From: Selaginella moellendorffii
Lineage: Eukaryota > Plantae > Lycopodiophyta
Assembly (NCBI RefSeq): GCF_000143415.4
Contig: NW_003314315.1
Span: 62,001-126,000 of the forward strand
Direction of reading: 5' to 3'
Length of the DNA: 64,000 nt
The notes beneath the pieces were generated by a model, which worked only from the letters and a program-made list of their open reading frames with translations, searched no databases and was not told the origin of the DNA. Both the position numbers and the translations under genes were made by a program. Below are positions 1-64,000 of the stretch, piece by piece (positions within the stretch are counted from its first letter, which is position 1; the number at the start of each line of letters is the position of its first letter).

Positions 1-3000
1 AGTCACATTTGTGACACTCTCCCCCTAGGGAAGATTGACGTTCTCGTCGATGCATACTTGAGTTTAGAATACTGCCAAGGAAACAACTCCAGAAAAAGTT
101 CACGGTATTCACACTATGTGAGAAATGCACCAACTTAAATGAGTTAGGAGGCAACCTCTTTGTTAAACGCGGATATGCTACCCACTCAGACACCTTCTGG
201 CCGTTACCGACAAGGAAATGACCAACAGAGTTAGCCACCTTTGTTGCTCTGCATGTCACCCAGCTTACAAAAGTGTGATATGCCCTTGCTCGCAAGGACA
301 TAGAGAGAGAAGCTAGAGGCCCCAACCCTCATGAGCAAAGAAACTAAACCCGTCGGTAAGGTTTAGATAGACTACTGTAAATAGGCAGTTAGAGTTGTTT
401 CCATGGTCACACCCTTTTAACGGAATAAGGAACATCGACAAAGAGGCGAGTGATATAACCAGTTAATAGTAGCTACCCCATGACTAAAGATTTCACTATA
501 TATACGAAGTGCCAAAGTCAGTTAGCCTATACTAGCCCAAATTCAAAGATCAATAGATGGACAATATCAAAGTCATATACAATGATATCTTAGAGAATTA
601 ATGAAGAAATTTTATATTAGAACACAAAAAGTATTCCAAATAAGTTATCATCTAATAAACCAATATTAGAGTATAAGAACCACCAAGATCATCATATTTG
701 GTAAATATAGAATCACCATCCAACAAAATTCAATAGTAAGTATATCACCAAGAAAACTCAAGGATGAAACTTAACTACTGAAGATGGCAGACAGTATGCC
801 AAACAACTTACTAAAGATAACTCAAAGAACATAAAGTATCATTGACTGGCAAGCAAAATGTTCACAAATGTATCATCCAAAGGAAATAACTTTCGAATCT
901 ATCAAAGCTAACTTGAGCAATAATCAATAGAATAGAATGAATGTTGCATGGCTAACAAACATTCGTTTATGCTAACTATCATACTAGCCAATCCAAATAG
1001 ATCCTAGCTAACAACACTAAGGAACTCAAGTTGCCTAAACAAATGTCAGCAACATCCTACGGATGTTTCAAACCTAAGAGACCAATCCAAAGCAAACCAC
1101 AAAGACTATGTAGTATTGTGAAAAGCTAAAAGCTATCAAAGAGAATAATTAACCATCATGAAAATCATTAATCATCCTATCAAATAAAGAGATGCATAAT
1201 CATCATCGAAGAAAGAATCTACCCTAGATGATAGTCAATCATCACCAATGATTGATAGATGTAAATATAGACTTCAACATGGAAGCTATATGCTAAAATG
1301 CTTTCCCCAACAACTTTTAACAAATGGAACAACGAGCACAAAAACTCAAAGAACCAAAAGCTCAAAGAAGTCTATAGCTAAATCTTGTATAATAATGATC
1401 ACAAGTTTTGCATGAACTAACTTCAATGTTAAAAAAGAAATTATGGTATAACCCACAATATCTTCCTCAACACATTTAGAAGTTAAACTTTATAATGAAG
1501 AGCATATCTACATCAATCTAAAAGCTAAGCACAATGGAGCCATGCTCAACAAGTGATCATCTAATCGATCATTTATAAATCCATCTATAGCAAGATGTAA
1601 CTTATTTCATAACAAGCACAAGAAGAATCATCAATGATCGATATATTTTAACTCAAATTCAATAAGGATTCAAATATTCTAATATCATTTACTAACTCTT
1701 CCTTTTGTAAAGTTAATATAGTCCATGACTAAATCATTTTTCAAGGAAAAGCTAAAGCTAAACCTTTACTAAACAATTTCGTCGAGAACACAACTAACTC
1801 AAACTTGCCACTCAGTTCATTTGAATGTCAATACAGTTGTTAACTAGCAAATGCATGAATGCTAACAACATAAAGCTACAACAAATCATCAACATGATCT
1901 CCATCGAGACTAATGAAACTCAATATCAATCCTATAGAGAGACATTTCATTTCATTTGAATTTCAATATCAATAATGTCAATGACAAAGCATCACTTCCA
2001 TACCATCAGCACCATAACAAAACTAAAAGAAAGCAAGAGTGAATCACCACTCAAAACTCTTTTGCAACTAAGTTAACTAAAGTCAAAGATACTTTAATTA
2101 GTATCCAAGACTAATCTTTCAGAAAAACTCAGTTACAAATAACACTTCTTCAAGGAGTGAATCACCACATCCAAGACTCAATGTAATTCAATACTATAAA
2201 CTAAATGCAACTAAATGATATCGACAGAGGTAGAGTCAACATGCCAACATGGAAAACCCATGTAAGCTATGACACGATCCTTCGCAACACCATTTGGTAA
2301 AGCAAATCCATCATTAATAAATCTTCATCGAGTGAAGCAAATGTTAACAGTCCTTGACAAAGTCCATAAACAATTTTTAGTCGCAAAGCAACCAACAATC
2401 ACTCTTTAACTTGCCTTCACAAGACCCAAACACTAAACTCATGTCATCAAGTCATATACTTATCCAATATAAACATAATACTCCAGATACGAGACAAAGG
2501 TTCATAGACAAGCACAAGCTAAATGACCACTCAAATCCAACTCAACTGCGATAAACTCACCGACACTTTTAACTAATAGCTCTGAGCATACCTTAGAGAA
2601 GCTAGCTATGCATGATCAACACTCAGCCGAAACTAAAGTGAAGTCATGAGATGAACTTATATCGATACACAATCTCCTTATAAATAAAGCTATAATACAA
2701 GTACTAACATCTCAATCTCAAACAACTAAATTGGACATCACCATCTTCAGTCAAGGCGTAACGCCACCAAGACCAAATCAAGATCAGTGAGAGCTCACTA
2801 CTCTCATAGAGTTTAACGAAATGCAAAATGCAACCTGCCACTAAGCACAACATTACAAAAGAAAGGCACAAGGGTCACCCTTCTTAGAAAAGTGCAACGG
2901 CCACTTTTCTACACCAACTTCAAACTCTTTTCAACTTAATTGCCTTAGCCCCAAAAGTCAGCATCCCTCATACAAACTACTTACTATGATCTAAGTTAAC

Positions 3001-5751
3001 CAAAGTTAACTCCAACCCCTTCATTAGTTTGTACTGATTTACGAAAATAGAATGGTTTTTGGGAAAAATGATCAATAGATTAGCCATTGGAAAAATCTAA
3101 AAAAATTTATGGAAAATTTTCCATCTTAGAAAAAGAATGACTCTTAGTCCAAGAATGCAAACTTCCAAGACTCAACCAACTTCCTCCTACCTACAACTTC
3201 ACACATATTCACCTCAACATAAATTCTCATGATCTATAGTATGCTCAAGCTTTGAATATCTTTGCCTATTTTTCCAACATCCAACACTGTTATTCACAAA
3301 ATGCAAAATGATCATCCAAGGCTTGATTACGAAAACCATATCTTCGGGCATTTACATTGCATTAACACTCTTCTTCAACCATCTTCAAGATCCAATATGA
3401 AGCCAAAACACTAATAAAAAAAATGACATAGAAAATCAAAGTTTAAGAAAAATTTCTCATCACTCGAAACAACAATGCCACTTCCACTAACACAAGTGCT
3501 AGTGATATCAATGCTTCAACTACACATCTTCTCCATTTAACAACCTACTTCGAGTGCTAACGGATAAACCAACAAACTATAGCAAATGAATGCTATAACC
3601 CTTTTTTCTAACACCATAATGGGCAAACTCTAGAAACCAAGGAATTAATTTAAGCTTAGCGTAATGGACCACCATTGAGAATCCAGTCAAAGCTACTACA
3701 ATGCTACTACATGTAAGTAGATTAGCTTCACTATCAACCACTTTGGGGTTGATCATCGTTTAACCAAGCAACTTCATAAACACATTGCTCACTATCACAT
3801 GGATATGATATAAAATCACAATAACTTGATCTTCAATTGAGCAACACCATAAGCAACACCTATGTCATTACTTCAAAGGTTTATGTGAATATCAAGTGTC
3901 AACTCGATTTGACAAAATGCAACATAAATGCCATACTCCACTGATAGAGACTTACAACACCCAACACCATTAACTTTTGTTCACAACACGGACAAGTTTA
4001 TGCCACTTTATTTTTTACCAAACTCAAAACTAATTTAACACTAAGCTACTTAAGAAATAATAGCAAGATTCCCTGGAAAAGAATTGAGCATTGCAACCCA
4101 AGTTTTCTAATAACAAGCCTAGACAAAATGGTATAGCGCTTCACCGCTATCCATCTCATAACTCACCACTTGTAAGACTATCATTTTCAACATGCATCAA
4201 GGTAGGGACTCTTGACTGCATAATGTGAACACGAGCAATGAGTCAACACCTCGTTGCAAACCATCTCTCCAAGAAGAGAAAATGATTTACATGTTTGATC
4301 CTTCGTCCCTGATAACTCTTTTTTCGGTCTCATCTTTGACTAAGCCTTAAGCTTGCATTTGCACTGCCTTCAGTCTAATCCAAGATAAGTTTATGAGAGA
4401 GCACGGCTATGATTACTTGAATCAATAGACTAATCCCTACGGTCTTGATTGATCCACTTGTGATCATGCCTAAGAAGGATCCACTAGTGTCGTGCTAAAC
4501 AATTATGGACTAGCCTATTTGCCACTTATAGTAAACCCAGGGAAGGTTTACTTTCACCCATGGTACTTGGAACAACTCATAGAACCACCGATAAGCTAAC
4601 ATTAATCTTGCCAACTCAAAGTGTAACCTCAAGTTGCTAATGTGCTTCACTCACAAGCCCAAGCGCAAACTTGTGTAGAATGGTACACCTCAAATCCATC
4701 ATATGAGCCCAAGAGCAAGCTCACATCATAAGGCACAACAAGGTAACCAAATCCATTTCCAAGGAATAATTGCGAAGTCTTTACACCCAAATGTGTACTC
4801 ACTCGGATCATTGTTTTCATTTCTGCATATGCAACGAGACTAATTGTTCAATCTCATTGGATAATACTCGCCGAGATATATTCTCTGATACCAAATATAG
4901 CACACATGGTTTTTAACCTTTGTCCTATGGTGATTTACCATAGGATAACACCATGAAGCGGAACCTAAACCCTCCATATGCCATGTGCCACATGCCATGT
5001 GTCCATAGGATAGTGGTGTGGAACCTGAGGTTCATGGCCTTGGGCCATTGAATGAAGGAACGGTGCTAAACTCCCAAACATAGAGCTAAGGAGTGACGAA
5101 ACTAGACCATGGAGTAACTCTTGAGTATACAGCCCAAGGAGCAAAGAGACAGGAGCCCAGAGCGACTTGGAACAGTCCTAGAGTAATGCTAGGACCGCAC
5201 GCAAAATGGAGCCAAATGGAGTCTACCGCTATTTCGGCATACTGGTGGCCTAATGCAAGGACATGGGTACTCCACCAGTTAACATGGTGTAGAACTTAGG
5301 CTTGTGTTGGGGGAAGGAGAAGGCGCTTGCGTGAAATAGTAGAAACTCTAAAAAACAAAATGGAAAAAGAAAGAAAAGAGGTAGGTGTGAAGTTTGGAGA
5401 CAAGGAGGAAAATCCGGTGGGAAACCCTGTAGTCAAATTGGACCCTGAAGTTAAAGAAAAATGCAGAAAAAGTGTGAAAAGAGAAGGAAAATAGAGGAAA
5501 AAGAGTGAGTACCCAAAGAACTTAACCCATACCTAGATTTCGGCTCAAGAAAGTGTAATATGCAAATGCAGCCTCTTGATGACTTCCAGCATACTCCAAG
5601 GATTGGCAAAAATCGAGAAAGAAAGAGAGGTAGAAGAGGGGATGCATTGCCCAAGTGTGGTAAGTGTGGAAATAATGAAAGATGGAGTGATATGCTGGAG
5701 CGCCAAGATTGTGGTGGCACTCTGAAAAAGTGGCCATTGATAACCATTGGC

Positions 5752-5915
5752 CCATAGAGTAAGTGCTGACCTCTCGGAGTAGCCGGTAACTGATAACCAG
5801 TAATTGGTAACCGATAACTGGTAACCGGTAACTAGTAACCAGTAATTGGGGACCTATAACTTGTAACCAGTAACCACCTGCTCTTGCTCCTACTCCCGCA
5901 CCTGCTCCAGCACCA
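5752..5915. repeat. Dispersed repeat with ~7-bp (GGTAACT/GATAACC-type) and 6-bp (GCTCCT-type) tandem units; second copy at ~13514-13725
   Basis: GCTGACCTCTCGGAGTAGCCGGTA and the tandem units that follow recur at 13538 onward, at the two non-coding ends of the Tat element. Confidence 0.75.
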
Positions 5916-7540
5916 ATATGGTGGAGTGATATGGTGGAGTGCCAAGGTGGTGGTGGCACTCTGAGAAGGTGGCCATCTCTGAAATAAGAGTAACTAAAGA
6001 AGGCAGTAGCTGAAAAGGACAGCATGGTCGTTGGGTTGCCGGTAAAGGGAAGTGGCATGTGTCCACTGAATGCTAGAGTAGAAGAAAGTGGCTTCGGCTT
6101 TTGTGGCCTCACCTAAAGATCCACCTAGGTGCCTTGAGTGAATAGGCTCACCTGGTTGGAAGAAAGTCACTCCAGAAAAGCTAGTGCATCATTGGCAAAT
6201 GGTCGTAAGGATATCTTGGAAACGGCACGTCCAAATGAAGTGGTGTCTTTTGCTGCTGGTGCATGTATATGTGTCCATAGCATGGTGTAAATGTGACCTC
6301 AAGCAGAGATGTGAATGATGGTGAAAGAATGAAAGATGCAAGATGGGCATCTAGAGATAAGTGTGGGCAATGCTGCTGGAAGTGATTAGTGATGGAATTG
6401 TGAGTGTAGATGATATGGAATGAGTGAGGGGAATGTGTGGGGTGTAGTAATGGTAAGGGAAGGGCCAAAGAACCTGGAACATAGAGCGGGCCAAGCGAGG
6501 AACCTCCATATAAATGGCAATGCAGCATGAGCACAAAATCCAAGGCATGGGCCATGGTCTAATGGGGAAACACCCTTTGAAAGTAAGAAAAGGAGTCATG
6601 AAAGTTAAGTGAAAGAAAGGAAGAAAAAGAAAAAGAAGAGAAGAGGAACACCTCACCGGATGAAGTGTTTGAGGTGAGTGGTTATGAGCGTGTGGGAGCT
6701 CACATCTATCAGCATCAACTAGCACATATGCTCCACCTCTAATGTGTCGTTGGACAAAGTAGGGGCTGGTCCAGGGAGGGGAGAACTTCGAAGGTGGCGT
6801 AAACTCCTTGAGTAGAACAAGATTGCCATCCTTGAATGGTTTGGTAGACCACTGGTGATCAATGACTAACTTAATCTTCTACTTGCCTCAAAGGAGATGT
6901 TTCAATGTGGGTCATTGCTATTCTTCCAAGGCAAGAACCTCCAAGTCACGTGCATGAAGCTTGTCCTCATCACTAAGCTGCATTGCTGTTGCGTATCGAA
7001 GTGAAAGTGAGAGTGATGGCACTTGGATCTCCACTGGAAACACAACCTTTGTCTCATAGACAAGGGAGAATGGGGTTGTAGAGATGGATGTCTTGAAGGA
7101 CACCCGAAAGGCCCACAATGCCGTAACCAAGTGTTCGTGCCAACTTCTTGGGCGATCCTCCACAAGCTTTGAGATGACTGTCTTCAATATCTTGTTGCTG
7201 GACTCTGCCTGGCAATTGCACTGAGGATAATAGCTATTGCTCTTCACATGCTTGACCTGCAGCTGCTGGAGAAGATGCTGCATCACCTGTCCAAGGAAGC
7301 TGCTGCCATGATCAGAAATCAAAATAGTAGGAACTCCGAATTGGCAAATGATGTACTTGTAGATGAACTTTGCTATAGATTGTTGATCTGCTTGTCATAG
7401 AGGGGTGGCCTCAACCCATTTTGTGAAATAGTCTGTCGCCACGATGATGTATCGCTGTCCTTTTGAGCTCGGTGGGTTGATCGGGCCAACGAAGTCAAAT
7501 ACCCACTAGAAAAAGGGACCCAAAGAAGTAATGAGCTAGA

Positions 7541-8133
7541 TGTAAGCTCCTAAGTTTGGACTTCCCGGGAGGTCACCCAGCCTAGTACTATTCAAACTCA
7601 AGGACGCTTAACCCCAAATATCCCAAGACCCTTAACCAATTGGAAAAGGGGGTGCACTCTTGTTCATGGGCCCTTTCCCTCTATATTTGAACCCCATGGA
7701 TCGTCTCTCGAGTCGTTCCCTTTGGTTGCTTACAATCCACCACGCTTCCCTGCAAGTTCACACCCTCGTGAACGGAAGCTGAGAGCCGCAGCTCTCCCGA
7801 GAGCCCCGCTCTCTTGACACCCTACCCCTCGGGTCGAGCCCAGCGGGAGCAAACTGGACCAGCCAGATGTCAATTAACATGTGGTGTGATTCCCTTAGCC
7901 AACCAACAGAGTCGGACCCGAGACCCCTCTGATACCAAATGTAAGCTCCTAAGTTTGGACTTCCCGGGAGGTCACCCAGCCCAGTACTATTCAAACCCAA
8001 GGACGCTTAACCCCAAATATCCCAAGACCCTTAACCAATTGGAAAAGGGGGTGCACTCTTGTTCATGGGCCCTTTCCCTCTATATTTGAACCCCATGGAT
8101 CGTCTCTCGAGTCGTTCCCTTTGGTTGCTTACA
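7541..8133 (-). mobile_element. Intact Cassandra-type TRIM with 5S-rRNA-derived LTRs
   Basis: Two 194-bp TG..CA LTRs (7541-7734 and 7940-8133) differ at about 2 positions by eye. 5-bp TSD CTAGA (7536-7540 and 8134-8138). PBS-Met at 7927-7937 and PPT at about 7735-7743. Each LTR carries a 55-bp segment matching the 5S rRNA A-box to C-box region (7558-7612, 7957-8011). Confidence 0.95.
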
Positions 8134-11100
8134 CTAGAAAGGAAAACGTGGAACATGGCTCCGGGGGTTGAACTGTTGGCATTGCTCACATGCCTTTGCA
8201 TAGGCCAAGCTGTTCTAGTGAATCCGAGGCCAAAAGTAGCCATGGCGCAAGAAAAGCTGTGCTATGACCCGTCCTGAGAAATGCTCTGCACAAGAGTGGA
8301 AAGTGCAAAAGAGCTCAAGGGCCTTGTGTTCCCCCACACACCGCAACAAAACTTCCTGAGAAGTTCTCTTGTAAAGGTGTCTGTCGAGAAGGCAAAACCC
8401 CCATGCTCGGATCTCCAATGCCTTTTGTTGCACTAGTGAGGAATCTGCTGGGAATTGACCTGAATCCAGGTACACTGCAATGTCCTATAATGCTGCTGGG
8501 ACCACAAAGGAAGTAGCTTTAGCAACCAGGAACTCGTTGGGATCCATCAGGGCTTTTGCCGCATGTGAAAAGTTGGCTGGAACTCTTGGATGGTCACAAT
8601 CCAAGATAAAGTACGAGGACTGTGAACCAGTCGCTGTAAAAGAAAGGTCAGCACATTAAAATAGACATGGAAATGGATATAAGCTCCAGCAAGAAAGTGA
8701 CGAAATCACTCTAAGGTGTAGAGAACAACCATTGTTTCTTTTTCCACATCCATGTACTCTTCTTAGTCTCCTTGAATGAATGTGAGGCATAGTATGTTGC
8801 ATGTGGTGGCTTGCCAGGCTGTGAACATTGGCAAGGCATACTCCAAAAGCCTTTCTACCCGTTGTGATGTAAATGTTGAAAGGAAGTTGTTGCTCTAGTG
8901 GTTGGAGTACCGGGGCTATGCGGAGTGACTGCTTCAGTGATTCAAAGGCTTGTTGCTGAGACTCACCCCAAAAAAATGGAATATTGTGTTGTAGCAGAGC
9001 TATCAGAGGCCATGAACGTGGGGCATAGTTGTGGAGGAAATGGCAAAAGAAACCTGTTTGCCCGAGGAAGCTGCAAAGCTGCTTCATGTTGGTTGGTGGG
9101 TTCTGATCCAGAATCTCCTGAGCCTTGGCTACCTAGGGCTTGATCCCATCCTGCAAGACATCAAAGCCTAGCAACCGGCCTTCAGTCACCCCAAATTTAC
9201 ACTTTGCCGGGTTTAATGAAAACTTGTGTTGTCGGCAGGGAGCGAAGATTTGCTCCAAGTGCACAAGGTGGTCCTCAAAGGAGTCAACAGTTGTGCACAG
9301 ATCATCCATATACACCCTCAAGGTACCTCCAATCAGGTCGTGAAAGACATGGGTTATAAAGTGCTGAAAAGTAGTTTCAACGTTACACAAGCTAAACGGG
9401 AGGATATTGAAAGCGAAGATGCCCCAAGGTGTCTGGAAGGTTGTAAGATCTTGATGATCAGGATGAATGAAGTTCTGGTTATACCTTGAAAAGCCATCCA
9501 TGAAAGAGTAGTAACAGTGTCTAGCCATTTCATCCACAATCGCATCGATAAATGGAGTTAGAAAGTGATCTTTCGCAGTTGCCTTATTTAAGTCTTGAAA
9601 GTCAACGCAGAGGCAGAGTCTTCCATTTGCCTTGCATGTAGGAACAAGATTGGCCACCCACTCTGAGCTCTCCAAAGGGTAAATAAAGCTAGCTGCCAGA
9701 AGTCGCTCGATCTCCAACTTCATCTCTGAGTGAGCTGCTGGGCTGAAACGCTGCATCTTTTGACAGACTGGTTTGTCTATCTCTAAAAGCACAATACTAT
9801 GCATGATTGTGTCCATAGGAACTCTCAGAAGCTGGCTGTAGTCCCAAGCAAACGCATCTTTGAAACAGTGAAGGAGATCCAAGAGCTTTGCTGCATTTGT
9901 TGAAGCAAGTGATGTGGCAATGAAGACCGGGTCCTTGTCATCACCTAGGAAAATAGCATGAACCCTGGATTCTGGAGAAACCTTGGGCTTAGGGGGCTCA
10001 TCTATCTTAGATTCCTCCCTGACCTTGGAAACCAAAGTGCAGGGAGTGCCTTTTGCCTCTCGCATCATGGTGATTGCTTGATGTGATAACTTGTCTGCCC
10101 AAAAGTTTTCTTCACGAGGGACACTTTGAAAAGTCACCTGAGAGAACTCATCCTTCAGGTTGACCGCCCGCTACTATAGCTCTTTCAGGTTCTCTTTGCA
10201 GACTTGGTATTCTCCAATAAGTTGGCATATGATAAGTCGCGCATCTCCAACGAAAGTGACTTGCCTAAACTTGAAATCTGTGGCCAACTTCATGGCACTA
10301 ATAGCTGCCAAGTACTCTGCTTCATTAGCTGATGTTGCTGGCAAAGTGATAGAGAGGTCGGCTACTTTGTTCTCCACAGAATCGATCATCCAAACTCCAA
10401 TGCTAGCAACCTGGTTTTTGGGGCAGAAAACACCGTTGAAATAAGCTGTAATCATAGGAGTGTCCTCTTCTTCAAATAAAGATGCTAGGGACACCACATC
10501 TAGCAAGACCATCTCTGGCAAGTTAGGCAAGAACGTTGCTGTTGGATCTGGAGTCTTTGTCTATTGTTCTCTTTGCTTCTGATGCTCTAAGTGCTCAATG
10601 TCCAATGCAAGGACTGTAGCCAAGTACTTTGCAAGTGAAGGAAGATCCTCCACCAAAGTCAAGTCCAAGTCTGGTGCTAAAGTTTTAGTGTAATACACTT
10701 AGACCTGTATCGGGAACTCCACAGTAGGAAATTTTGAACTCAAAGAGGTATAACTTGCATGCAACATGTCCAATTGGCTTGATTCTTTCTGCTAGTTCTG
10801 TGTTTTGATGTCATCTTCCTTCTCCAAGAAACGGCATGACAAAATACGCATGGAGTAGTCAGCTACCGCAATTTTAGTAGGAAGATGCGAGCTGTGTGAC
10901 ACCTCATATAGTTGCCGAGGAGGATTGATTTCAACTGTGTCATGTGAAAGATGGGCTTGGTCTGGAGTGACTGTGTCATCAAGCTCCATAAGAGAGAGTT
11001 GGTCCCATGTAAGAAACGAATCGAGGAACCCTTCCTCTATCAAGAAACACTCCGAAAAGCTGGATATAGGGGCCCATACTCTATAAGCTCCGCCATTAAA

Positions 11101-14100
11101 TAAAGAGGGTTTGTCTAGAGGCTTGGCCTTACTCTCAAATAAAGAGAGTGAAGTTGAGAGATGTCTCAAGCTATTTGATTCACCTCCAACCATGTCAATC
11201 GCATTGCATGAGAAAGCATCTGTCATATAAATGGTCAACTCCACTGCCAACTCAGGAAAAACCTCTGTGAGCTCGGGAGGGAAATGTGGTGTGGAGGCCA
11301 TCTTAGTCTTAGCCTGCTAGGCTTACTGAGAAAAAGCTCTGCCGTGGTTGTTGAGAAAGGTGGTGCTATGGGTTCCATCGCTAATTTCCATCTTGCCTTG
11401 TGCACTGTCAATGGTGCAATGGGTTGTGACTTGCCATGAGAGGCTGAGGATGATAGAGTCCTTCAAAGAGGACGTTCCAAGACGTTGGTAGTTGACCATA
11501 AGGAAATCTATCTTAGAAATAACACCCTGCACTGAGACCTTGACACCATAGCAAATGCCCACTAGAGGAATGGTGTGGTTGGCAAAGGTCTTTAGCACGA
11601 TGGAGGAGCTCTCTCTAATCTATAGCTGTGCTGAAAGGGCAGTTTCAAGAGAGATAATATTGCTTCCAGAATCGGAGTCAACCAAAGCATCCTTCCTATA
11701 AGAGGAAGTACCAATCTGCACCGGGACAAAGAATGGACTAAGATCTCCACCGTATCTTGTTATGTTGACAATGTGCACATCTTGAGGAGTCCTCTTGAGA
11801 GTGCTCTCTAGTGTTCCTGACTGTGCAAACTCCTCTAAACGCTGACTAAATCCCAGGACAAGACACAACATGTCTCGAAGCAAAATGGTGACAGGAGTGT
11901 CAACTAGCTGTTGAAGAACTGGCTCCAGAACAGGAATAGTTGTTGGTGAGATCTCAGGAGGAGAAGAGAGCAGTGACTTGAAGGGGAGCTTACAAGCCAC
12001 CCTTTGTGTCATTAGATTTGGTGCCGAAAGAGATTCACTTTCAACCGATGCCGGGGGATCAATGCCAGGTTGAGCAGTTGCCTTCTTCTTCACTTAGGCT
12101 CGAGTGGCTGTGGTTTGCTGCTGTTGCCTATAGAGTTCCCCAGCTACCAAAATTGTGTTGACTGATGAGGTTGGTGCCTTGCCTTTGCTTGATGAGGGTG
12201 CTGCCTCAATTGCTTATCGCTCCAATTGCTCTTGATATGTCTCTAGACCTCAAGACAATGTGGAATTATCATCGAAGGGATGTTGTTGGATACGTTGAGA
12301 AGATGGAGGCTGAAGCTTAGGGTGAAGCTTGAAGCAGCACTGCGTGTTGTGTGTGTTTGTCTCGCAGTGAGTGCGCCAACGGGACTTAAATCTGCGTTCC
12401 TGAGTTGTAGTGTCCTCTTTCCTGGACTCCACCAGCTCCTGGAGCAGTTTGTCATGGTGTGATTGCTGCTGAAGAATGATCTCTTTTAGCTGCCGCATCT
12501 CGTTGGCAAAGTTCTCAATAGCTAGAGGTGTATGCTCAATAACAACGGGCTTTGTTGTGGACGGGTGAACAACTGCGCAAGGTGACTCTGATGGGGTAAT
12601 GGCTTGGTCAAAATCAATTCTAGCAATCCCTAGGTCGACAAGAAGCTCTCTTTCCAGCTTTGTGGCAAATGAAAATGCCTCGCTTCAAGACCTGAATGTT
12701 TTCTTAAGAAGTTTCTGCTGCAAGTTCCGATGCAGACCCACTGTGAATGCCATGATCCCCTGTTGCTCATCTTGGACCACTCTAGGATCCCAACACTACT
12801 TCCAATATGCTCAAAATTAGGTGATGTAGCTAGGAACAGACTCGTGAGCACCCTACTGGAACGAAAAGAGGTTGACAAGTAGCCGATTTGTGGGTTTTTT
12901 TTCAATGAAGCGTTCTTTGAAAGAAGCAAGTGGTGTCTGGAAGTTTGTCCGGTCCTCTGGGAGGAGAGAATCTTCCCAAGTTGCTGCTTTGCCTTCAAGA
13001 GACTTCAAGAAGTCGCAACACATACGATCATCATCGACGATCATGTTTGTGGTGTAGTAGTAATCAAAGCGATTGATATGCGATGCTGGAGAGATTATTC
13101 CAACACCTGATAAGGTCAGCAGATCACTCCCCCTATGCAGAACATAGATCTGAGGTCAAGCTAAAGGTGGCTGTGCCATAGCTCGTAGATTGAAGTCACT
13201 AGAATTTGCCGAGGATGAAGAGGACTTGGCCCGAGAAGGTGTTGTGTTGTACCTAAGTTGCCTTTGGATGTTAAAAAGTTTACTCTGTACCTTAGGGCCT
13301 TGAGGTATGGTAAAAGGGTGCCAATTTGTCACACGTTTAGTTTGTATTGGCATCAAATACCCTAAACACTGCAAATGCATGGTCAAGGCAACTAAGCTAA
13401 CAAGAGCAAAAAGACTACAGATTAGTGCTCAAGCTGCTCAAAGTTGCCCAAAATGCCTGTGACAAAGAGAAATGAGGGTGAAAATGGAAGGAGATGTTGG
13501 CCTCAAGCATATATAACCATTGGCTTGTAGAATAAGCGCTGACCTCTCGGAGTAGCCGGTAGCCAATAACTAATAACTAGTAACTAATAACTGGGAACCT
13601 ATAACATGTAACCAGTAACCCCTTGCTCTCGCTCTTACTCCTGCACCTACTCCAACACTGGCTCCTACCTTTGCACCAACTCCTGTTCCTGCTCCTGTTC
13701 CTGTTCTTACGCCTACTTTTGCTCCCTTTGTTCCCAAGGAACTCCCAACAAAGTTTAGCCCGAAAGAGAAAAATGAGTTCTCTAGTCTCAATCCTTCCCC
13801 ATTTTGACTGTTAGTGGGCTTGTTAGAAAGGGCTCAGCCCCGTCTACCCTCTATCACAAGAATTTGTGAAAAAGCTACCTCAATATTCCCCGAAATCCAA
13901 GAAGGGGTAGCCTAGAACACCAATATTGTGGAAAAATAGGTGTATGTCATTGATGTAGATCAATATTAAGGCGCTATTGGTATTTTTGGAAAGCCCACCT
14001 CTAGAAAAAAATGACATCCAAAACAAAGCTTGGAGAAGCATGAATTCTTGCTATAGAGATGACCCAATCTAGCCGGAGAAGAAAATCCTTTTGCATGCTG

Positions 14101-15339
14101 TCAATTTGCCCAAATCTAGTGCTAAGAATCACCATTACTCATAGATCTAGGCCAGATCTACAAGCCCAAATGCACTATCTTGAGAAATTGGGCCGAGGAT
14201 CCAAGCGAGAAAGTGAAAACCCCAAAATGTTCATTCAACCGAGCTAAGAAACGTTGTATCTCTTCAAATACTACACAGCTTGTTGAGTGCCACACCTTGT
14301 TGGAAAGAGGAGTTCTAGACTTATCCAACAAGCCTAAGATCCAATAAAACCACCTCAAGATGAACAAGAAATTGGTTCCCAAATTTTGCAACCAAAAGAA
14401 AAAGAGAGAAATAACACCTCAGAAAGTCACGCTAAGTTCATTTTTTGGGGGAATGAGGGGGCGCTTCCCCCAACACTCGCTCAAACACGAGAATTGCTTC
14501 AATGCTCTCTGCAAAATGCCTCCCCTTCCCCTTATAGGACAAAGGTTTTATAGTTGGAAGATAGGGAATATTTCAAGGACCAGAATATTCTCTCTCTCTT
14601 TCACTCTCTCGGTGGCCACGCCTTAACACTAGACGCAAAACAAGGACAGGCATGCAAGTGGGAGCTAAATTATGCCTCAAGTTAATCAGCCATGCCTGAC
14701 CTACCCACTATCCCTACTATACATTTGGAACCCCTATACCCCCCCCCACCCCCCCCCCCCTTTGAGGAACACATGCTTTGGGCTTTCACCTCAAGCCTCC
14801 CTTAGTATCAGGAGTTAATCTTTGGAACAAGCTTGAAATTTACTAAATATGAAATGTCCTTAGATTGCGAATTTGGACACGGGACGAACATCATTGTGTT
14901 TAGAACAATCTCTACATTGTGTAAATATGCCAAATGAGCAAATCTGGACACTTTCCATAAATAGCATTTGGGACCGAAATGAGACTAACACAAAGAGCAT
15001 GATAGTGAGGGTGTTTAGCAGACATAGTAAGCTATCATTTAGCAAATATTGAGGGACTAATCTCAATATTGTGGGGGTTCTTGATACTAGCAAGTGCAAG
15101 TCAATGACAGGAGTTTCTTAAACTAGGTCGAGTATGCTCAACAAGAAACACATATGGTTCCTACCTCATGTTTATCTGATTTAAGTGCATGATCATTGAT
15201 AAGTTTCTCAACTAGCTCAAGTGGGAATTAATAACAGGCCCAGCAATATTGACCTTCTACTGTCATAGCAATAAGGAAAGAATATCCAAAAAGACTAGTT
15301 GACAGGTAACTTTCGATACCCAAAGTCACATTTGCGACA

Positions 15340-17260
15340 AATAACAACACTGTAACACAAGACAAGGATCACTACCAACAGCAGCTCGAGTAGTGTGTGA
15401 TTAAGGATGTACTTTTGTCATCTTCTAGCAAAGGGAAGGCTCCAATGGGACAGGTCAATGCAATTAAGATTGCAAAGACAGCAGCCACACAAGCACAAAA
15501 GAAGAAAGCAGCCACTAGCGATCTAGCTCCTTCAACAACCACCGATCCAACACCGAAGGTGGCATGCAAGCTCCCATTCACGTCTCTCCTTCCTAGATGT
15601 CCTCTACCTTTCTCTAGTAGTTCCCAAGTCCCTGAGAGTGCACTTCAACAATTGATGGAGATGTTTGTCACCTTTTCACTGCATGAGCTTTTGTGCATGA
15701 TTCCACCTCTTCTCTTGATCTAGGTGCATTGTTTGCACATGTAAATTGTGGTAACAGTTCTCCTATCATCATTGCTCTTGTTGATTCCAGATCTGGGAAC
15801 AATGTGATCTCTTTGGATGCAGCCACAAGAGTAGGTCTTTAGGTCTTTGGAAGCACAACTCTAATCTTGAAGATGTTTGCAAACCACATTATCGTCCCCA
15901 CGGACATTTGCCACAATATTTGAGTTTAGATCAACAGGGTGGAATCTCTTCTAAACTTTATAGTGGTGGACTACCAAAGTTGTTCAACTCCACACCTTTG
16001 AAGGATTCCTTAATCCTTGGATGAGTTTAGCACAATTAAGTTCATGGCATCACTAATTGGTCACTCAGCATGATGGAGATTAGCAATAGTCACTGGACTT
16101 CTTGTTTCTACAATGCTCACAGACACTCTCTATTGGGAAAGCTTCAAGGACAACCTCCAGGCCTAATTGATACCCTATTTTCTTCATTGACACACTTTCC
16201 CCACTCATTGACTATTGTCTTCCCTGAGTTGCTTGAAGATCCATCACAGCCCAAGTTCAACATGTTCCAGTGCACACTATCATCACAGAGGCTTCCCCAA
16301 TCATCACAAAAAACACTCAATTTGATCAAAGTGATGGCCAGCTTCAAGAGTTGCTAGTCTTTTGAGTGGAGGCTCTTTCAATGACATCATTTCTTTTCAA
16401 GTGTGGGCCTTATATAGAGAATCTCCCCTTAGTTGCAACTTGGTCTTAAAGTCTTCAGCATGGTACTCCAGCAAAGGAGGTACATCCTATGGTGTTTGCC
16501 ACCTTTGAAAAGGGAACAACAATTATGAGTGAGAGCATATTTATTTGAGAATCGGGTGGTGAGTGACCATATGATCAGTCAGGCCTCTTTATTTGAGGAC
16601 CAAACTGCTCCTACTTTCACAGATTTCCAGCTTCATGCTTGTGACATGGAGATATTTGCCCTTGACAAATAGTGTAGGGCCTCATCTGAGCAACTTCTTT
16701 CTGCAAAGAACAAGATCAAGGCAACCATTGACTCCAAAGTTTCTAGTTTAGTCCTTTTTTCTCCTGGGCAGTTTGTTTTTCTCAAAGAGTTCACTCCCTC
16801 TTCCAAGTTCTCTTCATAGTGGCTCAGCCCCTACTTCATTCAACCCCAGGTGGAGGGTGGTTCCTATGTACTCACTGATGAAATTGGCTGTAAGCTTTCA
16901 CATGCTCACAATCATTGCCACCTTAAAGCATTCATGTGGTCATTTTGTTCCTTTTTCTTTGTTTTTGTTTTTGTTTTTTTTTTTCTTTCTCCTCTCTATT
17001 TTGTTTTCAAGCTTTACTACCTTGGGCTGTGAGTTCCAGCTTGGATTTCAGCCACAAGGTTGCATTAACTCCTTTCGTGTATGAGCTCTTATGGTTTCTT
17101 AGTGAGTTCTCAACTATTTTCAGGATTCATTATCACCTTCATCATTACAAAATCACAGTCCAAAATCATATACCATTCTCTCTAGACACCATTGCCCACT
17201 CTTTGTGACCAATACCCACACTAGGATCTTAGCAATTTCATCCCTTTCTATCCATAGTAC
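15340..17260 (+). mobile_element. Internally deleted relative of the Tat element, in inverted orientation
   Basis: SSSKGKAP and KKKA..KVACKLPFTSLL, plus protease ALVDSRSGNNVISL at about 15775-15820, mirror the minus-strand Tat copy. 16770-16920 matches the reverse complement of its integrase tail (6680-6830). No aRH, RT, RH or INT core lies between. Confidence 0.75.
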
Positions 17261-18870
17261 TCAATATGCATTTAACTAGAGCCAAAAAAATCTTTCAAAA
17301 ATAGTTAAATCCAAATCTGATATACCATTTACAAGTTACAATTGCGACTTTACATCTTTGCAAAATATCAGCACATTTGGAGCAATTTTTCTTTGAGCCA
17401 GCGTCATCCAGCATATAGAGAGTGCCCAAGCTACTTTCTTGAGCAAGCTAATAGCTGCCAACACTTATTCTCCAGCTTCAAACATCCGTGGATAAATGCC
17501 ACCATCAAATTAACAATGTTTTCAACACTTTGTGTTGTCTATAGTAGCTGCGACTTTCAGTTTTAGGTTGTCACTATCAACTTTTACCTCTTCACTATTA
17601 CAGCCACTCATCCCCACACTCTTGGCCTCACTCATCCCTTCACATTTTCACTATCTTCAATCACTTTTACATTTACCATGACTGGGTAACACATCCATCA
17701 CAACTATCCATTCCTGAAACTTCCTAAACATTTACTCAGTTGATGATGAAAGTATTTGGGTGTTATCTTCATGAGTTTGTGGAGATTTTCTTGGATGATA
17801 TTCTTGTTTTCAACAAGAATATAGAGGAGCATAAGATGCATTTGTGCAAAGTTTTTTTGTTACTTTGTGATAGCAAGTTTTATGCAAAGAAGAGCAAATG
17901 TGAATTTGCAAAGTCGGAGGTGGAATATCTAGGCCATATTGTGCCATCTAAAGGTGTCAAAAAAGATCCAAGGAAGGTGGTTGTGGTGGAAAATTGGCCT
18001 ACACCAACTTCAGTGGCTGAGTTACACAATTTTCTTGGTATAGCTAGTTACTACTAATGTTTCCAACATAAGTTTGTAGAGGTGGCTATTCCTTTGACAC
18101 AGTTGTTGCGCAAAAATGTGCCATTCGAGTGGAAGACACTATAAGAGAAGACTTTTGTGGCGCTGAAACGATTGTTGAGTGAGACTTTAATGCTTCGCAT
18201 TGTTGATCCATCAAAACCTTATGAGGTGATATGCGATGCGAGTGGTTATGCTTTGGGCGGAGTTCTCCTGCAAGAGGGACAGCCTATTGCATATGAGAGT
18301 CAAACTTTGAATTCCGTAGAGCAACATTATTCGAGCAAAAGTTACTCTTTATTATTCATGCTTTGCGGATGTGGCGACACTATCTTTATGGTGCAGCGTT
18401 CGTGGTGTTGATGGATCACAAACCACTTATGTATCATTTCATATAGAAGGAGTTGAACACTAGGCAAGCTTGTTGGATGGTCAAACTCATAGAGTTTAGG
18501 GAGTTTCCTATTGAGTATTGTCCGGGAAAATCAAATATGGTGGCAGATGCTTTATTTCGTGTTCGTCATGTTATGGCATTACAAACACGGTTTTGTCATC
18601 GTTTGAGTAAAGTGGTCAGTGAGTTTGGGCAGTTGGTTGAGCGTGCTTAAGCTTAAGATGCTAAGGTGGCCTCTTTGTGAGACTAGATGGAAGCCCCTTT
18701 CTCATTGGTGGATGGGATTCTCTACTACAATAGCCATGTATATTTGCGATGGGTGAATGCATTAATTACTCAAGTTTTATTCCACTATCATGATCATCCA
18801 AAGGCCGGTCATTTTGGGGGGAAGAAGATATATGAGTTATATTTATATTTAATATTTAGCAATTTATATT

Positions 18871-20268
18871 TGTAATGCACATGGTTTTTACCCTTTATCC
18901 TATGGTGATTTACTATGGGATAACACCACGAAGTGAAACCTAAACCCTCTTTGTGCCACGTGACATATGCCATGTATCACATGCCACATGTCCAAAGGAC
19001 AATGGTGCGGAACCCAAGTTTCAGGGCATTGGGCCACTAAATAAAGGAATGGTGCCAAACTCCCAAGCATTGAGCCAAGGAGTGATGGAACTGGACCATG
19101 GAGCAACTCCCAAGCATACAGCCCAAGGAGTGAAGGGACAGGAGCCTAGAATGACTTGGAATAGTTCTGGAGCAACCAGCATCCTAATGCCAGGACCAGT
19201 ACATAAAACGGAGTCAAACGGAGTTTGGCACTATCTTAGCATATCGATAACACAAGGATATGGGTACTCCACCAGCTAGCATGGAATGGAATTTGGGCTT
19301 AGACCCAAGCCGGACGCAGAACAAGAACAGGCACGCAAGTGGGAGCTAGACTATGCCTCAGGTTGGTCAGCCATGCTCGACCTACCCACTATCCTTACTA
19401 TACATTTGGAACCCCTCACAGCTCCCCCAACCCCCCCTCCCCTTGAGGAACACACGCTTTGGGCTTTCACCCTAAGCCTCCCTTAGTATTAGGAGTTAGT
19501 TTCTGGAACAAGCTTAAAACTTATTAAATATGGAATGTTCTTAAATTGTAAATTTGGACACCAAACCAACACCATTGTGTTTAGAATAATCTCTACATTG
19601 CGTAGATATGCCAAATGAGCAAATCTGGACACTTTCTATAGATAGCATTTGGGACCTGTTAGGAAACATTTTCATCGCTTCCATGGATGATTTTGGCCTA
19701 GACAGTTTAGGCTTGGTGAGCACGGTACGGCAAGGATTCCTCATAAAAGGAGGGAGAACATGGTATGGAAGGTAGGTTATATTTTTGGGTTCTATTTTCT
19801 CCTCTCTCCTCTTTCAATTTCTCTATTTTCCTCCTCTATATTTCTCTTCCATGGAATATATTAGTGATTCTTGCCAGGAGATTTGGGCAAATCTCAACAA
19901 GACCAAAATGAGACTAACACAAAGGGCATGATAGCGAGGGTGTTTGGCAAACACAGCAAACTATCATCTAGCGAATATTAAGGGACCAAGCTCAATATCA
20001 CGAGGTTCTTGACACTAGCAAGTGCAAGCCAATGACACAAGTTTCTCAAACCAGGCTGAGTATGCTCAGTAAGAAACACATAAGAGTTCCTACCTTATGT
20101 TTATCTAATTTAAATGCATGTTCATTGACTAGTTTCTCAACTAGCTCAAATGGGAATTAATAACGGGTCTAGCAATATCAAACTTCTGTTATCGTGGCAG
20201 TAAGGAAAGAGTGTCCATAAGGATTGGCTGACAGGTAAGTTTCGATACCTAAAATCACATTTGCGACA
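18871..20268. mobile_element. Solo LTR of family A
   Basis: TG...CA ends, perfect TSD ATATT (18866-18870 and 20269-20273), and alignment to 4896-5303 plus 14629-15339. Confidence 0.92.
19657..19899. mobile_element. 243-bp solo LTR of another family, nested in the family A solo LTR
   Basis: This block is absent from the other family A LTR copies. It has TGTT...AACA termini and a near-perfect TSD GGACC/AGACC. Confidence 0.85.
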
Positions 20269-20678
20269 ATATTGGAGGAATATAAAGGTTAATATCCTCA
20301 AGTATTGTAAATATTGTGAGCTCTATCAGCGGGTTAAGGTGCCACAGAAAAAGACTTTTGCAACCTTTACCTATTCCTTAAAGCCGTTGGTATAGTATCT
20401 TTATGGACTTCATCATTTATTTGCCATGAACACAGAGGCAAAAGGAGCAAATATGGGTCATGGTGGATCGATTGACAAAGTATATATGGTTGTTGGCTCT
20501 TCAGAAGACTATCATTACCCCAAACTTGGCTATAGTTTACTTGGAGAAGGTTTTCCTTGATTTTGGTTTTGGTTTGCCAGAGGATATCATTAGTGATCGC
20601 AATTCAAAGTTCACAAGTGGATTTTGCAAAAGTTTTGTGAAGGCTATACACATGACTTTGAAACTCTAGAGTGGCAAT

Positions 20679-21274
20679 CCCCCCCCCCCCCCGCTCCCCC
20701 CGCTTTGAGGAACACATGCTTTAGGCTTGACCATTCCTTAGTACTGAGAGTTAATCTCTTGGACTAACTCGAAACTTAGTAAATATGGAATTGTGCTAGA
20801 TTGAGAATTTGGACACAAGACAAACACTATTGTATTCAAGACAATCTCTACATTTCGTAAATATGCCAAATTAACATATCTAGACACTTTCCATAAATAA
20901 TAATTGGGACTGAACAGAACTAACAAAAGGTGTATTATAGCGAGGGTGTTTGGCAGACATGGTAAATTATCATTTAGTGATATTGAAGGACTAGTATTAA
21001 TACACGAAGGTTCTTATCACTAGCCAATGCAAGACATAACAAAACAAGAACTCCTTATTAGGCTAAGTATACTTAGCTAATAACACGTAGGAATTTCATT
21101 CTTATACTCGTTTAGTCTAAATACACTTGAAATGCTCAATTAACTCCACTAGTACAAGAGGGATTGATAAAGGGTCTAGTAATATCGACCTTTTGCCATT
21201 GTGGTAGTAAGGAAAGAATATTTGAAAGGACTAGCTAACAGGTACTTTTGATACTTACAATCACATTTGTGACA
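20679..21274. mobile_element. Truncated, more diverged family A LTR
   Basis: Poly-C tract, TTTGAGGAACAC and terminal TCACATTTGTGACA match the distal half of the other copies. Confidence 0.85.
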
Positions 21275-22149
21275 TGTTCACATTGCAACCACTTCTCTCT
21301 CCCAACACACAGTAGATCAATTTGGCAGTTTATTTTTACATAGTAAGTGACTTTGCGTGCAACACTTCAAAGTTAAAATAAAGAACCCAAAGTTCCATAT
21401 AGGGTCTCATAGATATGCTATTGATATCACCATCTCTTCCTTGGTTCATGAGTTCCCACCACTAATGCCTCCTATGCTAGATATAGTTCTAATTTCCAAC
21501 TTGGTTCTTTTACATGATTTTGCACTAGAAGCTATATTCTTGACATTCTGTAGCGTCACTGCAACTATTTCTTTAGTTGACTTGAATGAGCAAAGCACAA
21601 ATATTAAATGTGTTATTGATGACTTTGAATATGTCTTCAAGGTATGTGTGCACTTTCACTTTCACCTCCCATTAACAATTACAATGTGTAAATTCAAGTT
21701 TCAGCAAATATGTCTTTTATCTTTTGACAAAATCAAATCACAATGGTTTGGGTGACAAGGGCCAATCAAGATCTTTTACAAACTTGAAGGCACTAGTGAC
21801 CGAGATGTTTTCAAGATAGCACCTTGCACTATAGTATGTAATCTCTGCTAGGTCGGGTGCTATTTACAATTAAATCTAAAATCAATTGTATTGACGAGAG
21901 TTTGATAGGGTATGTATGTCCTTCAGATCATATTCTTTACTATAATTTTGCTATTAGGCTCTCGAGATATTTCTATCTTGGTGGGATGTTGTGCTTGTTA
22001 CAAATTCAAGATTTGCAAGCTCAATTCTCAACTTGGTCATTGCATTACCAAGCATTGCCCTACCATTTCACTTACTTTCACTTTACAAGCAAAATAAGAA
22101 CTTTAATATTTGAACAAATATTAAACACTACAATAGTGCTCTTGCTTTC

Positions 22150-24785
22150 ACATCTATGTCTTCTAATGTTAATATTGTAAAAGGTCATGGTCCTTATTGC
22201 TTTAAAATCCATGGTCAAATATATCATAATATTGTGTTAGCACATCCTTTTAAAGGTCAATATTGAACTTATGGACAACTTTACATGCTTGACACTTTAG
22301 AAGTTACAAATATAAGCAAACCCTTTCAATTCAAGCTATGAAGCAAACTTACTTAAACATCTCGATGCTCTCCTTTATCATGTTAACCCATATGCTCAAA
22401 CGTTCAAAATGATATATGAAATGGAACAAGAAGAAGTTTGTTCTGCTACACTTTCAAATTATCCTATATATGGTGTTTATATGTTATTAAAGAATGATCC
22501 ACAATGCTATAATGCACCTTAGATAAATGATGTTGTTGTTGTGTTTGTTAGTGATGATAGAGAGCTACCATATAGTTATGAAATCTATATGTAAGAAAAT
22601 TCTAAATGTATCTCAACACTTAATTATAATTGTGATCCAATGGTTTACCCATTAATATTTCCTTTTGGTGACAAAGGCTAGCATGAAAATAATTTTAATT
22701 CGCAATGTCAAATTACATTACTCCAATATTATGCATACCATTTATCTATAAAAGACACAATACAGCTTAGTTTTAATCAACTTTTACATGTAGGCAAACT
22801 TACATAACAATATATAGTTGATTGAAATAAATAATTTGAATTACTATTGCACTCATAAGAAACAGCTCTGAGTCGAAATGTATATTGGTCTTATGAATTA
22901 TATTGCAAACTGTGCTACTAATCAAAATATAAATCCAAAAAATATTATTATTTTACCTTCAAGTTTTGGGGGTTATAACAATGCAACAAAATTATCAAGA
23001 TATAATTTTTATAGTTACTCATTTTCAAAGCTAGATATTTTCTTTACTTTTACATGCAATCTTAAATGGCCATAAATTTATAAGAACTTACATCCAAATG
23101 AAGTCCTTGAGGATTATCCAGAATTGGTTTCTAGAGTATTTCAAATCAAGCTTAAAGAATTTTTGAATAATATTACTAAAAAACGTATTTTTGGAAACTG
23201 TATTGCTTTTATATATATAATTGAATTTCAAAAGAGAGGCCTTCCACATTTTCATTTTCTGGGGATTTTATCTCATGAAAAGAAGATTAAAGATTGTGAT
23301 ACTATTGATCATCACAATTGCTTGATCTTCAAGATGAATATAAACTTTTTAAAATAATTATATCTTATATGATATATGGTCTATGTGGGCGTCTTTACCA
23401 TAATAGTCTTTACTCTTGCTCAAAAGGTTATCCAAAAAAATTTAATCATAAAACTACTTTTAGTGTTGATAGATATCTAGATTATTATAAACATGATAAT
23501 AGACACACATTTGTAAGAAATGAGTGCCATATTGATAATTGTTGGGTAGTACCTTATAATAAATACCTTTGTAAAAAATATAATGCTCATATTAATATTG
23601 AAATTTATGCTACTATAAAAAGTATTAAATATTTATTTCAATATATACAAAAAAGGCTGTGATGGTGTTACAATTGAAATCCATTCATCAACTCAACAAC
23701 TTGATAATATTTTAAATTAGAATGAAATTTCAACTTTTCAAACATACATTATATATCTACTTCAGAGGTGATATAGAGACTTTTTAAATTTAAAATGCAT
23801 TTATCCATCTTCTAAATTTTCAAGACATCTATTTTATAGAAGATTCTAAATAAATGGCACTTTAAAGAGCTACTCAAAATGATACAATGTACAAAATGGT
23901 TTAAATTAAATATAAATGACCCAAATGCTAGACAATATACATATCTTAAAATCCCTTTATATTATACATTTAAAAATCATACTTATAATTAGAATATTTG
24001 ATATTCAACAAATTTCATTCCCCGAATGTATTCTGTGTTGCCATCCAATATTGAACTATATCATTTATGTCTTATTTTACTCCATAAAAAAAGTGTTATG
24101 TTTTTTAATAATCTCAAGACAGTTAACAATATTTATTATGACACATTTCAACAAGTAGCAGATGCAATGAGGCTTTTAGCTAATGATACTGAATGGGAAA
24201 AATATTTAGAAGATGCTTACTTTTTTAGAATGCCATCACAATTAATATAATTATTTATATTACTTTGTGTCTTTTGCACTTCAAAAGACCTTTACTTTTT
24301 AAGGGATAAATTTAAGACTTCCTCTCTGAGGATTTCATACAAAAAACTCCAGTTATTCATTATCAATATGCTTTACATGATATAATAATAAAATGAAACT
24401 GCATAGCAAAACTAATCAAACTACCACCTACCTTTACCATCTGAAAATTTTGATAATGAAAATATTGTCAACTCAACACACATATATCAAAATCTTGAAC
24501 AAAATATTCCTTAATTTATTCAAGAATATTTAAATATTTTTAATGATACTCTTAATGTTATTGATCACTTAACTAAGTATAATTGATACATTTTCACTAT
24601 GTTAGGATAGACTGGATAGGAGTTGTAAGTACTTTACTCTATAATGGGGAAATTTTACACACTACTTTTAAACTTTTTGTTCTAATAAATGAAACAATCA
24701 ACTACTACTATAACTTCTAATAATGAAGTAGGTAAAAGAATTAAAGCTACTAACATACTATTATGGGATGAAATAAGTATAGTAG
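22150..24785 (+). mobile_element. Helitron Rep/helicase pseudogene
   Basis: Motifs occur in the expected order with many stops and frameshifts: GPYCFKIHGQIYH, DPMVYPLIFPFGDKG, ILPSSFGG, DIFFTFTCN.KWP, EFQKRGLPHFH (HUH), WVVPYN..L..KYNAHINIE, SIKYLFQY, and helicase LLWDEIS. Confidence 0.9.
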
Positions 24786-26179
24786 TGCTAATGTGCATAA
24801 TTGAACTACAATTTAGAGAGGGTCTAGGCCACAAAAGCTGCATTGCATTGCTGGTACACTCCCTCACCAGCCCTACCTGTGGTGCTACTCACACAGCACA
24901 GGTAAAGTAGCCATAGAACCCTAGAAGTGCATGATGCAACATCTGTCACCACGGCCTCTCCCCTTCCCAACCACATATGCATGCCACTTATTGGCTGCCA
25001 CAACATTGAGCCAACATTCCCAGAAACCATGGCTACTGACCCTAGTTGGAGCCTGGGGTGGCCTCCCCTTCTTGAGAACCATGGCTTCCAAAGCTGCCCT
25101 GGGCTTGGGATCAGATGCCTTCATTTATATATATATATATATAGATACTTGTACAGTAAACCCATGCATGGCATAGTCCAAGTGGCACCAGGCATATATG
25201 CATTTTAAATGGTGCATGACTATGAAACAATGGGTTATACATGAAGGTTATATATGTGGCATAGATGACCCATAGGTGATCCTATTCATCGTCATTAGGG
25301 TTCTTGAGGAGGAAAGGGTTTTTGGCTCAGCACCTTGTTCTTACCCATGTTGCTCAATTTTAATAGTGTGGCAGGTTGTTATGGCAGTGAAATTGATATG
25401 GATTTTTGGCAATGACTAGAGAAGTCCATAATGAGTAAGTCTTGCCTATAGCTCAAATTTATCAAATTGGACTCATATGCAAATGCTGTGAATAGATGTA
25501 GTGGCAAAAAATGAATAAATTGTGGGGTTGCTATTGGGCTACAACACTTCTTCAACTAGTGAGAGTGAAGATGGAGATAAATATGTTTTGGTGGCGAGTA
25601 GATGAATTTTGAATAGAAGGGTCTTCATTGTGGTACTTTTTGTAGGGCTTCAATAATTTGTTGAGATTGAGGGGATTGGCTAGTGTAGTGATATTTCGTG
25701 TATGGATGCACTTCAAGATTCTTGAGATAAAGACCATAGCTTATCTTGCAAACTATTTAGTAATTACGTGGCCAACATTATATAAATATATGCAGGTGGT
25801 GAATTTAAATTAGACGGGGGTGTAATATAGGATAATGATTGAGTAAATTCTTAACCACGTCCAAACTAATATTCCCATGAAGTATGTAGGGATAAATTGG
25901 GGAATTATCAACTCCCATATTTGTTGTCAAGCAACTAGTTACTATTTTAGTGGGTGTTAAATTCATAAGGCATTAACTCTACATGATCCAAGAAGGCTAC
26001 AAGGTAGGCATTTGTCACAAATACATTGATGGATTTACACTAATGAGACACCTATACATTATGCTATATGGATTTTAAATATTTTTCTTCCTTATCTTTT
26101 CCAACCACTATTTTTGTGTTTTTGTAATATATGGCAAACTTGTAATTTATAAGTTTTACATCCATGTCATGATTTGTGA

Positions 26180-27560
26180 GGCAACACATTTTATTGCGGC
26201 ATGTGAGCTATCTATGAGCAAAGAGGTCCATGCTATTTTCAACACATATACATGGGTTGTACATCACTTTAGGAGGCTGAAATGAACACAATAGTGTGGA
26301 GGTTGATATGATCCAATATTGGGGCATAGAGGCAAGAAGTTTCATACACAATATGGAACTAGATAGGCAATTTATATTTACTTAAAATTAACCTTTCTTA
26401 CATTTATTTTAAAAGTGCATCAAGTGTTTATGGTGAGAATTATACAAGTAAATATTGCGGTTTTATAAGCATCTATTTGAGTTTATGAAGGATATTGTTA
26501 TTTTTAATATAAATAATGCATGGTATAGGCAAAGCTTACAAAGTGTATTTTCATATCATGAAAAGCTGCATAGATTTTTTTATTGGCTAGAGATGCGATA
26601 TGATGTTATTTAGTTTGTGTGTAATTGTATTTAGTGCTAAACTCCTAATAGTCCCCCTTGTGTTGCAAAAGGACAGTTTAAGTCAATTATAATTTCCCAT
26701 TCATTTGATTTGATAGGGCCTTTTCCATAGTCAACTATTAACAATGAGTATGTCATTATTGTCTTTGATTACTTGACTTGCAAAGTGGACGTCAATGCTC
26801 TTACTAGTATATTTGTGATTATTATTAGATACTTCCTCCTCAATGAAATGGTGTTTTAGCATTTTTATCTAGAGAAGATTCTCTTGAATAATGGTCCTAC
26901 ATTTCTACTTGAGGCATTTCATATTTTAACATCTCAACTAAAAATACTTTCACGAGTGTTTATCATTCGCAGACAGATGGTTTGGTAGAATGGCTCATTT
27001 GAACCTTCAAGGGGATGACCACGAAGTACATAAATTGTTTACATTCGAATTAGAATAGTTATTTACCATCTTTTTGGTATGCATATGTCATATGGGTACA
27101 AAATTCATTGATGTTAGGTCTTAAGATGAATATTTAACAAGCATTCTTCCATTAGTTTAAGCAAAGTTTATTGAACAATTAGGCTATATACAAGTAGGAT
27201 AACAATGTTATTACAATTCCCATCATCATCTACCTGTAGAGTATAAAGTGGATGATCTAATGTTAGTTTGTTTTCTAAATCTTACAATACATGGTTTGTC
27301 TAAGGGTCTCTTTGCTTAATGGAAAGGACTTTATTGAGTGTTGTGCAAGTTGGATTGCAAATTTATAAGGTTCAGCATAATATTCAACAAATTGATCCTC
27401 TAAAAATTGTGTATGTGCAACAATTGAAGTGCTTTGTATAAAAGGATTAAAAACAACTACCACCACTTATAAATCCACCATTACCTCCTAATGTTCCTCC
27501 AAATCCTAGTATATCAACTAAAGAAATTTGATTACCTTCCATCTTTCCGAGAGGAAGGCA
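26180..27560 (+). mobile_element. Highly decayed gypsy RH/integrase remnant with a possible PPT
   Basis: FDLIGPFP, VIIVFDYLT, NNGPTF and YHSQTDGLVE-like motifs at about 26700-26990. Purine tract GAGAGGAAGG before TGATAT at about 27549-27561. Confidence 0.6.
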
Positions 27561-27725
27561 TGATATAAGATCCAATTGTATAGGTATTATGTTATATATT
27601 AATATTAGCATAATAGGATTTTGATAATTATGGTTTCAATCTAAATCATTTACTCTTGTATATAAGCTAAGGTTTTAGGGCTATTTGAATATATATAATT
27701 TTATATTCCATACACTCACACATAT

Positions 27726-27972
<247 letters not shown>

Positions 27973-28536
27973 CTGTTAAATGTGTGTGTGAGCCTTAAAA
28001 ATTTTATTTTATAGTATTTTAAACTAGAAGTCAAAATTTATTTTTGAAATTCGTGTCAATATTTATACTGGTTTAAAGAGTATACTCGAAATTCAAATGT
28101 AAGTGACATATTCTAGTATTAATTTATTATTTAAAAGTTTTTAATATTTAGAGGAAAAGTATATTTTATTTAATAATTAATAAAATTTTAAATATTCTTG
28201 TCAAAGAATATTTTCTTAAGAATGATAAGATTAATGTAGCTTATTCATCTAAAAATCTTAATCATATTATATCTTTCGAAATAGGTACAATAAGATAGTT
28301 TATTTTAAGGATATTAGGAATAGGAAGTTTTATATTTTTATTAATTTTATTAATTTTTAATGCTATAAATTTTTTTTAAATATTAAAATATAAAGTTATT
28401 TACTCATTCAGTTCCTAAGCATTTCTATATTAAACTATTATCAATATACAGTAAGTATAAATTATTATTACATTAATTTGATAAAGAGCTAAATAAAATT
28501 AAACTTCAATTTCTGGTAATCTAGTAGTAAAGTATA

Positions 28537-29463
28537 ATGTTTGAAAAATTGTTATTTTCTATTTTGTTATTTTTAATTTTTATATGTATTTTATCTGAAG
28601 ATATTGAATATGATGTTGGTGCACTTAATGGTATAACTGTTGAAGCAGCAAGAACTATTTTAATTATGATTTCAAAAGCAATTCAACAAATACCAGATGA
28701 TATACTTCCTTTAGGTCAAAGTTTCTATGGAGATATTTCATTGTCAAATTCAAATAATAATATTGCATTTGGTATTTTTGCATTAGATACAATTGCAAGT
28801 CTTTGTCATGTAGATGGTGATGGCCACACAAATGTAGGACGAGTTGTAAGAGGAACACTGTATGATATTTTAGGAAATTCTGCTCATAAAATATTAAATT
28901 CTTGTGCTTCATATATTATTATAAAAACTAACCAATTTGTTATCTACTATTTCATCAGAAATTATAACCTTGAAAATTTAAATCAGAAAATAAACACAAA
29001 CATATATAACTCAAGAAATCAAAACATTATTACATCAGAAAGAATTATTAGATGTGATATTTTTTCATATATCTTAATAAGTGGCTATATTAATATGCCC
29101 CATCAATATTTATTACCAACACAAATTTTAGTTTCTTTAAATCAAAAGGCACACTTATATTTGGATATTTATTGTAATTTAATATTATATGCAGCTAATA
29201 AAATTTTATGGTCAACTGAAACATCAAATAATGGCTTAAAATGTGTTTTAAGACTACAAGAAGATGGGAATTTAGTTCTATATTCTTTTAATAAAAGTGT
29301 TCTTTGGCATTCAGATACTTATTGTAATTATCAAAACTGCCATGAAAATGCAATATTAATACTGCAAAATAATTGTAATTTAGTTTTATATTTTTCATAT
29401 CATAAAACATTAAGCACTAAGCCATTAACTCAATCTGTATGGGATTCAAAAACATTTTGTTAA
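28537..29463 (+). CDS. Secreted protein: signal peptide, unknown N-terminal domain and C-terminal bulb-type (GNA/B-type) mannose-binding lectin; intronless and very AT-rich
   Basis: 308-aa open frame with a hydrophobic N-terminus. Three B-lectin sub-repeats: LYLDIYCNLILY..LWST.T, LRLQEDGNLVLY..LWHSDT (intact QxDxNxVxY) and LILQNNCNLVLY...VWDSKT. Confidence 0.8.
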   Translation: MFEKLLFSILLFLIFICILSEDIEYDVGALNGITVEAARTILIMISKAIQQIPDDILPLGQSFYGDISLSNSNNNIAFGIFALDTIASLCHVDGDGHTNVGRVVRGTLYDILGNSAHKILNSCASYIIIKTNQFVIYYFIRNYNLENLNQKINTNIYNSRNQNIITSERIIRCDIFSYILISGYINMPHQYLLPTQILVSLNQKAHLYLDIYCNLILYAANKILWSTETSNNGLKCVLRLQEDGNLVLYSFNKSVLWHSDTYCNYQNCHENAILILQNNCNLVLYFSYHKTLSTKPLTQSVWDSKTFC

Positions 29464-29672
29464 ATGAGAGTTATACTAATTAATGAAATAAATGGCTTTA
29501 TATATGTTTGATAATTTTATCTTTTAATAATATATTGAATTTTAATAATAATTTAGATAATATTTAAATATCCCATTAGACCCTCAGCTTTGGACTTTCA
29601 TGTATTTTACCAACGTCAGAAATTACAGGTTTACAAAGCTCGTTCCATGACCACATTGTGTATGGTATACGA

Positions 29673-29962
29673 GTACTTTAAGTACGCTACGTACGACTCT
29701 ACGACGTAAAAGAATTGGAGTGTACTACACATGGAGATAGTACAATGTCGTACACTGGGATATCTCAGCGAGAAAGAGAGGGAGGGCAAATCCTCTGTCT
29801 TGAAAGGAAGAGCAAGCAATTGCGTGATGTGAGGCGGAACGATCTTGTGTCTCTCACGAGCGAGATGCGACAATGGGATCCAAAACGCTGTGATGTTTTT
29901 AAATCCGTTTCCATTCGCGGTGTACTACACGAGGTACTACAAATCTCTCGACTCTATATAAA
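29673..29962 (+). promoter_or_regulatory. MIR408 promoter: eight GTAC copper-response cores plus TATA box
   Basis: GTAC at 29673, 29682, 29691, 29722, 29740, 29750, 29922 and 29934; TATATAAA at 29955-29962. GTAC is the established SPL7/CRR1 binding core. Confidence 0.85.
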
Positions 29963-30091
29963 TTGCGAGCTCTCGGCTCTTTTTTCTAGCAGCTTTGATG
30001 ATCAAGGAGAAGAAAAGGAAGAGTTTTGATGAATGATCTCCCGAGTTTCTTTCTTCTAGCGGACAGTTTCAGTTTTCTCGCGTGATTTGTG

Positions 30092-30210
30092 CAAGGATTT
30101 AGTAGTAGCTAGGGAGAGACATTGCATGATAGCTACACCAAAGAGCAACCTCGGCTCCTTGTGTGGCTTTGATGCACTGCCTCTTCCCTGGCTGCGGCCA
30201 AGTTACTTCC
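30092..30210 (+). ncRNA. MIR408: microRNA miR408 precursor (mature ~30172/30173-30192/30194)
   Basis: The conserved miR408 sequence ATGCACTGCCTCTTCCCTGGC is at 30172-30192. The 5' arm GTAGCTAGGGAGAGACATTGCAT (30105-30127) pairs with it. Precursor limits are approximate. Confidence 0.96.
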
Positions 30211-30489
30211 TCCTGTTTTTCCCAAAAGATGTTCTAGTTTCTTTCCATGAATCGAAGCTCCACGTTTGATCCAAGAGATCCACACAAGTTTTTCTCAACA
30301 ATGTGTGATCCACTTTTTCAGTGTCGTTTCACGGTAGCGAAACTTTCATATGAAAAGCAAATTACGTTTATACAGGAAAAGAAAGAAAAACACAGCTATG
30401 AACAGGGTTCTTCGAATTTTTTTTACACGGTAGACTTGAGTGGGATTTCAGCAGGCCAGATTGGCTCTGGCAGCGAATCCAGAAATGAG

Positions 30490-33400
30490 CTAGCTATTGC
30501 CTGCACAAAAAGAAGAAAAGATCGTCTCGTTGTGGAATCATAGTATACATACCATGAGTGTACAGCGAGCAACAATCATCTCCACTCCCCCCTATGTTTC
30601 TCGTCGAACTCTCGCTTTCGATCGGGATCCATTCTGAAGTTTAAAGAGTTTGAGTAAACACTGTTTCAAGCGTGAGAAAGATAGAAAGTGACTTACCCAT
30701 TACGAACTCCCAGAAATGCATGACGTACGGCGTCCGCAGTAGCGGACGCAGGAGCAAGAATTGCTGCTGGCGAAGCCTTGATAGCATTCGCAAGAGCTTC
30801 TCCCGCGCCTCCACCTCGCTGATAAACTTTAACGGGATTCCCAACCAAGGAAATGGCTGTTCGTTCCAAACCTTGAGCTAAGCTCTCATAAGCCTGCCGA
30901 AAACCATCCCCATGACCTGTATGTGAAACAAAAGCCCTTAACGAAGTACCTGCTGGAAGCCCTCGCGAGTATCACTTGGCTGGAACTTGCGCCTCGCATC
31001 CTTTCTATCCGAAGGTATGCGTCCGCCCAAGCCCATCTCTGTATGCAAAAGAATGTGATGGACTCCAGCAGCCAAATTTGCTCCCAGGCCCAATGCCTCC
31101 ACAGAAATGCTCTGAAGGAAAGCCACAGCCCCTGCATGGCTCGAGTTTGAGACCGCTTCGGATAGAAGTAAGAAAAAGACCATATACGCACCTTTCCTCA
31201 TTCCCCGGAGAAATCTTCTGTCTTTCTTGTATTGCTCCGTTGGGAAAACTATCAGCTTTGCAGCGCCGGAGCTTACAGCATACAGAGGACGTATTGGTCC
31301 AAAGGCCCTCAGTAGCTTGTGGACTTGTCGGGGAAATATATCCTCGAGCCATTCACCGAGTAACAAACCCATGAGACTGCTCCATCCATAGACCCCGGAC
31401 GTATGCACAGACTTGAGATGGAGCTCCACACCCTGCATAAACATTGTTAACACGTTTGATTTACAAGGAAACAGCAGTACCTTCCAGGACACCATATTAA
31501 AGAGCTCAAAACAATTCCCGCTTCTCAAGGCCCCAAAATCCAGCCGTCGCGGAATATAATCGACCCGTATTATCAAGGGTCGCATTTCACACACCTGCAT
31601 GACAATCAAATGTAAAAGCAGAGTCGACATTCGTTCTTTGCTTTACCTGAAAGAATGGTAAAATTGCATCTTCATTTGCACCAGGCAAAGAGGAAGAAGC
31701 ATCGTCAGTGTTCGTATCCGACTGAAAAAATTTGCCAAAGAAATCGACATGAGCTTGGTCGAGATGTAGACATATAGGCAACAACGCCAGAGAGAGTCTG
31801 AAAAAGAGAACGAAGAATTAAGAGATAAAAAAAAGGAAGAAAAAGAATTGTCACAAACCTGTATTCTTCCAATGGAGCCAAGGGATTTGGCCTCACAGCA
31901 TCCATACGAACTACAACAGCCTTAGAAGTGGACTCCCGTGGACGCGACCGCTTGTGATAATAGCCCAAGATCTGCACCATCCCACTCATTTAGAATAGAA
32001 AGAGTCAGAAAAGAAAAGCTTACCAGTTTCCAACGCGCGTCCACACTATAGTCGTAAACGTGAACGTCGTGAATCTCCACGAGAAGACTGGATGCATACA
32101 GCCCTGTTGGTGCAAAAGCATCGTACTGGACGTCCATTCCGACGACCGAAACTTCCACACAGCGGTCCCTTTGCCTTGCATTCAGCCAGTCCGACCCTCC
32201 ATATAGTCTCCACCGCACTTTCAAGCCATTGAGAATCACTCTGCCGAGAGCTTGCGGATAGTTCGCCTCCTTTCTGGCATTCTTTCTCGGGCTGACGCAC
32301 TCCAAGGGAACATGATTATCGAAAACATCCACCGGAGAATCTTGGTACCAGCTACCTCTCGACTCTGAATCACTGTGTTGAGATGTCGATGTTTCTGTTT
32401 CGCTTTCTTGACTAGAGGTTGGGCTCATATGCGGCGCATGCTCCATCACAAAGAAGTCCTCGATAAAAGTGGGCTCACAGGCTTCCCCACGAGATCTCGT
32501 AGCAACCAGCTTCACTGACGCTTCTTGACGGACTGTACTCGACGTCGAGCACTCTACCTGCTTCACCTCAAGAACTTTCGCACAGCCAAAGGCGTTTTCC
32601 ACCAGCCCCTCAAATAACCCGTCTGTGAGTTTGTCTGCAGGGTCAAGTGTTTGGTCTCCTTCATCTCCCGTGGACGACATATTCTCTGCCGACTTTCCTT
32701 TCATCGTTCGGAGTTGTAGTTCCACGGTCTGTTGCAAATCGGGAGCAAATAGTTGTTGCAAATCCGCCACAAGTCGACCAAACGCTGCAATAGTATCGGA
32801 GCATGTATCAAAGTTGAGCTGATTATCAGCCGATATTACTTCGTAGCTCGGATTGTCGGTGCTGCTAAGCTTAACAAAAGCACCAACAACTGACGACTTA
32901 GCTACCTGTATAAGAACATCAACAATTAGCAAGCATTATACTACTGAAGGATAATACAAACCTGAACAAAGCCAAGCAGTTGTAGTGATGCACCTCCCAT
33001 ATCGCCAGGCTTTCTCAACTTCGTGTCCACGAGGTGAAGGCCCAGATCTCTGAGAGAGATACAATACTCCTGCGTATCACTGTCGGTAACCTCACCACTA
33101 GATACCCGTAAAGCAGCAGCAGCCAGAGCGCACGAGATTGAACTCGTCGGACCAACTGGTTCGTAGACCAACGCTACGTCGTGAAGATCAAACAGAAAGT
33201 ATGGCCGTCGGGAAGGTTCAACTTGCTGGTCGCAATCCATCCTTTGGAACGCCCCTTTGCATTCTTCCAAGAACTTCACCACGGCCGGTACCCAGTCAAA
33301 GTTACCACCTTTAGTGAAAATAGTAGCACCACGCATGCAACCTGTTACGAGCACGTCCGGTTCTTGTCCGTTGCCAGGCCAAGCTACCAAGTTCATGCTC

Positions 33401-36096
33401 AGTCCTGCAGTGCCGCGCGAGAGTGCGTTCTGTGCTCCACCATCACCACGACCAATAGCGGATGCTTTCCAGCAGACCAGCTCGGCGTTGCGGCCGCCTT
33501 CGCGGATTTCCCCTTCACCAAGATTAATATGGAGATATAAAGCGCCTGGATCTCCACCTAGAGCCACCCCAGCAACAAGCTTGAGCCTTGAACTTTTGAG
33601 TTGCAAGAAGTCCGCCAGTCTCACCCCTTTGCTAGAAGTGTCGACAAATCGAGAGACACCGACGACAGCTTGGACTTCACGAACTTCAAGTGTGAGTACC
33701 ATCTGTGCAACCTGTTTAGTACAGGAGGACGCATCCGGCTCCGAACTTGTGAGACATGCCAAGAGCTCGAAGACTGCAGGTTGGTCCGAGAAAGTGAAGC
33801 GGAGACGTGGAAGAGAGATGTGTACGTTCGAAGAGGACGTTGCCGTGAGAAGCTCCACCGTTGCAGAAGTAGAGTCTGAACTCAAAGCAGTAGCTGACGC
33901 ATAGTCGAAGTTGTGTCTTCCGGATCCTGCATGTTTTTTCTTGGTTGCAGCAATCCCATCCCAGATCTTCCTGGCAATCCTTGGCCCAGTCTTGTTCTCG
34001 GTCCACTTGATAGTTACGCATGCTTTTCCCTGACTATCACTTCGTAGTCTGACAACTTCAGCGTAAGTTGAGCTGGATATCGAGTAGAGCATGCCGTCGG
34101 TAACTGCCAAAGTTACGCTTTGAAGCTCCCCCCTGCTTCCTTTCTGATGTTCATAGACGAAGACTTGAGCTTCTCGCTCACTGGTGAGTCCGACGTCTAA
34201 GAGAAATCCAGCCTTTCCCCTGTTAGCCGCAGTCAGGAATGTTCTCACTGACAGTACCGATAAGTTCAATTTGCAGTTACTTCTGACGGGATTTCCAACG
34301 TCTTCCTCTTGCCTGTTGCTACCCTCTGAAGAAGCTTGAACCCGATCAAGAGTCTGGGCCAACTTCTTCAGATTATCAACATCAGCCCACAGTACCACAG
34401 GTTGCAGAACGAGCGAAACTTTAGTGCCAATGAAGCTTGCGTTTCCGGAACCAGCCCGATGATACTTTTTTAGAGCCAAGTGTACTGCAGGACTTCCAGG
34501 AGAAGATGCTACTTTGAAAACCTTCATCCCACGGCCACCGTGAAGGCTAATAGGGAAACCAGGTAGCACCATCTGTGATATACTGTCAAAGCACTGCTTC
34601 TGCATAACTGATGGCCCCAATTGAGTAGCCTCGATGAGCATCACGTCCGCATCGACTCTGGATTCTTCTCCAGATAGAAGAGTATGCAGGGTTGCATCTT
34701 TAAATACCAATTGTAGTCCATCCGGGACTTTGTCGTACAGCAAGGTAGCAGACAAGGAAGAAAACCTAGCAGTAATCGAGCATTCCATTTGTATCTCTGC
34801 ATGAAGAAACGTTATAAATATAAACCACAAGCAGCAGCTAAAACACCTTGTGAAGTTCCAGCTAAGTCCGATACTGACGCCGCACCAAATGCTGATCGAG
34901 TCCAGTTCCAAATACCGCTGCTCGTCGCGCTTTGATTCCAAGCGTCAAAGCATTCAAAAAACTCGTCCATACTGCAATAACAAAAACGAAATATGAAATG
35001 AAGAAAGAGAGAAGCCATATGACGTATTGACTTACCTTGCGGCGAGATCAGGCTCGGAAAACTCAGGCTTCCACATCCAATCGGCAATCACAGAGAGCGT
35101 AGACTTGCTCGTCGAAGGAAAAGAATCAAAGCCTTTGCCATCAAACATTGACGACCTCTGTCCCTGGATAGCAGACTCGTAGAAGCTGCTTGTGTCATGG
35201 TAGACGGACTGATCAGCAAAATCGGAAGGCACGTAAGAATGCGCTACAGAGACGAGGTGGTTTACGTCTTCCACTGACGCCTCCAGCTGAACAGGCTCCA
35301 CGGAGATGTCAAACTCAATCTTCGACAATGCCAACGCTGCCGCTTCCTTGCATGGAAGAGTCACTTGAATGGAGCCAGACAGCCCGTTCGTTCCCAAGAG
35401 ACGCACTTTCTTCTCCGTCCCAACATCCACCGAAGCTCTCTCGAACTCAATAACTTTCACCAGGTTGGAGGACTCGCCATCTTTCGCAGCTTCATAGCCA
35501 TACTTCAAAGACGGCACCTGGAACGTGACATAGCTCTCCGAGCCAGCATTTCCTTCTATCCCAACCGTGACAGCATCAACGTTCACTCGAAGGCCGAGCA
35601 AAAGGTTCTTGATCATCTGGCCTATGATCCGGACTCCATCACTCACTCCCAAGTACGTCGGAACACCTGTGTCGCTGCTGCTAATACCAGGCAGCTGGCT
35701 ACTACTACACCCCAGGCCGCCTCCATTCGTGCTGGAACCTGGCCTCGACTCACCACTTTGACGAGGAGCCACCAAAAGCTCCAATCCCTTCACCTCGATC
35801 TCACACGGAAGCCTCACGACTATCCTCGCAATGGAGCCATACTTCAGGATCAATGGCAAGCTCTTTATCTGGAAGAAAGGAACGATCGGTGAGAACTTTC
35901 TTGTCTTTCCTTGTTTTTTTTCTCAGCTTACCTGATCGTTCACGTAATCGACGTTGAGGACGAGATCCGTGAGCGTCCCTGTGCCACTGCCCAGCTGCAC
36001 GTCCAGCTGCTCCACATCGATCTCCTCGTTTAAGAACCTATTGAGACGCTTGAGCAGAAATTTGCACAAGCGCTTGGTCGCCCACTGTAGCACCAT
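30490..36096 (-). CDS. ATG2: Autophagy-related protein 2 (multi-exon lipid-transfer protein)
   Basis: Chorein-N start MVLQWATKRLCKFLLKR..IDVEQLDVQL; CAD-like region (TCSDTIAAFGRLVADL); IRVDYIPRRLD; ATG_C region QPSDTREGFQQAYESL...GVRNGMDPDRK. Short GT-AG introns. The stop position assumes a final small exon. Confidence 0.93.
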
Positions 36097-37148
36097 TGCC
36101 CCTGTCGCTCGCTTGCCGGGATGAGCAAGCAGGCGATTGAAAGTTCTGCCGGTGAAGCGCTATGGCGCAGCGCGGAAGCTGGCCTGCTAAGAAATCACAA
36201 TGCCGCGATCGTCCTCCTCGTCGTCGGGAGACTCCTCACCCACGGATTTTTGCCTCACCATCAATCTCGAGCTGGAACGCGGCCAGCGCTTGCGATGCGA
36301 GAAATCGTTGCACGATCGCTCCCTTCCAGAAAACCCTATCAGGGGCAAGAAACCCTAAACAAGGGTATGTCTCTTTTTTACCTTTGATAAGATGATGCCC
36401 TTTTTTACCTTTGGTAAGAAACGTTTTTATCTGTTTACCTTTGATAAGAAAGAAACGGTAATCAATGCAATTTTATAGCCATCTAATTGGAAGTTTTGAT
36501 AGGCGGCATATGGTGTGCAATTTGTAAAAGGGTGGATTTCACTCACACCATGTGTATGCCTGCTATTGGTCCACGTGTATTATGAGTGTGAAAAAAACAC
36601 AGGCATAGAATATTTTACAAATATCCAATCCTTATGCCCCAGATGGGACATCATGCCCATAGCAATGACCCATGCTATGTATGGAATGGAGCCATTCATG
36701 GCCCATAGACCCATTTCTAGCAAGTTGTTAATGTTGCAAACCAAATGAACAATCAACCAAATTGCATACCATATTACCTTATCTAAAGCACTATGTTCTC
36801 ACATCTTGCTCCTGGCGCTCATGGCAAAAGAATTGAATTATCTTTTTTTGGCACACCTCTTTTAACATAGTGTTCATAACAAATGTAAGTGAACTCCATC
36901 TAGCTCAATTGTAAAGCCATGGATATATACTGTCTAGAGTTATGTCTAATGCATCCCATTGAGTTTATCCTTCGTTCCCATTGATTTCCAATGTAGTTCT
37001 CTCAACACTTTAGTTTTGTACCATGATGCTTAGAAGATTTGCATATGACTCAAAAATAGGTTGAAGTTTAACTAATTCGATGAATTGGTGAGGCTCATAC
37101 TTCAATTGTGTACTATGCAATGGTGCACAGTGTTGATGTTTAGACCTA

Positions 37149-37411
37149 GAGTTCTCTCAAAAGGAGCATGCTAAAGGAGATTTGAGAATGTGGAAGTTGC
37201 AATTGCATGTAATAACATTTAGGATAACAATAGACACTTTCAACATTTTCCAATTATAATTATTTCAAATTGGATCTGGAGTTCTCTCAAGAGGAGCTTG
37301 CTGAAGGAGATTTGAGAATATAGAAGTTGCAATTGCATGCAGTAACATTTATGTGAGAAGAGTAATAATAATGGACACTTTCAACATTTTCCAATCATAA
37401 CCGTTTCAAAT
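37149..37411. repeat. Imperfect tandem duplication of ~125 bp inside the transposon
   Basis: GAGTTCTCTCAA..GGAGATTTGAGAAT..GAAGTTGCAATTGCATG..GACACTTTCAACATTTTCCAAT occurs twice in succession. Confidence 0.85.
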
Positions 37412-38160
37412 TTTGAAATTTGTAAAACAGGTTTCTAAGCATGGGGCAAAACTATCCAATGTATGTTGTGCGCAGTGGTTGAAGAACTAGAGTTTTCAGG
37501 GATTTGAAGCTCGTGCTCACATTGGTAAGAGTAGATTTGTGACAATTTTCTATATGCTCTAACCATTTTGCAATGTTTGAGGTTTCTGGGTTTCCTCCTA
37601 GCATGGCAAACTGGAGAGGATTCTATGACTTCTTTGAGGCACAACAATGGATCCAACAAGGGACAGGACCGAGGATTTTATATGATGCCTCCTCCTCTCA
37701 AGGCTCAACAATCCTTCCGACAAAGTAGCCCAAGACTACTTTTAATGTTGTGCCAATCACCAAGGGGAAAAGTCCTGTTAAAGAAAGCAATAGCGAGGGA
37801 TATGTTACTACTCGAGATGCAAGCAAGGACAAGGTCACAGATCTAGAGGGTGATTTTGGTTTTACCATGAAATAAATTGAGAGTTCCTCAAGTGAGGATG
37901 GGCATCATATAGCACCTAAGCTCGATAGTTTTGACCCAGATCCTAAATTAGGAGCTGTTTTGGAAGCTATAATGATTACTCTTGGTGAAGCAAGCATAAG
38001 CCAAAAGGGTACCAAGGGCTCCAAGTGCCTATAATGAGTATTTGTGGAATATTTTAAATATTCTTACCTTTAACTTTGCCAATGAACTAGAAAGAGTTTT
38101 TTTCAAAGTGTGAAACATATTTCAAGACAATTATCTATTTTTATTGTGGAAGTGTCTAGA

Positions 38161-41100
38161 TTATAGTACTTTTACAACATCAGCCCAATCCATACAAGCT
38201 TTTTGGATTTTGGAGTGCCCGGTAGATCTTGTGTTCTCCATTAATGGGTATATTAAAGGGAAGAAACTTCTTGTGTGCATGTGGAGAACCTGGGAAATTG
38301 AGTAGATGATGTACCTTGTCTCTACTTGGATCACTTGGATCCAAATAGGCTCTCCCAATTGGAACTTTGGAGAATCAACTGTAAAGTGATGGAACTTGGA
38401 TAAATGTTTTGGGCTCATATCTATAAAATGTTCAAACATACAAGAGTTTTAGTTGTTTGTGAAAGTAAATAATTATAAATGATATCCACAATCCAACTGT
38501 GGAAGTTCTCTCCAAAGTCCTAATCAAAGATCAGGTAGTTGATGAACTCCACAGAAGGAATGATCATCCTTACCCAAAAGACTTGTAATAAAGCATTTGT
38601 CCCAATGAGTGAAAGCCCACCTACCAATGCTAGACTCTTATAAAGCCTTTGATGAGCTTCCATGTGCATTAAGTGTTGGAAGCCATCTCAAGGTAAGTCT
38701 CCCATTACATTTGGCTTGATGAATAGGTAATGCTAAACCACTGCAGCTACGCATGCCTCCACAGCTTGCTCATAACCTTCACCAAGTTAGGTGAGTCTAG
38801 ACTCAAGCATTGCATTGTAGTCAGTAATTGCAGGTTTTTTAGGATGGAATCCACAAACTTGCCCCGATTGCCCTCCTCCTTTAGGCTTGATACACCTCGC
38901 AATTGGTTGAGTGCATTCTAAATATGCGGTGAGCATGCCTTGAGGTCCATCTCATATAGTCCTCCTTGGGCAAGTTGTCAATCATTCTTATTTGGAACCT
39001 CTCCAGTTGCAATTGCCAATGTTGCAATTGTACACATGCGAGATACCTGTGCATTACATTTGAACACTTGGAATAGCAACTAGCCCATAAAGATAACCTG
39101 TGCATATAGAAATGAGGAGCATATAAAACTTGTGCTTTAAATTTAACTTACCACATCTCGCTCTTCTTGTCGCAACATCCTAGAATGCACTAGCATCCTG
39201 GGATGCCAATATGTGGTTCCTTCCCCAAGCACAAATAGTTTACGTGTCTGTAACATAAAGTTATTCTAGTGAGCCAAATGAAAATTAGACTTACCGATTC
39301 TGTCTCCCACACCAAAGCTCCTCCAATCTCAGATGCATAGACCACTTTGTAATTCGGTGTGCAGAGATTAGTATTGAAGGCAAATTGGAAATAACTGAAT
39401 TCATTGTTTGGTGCAATCTCGAAGGACAAATGAGGGAACTCTAATTCATAGGCAATCTATTGCTTACCAGAATGTGAGACAGCCTCAAATATGTATGAGC
39501 AAATTTGTATGACTGAAGCATGGCCTTCTCGATGCAAAAAAGGGAGAACTTACAATACAGTATTGCAGCAGTGTCAAATAGTTCTCTCAATTGTTGTGTA
39601 GTTGCCCAATTTCTACACAGGTCTCTGCACAAAACAATAAGATGGTACTAAATGCTAAGAAATAGATACATGTACCTCCTCTCAATGAACTATGCTATTG
39701 TGGACTTAACAATTGAAGGAGGCGCATTGATACTTCCTTTAGCAAGGAGCTGTTGAATTATGTTGTCACAAAAAACACCTTTGTATTGTGCTTCTGAAAG
39801 GCCAAGCTGAAGGAGAACACTTTCCCAATCTTGCCAATGAGGCATGGCTTGGCTGAAAAGCACGTGCCAAAAAAATATTTCACCACCAACCCAATGGAAC
39901 TTAGGGTGTTTAGCAATAGCGTCCAACATCTTCTCATCATTTTTGCTCTTCACACCAAAGCAACCAAAAAGCTTGTGTTTCAGTCACTACACCTATGAGA
40001 GAACTTCAACATCCCCCTATGCCCTCACCTCAAAGGCTATGGTGGCATCTTGTAAGGCAGAAACCTCCTCATACTACAGCATGATGAAGTTGGCACTATC
40101 TTGAGTGGTTAATTGAACAGCTTCATTAAATGCATTGATGGCACTCTACTATAGAAAAGTTGTCAAGCAACTCTATAATAGTAAGCGGAGTGAAGCTACT
40201 TCCCTCTAGAAAGGGGGGTGGAAGCACACCATGGTCTTCAAAGCCTTCACCATCACTATCATACACTACTATTGGCCTATTTGCACTCAAAAATTAGAAA
40301 ATGAAGAAAATATTCATTTATATTAATGTTTATTACTAGTCGCATGGCCTGAAGCCACTATCTCTGGTGACAAGGATGTCTCCGGAAATCCTTAGTGCAG
40401 TTCATCCCCACCATCACCTGTTCTTCGACTCCGGTGATGTCCATGTTATCTTGTGTGGGGAGATTTTCTTCTGGTAATGGAAGAATGTCCTCTTCATTTG
40501 TAGAGTTTTCTTCTTCATTATTCTTGTCTTGGTTTGGTTTTTGTGTGGCTAGCCTCAGGAGAAATGGCTTTATCACTAAGGGATTATCATTTGCAATCAA
40601 GGTATTTGTAATAGCTACAACTGCAAAGACCACAACATATATTTGTGATGAGGGAATTTAAAATAATGACTTACCTTCATAAACATCCTTCTCTTCGAGT
40701 GCTCAGGCTTGTTTTTGATAACTTAGCCAATATTTCTCAGTAAGATGCTCCATAACATTGTATAGGTATATTACTTTTGCCCGGTTGCCATTAGCCTTGT
40801 TTGCTATAGCTCCTCATGATATTTTAGGAGGCTAGTAGCAAAGCCAAATAGAGCTGAGGCTAAATTTTGTAGACTCAACATGGGCCTCACCACCATTAGA
40901 CTGCCTTGCACATCGGATAAATACTCCTATGTTGCTCATGGATGAAGGATGGATTCCTAAGGCTTGGAGTGATAGTAGAATCATATATTGGGTCGTGTCG
41001 GGCTAGAAAGGATTACTGGAGTATAAGCCACCCCATATGAGACACTCTGGGAGGTCCACTGTCAGCTCATCAAGTTCTATCACCTTCACAAATGGCTTTC

Positions 41101-42200
41101 TTTTCCGCCCATACAAGTGTACATGCCAAGTCTTCGGGATTGCAATCCACTTGGTGACAAGAATTATGGTGGATGGCCAGGGGACTAAAAGTGTCGTAGA
41201 CGACATCCCACCAATGACTTTGGATTGACTACCACGACGTCTACGACAACAAGATAAGGACTATCGATTGTTATCAACATAAGTGTGCACTATAGCCACA
41301 AGTGGTGAGAGAGTCTCACATAGTGAAATGAAAATGAGTCAAACAAATCCAAAGAAAAGAAAATTTGAAGAGTGCATGGGGTCATGTTATATCTATGGCT
41401 CACATGGCAGCCTGCATTGAGGGTTAGCTTAAATATATCTAGATGTCGAAGCTCCACTAGATAATGATGTCAATCCTTGGGAGTAGTTATGGAATGCTAA
41501 TGGGGAACTATAAGCTCGCTAGTGTGGCAGCATTGTCAACTCACCCTACACAGAAAAACACATGGAAAAAAAACAAGTACAAATAAAAAACTTACCAAAC
41601 TAGACCGCTTGTTACTTCATGAGGTAGATGGCTAGGTATTGGCACTTGTACCGGTAAATGGAGTTGTGAGAGTTGTAGCAACTGGTGGAGTTGCAGGGCT
41701 GGTAGTAGTGGCACTATATGGGCTTTCGTGAGTATGTCCTGTAGTTGGTGTTGGTGGTAGCATTCTAGATTGGACAACACCATATACATAAGGCGTCTAG
41801 ACTTGTTCATTTTGAATGCTCAGGTTGCTGCTTTCTAGGGAAGGTAAGGAGAACAAAACATGCTAGAGGTTCTACATATGTTGTAGTGTATGCAATGTTA
41901 GGCAACGCTCTACTTGCTCAAATGCAATTGAGAGCTGTGGATGGGATGCTGTTAGAGTTGATGTCCCTACTGCAGAGCTTGGAAAATCAAATGGTTGGCA
42001 TGTGTCTCGCGGGATTGTTGGCTGTACCAATTGCGGAACATCGAGTGCTTGGCTGCATGCTCGCAAGTTGTTTCCTGCATAGTGTCTACTGCTGTTGAGG
42101 CATGCGGCATTCTTGCTTCGAGCCTAGAAACCACAAGGGATTGGTTATGCAAACCTGATTGAGGAAAAACTACCCACCATCGCAGCTGTGGCACTCTTGC
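38161..42200 (-). pseudogene. Second gene of the transposon: probable HECT-type E3 ubiquitin ligase pseudogene (5' limit uncertain)
   Basis: The last exon reads FEHFIDMSPKHLSKFHHFTVDSP and then, through frameshifts, QFPRFSTCTQEV/FFPLIY at about 38250-38300. This resembles the HECT C-lobe pattern L..FL.F.TGS...LP.A.TC...L.LP.Y. Minus-strand splice sites occur upstream. Confidence 0.5.
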
Positions 42201-42859
42201 TTGGGCGATAGTCCTACAATCGGGGGAGTGTGCATTAGAAGCCTTGCTTCCAGTTAAATGACACGAATCAATTGGAAGAATGAATGAACCATCGACAAAA
42301 ATATGTCATAAAATAAAATTGCCCTGTATCCAAGGCACAATCAATATGGGTGGGACTTGGTGTAAACCCTAATCCTGAACGTGGGAACCCTAAAATTGAA
42401 GAAATCAAGAATTGAATTTAAATTTGAAATGTACACTAAAAAACACTTAGTTTTCTCTGAGTATAGCGAAGTATAATTTTTCCAAAGCTTGTCGCTTCAC
42501 TGATGTTACTATAGACAAGGCACTTTCAATGTAAAGTGGTAAATCTACACCCGCAACATCAACCATTGTATACTCAATTGTTAGATCCAAATGAAGTAAA
42601 TATTGCTCGTCCAAGTTGAATCCCTCCTGATGCATCAAAAATGCCTAGTTTCGAATAGTGCCAAGAGCTTGTAAAGTAGTTAAACACAACGAAATAGATT
42701 TAAAGAAATTGTTCTATTCTTGCTCAGATTACCTCTGACAGAGTTGCACCTTTGATATTGGAGAGAAATAGTCCAAGAAGGTCTTCAATATCTTTTTCAC
42801 CAACAACCGGCATAATCCCACAAAAGCACAATTTATAAAGAATTTTATAACATTACCAA

Positions 42860-44138
42860 AATTCTTACCCAAGCTCTCATTCCATCTGTTGAAATAAGTT
42901 TGCAAGAACATGAGATGGTCTAAAGTAATTACCACATCGATACGGACAGATCTCATAGAGGTTCCAGGTTGCAACCCAATGTGAAATATCTTTCTTGAGG
43001 TATGGAGCAAAGACATAATGTAAACTCTGGTTGTGCCATGGATTAGATACATCAAGAATTCCTATGTCTTCCAAAAAAGGTGCTTATTAATCTTAACAAA
43101 TGCTTTATGCGTTGTAAAATAAATTTGATTTAGTCCTTATTTGGAAAAACTCTAACGTTGTGAGTACCTGGTTACTTGTTAATGTCCCATGTATGAAGTT
43201 CCTAGCTGCAGGACCCCAACAGCAAACCATGTCCCTCTCAACCTCATTGTGCTTTGGAGCATTATCGCTCCAGATGCATTTGGGCCTTTTAAATCAACGA
43301 ACAACCTATGCATATGTGTTGAATATTGCATGGGATTTTTTGGAGGTAGCTACCTCACAAGCTACAATATAATGAGTTGCCCCACAAATAATGGTATGTA
43401 TATAGAAACCATAGCTTACAAGCTTGCAATATGCTACAATAAACATGTTACCACATGTGCTGACAAAAAAGCATAAATGAAAGAATATTCACAATCCATA
43501 TAGCAAAGTGCATTAGCCTCCTCATTCCTATAAATTCGTCGTCGAATCTTTGTCATGTGCCTTTGTTCCAACCTAGTTGGATTATGAGTGGTTAAGGCCT
43601 CACGAATTTGATGTCGGCTAAACTGATATCCTCCAATTTGACAGCTAGATCGGGAATTGATAATCCCCCAGTTTGTGCCACCTTGATTCATGGCATTGTT
43701 AGTTCCAATATGATGAAGTACCTTTTTGGGTGGTACTTTATAATATACACCTCTCTAATTTGGATCAACAAGCTACATGTATTTGTATAGTGTTGGCTTG
43801 GAAATTCTAAGATAGCATGCGAGGTAAGCAGTAATCTTAGTCTCGAGGATCTTTAGATGCATTCAGGTGCCAAATGCAATTGGACTATCAAATCCCCTCG
43901 ACTTCAAAAAATTATGGAAGGCCTAGAAATGTGCAAATCATGAATCTAGGAAGCTAAAAACTAAGCAAACCTCTAGGAGAGCATTGTTGTCACTATTCAC
44001 ACCTGAACCACAGTCCGAATCACTAAAATTGGATGAAATGTTATTCATTTCATTTTCCTCCACGTCTTCTAGTAAACCTAAAAGAAAAAGTTTTAGTGAC
44101 ACAAATTTGAAGTAAACTAAGGAGGGAACTATACTCAT
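42860..44138 (-). pseudogene. Integrase-core DDE transposase pseudogene (IS3EU-like), with introns
   Basis: HTH-like LRISKPTLYKY, then FSRHQIREAL..NP..IRRRIY....NALCYMD, KLVSYGFYIH, RPKCIWSDN, FIHGT..NQ and LEDIGILD.SNPWH..LHYVF..WN. This follows the family pattern RR.Y.V..PN.LWH.DG.HKL...P..VR.D.G.EN...G.S.HNQRIE as I recall it. Confidence 0.8.
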
Positions 44139-44659
44139 GGTAGAAACTTAAAAGTCCATAGAGAGCAATCGAGTAGTAAATCAAAGCTACTTCCAACATT
44201 GCCCACAAAAACATTTGAAACCAATCACTAATAAACCAAGTTACCTTTCACATCTATTACCAAAAAACATGCCAAATAACAGAGCACTAAAGCAGCATAC
44301 TAATGCAAGGAAGCATCTCCTAAATCTTATGACCTAATGAATCTTTATGTCATGGGGTCAAACTTGATGATATATGGCATCTATGTATAACACATTGTTC
44401 ATTATGGGGACATTATCAACCCATCGAACCAGCATCCATGGGGTATCCATGAGGCATCCAAATGACATTTAATGCCGAATCAATAGAAAACTACCGCATG
44501 AACATTATATTGTGAGTGAAATCTGCCACAGTAACACTCACCCTTTTCCGTATTGCACGCCATACGGCGCGTATTATGATCGTTGCGCCACGCGTGGTCG
44601 CATAAACCCTAAAACTTCTTTCTTTCTTTCTTTCCAACAGGCTAAATTTCGGGGGGACG

Positions 44660-47211
44660 ATGGCAGTGAGCGACAATTCTTCCTCCGATGAAGACGACGA
44701 GCCATTCGTCTCGATCGGCAGGGCCACCAGCAGCTCCAGCAGCGGCAGCGACAGCAGCAGTAGCGGCGGCAGCGTCGTTTGCAGTGGCCGGACAAATTCC
44801 AAGATCAAGAGGAGCAGCGATGCCGGGCGGAGGATCCAGCATGGAAGGCTCTACGACTCCACGAACGGGATTACTTGCCACTGGTGCCGCCAGAAAACAG
44901 TGGAGGACAAGGTGTGCTGCAGCCGCTGCCCCATCAGCTTTTGCGGGAGCTGCCTCGCCAATCGCCATGGCGAGATTCTTGACGAGCAGATGGAGGAGGG
45001 CGTGCGCTGGGTCTGTCCCAAGTGCCGCGGCGGCTGCGGCCCTGGCTGCGTGGATTCTTGGTAAGATCGATCCATCTCCATCGCCGAGATCATGCATTTC
45101 CTTTCTAGGGTATCATCTCACGATCCATTCTTTGCAGCTGTAACTGTGGCCCCTGCCGCAAGGCGCAAGGATTGGCGCCGACGGGCGTCCTCAAGCACGG
45201 AGCTGCGAAGTCCGGATTCAACAATGCGCATGACTACTTGATCCATCTCGAGACTGGTGAGTCCGTGAGAGAGATCGCACAGCGCAAGCTCGGGAGGGAC
45301 TGGATCAAGCCCGGCAGCACGGTTCGTTACGACACCGAGCCGATCTTTCGGAGGAGGATCATCCGGACTCTTGACGATGAGGAGTGCACGCCAAAGAAGC
45401 GGCGGACCTGCGAGGCCGAGGAGAGGACGCCTCCATCGAGTGTGAGTGTTCTTTTCTTTTCTTTCTCTAAACTTTGGCGATGTTCTTTCTGGCGTTAGAT
45501 GCGTGGAGCGCTCAGGGGAGCACAGCTACGGCGGTATCTTTCTCAGCTAGCGTCCGACAAGGCCGCGGATAAAGCCATCGCCGAGGAGGACGAGGAGGCC
45601 AGTGGCAGGGACGTCGCTTCGCTTGGAAGTAGAGTAAAGCTCCGGCTTTTTCAGTCGCGTGTCAAGGGCGAGAAGATGGACCACGTTGGGACGAGCTCGA
45701 TAGCTGCTGCTGCCCCAGCGATCAAGACAGAAAAGCCGGCAGACGAAGAGCAAGGTAAGGTTTTCAGTCGCCAAAAGCAAGTGAAGATGGAAAAGGATGG
45801 TGAAGCGTCGGCTCCTGCTTCCCAGAGCCACCAACAAGCCGGGGAGCGCTTCCGAGAGATCTTCTCTGAGGCAAAGCAGACGAAAGAACGAGAGGAGAAG
45901 GATGAAGTTAACGTTGGTGCTCGAGTCAAGGCCGAAAAGGAGGATAGTCCGAGGACAGGGAGCGAGCAGAGGGCAACTGTTGCGATCGTCAAGAACGAAG
46001 AAGGTGGTGACAAGAAGACGATCAGAGCAGGCATTAGTAGTGAAGAGGGGCGGGTTTCTAGAGGAGAAACTCCTAGCGACACCCAGGACGAACGAGGAAT
46101 CGAACACGATAGTGGCAGCAGGGAGAATACACCCGCACCGTGGAGCCGCGCTAGGAACCTGGAGAGAGCTCGCGAGCACGCTCAGGTGTTCCATAGAGCT
46201 TGCCGGAGGAACACTAGAAACAGGAGTAACTATTCGCACTTGGTGGATTCCGCAGCGAGCGAGAGTGAGGAAGAGGAGGAGCTGGAACCCGACAGCGATG
46301 AGAGCTCGAGACGCACCCAGAGTAGCTCGCTCACCGAGCAGCAGGACTCCGACTCGGACAATGGGACAAAGGTACGTTTTTATTTTCTTTTCTTTGTTAA
46401 GCTGTTTGTTTGATCACCAGGATGAAGGATTTGTTCTAGGCCGAGACGCTGGACTTTTGTATCGCCAGCAGCTTGAGAAGGAGCTTGAGAAGCCCTTCGA
46501 TTCTCAGCAGCTAGAGAGCATGCTCAAGCAAGCGAGCTGTAGGAAGCCAGTTCTTCGTCACAGGGACACAAGGCGCGGGAGTATGCCAATCGCTACTACC
46601 GTCACAGCTCCTTCCTATCTGGACTATCATCCAGGTGATAAGAAAAAAACACTGCTTGCTATAGCACGAACTTTCATTCCTCGTTTGCTCATTGCTTTTT
46701 GTTTGCATGGACAGATCTTGCGGAGAAAGTAGAAGTGGCTGAAGATGAGGAAAAGCTCCGCCTCTTACGTGGTTTCTTCTTCTGGCTTATGGTAGCGTGG
46801 ACTTCTTCATGGCGATAAAAAGTGTTCCGTTCTTTTGCAGAAAACCTGCGATCCTGGAGCTTTCAAGCCATGGGTGACTCTCTCAGACCAGGAGAAAGGC
46901 AGCGACGATTGCTACTTTGATGATCCAGACTGCGAGGTAGACGGATCTACGTGGAAAATTGTTGCTTCACTAACTTTGTGGTTCATTAGATTACTGCAGT
47001 GGTGGTGCCACTGGACGAGCAGCGAGAAGCAAAAAACCTGCTGAGGCAGCGAAAAACTTCGATCGCCCCAGCGCTTTCAGATGAAAACGAAGAGACTCCG
47101 ACTGGGCACGCCAAAGTTAAGGAAGAGAAACTCTCTGATGAGGGAGGTGCCAAAGAGAAAATCGCCGGTGGAATTGGCGTCAAAGTTAAGGAGGAGAAGC
47201 TCACAGAATGA
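44660..47211 (+). CDS. CDCA7-type zf-4CXXC_R1 zinc-finger protein with a long charged linker and a plant-type uncharacterised C-terminal domain
   Basis: GRLYDSTNGITCHWCRQKT..FCGSCLANRHGE..WVCPKCRG..CNCGPCRKAQGLAPTG. Phase-compatible GT-AG introns link it through 45499-46371 to SYLDYHPDL..LRGFFFWL..GAFKPW. Stop at 47209-47211. Confidence 0.8.
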
Positions 47212-47456
47212 GAGAGAGAGAATTCCGCGCAGGATCGAGACACTCTGAAGATATAAAAATTTTGGTAAGTAGCAGCAGTAGCTGGCTAGGCGGATTTAAG
47301 TGAAGTCACTGTGTAATGTTACGCAAGAAAGGAAGAACAAAGAATGATTTTTTTTTGTTACTTGTAAAGAGCTTACCAAGAACTGATTCCAGGCATTGGA
47401 TATTTTCTTCGCGAGAAGATCCATTGTTGCGAGGAATTCTAAAGAGTTCTTCCTTT

Positions 47457-47935
47457 CTAAGCAGGCTCCTCGTAAGTATCCTTTTTGTGAGCCATGTTGG
47501 CGGCTTCATGGAATGTATGGTTGAAGAGACCGGCAATAGCTCTAAGGAAGAAAGGAAAGAACAAGTTTCAATCAAGCAGCGAAAGAAAAGCGATAGAAAA
47601 CTCACAGTTCTTTCATCTGTTGGATCTTCTCTGGATCACTCTCGTTCATGTTCTTCCGGAATTGCGCGCGCACCATATTGACAATGCCGTCAGTGTTGCC
47701 GTGCTGAGAAGATTCGCAAGAAACGAGCCGATCGATTTAAATCAAGAGAGCTTAGTACCTTGTTGCCAACGTATTGCGCCCGACGAATGCATTCCCTGTA
47801 GAGCTGCGAAATCGCGAAACAATCAATCACAAGCTAGAATTCTTGCAAAGTTCCACTCACACGTTTGGCGCTCTTGGTAATGTGCTTGGGAATCGCTGAT
47901 GCCGCAGCTTGCGCCTTCGCCGCGGCCGCGTCCAT
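47457..47935 (-). CDS. LYR-motif (Complex1_LYR) mitochondrial protein, 4 exons, ~100 aa
   Basis: Manual splicing gives MDAAAAKAQ...KSAKRLYRECIRRAQYVGNKHGNTDGIVNMVRAQFRKNMNESDPEKIQQMKELAIAGLFNH...EEPA*. Not present in the ORF track. Confidence 0.88.
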
Positions 47936-48207
47936 CGATCAATCACTGCTAGGGTTCTAGCCAATATTTCACCTGACGGAATCTTCTATTTGACGGAATG
48001 TACTCGGGTCAAGTTCCGTCAGTCAGAATATGCTTCGACTTTATTGCGCGTTGGTAGTGTGTTTCTTTCCTCTCTGGACGGACGGGATCACGTGTCGACG
48101 TTGCATCCAACGGCGCGACGCGAGGAGATGCTCGTCAAGAGATGGCGGGGCGTGAGGGATCGAGGATTCACACAATGCGATGCGCCTAGCTAGGTAGCGT
48201 CTTGGCT

Positions 48208-51067
48208 ATGGCCGCTGCCGCCGAGTGCTACGATGTTACCAGGGATTGCGATGAGGCGGAGCAGGCGCTCAGGTAATCTCTCATCGAAATTTCAGCTCCC
48301 AGGACAGGATCGTGAGAAATTTCTTGCAAAATCGCAGACTCCTTCTCCAGGGGAAATTCGATGAAGCTGAGGATATGATCGTTGCTAGGGTCAATGCCAG
48401 GGACAGCGTCGCCGGAGCGGTGCCGATCTTTACTCATTGCCATGCGGTCATCTTGTTCGCCAAAGCTGGAATCTCTGGAGCTGAGGAAGACAGGTAGATA
48501 CCTTTCCTTCTTTCCTGTGAAATCCTCCAAACAAAGATTGAAAGAAAATGGTTGGACAGGAAGCAAGCCATGGAGAAGCTCGGTACCGCCGCAAGCATGG
48601 CAGAGAATCTCATTCCAAAGCAAGGTTGGGTGCAAAGCATCGCCACATGGGGAATGGGATACTTCTCTTCTCCATCTCCCAAATCGGGTGATATTAGCGA
48701 AGAAGAACTAAGCTGGTATTCGCTTTTTCCATTTCTTTTCTTTCGTGAGCTTGATCTTCCATTCTCAAACCAGCCGAATCATTGAAGCAGAGGCTACATT
48801 TCTTTCAGCATTGCTGTGCTTCTTTGAAGAATCCATTGCTGCGTTTTTTAGAGTACGTTTATACTGACCTTCATCACGATCAAAGGCTAACTGATCTCTC
48901 GTGTTACAGGCAGCTTTGCTTATAAGAAAGGCGATCAGAGGTTACAAGCATTGTCACGCCATCATCAAGAAACAGGTTGATCGCTCTAAAGAGTTTCGTT
49001 CCTGATCAGACATATGAACGCTTGCAGGAATACTCTAACAGAAGCGAACATAACGTCAGTGCAGTAAAGCTTGGCTTTGGTGGCTTCAGCCTTGCAATCT
49101 CAATGCTACCACCGAAAATGCTGCGGCTCCTTTCTGTTTTAGGATTCCCGTCGGATCGAGCTGCTGGACTCAATTCGATCAACGAGAGCCTGAAAGGTGG
49201 AGGTTTGCGAGCACCCCTGTCCGGCGTGTATGGCATTTCGTTTCTTTTCTAATTTCTAGCATCGGTGGCTCACGACATTTTTTTTCTGGTTTCCAGACTG
49301 CTGCTCTCGTACCATGTAATACTACCAGCATTTTTCTCTACTCCACAAGTATGCAAATATCTTCTGGCAGGCACGATGATTCTCTCGCATTTCGTATAAT
49401 TGCAGGAGCGTGAAGACCATGTTGCATCTGCGGTGGAAATTCTAAATTTTATGGAAGAAACTTATCCTAAAAGTTTCTTCCTCAGGTGCGTCTATTATAG
49501 AGAACGCTGCGCGTATAATGAATTGGTTTTCAGCTTCTACGAAGGCCGACTGAAACGTCTCAATGGCGACCTTCAAGGCTCCATGGAATGTTTCCAAAGC
49601 CTCGAAAGGGTAAATGGTTTTTCTAAATGTTCCAAGTTTTGACTTTACTTCCAGGGGCTGAAGCTGAGCAGTACTTCACACTTTTTCAAATTACGTCATG
49701 CATGGGTGTATGAGCTTGGATTAGGCCACATGCTGCTGCTTCAAGTTAGTAAATCGAAGTTCTGTATCGATTTCGCTGACCACTGTTTTGCTTGGTGACC
49801 AGTGGGAAGAAGCGGAGAAATACTGGATTGAGTTGAAACAGGACAGTGCGTGGTCCCGTGCGTTCTTTGCGTATTTACACGTAATTTAGACAAGAGAGAG
49901 CGTTCGTGGTTAGCTGAGCACCTGTCTTCGCAGGGAGTGTGCCTTTCTATGCGCGGTGAAGGGAAGCTTGCAGCAAAGGAGTTTGCGGAGGTTGCAGCTT
50001 TTACGTGTGCTGGTTCCCTTTTAACGTCCGCATGAACAGGTGCAAGGCCTGTTGCGAGGAACCATGTCTGGCCGGGTCTTAGCCGAAGAACAATATGCTT
50101 CAAGAAAGGTATCTTCTATATTTCTTTTATCTTTTTTTATTTGTTGTTGTTACAAGGTTAAAGATCATACTCTTGATACCGTGGAAGGAGCACAGGGCGT
50201 TCAAGGACAATTATGTGGAGTAGAGTTTTTGTACTTGTGGAACTCGTTTCCTCAGGTATGCCATTCTCTCGTTTCTCACTTGTCAACCAGTTTCTCTCAT
50301 ACAGATGCCGAAGGATGAGCTTGAGGCTGTTGTACATATTATTGACAAAGCCGAAAAGAGCCTTCGCAGTAGTCACCGTGAGAGTGCTATTAACTTGGAA
50401 AAAGAGGTATGTTAAGATAAGAGAAAATGCATAGCAATAAGGTACATGCAGGACGAGGAGGAACCGGACGATTATGTTGCTATTTGCAATCTCATCAAGG
50501 GCACTGCTCTCCGTGAACAAAGAAAACTTGTGGAGGCGCACTCTTGTCTGGACTTGGTGAGGTATATCTATCCGTGAACTCGTGGCTACACTCGTGACTA
50601 CACTGCTCTTGTTTGCAGGGAAGATGACATGTACGTGGAGTCCGAGTTGTTTGTGATCCCAATGGCAGCCTACGAACGCGCCCTGCTGCTGATGTACGAA
50701 TACAACGATGACCAATCTCATCCGCTCAAGCTCATCTCCAACGTAAGATCTATTTCCATTGGTTTATGAACTTTGTGTATCTCGGGTGCGCACAGGCAAA
50801 GAAAGAGCTCGATACTGCGGAGGGCTTTAAGCGAGACTACAACTTCTTGTGGCGGCTTTTAGGCCGCGTTCACGCTGCTCGTGGAGCATTGAAAAGCATA
50901 ATCGGAGAGGAGGTACTCTTCTTTTTTTAGAGTTTAATTTGCTATAATACTACTTACTCAAGCAGGGAAGCACGAACTCGGACACGAGTACCATTACAGA
51001 CAACGACGACGAGAAATGGGAAGACTGCGTAGACGAAGTGGACGAAACATTTTTTATGTCACTGTAA
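48208..51067 (+). CDS. TTC39/IML2-family TPR protein (many short exons)
   Basis: SAVKLGFGGFSLAISMLPPKMLRLLSVLGFPSDRAAGL...GGLRAPL, EFLYLWNSFPQM and YNFLWRL..RVHAA match the TTC39/Iml2 pattern. Confidence 0.82.
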
Positions 51068-51226
51068 TGTGAGCAGTGAGTGCTTCCATCTTGATTCCTT
51101 TGTCTTGATGCCAACAGTCTGGTTTTTGTGATGTAGCCCAAGATCACACCGTCATCTATAGATCAATAACGCGCGCTACCGATAGAGCCGTGGCCCGGCG
51201 AGCGACACTCCCGTCTCGTTACTAAG

Positions 51227-52351
51227 CTACTTCTCCAATAAGTTGCTGGCCATCATGCGCTTAAACTCGTCAAAGTTCACCTGGCCATCGCCGTCCGCGT
51301 CCACAGCTTTGATCATCCTTTGGCAGTCCGCCAGCTTCACGCCCCCGTCTCTCAGTCCCAAGCTGCTCAGCACCGCCTGGAGCTCCACAACCGTGATGAA
51401 CCCGTCCTTGTTCTTGTCAAAGACGGAGAAGGCCTCTCGCAGATCCTGCTCATCACCGTCCCTGGCCCTGTGGTGCTGATCATCGTAGTAGATGTTGCTG
51501 TAGAGCGCCAGGAACTCATCAAAGTCGACGAAGCCATCCCCGTCATTGTCCACGGCCACCACCATGCTCTCCAGCTCCGACCTCGACATCTCGAAACCCA
51601 GCTTCTTCATCGTGTTGCCGAGCTCCTCGCAAGAGATCTTCCCGTCACCATTCTCATCAAACGTCTCGAACATCTTGATCAGCTCCTCCCGCTCGGCGAA
51701 TGGCTCCAGCCGCGACTCGGCGCTCACGAAACTGTCACACGACTCTACGCTCCTCTCAGAGAAGGTGCTGGATCGGCTGCAAGCCGGTCGGCTCCGTGTT
51801 GGTAAGCCTTGCTCGTCGTCGTCGTCCTCATCCATCTTGTGTTCTTCAGGTCCGTTGGAGAGAGCATTGGATGGAAACTCCACTTCCCCAGTTTGATCCG
51901 GAAGCTTTCCAGCTGCGGAAGCTCGATCCTCCGAGAGCTCTCCAGTTTGATCCGGAAACTCTTCCCCCTGGCCCGAGAACTCCCCAGCCTCTAAAGTTCG
52001 CTCTTCGGTGTGACCTCCATCTCTTCCAGTTGGTAAAACTTGTTCTCCTTCGTTGCTACTGTTCTTCCATCGCAGTACTTCTTCGTGGAGACTGCTATCA
52101 CCTGTTCTTGACAAACTTCCATGATCTGGGTAGTGGTCGTCGCTGGAATACCCTGCGCGTGAGCAATTGGCTGGGAGGAGAGCATCTACGAAGGGGCCCA
52201 AGACGTTCGTGGCCTCCACCGCTAGATCCACTGCGTCACTCTCCTCCGAGACCCCCGGATCCAGCACTTTGTTCTCCAAATCCAGCGCGGTCTTGTCCGA
52301 GATAACAAGATCGCAGTTGCGCGTCGCTGGGATCGTGTCGTCGCGGTCCAT
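51227..52351 (-). CDS. Calmodulin-like protein (4 EF-hands) with a ~215-aa acidic N-terminal extension
   Basis: EF loops DENGDGKISCEE, DNDGDGFVDFDE, DKNKDGFITVVE and DADGDGQVNFDE; single open frame. Confidence 0.92.
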   Translation of the reverse strand: MDRDDTIPATRNCDLVISDKTALDLENKVLDPGVSEESDAVDLAVEATNVLGPFVDALLPANCSRAGYSSDDHYPDHGSLSRTGDSSLHEEVLRWKNSSNEGEQVLPTGRDGGHTEERTLEAGEFSGQGEEFPDQTGELSEDRASAAGKLPDQTGEVEFPSNALSNGPEEHKMDEDDDDEQGLPTRSRPACSRSSTFSERSVESCDSFVSAESRLEPFAEREELIKMFETFDENGDGKISCEELGNTMKKLGFEMSRSELESMVVAVDNDGDGFVDFDEFLALYSNIYYDDQHHRARDGDEQDLREAFSVFDKNKDGFITVVELQAVLSSLGLRDGGVKLADCQRMIKAVDADGDGQVNFDEFKRMMASNLLEK

Positions 52352-52974
52352 CGCAGAGAAAACCTAAACCTCGTACCGATCGATCGATCGCTTCTTCTTC
52401 CGCTCGCCAAAATATCACGCCTGGCAGCAATGCCAATGCCGCGCTCGACACGAGTAAGCGAATGGAGCGAAGAAATTTCCCATTCTCACCTCGTGATCGC
52501 GTGACTCGTCGTGAAAGCGCCGGCGCTCTCCCTTCGTGGTACCAAGAATCACGCGTCTCTTGCCATCAAGCCAGCATCTCATTCTCTTCTCTGCTCCACT
52601 TTAGAATGGATCGATTGATTGCTTGGAATTTCTTTCTAGCAGTTCCTCGCGGCCGGCATATTTCCGCTAAGGCTTTAATGCCTACTTGACTGGGGCTGAC
52701 ATGGCAAGTGGGCGCCACGTGTACGGTTGGATGGATGAACCGATTGAGACCGTCGATTGACCAAAAATCAGGATGGATGGACGGATTTGAAACTGGGATT
52801 TTGTGCACTGTCAAGGACCGCGTAAGAACCTTCGCAGCCGAGCGATGGCTGGGAATCGACGGTGGGGGCGCGTGCTTTAGATTTTCCTTGGAATGGATTG
52901 TAGCCCTTTTTGGGAGCACCGCGACTTGAGATCAAACGCAGGGATTTTGATCGTCCAGTGAACGATTGCAGGTA

Positions 52975-54338
52975 ATGCGGTTTGATGCCGCCGAAATGGA
53001 TCTAGCAGCGGCTTCTACCCTGGAGCCGGCCTTGCAATCGGCGTGGATCCAGAGATTGAAGAGCGGTAGCAGCAGGAAGGAGCATGGCGACGAGGGACTC
53101 CAGATTCCACTGGGAAAGCTGGAGCTGGGAGGTGAAAATGGACTGGAGACTGGGGGTTTAGAGACAAGTAGAGATCAAGTCCAGGCTATGAGCAAGGAGC
53201 TCCTCATCCGGATAAACAGCAAGGTCGGGCTGGATGAGAATGGGAAGGATTTTAATCCTGGAGCTAAGCTTTGCGCTATCCAACGCTCTCCCAGAGGATT
53301 TGGTTCTTTTCGCGTCAAGCTCTCGGGCGTCAAGTTTCGAAAGCCGCCGCTTCCTCCAGCGCCCAAGGCTGGCAAGGCCGACGCTGTGGAAGCCCACAAA
53401 AGAAAAGAGAGGATTGCGAGAATCCATGGCGTGGACGTGACACTCGAGCAGCAACACCGAAATGGCACGGATGGTAAGAGGAGAGATTTGCTGGCCGAGT
53501 TTGCGTTGCGCTTGGACATCAAAGAGAAGCCAACGCCTCTTGGGACTTTTCACATTGTGGACAGGAAGAAGAACCCATCGCTGCGCAAGGACAGGAGGTT
53601 GGCCACCTTGGTCTCTCCAATTTCGGTGGCGGCAGCAGTGACGGAAGATCACGATGCGGTGGGATCGATTACAGCCAGCTTAACTTCCGAAGTGCTGAAG
53701 CTGGAAGCGTCGAGGCACAGCGCAGTTGGAGCTCGCACCGATCCTTCCTCCATGGAAGGCAATCTCTCGGAGACGAGGACGCTCTCCACAGTTTATTGCG
53801 GGAGCTCTCCTTCTCCATGCCCCGCTCCCAGCTGGACTTGCTCGAGAGGATCCGAGCAACCTGAGAGTAAGTTCGTCAGTTTTTCGCATTTTGTTCTTAG
53901 ACTTCTTACTGATTTTCCTCGCAGGGCGTGACACGATCGAGCAAGAAGCCGAGGTATCTTTCAGCTTTCCCTTTGTTTGTTTGCTCTGATTCTTTCTTCT
54001 TTCCTCTTTACCAGGCCTGTTTTGCAACGGAAAAAAGACGGCGGGAAGCATCGGTGGCTTTGAGCAAGGAGATGGTACCTTCAACCTTAGTGAAACGAAG
54101 CAGAATTTCGGTAGGAGAGGTGACCTTAGCTGGACCATGGCTGAACAGATGGAGCGTACGGCCTAGCAAGGAATCTGGAGAAAGCAAGCCTGGTAAAGTT
54201 CAAAGCGTGACACAGGCATGGGAAAAGAAACAGACTTCGCTACATTGGTCGGAGCCTCCCAGTGCTGCAGCGTTTGCAATCGTTGGTGCTGCTGTGAGAC
54301 AGCTCCAGTCCTACTCGCTGGGTCAGTCCACAACTTGA
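52975..54338 (+). CDS. Plant protein with PCH1/PCHL-like motifs (3 exons)
   Basis: The long exon splices in frame to 53926-53953 and 54015-54338. Motifs LQSAWIQRL, GPWLNRWS and PSAAAFAIVGAA resemble the PCH1-family motifs QSVW, PWIQRW and PSIAAMALMGKA as I recall them. Confidence 0.5.
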
Positions 54339-54419
54339 GAATCGTCCCTGATCCTGCGGAAGAGATCCATGTCACTAACAACTTCTAGAAGCCTCGCTGT
54401 CCGGAGCCAAAGAGACGAT

Positions 54420-55719
54420 GCAAACGAACCAGTCTGCGCAGACGGTAGGCTATCTGCGGAACACTAAAATGAGACTCCATAAAACTTCACAGAACATTGA
54501 TACCTCTGGAGTAAGCGTTTCAAGCGTAGAAACTGGAAATGAAGGCTATAGCAAACGCTGTCGATTATGCCGCTTGTGGAGCCTCGGTGCCGGGCTGTGG
54601 TTGTTGAGACACTGAGCCTGAGAGAGAGAACGAGCACATACTGGTAAGAAGTAAACGATCAAAGGCTTACTCTTGCGAGGGATCAACGTCATCTTGGGAG
54701 GTTCTATAACCGGCTCTGGAACTTCGGTGCCTGGCTTCTTCTTCCGCGTACTAAACTGGAAAGGATAAGTTACTTTTCCAAACGCAACGTGAACTTTCTC
54801 GATGGGAGGAGGCGGCCTCTTCATATGCTTGACAAACCACTCGTTCAAAGCCTCTTGGCCTGTGAGCAGGATCAAAGAAACAAAAGAACAAAAAATTAGT
54901 TCTCATGGTGACAATGGAAGGAGTTGGAAGAGATCAACTTACGTGTGTCTGGAGGCTGATAAGCCCATGTCCCTTGAATCCTTCGGTGCAACCGATAGCC
55001 TGGAAACGACGAAGGAACTGTCCGCGACGGAGGAGGCGGCCTTTTGAAAGTCTGTACGTACTGGTTTGCTTGCCGCTGGTAAAGGCTGAGGAGATTCTTT
55101 GCGTCCGTCTTGGCAAACATGGAAGGAGCCATTGTTCTTCCAATCTTTCTCTTTGCATCTGCGTGAAAGGATTGTTAAACACAATGCAAGCCTTGGAACC
55201 ATAGCGAAGAACCATCACACCAAGCAAAGAAGCACAGCACAGCACTAGAGAAGGAAGAGAGATTCACACACCTGGTCGACCAGAAGAGCTTGTTCGTTGT
55301 GTAGAGATTGGAAGCCTGTGCGAAGTAGTCCTCCTGTGTGACGAAGACAGTGTGTCCCACTCCATCCTCCCAAACACCGCGGCTTTCTTCTTCCAGGCCG
55401 TGACGCGAGGAGATGGTCGCGGAGGCGGCCGTGGGGTATGATGATCGGACTGGCTGCCCTGCAAGATGGAATCCAGAAACTCCCTCGGCTGTAATACCAC
55501 CGACGATCTATTCCCAATTCCAGTCCCCGGCCCCGATCCTCCTGACCGCGTTGCGCTCCCAGATCCATGCCCAGGACCCGCGGCGGCAGCGGCATTGAGG
55601 TTATGGAGTGCCAATGGCGGGACAAGGCGCTTGGATCCCTGCAAGGAAGATCTCTGCTGGACGCCGCCGCCTCCCGGAAGCTGATGGAGCGCTGGCACCC
55701 AGGATGATACCTCGGCCAT
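54420..55719 (-). CDS. Uncharacterised multi-exon basic/proline-rich protein; exon structure uncertain
   Basis: 151-aa ATG-initiated first exon ending at a GT donor. Further coding-like blocks (YRLHRRIQGTWAYQPPDT, EWFVKHMKRPPPPIEK) are bounded by GT-AG sites. Divergent from HYD1. Confidence 0.5.
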
Positions 55720-55874
55720 TTTCTAGCGATCAAAGCTGCCGGATCGAGCTTGCGATTCCTCCCAGCAGCGGCTTTGCCATGGCTGACGCTCTCTGCCCTA
55801 AAACCCGTTACCCGTAAAGTATATTCTCGCACTATCAAGATTACTTTTTAGGGCTTACTTTTTAGGGCTCCAAA

Positions 55875-56730
55875 ATGGCCACTGGGATTGCAAGAGATGC
55901 AACGGCTTCAGTGGCGGTGGAAATCGCCACTGAAGTGCAAAAAAGGCATCCTCATAGTTTGGCAATTCCGGGATTTGTAGCTGCACAGCTTTCGGTGGTA
56001 TCGATTTTGGGCATTTTTGCCACAGCTTGCGCGCTCGTTGTTACATTGGTTTGGAGATTTTCAAGTAAGCTCCAAAGACTTGAGTCCTTGTTTTTCATTG
56101 TGTTTTTCCAGAAAGGCTTCGTTACTTGAGGAATGTGGAGCGCTGCTTAATGTGTTGGTGGGCAGTAACGGGGCTCATTCACGTTGTCTTGGAGGGCTAT
56201 TTTGTTTTCACGCCGGACTTCTACAAGAAGAAGGAGATTCACTATTTAGCAGAAGTTTGTAAGTTCTCTTCTCAGAAAAAATAGTCAGATGAAATAACCT
56301 TTTTTTTTTCAGGGAAGGAGTATAACAAAGGTGATTCTAGATATGCAGCAAGGGATCCGGCCATTGTGACTGTTGAAGCGATCACGGCGGTTTTTGTAGG
56401 CCCTGCAAGCTTGCTTTGCGTGTAAGAAATCCTATCTTGTGTTGCTTACCATATACTAACTAAAGTTTTTGCAGATTCGCAATTGCAAAAGAAAAATTCT
56501 ACCAGTATCCTCTTCAGCTTGTTGTATCCATAGCACAACTTTATGGCGACACTGTCTATTACGGCACAGTGTTTGTTGATGGGCGAGAGTTTTCAGCTCC
56601 TGGATTTCTCTATTACTGGTTCTATTTCATGTTTCTAAATTCCATTTGGATTTTAGTGCCTATTGTAATTGCCACACAAAGTTGGCATCGAATTTGCATT
56701 TTGATGCAGTTGAGTAAGAAGCTACATTAA
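55875..56730 (+). CDS. HYD1: Sterol delta8-delta7 isomerase (EBP family), 4 exons
   Basis: [42 protein letters not shown] and YYWFYF..N.IWI.VP. Confidence 0.92.
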
Positions 56731-57189
56731 TTGTGATTTAAGAATATTAAGGATGTATAATTGTGAAATGGATCCATTCTATTTATTTATCAACTCCTTG
56801 ACAGCTTGATGCCACACCTACTTGATGACGTCACATTCCCACCTCCCTACTTCTATCGTCTCCTTCTTGGAATTGTTGGCCTACCGAGACTATCGTTGGC
56901 TATAAACCATGAGGTGACCTTCACCTTTTTTTGAACTAGGAGCTTCCAGAATTCTAAGATATTATTCACCAGTTGTTCCACATCAACACCTTAATTGATC
57001 CATTTCCTTTAGAGCTTTAGGATCTCCTCATGGTCTTCCTCTGTACTCGTCATGAACATATTGCATACTTCCTAAACGAGAAGAAACCATTTGCCTCGGT
57101 CCAGTCTAGATTCTTTTTCACCTATTAAATTTACTTAAGAGGGAGCAATCCCTTTTGCACTGTTTGAGGTTTTTGTTAGATGCGCTAAA

Positions 57190-57586
57190 TGTTTGAGGCA
57201 TTGCATCAAGACCTGCTCCCACGGTGATGGAAACCATGGCCAGAGCACGCCCCGCAAGAACAGCCTCTGTCGAAGAACTCTGCTTGATTGACGATAGGAT
57301 TTGATGAGTCAACGTGTCATACTTGTCGTCGACGAAGTGGGTAAGCAACAAAACTCATGTCCTCGAAGTATCCAGGACCAGTTGTGTAGCAACGAACATA
57401 AGCCACGCATTCGACTGGAAGTGTCCAGTCTAGGATGTTTCCAGCCTCGGCATTAAGATGGAAACTTTGGCAGTAGTCATGGACACTCTCGCCCGGGAGT
57501 CTGGGAGGGAGATCAAAGCAGTGGGAGAAGGTCGATGCTAGTATCATAAACAAGGACGAGAAGCACAATGGATTCTTCGACTTGAT
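57190..57586 (-). pseudogene. Chimeric pseudogene: inverted copy of acid phosphatase exon 1 joined to an IFRD-like fragment
   Basis: PPRLPGE..YCQSFHLNAEAGNILDWTLPVECV.YV..YTTGP.Y..DMSF parallels 58050-58215. At about 57345 it switches to FVDDKYDTLTHQILSSIKQSSSTEAVLAGRAL (IFRD-like). Confidence 0.7.
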
Positions 57587-57980
57587 CATCTTTGCAATCA
57601 GCAGGAAGAACTGGAGGATGGAACGCAGCAAGATGATGGACAGACTTGTTGCCTATATTTATATGTCTTCAAGCTTTTGCATCGTCATTTTCAAGTCTGA
57701 AAGCTGCAATAGGAATGAATTTTTGTCTTTGCAGAGAAATTTTCCAGGTGTTTTGCTAGAAAATATTTTAGAGAATATATACTCAGGAAAACTTACGGGT
57801 CGCTATATCTTTGCGTAGACACTACGCCACCGTATATATGCAGCCTTGTAGTGGTTTCCAAACAACTTTGCCAGCTTACTATTGCGCACTCCCGAAAATG
57901 ACCCAAGAAGTGTCATAACATTATATAAGTGTGTGTTTTGCCTTGAATTCTATGTGCTTACATACTAACTTCTTTGCAAC

Positions 57981-58843
57981 ATGGTTGTTTCGATTATCTT
58001 GTGTTATTTGCTGTTTTCTGCAATGAGCTCTTTGAATTCCCAGTGCATTGAGCCTCCTCCCAGGCTCCCGGGCCAGAAGATCGAGGAATATTGCGAGAGT
58101 TTTCAGATCAATGCGGAGGCTGGGAACATCCGGGAGTGGACGCTTCCCATTGAATGCGTGGGTTTCGTTCGTCGCTACACAACTGGTCCTCGATACTTGC
58201 AGGACTTGAGTTTCATGGCGGATCAAGCTCTGAAGCACGCCCAAAGCATCAAAGTTCGTGACGATGGCCGGGACAGCTGGGTGTTTGATGTGGACGAGAC
58301 TTTGCTATCCAATGTTGCTTACTTTGCCAAACACAACTACGGGTACGTGTATTCATTTATTAGAGATATTTATAGCTTTTTATTCGACTAGAGCTTCCAA
58401 GTTCAACCAGACCGACTTTAGCATCTGGATAGAAAAAGGCAAGGCCACGGCAATCGTGCCAATAAGAACACTCTATCATAAGCTCATCAAAGCAAAGTGG
58501 ACTGTTTACTTGATGTCTCAGCAGCGAAATGAGTCGCAGCGTGCAATCACCGAGAAGAACTTGCGAGATGTGGGCTACAGCAGATGGAAGAAACTATTTC
58601 TAAGGTGAGGTTTATTCAACTTTGCACCTGCCTTACAAAAATCATTAATCAGTGCACCTCGGGCTAAACGTGGTTGAAGACATAAACACAACAGGAAACT
58701 CTAAATGGTATGGAGAAATTAAATCTTCTGGTGGACGGATTCAAGCTACAGTTGGAGACAACTGGGATACGGACTTTGATCCAAATCGTTTCCCTGGAAG
58801 CATGGCGTTTAAATCACCCAATGCCATGTACAACATGGCCTAA
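57981..58843 (+). CDS. HAD class IIIB acid phosphatase (VSP/APS1-like), secreted, 3 exons
   Basis: Signal peptide; YCESFQINAEAGN; catalytic WVFDVDETLLSN; VGDNW; FKSPNAMY. Confidence 0.9.
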
Positions 58844-59141
58844 GATCATGTTAACGAGAAATATTTACTGTTTCTTGCAAGTGCACTGCAATACCCGACT
58901 TTCACATTCTTCTTCAGTTTCAAGATTTTGAAATTCAGTGCCCACAATCCGGCCTCTTATACCATTGTTGAGGAAATGGAGATGGGTAACTTTGGTGACA
59001 ACAAGGAATTGTTTCTTAGTCATGCCAAAGCCTCTTTGCAGCTCCTGAGTTGGAAGCAAGACTGGGTGATAAACGCGCTGATTAACGAAGAATGATCCCA
59101 GGAATTCAAAGAAATTTTCCATGGGTTCATGGCATTAAATC

Positions 59142-60200
59142 GTGGCCACGGGATTCAGGGTAACGAAGAACTTGCTGCTAGTCTGGAAAGTGCCGTTGGA
59201 GTTCCCGGGTAGGGCGAGCATGTTCGGCCCAGAACGGGCCCGTGTGGGCGAGACCGTTAAAGGACATGTGGGGAACAGCCACATTTTCGCAGAGAACCTG
59301 ACTCATCTGACGGCTCCCGAGTTAACAGGCGAGCACAGCCCGTTAAGATCAAAGTATCGTGGTTTCCAAGACAAGCTGAAGTTCTAAACCGTGGCACACT
59401 TGAGGATCTCGTCGCGTCGTCAATTTCAACCAGCTGAAACTGGGGAAACTCGTCAAGAAGGGAGCTATGTATGGACGTGTGTACTTGGCTTGGCCAGGGA
59501 TGTAAGTTCACAGTGAAGATCTTTAAGCAGTTTGACCCAAGCTTTCACAGGGATGAAAGCAGATGAAAGCACTGCAACTATCAAGCATCCCAACATAAAT
59601 CGAATGGTAGGATTCAATGAGACTCCGAAGTGCACACATCGTGATGGAATGGACATGGACTTCGAAACTTTCATGCGCCAGAACGGGCAGAGCTTGACTC
59701 CAAAGGATCAGAACTACTCTATGCTACAGATGGAATGAAATTCTTGCACGCTAAAGAAGTGTTTCATCGGGATCTCAAGCCCAAGAACATTCTGGTAGAG
59801 CTGCATCACGATCGTCGACATGGAGATCTAGACGGCTCGCGAGCGATCGTCAAGATGTCTGGCGCGAACAGATTTTGCGATGGAAAGAAAAAATCTGACG
59901 GCTGGATCTGGAACTCTTGGCTATATGGCTCCAGAAGTTAATGACACGGGTTCCACAGGCTACTCGAGAAAAGCCGATGTTTACAGCTTTGGCATGGTTT
60001 GCTACCGTGTTTTTACAGGAAGCGCTGGTTATGATGCAAATCTCGCGTACATGCTGCAGAAGCGGCCTGAGATCCTCTAGATGCTCAATCTCGCTGAGAA
60101 ATCTTACAAAAGTGCTGGAGTCAACGGCCAGCCTTGCCTTCATCGTTCGATGACATTTGCAGTACCCTCATTGACTTGATGATTCAGGTTTCAGGAATGC
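59142..60200 (+). pseudogene. Protein kinase pseudogene
   Basis: HPNI, FHRDLKPKNILV, GTLGYMAPE and KADVYSFG lie in different frames. No DFG motif; stops present. Confidence 0.8.
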
Positions 60201-60779
60201 AGCAGCTCGGATCAATCACAGCGTTTACCACGCCTGTCTCAAGGCACTGTGTTCTGCTTGTATGTTTATGGCATATTATAGTTAAAGATTTTTTGTTAAT
60301 ATAATGTTGACATTTTTGTTTATTAAATATTATGATTATAGTCAGTTATGCCATTCAGATGACAATAACCAACACCTACAAAAAAAGAGCATGGCAATGG
60401 TTGTGGCCACCACCACCACCACCAACAACAACAAATGGCATGCCACAATTGCAGTGTACCCCCACTACATTTGTGTTGCTTTGATGAGCACCCATAATGC
60501 ACAACAATTCGAAAATGAGTTCCACCAAGAGCTTTGAAAAGCCAACCAAATTTACAAGCAAAACAGAGAAGTTTGGTTAGGAGATGTTTGTCTTGGCTCA
60601 TTCCCGATCCTCATTCCCAATGGACATCATTGTCTGGAGAACTGGCATCTCAGTCATCTATCACAACTTGGAAACTGGCAAAAAAGAGCCTCAAATCAAT
60701 CTAGCAAACATCACCAATATGTTAGTTGATATGTTCTTCTCAAACTTTCCGACCACCATTTGGTACTGAGCCACAGAAA

Positions 60780-61185
60780 TTTTATGCAAGCTGAGGGGTT
60801 TCTCCAAGGGAAAGATTCAAATGCATTGGAAACAAACTCTCTTTCGACAGGGACTTGAGAAGAGGAATGGAAGAGTTGCCACACTGTTTATGTGTGGAAT
60901 TTGCTAAGGAGGACCATTTTAACTGAGATATGGTGGCTCTACAATTGCTCTTTAGTGGAAGATACCAGCAAAGTGAGTGTGAGGTACCTTGTCCAACAGA
61001 TTTGGCTGAGTTGGAGGCTCTATATACTGCTCGAATGGAGCCAAGTCGTCAAGGAAAAAGATGAAAAGCTGGCTAGAACTTTCAAAAAGAGGTGGCTTAC
61101 CAATGGGTTTGCTGGGATGAGGACGAGAAACTGGGTGCTGTGGATGTGGGAGGAGCCACTCTTGATTTCCAGGCTCAACTTTTGA
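60780..61185 (+). mobile_element. Possible LINE ORF2 3' remnant
   Basis: Trp-rich VWNLLR..ILTEIWWLYN loosely resembles the L1 C-terminal W.IW..RN motif. Weak evidence. Confidence 0.35.
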
Positions 61186-61635
61186 GAGTGGAGATCTCAG
61201 CTTATTCAATAAATCAAACAATCTAGCTACATGGATAAAGAAACTTTTTTGAGCCAGCTTCAAAGAATGTAAAGAAAGAAGAATGGAAACTAGTTTCTTT
61301 TCGTCAGACTTTGGAGACATCAAGGATGTGAACAGCATTACCAATGAGTAGCTTGTGTCGACCAGAGTGTAGAACCTTTTCCCATTTCTCTGGACACTGA
61401 TGAGGTGCTTACATGGATCAGCGAGTAAAAAACTGCTGCTCTGGGGCAAAATCTTCGATCCTAGCACAAGTCATATGTACCGATGCAGGGCGTGAACGTC
61501 AGGTTGAATCTTGCTCGCTGTTCATTACATGCCCCTTCAAACTGATTGAAAGAATATAAAGAATTTGGAAACAACTTCCAAACTAACATTAGCATTTATC
61601 CAAATTATAAATGCTCAACATAAAATTTCAGCAAA

Positions 61636-61688
61636 TGGAGGCGAGGGGGCATGCAAAGCGATTGCTCTACCATCTGAGCTACACCCCC
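61636..61688 (-). pseudogene. tRNA-Ala(UGC) pseudogene lacking most of the variable loop and T-arm
   Basis: Reverse complement reads GGGGGTGTAGCTCAGATGGTAGAGCAATCGCTTTGCATGCCCCCTCGCCTCCA: acceptor 5' strand, D-arm, TGC anticodon and acceptor 3' strand, but only 53 nt. Confidence 0.8.
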
Positions 61689-61821
61689 TTTGAGATTATA
61701 CTCACATAATAACAATTCCAAAAAAAAAGTATCAACTACGTTTTCTTTCTTCAATCAATAAAATGGAAGTGAAGGCGTCCTTTTGTGGATTACTTCTCTT
61801 CTAATTCAATATAACAAGAAA

Positions 61822-62901
61822 TTTGTTTCACTTGCATCGTATATGACGACAATAAACAATGAGGGTTTAGGGTCCTTGCGAGATGAGAAAAGGAAGCGGG
61901 TAAGCGGTCGACCAGAGGTAGCTCCTTCCATTGATGCCTTAAATGCGGGGGACGATCAGCAATCCAAGCAAATGGTCGTTTACGCCGACACGTCCGGCTT
62001 CCTTAGGCGCCAAGAAGAGGAAGCAAAAGATGGTCAGGAAGAGGTGTTTATGTTGGAGCTAAACCCAGTATCAGATCCAGTAGAAGAAGACGATGACGAC
62101 AACAACGATGAAGAAGAAGAAGAAAAAGACGATGACGATGAAGAACTACTCCCAGGCTCGAGCGATCGACACTGCAAGGCTCGGAAAAGGACGAGGACAT
62201 ACAAGACCGGCATCTATCCGTGCAGCATTTGCGAGCGAGTTTTCAAGTATAGTTGGCACCTCAAGAACCATCAGCTCGTCCACTCCGATGAGGTAACTTG
62301 CCACTTTGCCTCGGAATTTAACACTAATCTGATGGTGTTGTTTTGGACTCCCCCTTGGATTGTCATTCCTCTCTTTGAGTTGGGGGAGTTGGGCGGACAG
62401 GGTGAGAATCTAATGAGAGATTGCCCAGGCTTTGAGTCCACTTGCTTTGCATCTTCCCCTTCTTTCTTCCATTTTCTTCTCTTCTCTTTGTGCGATCGAT
62501 CGAGTGATGATCGTCGCGTGGAAGGAAGGACCAGAGTGAAATTGGAGAAATCGGCAGCGAATGTGTCAACGCGAAGATAGAATTTGATAGTGGGGCTTGA
62601 CTGCTAGCTGCAAGAGGAAAAAGAGATCCACTCCATGGACAAGGAAGAGCTAGTTCCTTTTGGAAGCCCCTCGCTCTGTTTCTACTCAGAGGAGGTAGCG
62701 ATCGATTGCGAGGATCAGGACGAGAAGACGCTCCTGGAAGTAGACAGCTTCGTGTCATCGTCTCTGGTGCTGGGCGAGGCCGATCAGGCCGAGGATTCGC
62801 ACATCCAGCCATCGCCCACGTGCCAGCTCGCGGATTCCCCCATTGGGTCGGCCAGATCGGGCGGGATCTCCAGCGATTCGGGCAGGAATTCCAAGATCTA
62901 G
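61822..62901 (+). CDS. C2H2 zinc-finger protein with an acidic tract (gene or pseudogene; downstream exons uncertain)
   Basis: YPCSICERVFKYSWHLKNHQLVH followed by a GT donor at about 62293; poly-D/E tract upstream. Confidence 0.55.
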
Positions 62902-63149
62902 AGGTATGCTTTTCAAATGAAAAGCATATTCCCCATACACTCGGACATAACTGATTCCATGTCTCGAGTTTCCTGGCACGAATATGATACTAAACAAAAA
63001 CTTGAAAGCAGCTACGCTCTTGGTTCCTCTTCAACAACACCCCAGGATGCAGGATCCAACCTCATCACCACCAGTTTGTCTCCTCTTGATCTTTCAAACT
63101 CATAGATCGCCTCCAGAAAACGAAAGTAGAATGTCAGTGCATGAACACT

Positions 63150-63560
63150 CGAAACTGAGACGTCTTCTCGAGTTTCCTGGTGCAGACATCTGTCAAATAT
63201 GATCCTAAGAGCTAGCTCGCATAGAACACGCACCTCCTCTTAGCAATATGACGTTCTTGGACCGCTCCAAGGCACTGCTTTCGGTCAGCGTGCCGTCCAT
63301 AAACTTGATATCAATACTAGCAGCGATCCATTCTCGAAGTTGTCATCTCGTCCTGCTGCCAGAAAGAAAACTCGTGACATTGCAAAACTAGACAAATAAT
63401 TCTCCAACCTTGAAGCTCGGCCCTGGTGGAGGCCCCATCAGATCAAACACTCTAGGAGGCTAGTGACAAGAGAAGGATGAGCTTCTCAATTGCAATCCCT
63501 TTGCAATGTTTGAGGTTTTTGTTGGATGTGCTAAATGTTTGAGGCATTGCATCAAGACAC
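63150..63560 (-). pseudogene. Second IFRD-like fragment
   Basis: 63492-63558 is near-identical to 57145-57212. The adjacent SLVTSLLECL and EVRVLCELALRIIFD are IFRD-like. Confidence 0.45.
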
Positions 63561-64000
63561 CTAGCTGTGTAGAGGCGCTCAACAAGCAGAGAAATTTTAA
63601 CAACTTATTAGGTCAAGATTCATAACAATTTCTTTGCAAAAAATTTCCAGTAATTCAGAAGGAAATTCAAGTGCCTGGTAGCAACAAAAATAGGAACCTA
63701 GCAGTTCACCATCATGACCATATATGCTAGTGGCAAAATTGAAGCTATAATAATGACCAAAAGTGTATGCAAGCAAGATCAAGACCAAGAACAAAGTTTT
63801 GGGTAGTTGATACTAGTTTCATATGCTTTTCTCATCATCTCTCCATGTTCATCATCTCAAACTAACTAGGCATGATTCAGGCTTAGATCAGCAACTTGAT
63901 TATGAGTTGGGCATGTTAAAAGGTAGAGATGATATGGCATTTAATTATGCCCATGTGGCAGTAGTTTCTATATATCATCTATATACAGTTGAGATACAAA

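Follow-up and report, generated by a model that had tools for sequence, protein, structure and literature searches.

A probable GingerRoot transposon fossil in Selaginella moellendorffii with a putative HECT-like gene beside its transposase

We analyzed a 64-kb stretch of the Selaginella moellendorffii genome, referred to here as the window. Positions 36509-44564 of the window (8,056 bp) are bounded by inverted repeats and lie in the short promoter region between ATG2 and a zf-4CXXC_R1 gene, two divergently transcribed genes of the host (Pfam ATG2_CAD, 6.9e-11, and zf-4CXXC_R1, 8.9e-18). Between the repeats we found a decayed transposase gene, a decayed HECT-like gene downstream of it on the same (minus) strand and a small gene on the plus strand. 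The original prediction had described a two-gene transposon. Its pairing of a transposase with a co-oriented HECT-like gene stands, but the plus-strand gene, which resembles a hybrid-binding-domain gene, brings the number to three.

The left terminal inverted repeat (36509-36534, plus strand) begins with TATGG and the right one (44539-44564, minus strand) ends with CCATA. The right repeat was located by repeat and pattern searches; the left one is marked by its match to the right end, by a step in depth and by the loose ends of other copies. The two agree at 22 of 26 positions, from the first base of both ends, and the local score of 32 was not reached in 500 shuffles (17 ± 2.2, maximum 29), which confirms the matching TAT..ATA inverted repeats that had been proposed. 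The ends also have the predicted TAY..RTA form, the published end consensus of IS3EU elements being TAYGG..CCRTA (PMC12730594; PMC10045372). A second shared block of 12 nt, GATTTCACTCAC, lies beyond a 13-nt indel that follows the 26-nt gap-free repeat, and this arrangement suggests that the inverted repeat originally measured about 50 nt or more and was later eroded. The flanking pentamers CGGCA (36504-36508) and CGGCG (44565-44569), read directly as a candidate target-site duplication, match at 4 of 5 positions. The near-perfect 5-bp duplication claimed earlier is thus present as stated, but a match of this quality would be expected by chance with a probability of about 0.016 for each length tried. 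The published norm for IS3EU is a 6-bp duplication (PMC12730594), and as 6 bp the flanks (GCGGCA vs. CGGCGC) agree only with a 1-nt deletion. For both reasons we do not treat the flanking duplication as exceeding chance.

Repeat and pattern searches found the first 16-17 nt of the terminal repeat again, in inverted form, at 36758-36774 (minus strand; repeat pair 94% complementary). We considered 36509-36773 (265 nt) as a separate miniature element and rejected this, since depth does not rise to a separate peak there; 36758-36774 is therefore best read as a subterminal repeat. The left subterminal region further contains a tandem duplication with a unit of 130-141 nt (37140-37412, 88% identity between units). 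A contig from a different copy lacks 37229-37386, within this tandem-duplication region.

Contig word depth, summed at a likeness of at least 80%, was determined for 35700-41699. In the left flank (35700-36499) it was 145-330 and from the 36500 bin onward 9,400-11,700 (run X1); in run X2 the flank gave 17-33 vs. 730-830 inside the element. The depth step, about 30-fold, falls exactly at the left inverted repeat, and we therefore regard 36509-44564 as one copy of a multi-copy family. The contig comparison over the same region revealed 1,746 contigs with 80-99% likeness. The loose ends of other copies read the same left-repeat core, GTGCAATTCGTAAAAGGGT, so that sharing of ends within the family is established for the left end, the one covered. 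Searches outside these contigs returned little. An exhaustive protein-library search with a 68-aa piece recovered only 10 distant fragments (31-46% identity), and hence close copies from the S. moellendorffii genome are absent from the protein libraries. A word-based homologue search with a 106-aa transposase piece gave no match, and an Atlas feature search with two pieces of the element returned only noise. The inverted-repeat pattern matched metagenome contigs once, on a bacterial-looking contig, and was judged a chance match.

The DDE transposase pseudogene occupies 42450-44138 on the minus strand, with a putative ATG at 44138, a plausible 48-nt GT..AG intron at 43970-43923 and the catalytic core at 43754-42868. 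Pfam rva_4 matched 42880-43083 with an E-value of 6.6e-7, above the family cut-off, and tblastn E-values ranged from 5e-17 to 4e-22, the query P0010 giving 5e-17 over 178 codons. The integrase-core pseudogene of the original prediction was borne out by these matches. All four blocks LWH.D, IDG, R.D..E and HNQRIE are recognizable. Two catalytic D codons are in place (43496-43494 and 43266-43264); the E position (43161-43159) now reads T. The core also contains seven stops and one frameshift. With its stops and frameshifts and the loss of the catalytic Glu, this copy is a fossil without function of its own, in line with the earlier view that it is dead. Neither an HHCC finger nor a GPY/F module was found beside the core, Pfam returning no zinc-finger or chromodomain match for any N- or C-terminal piece; this is a negative result from a gene in decay.

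In the published core alignment, 23 of 39 positions are identical to SL_GR-020, a GingerRoot of Selaginella lepidophylla. Identity to the animal element IS3EU-1_SK is only about 20% in the same core block, where GingerRoot gives 59%. Judged by these alignments, the transposase appears to be specifically GingerRoot-like and to belong to the IS3EU/GingerRoot clade, GingerRoot and IS3EU having been placed in one clade (PMC10045372). Together with the repeats and the left depth step, the GingerRoot-type transposase makes it probable that 36509-44564 represents an old GingerRoot copy, now dead, from a multi-copy family. GingerRoots are cut-and-paste DNA transposons and belong to the IS3EU/GingerRoot superfamily. 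The assignment to a TIR transposon of the IS3EU lineage was therefore correct. The accompanying claim that this lineage is described from animals and fungi and little known in plants is outdated, since GingerRoot was described in 2019 in land plants, namely S. lepidophylla, S. tamariscina and mosses (Cerbin et al.; PMC6839031).

Downstream of the transposase, on the minus strand, we identified a decayed HECT-like gene. An N-lobe segment lies at 38750-39097 and a C-lobe at 38164-38448. For the N-lobe, a profile was built without the element's own sequence, from relatives whose C-terminus matches Pfam HECT. Run against the six full-length frames of the window, it gave a single significant match, at 39097-38873 (E 7.5e-6); all other matches had E-values above 1. 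A single-frame read-through of 39079-38750 scored 18.9 bits (E 6e-8), a value reached by none of 10,000 shuffles. In these read-throughs, gene breaks were entered only as X. The C-lobe, read through against the relatives' C-lobe profile with X at two breaks, gave 6.4 bits (P 5e-4), a score that 4 of 10,000 shuffles also attained. Its three pieces fall in one frame with the indels at 38324-38331 and 38263, which most other copies carry. The putative catalytic Cys codon (38279-38277, motif FPRFSTC) precedes the stop codon (38163-38161) by about 37 codons, in agreement with HECT domains, whose Cys (..P..[SAH]TC..) is found 30-40 residues or so from the C-terminal end. About 270 codons separate the N-lobe motif from this Cys, compared with 242 in the relative L011. 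The motif itself is poor evidence: in simulations, about 10% of 8-kb elements contained an FPRFSTC-type motif by chance, and a second, non-homologous match occurs at 27217. We therefore rejected the motif as stand-alone evidence for a HECT domain. The earlier description of a second co-oriented pseudogene ending in a HECT motif thus stands through the independently built profile, and not through the motif on which it had been based. Further upstream, the stop-poor pieces in 39193-41800 (minus strand), with a candidate N-lobe start at 39456-39193 and the N-terminal region, are tentatively assigned to the second gene by position, and no Pfam family was found in them.

The relatives used for the profile are themselves recognized HECT proteins. 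The intact ones match Pfam HECT (L011, 1.9e-12; L003, 1.8e-8), and the relatives also match the HUWE1 C-lobe in PDB, to which their own C-lobe aligns over the stretch L-P-x-A-H-T-C-F..L-P-x-Y-E-S. A comparison of their N-lobe profile with PDB by sequence returned no HECT chain. When the L003 HECT piece served as query in a word-based homologue search, the only matches were near-identical fragments. HECT-like genes are located 4-8 kb from rva_4 transposases in two other lineages, one represented by L003 and the other by L002, L006 and L007. The order and orientation of the HECT gene relative to the transposase differ among the element, L003 and L002/L006, and no inverted repeats were found around the related loci. 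For the HECT-family copies L011-L015, no transposase was present within the surrounding DNA examined. Outside S. moellendorffii the linkage of HECT and transposase is hence shown as neighborhood, not as membership in the same element.

The small plus-strand gene (37441-38034), read from the sequence, consists of exon 1 (37441-37524), an intron (37525-37581) and exon 2 (37582-38034), contains three in-frame stops and converges on the HECT-like gene. Its N-terminus agrees by eye at about 11 of 13 signature positions with what we take to be the Pfam Cauli_VI pattern, so the gene looks like one for a protein with an RNase H1-type hybrid-binding domain. The putative domain is split by the intron and a stop into pieces of 18 and 19 aa; Pfam gave no match on exon 2 alone.

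The element shares with the GingerRoots of S. lepidophylla the host genus, TA...TA termini, a size of 8-9 kb, multiple copies and, next to the core identity given above, a DDE transposase without an HHCC finger. It differs in its ends, since the S. lepidophylla elements have inverted repeats of 100-150 nt and 6-bp duplications, whereas here a recognizable repeat of 26 nt plus the 12-nt block and an ambiguous duplication are found. It also differs in content. The main text of PMC6839031 mentions no second gene and no HECT, ubiquitin or ligase, whereas the element has a HECT-like gene and a third gene. With the IS3EU elements of Repbase, known from animals and fungi, it has in common the TAYGG..CCRTA ends, the HNQRIE-type E block and the LWH.D and IDG blocks, although the core identity to animal IS3EU is low. 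IS3EU elements are said to encode two proteins, and the second protein of the Repbase entries is undescribed in the literature searched. Extra enzymes are a feature of the same superfamily in fungi. IS3EU elements of rust fungi carry genes for a TET/JBP dioxygenase, proposed by the authors to help the element escape silencing, and for an alpha-kinase (PMC12730594), and Styx/REP9 of Zymoseptoria is a four-gene element (PMC8232023, PMC10853768). The cargo is different, however: dioxygenase, alpha-kinase and DUF3716 proteins in the fungal hosts, and a putative HECT ligase and hybrid-binding protein in the plant. Compared with cellular HECTs (HUWE1; plant UPL families, PMC3712016), the element's gene has the Cys at a similar distance from the stop and the N-lobe motif F..FG....LA.YG at the usual distance from the Cys. 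In contrast to them, Pfam detects only the last third of the domain, and only in the intact relatives, no recognizable substrate-binding domain lies upstream, and the gene is transposon-borne, with about 20-45 copy-equivalents.

Three other explanations have to be weighed against a GingerRoot with genes of its own. The element could be a composite, in which a short GingerRoot relic with nested unrelated repeats is framed by two inverted repeats from different insertions. The depth of the left 1.2 kb, about twice that of the interior, and the inverted repeat copy at 36758-36774 would fit this, but depth is even over 37700-41699, with no internal step like that at 36500, and the size agrees with the published GingerRoot mean of 8.6-8.9 kb (PMC6839031). 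We consider a composite very unlikely. Equally improbable in our view is that there is no HECT gene at all, the sequence between transposase and left end being decayed DNA of other or unknown origin that the profiles match by chance. Pfam HECT (PF00632), the check suggested originally, matched none of 38 stop-free pieces from the window, where breaks leave the gene as segments of 20-95 aa. A comparison of the C-lobe profile with the 95-aa piece by hhalign gave P 0.085, a piece-wise scan with the C-lobe profile and small jackhmmer runs returned nothing for HECT, and the catalytic motif is within chance. Against this stands the homology to recognized HECT proteins, detected by the unbiased six-frame scan as its only significant match, in the expected location and orientation, and by a read-through score beyond all shuffles. 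Moreover, the N-lobe match, Cys motif and stop codon are ordered and spaced as in a HECT domain.

The HECT-like and hybrid-binding-like parts could also be captured fragments of host genes in a Pack-type GingerRoot and not genes that serve the element. Of the S. lepidophylla GingerRoots, 28.6% contain captured gene fragments (PMC6839031), and the HECT-family copies without a nearby transposase in other organisms would be compatible with it. However, depth in the HECT region is 4,800-7,000 vs. 145-330 in the flank, as high as in the rest of the interior, and most copies therefore carry the region. The gene covers the whole HECT domain up to the stop codon and is not a fragment. It is also too divergent from canonical HECTs to be detected by Pfam, while S. 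moellendorffii has nine host HECT genes, each of which belongs to a standard subfamily, and HECT genes adjoin rva_4 transposases in two other lineages. Capture is thus unlikely, though somewhat less so than the other two alternatives.

On a bolder reading, to which we give slightly less than even odds, spikemoss GingerRoots and related IS3EU-type elements in other eukaryotes regularly encode their own HECT ligase and, in Selaginella, also an RNA:DNA-hybrid-binding protein. Both would be functional accessory genes whose products target the transposase or host proteins involved in silencing or repair. An intact relative would encode, in transposase direction, the DDE transposase and then a large protein with a divergent HECT ubiquitin-ligase domain at its C-terminal end. 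On the opposite strand, converging on the HECT gene, it would encode a protein of about 190 aa with an N-terminal RNase H1-type hybrid-binding domain. By analogy with DDE transposases and the superfamily, the transposase would bind the TATGG... ends and subterminal repeats, excise the element and reinsert it with a staggered cut, normally of 6 bp. More speculatively, the HECT protein might form a ubiquitin thioester on the TC cysteine and mark a protein of the host or the element, for example the transposase or a factor involved in silencing or repair. The hybrid-binding protein might bind element-derived RNA:DNA hybrids or double-stranded RNA. A ligase acting against silencing or in transposase turnover, as proposed before, is likewise speculation.

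The GingerRoot kind itself is already known from spikemosses, and it is the HECT cargo and the small third gene that appear to be unreported in the literature searched, where we found no paper on a transposon-encoded HECT. If such elements do encode a HECT ligase, it would be the first transposon-encoded one in that literature. Some plant MULE and CACTA elements carry ULP1 proteases. Ubiquitin ligases are often introduced or hijacked by viruses and bacteria, and one borne by a cut-and-paste transposon would add a new route of this kind. Transposons with enzymes beyond the transposase show how mobile DNA handles host control. Among plant superfamilies GingerRoot has received little study, descriptions of its 8-9 kb having been limited to the transposase core, and the element offers a testable gene map of transposase, putative HECT ligase and putative hybrid-binding protein.

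A second transposase relic of the same family, AT-rich and truncated, is located in the window at 25639-26565 (plus strand). We considered it as a source of a second HECT and rejected this, since it ends after the transposase and has no HECT part. It shares 66% identity over 654 nt with the transposase by blastn, and translated matches show 45-57% identity with E-values down to 4e-19.

The element (36509-44564; 8,056 bp) begins with TATGG and ends with CCATA. Its terminal inverted repeats match at 22 of 26 positions and pair from the very first base, with a local score of 32, where 500 shuffles gave 17 ± 2.2 and never more than 29, so that the TAT..ATA inverted repeats of the original prediction are borne out. 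Beyond a 13-nt indel from the repeats, an identical 12-nt block, GATTTCACTCAC, is found on both sides. The flanking pentamers proposed as a 5-bp target site duplication are indeed CGGCA (left) and CGGCG (right), but a match of four out of five positions (chance about 0.016 per length tried) is weak evidence and the superfamily normally duplicates 6 bp. A 6-bp candidate duplication fits only with one base lost at the right junction.

The element is a single member of a repeated family, and its left boundary is real. Contigs from two DNA sequencing runs on this organism, X1 and X2, were aligned at no less than 80% likeness over 35700-41699. Summed word depth, which is not copy number, was 145-330 in X1 and 17-33 in X2 for the flank, and jumped in the bin starting at 36500 to 9,400-11,700 and 730-830, respectively. 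Just inside this boundary the unaligned ends of other copies read GTGCAATTCGTAAAAGGGT, which is the same repeat core. About 1,700 contigs aligned per run, across all likeness classes, and the differences were mostly transitions. The family amounts to tens of copy-equivalents. Depth within the interior stayed at 4,000-7,000 throughout in X1; since it is even and high over the region of the second, HECT-like gene as well, most copies in S. moellendorffii carry this region.

An intron-containing DDE pseudogene with an integrase core had been predicted, and this reading holds. The integrase-type catalytic core is contiguous over 43754-42868 on the minus strand. One piece of it (42880-43083) passes the curated cut-off of the Pfam family rva_4 with an E-value of 6.6e-7. 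An rva_4 protein of 175 aa encoded on a metagenome contig aligns across 178 codons (E 5e-17), and the full frame of the same protein reaches E 4e-22. Both Asp residues are retained (first, 43496-43494; second, 43266-43264), Thr has replaced the Glu (43161-43159), and the core is interrupted by seven stops and one frameshift. Upstream of the core, on the same strand, we found a putative acidic exon 1 whose ATG lies at 44138, and a plausible GT..AG intron of 48 nt (43970-43923), which makes the intron call reasonable; a splice-like GTAAGA follows the core at 42868. A second relic of the same transposase, truncated and strongly AT-enriched, lies at 25639-26565 (plus strand) within an AT-rich island at 22-29 kb and shares 66% DNA identity, or 45-57% in translation, with that of the element. 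In a 164-kb metagenome contig (L009, 2000-10255) an rva_4 transposase fragment directly follows Ty3- and Ty1-type retrotransposon genes.

IS3EU and GingerRoot belong to a single clade, characterised by TA..TA ends and 6-bp duplications (Kojima and colleagues, PMC10045372), and the ends of the element fit exactly the TAYGG..CCRTA of rust IS3EU elements (PMC12730594). We compared the element with the core sequences aligned in PMC10045372 (Data S3, Fig. S1) across the segment that runs from the KL following the first Asp to the NTYA preceding the second. Here it is identical to the Selaginella lepidophylla GingerRoot SL_GR-020 at 23 of 39 positions, whereas about 8 of 39 are shared with the animal IS3EU-1_SK. 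GingerRoot elements have a published mean of 8.6-8.9 kb. On this evidence the element is a GingerRoot. The suggested IS3EU affinity was therefore right at the level of the clade and the TAY..RTA ends, but not the notion of a system little known in plants: this kind of transposon is already known. GingerRoot has been published from S. lepidophylla, S. tamariscina and mosses (PMC6839031) and, consequently, the superfamily is new neither for land plants nor for Selaginella.

The second gene had been called HECT-like from its FPRFSTC motif. Of simulated 8-kb elements, about 10% contain this motif class by chance, a second, unrelated match occurs in the window at 27217, and none of the stop-free pieces of the gene gave a direct match to Pfam HECT (PF00632). 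The case for HECT comes from relatives. An ORF on L003, a eukaryotic metagenome contig reached via distant transposase matches, matches Pfam HECT (1.8e-8) and has an rva_4 transposase about 4 kb away on its own strand. Locus L011 (9392-10486) holds a nearly intact gene of the same HECT family with one in-frame stop, of which Pfam sees the last third only: the last exon matches HECT at 1.9e-12 (profile positions 187-301), and the preceding exon, in frame with it across that stop, contains, 242 residues ahead of the Cys, the N-lobe motif F..FG....LA.YG. The C-lobe profile made from the relatives (alignment A1: P0023 from L011, L003, and the proteins P0022 and P0024) aligns with the C-lobe of HUWE1.

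HECT profiles were made from the relatives' loci L011, L012, L003, L002 and L006/L007, excluding all window sequences. When the six translation frames of the entire 64-kb window, stops read as X, were searched with the N-lobe profile, a single significant match resulted, at 39097-38873 of the minus strand (E 7.5e-6), and no other match was better than E 1. A single-frame read-through of 39079-38750 scored 18.9 bits (E 6e-8), and none of 10,000 shuffles exceeded 10 bits. The C-lobe is disrupted more heavily than the N-lobe. In most other family copies 7 nt are absent at 38324-38331 and one extra base follows 38263. With these indels three C-lobe pieces share one frame, namely an ls.e...f..F.T stretch, the FPRFSTC piece and a 28-codon FP..Y tail, up to the stop at 38163-38161 (minus strand). 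Their read-through, with X at the two breaks, scored 6.4 bits against the relatives' C-lobe profile (P 5e-4; equalled or exceeded in 4 of 10,000 shuffles). N-lobe match, Cys and stop follow in the correct order, about 270 codons apart. On this basis the second gene is identified as a decayed, divergent HECT-domain gene; the HECT call is thus upheld by the relatives' profiles, and not by the motif.

In L003 and in L002/L006/L007, outside S. moellendorffii, the distance between HECT-like sequences and rva_4 transposases is 4-8 kb. The gene order and orientation there are unlike those in the window, a search for element ends around these loci found none, and no rva_4 transposase lies beside the other HECT-family copies (L011-L015) within the DNA fetched. 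The association outside this genome is therefore suggestive only. L012 (1231-10225) and L013-L015 hold members of this divergent HECT family from another eukaryote, with open frames of 323, 307 and 710 codons upstream; a nearby DUF4283 frame suggests a plant host. The main text of the GingerRoot paper has no mention of HECT, ubiquitin or ligase (PMC6839031), and a plant HECT survey places all nine S. moellendorffii HECT genes in standard subfamilies (PMC3712016). Our literature search found no report of a HECT ligase on a DNA transposon, which is weak evidence because most subscription journals and Repbase Reports lie outside its coverage.

A third gene was read on the plus strand, with an 84-nt exon 1 opening at ATG 37441, a 57-nt GT..AG intron and a 453-nt exon 2 ending at 38034. 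This end is 127 nt from the HECT stop, and hence the two genes converge. At about 11 of 13 positions the spliced N-terminus agrees with the hybrid-binding signature of the RNase H1 N-terminus (Cauli_VI), and may represent an RNase H1-type hybrid-binding domain.

As predicted, this copy is dead; it is also old. Its inverted repeats have diverged by 15% and none of its three genes is intact. It is inserted between the first exon of an ATG2 gene (Pfam ATG2_CAD, 6.9e-11), whose introns measure 50-90 nt, and a divergently oriented zf-4CXXC_R1 gene (8.9e-18). Telobox-like AAACCCTAA motifs flank the insertion on both sides (36330-36450 and 44600-44620), and a 20-nt direct repeat occurs three times with a period of 27-30 nt at 36373-36449, in the shared promoter region of the two genes. 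The AT-rich island (22-29 kb) appears to have accumulated decayed transposons, and it also contains a Helitron Rep fragment (23076-23354, plus strand; Pfam Helitron_like_N, E 4e-18). An open 310-codon frame at 28531-29460 (plus strand; 21-31% GC) encodes a bulb-type lectin domain (Pfam B_lectin, E 5e-11), and a long TA and TATC-type microsatellite (27679-28011) lies between the transposase relic and this frame.
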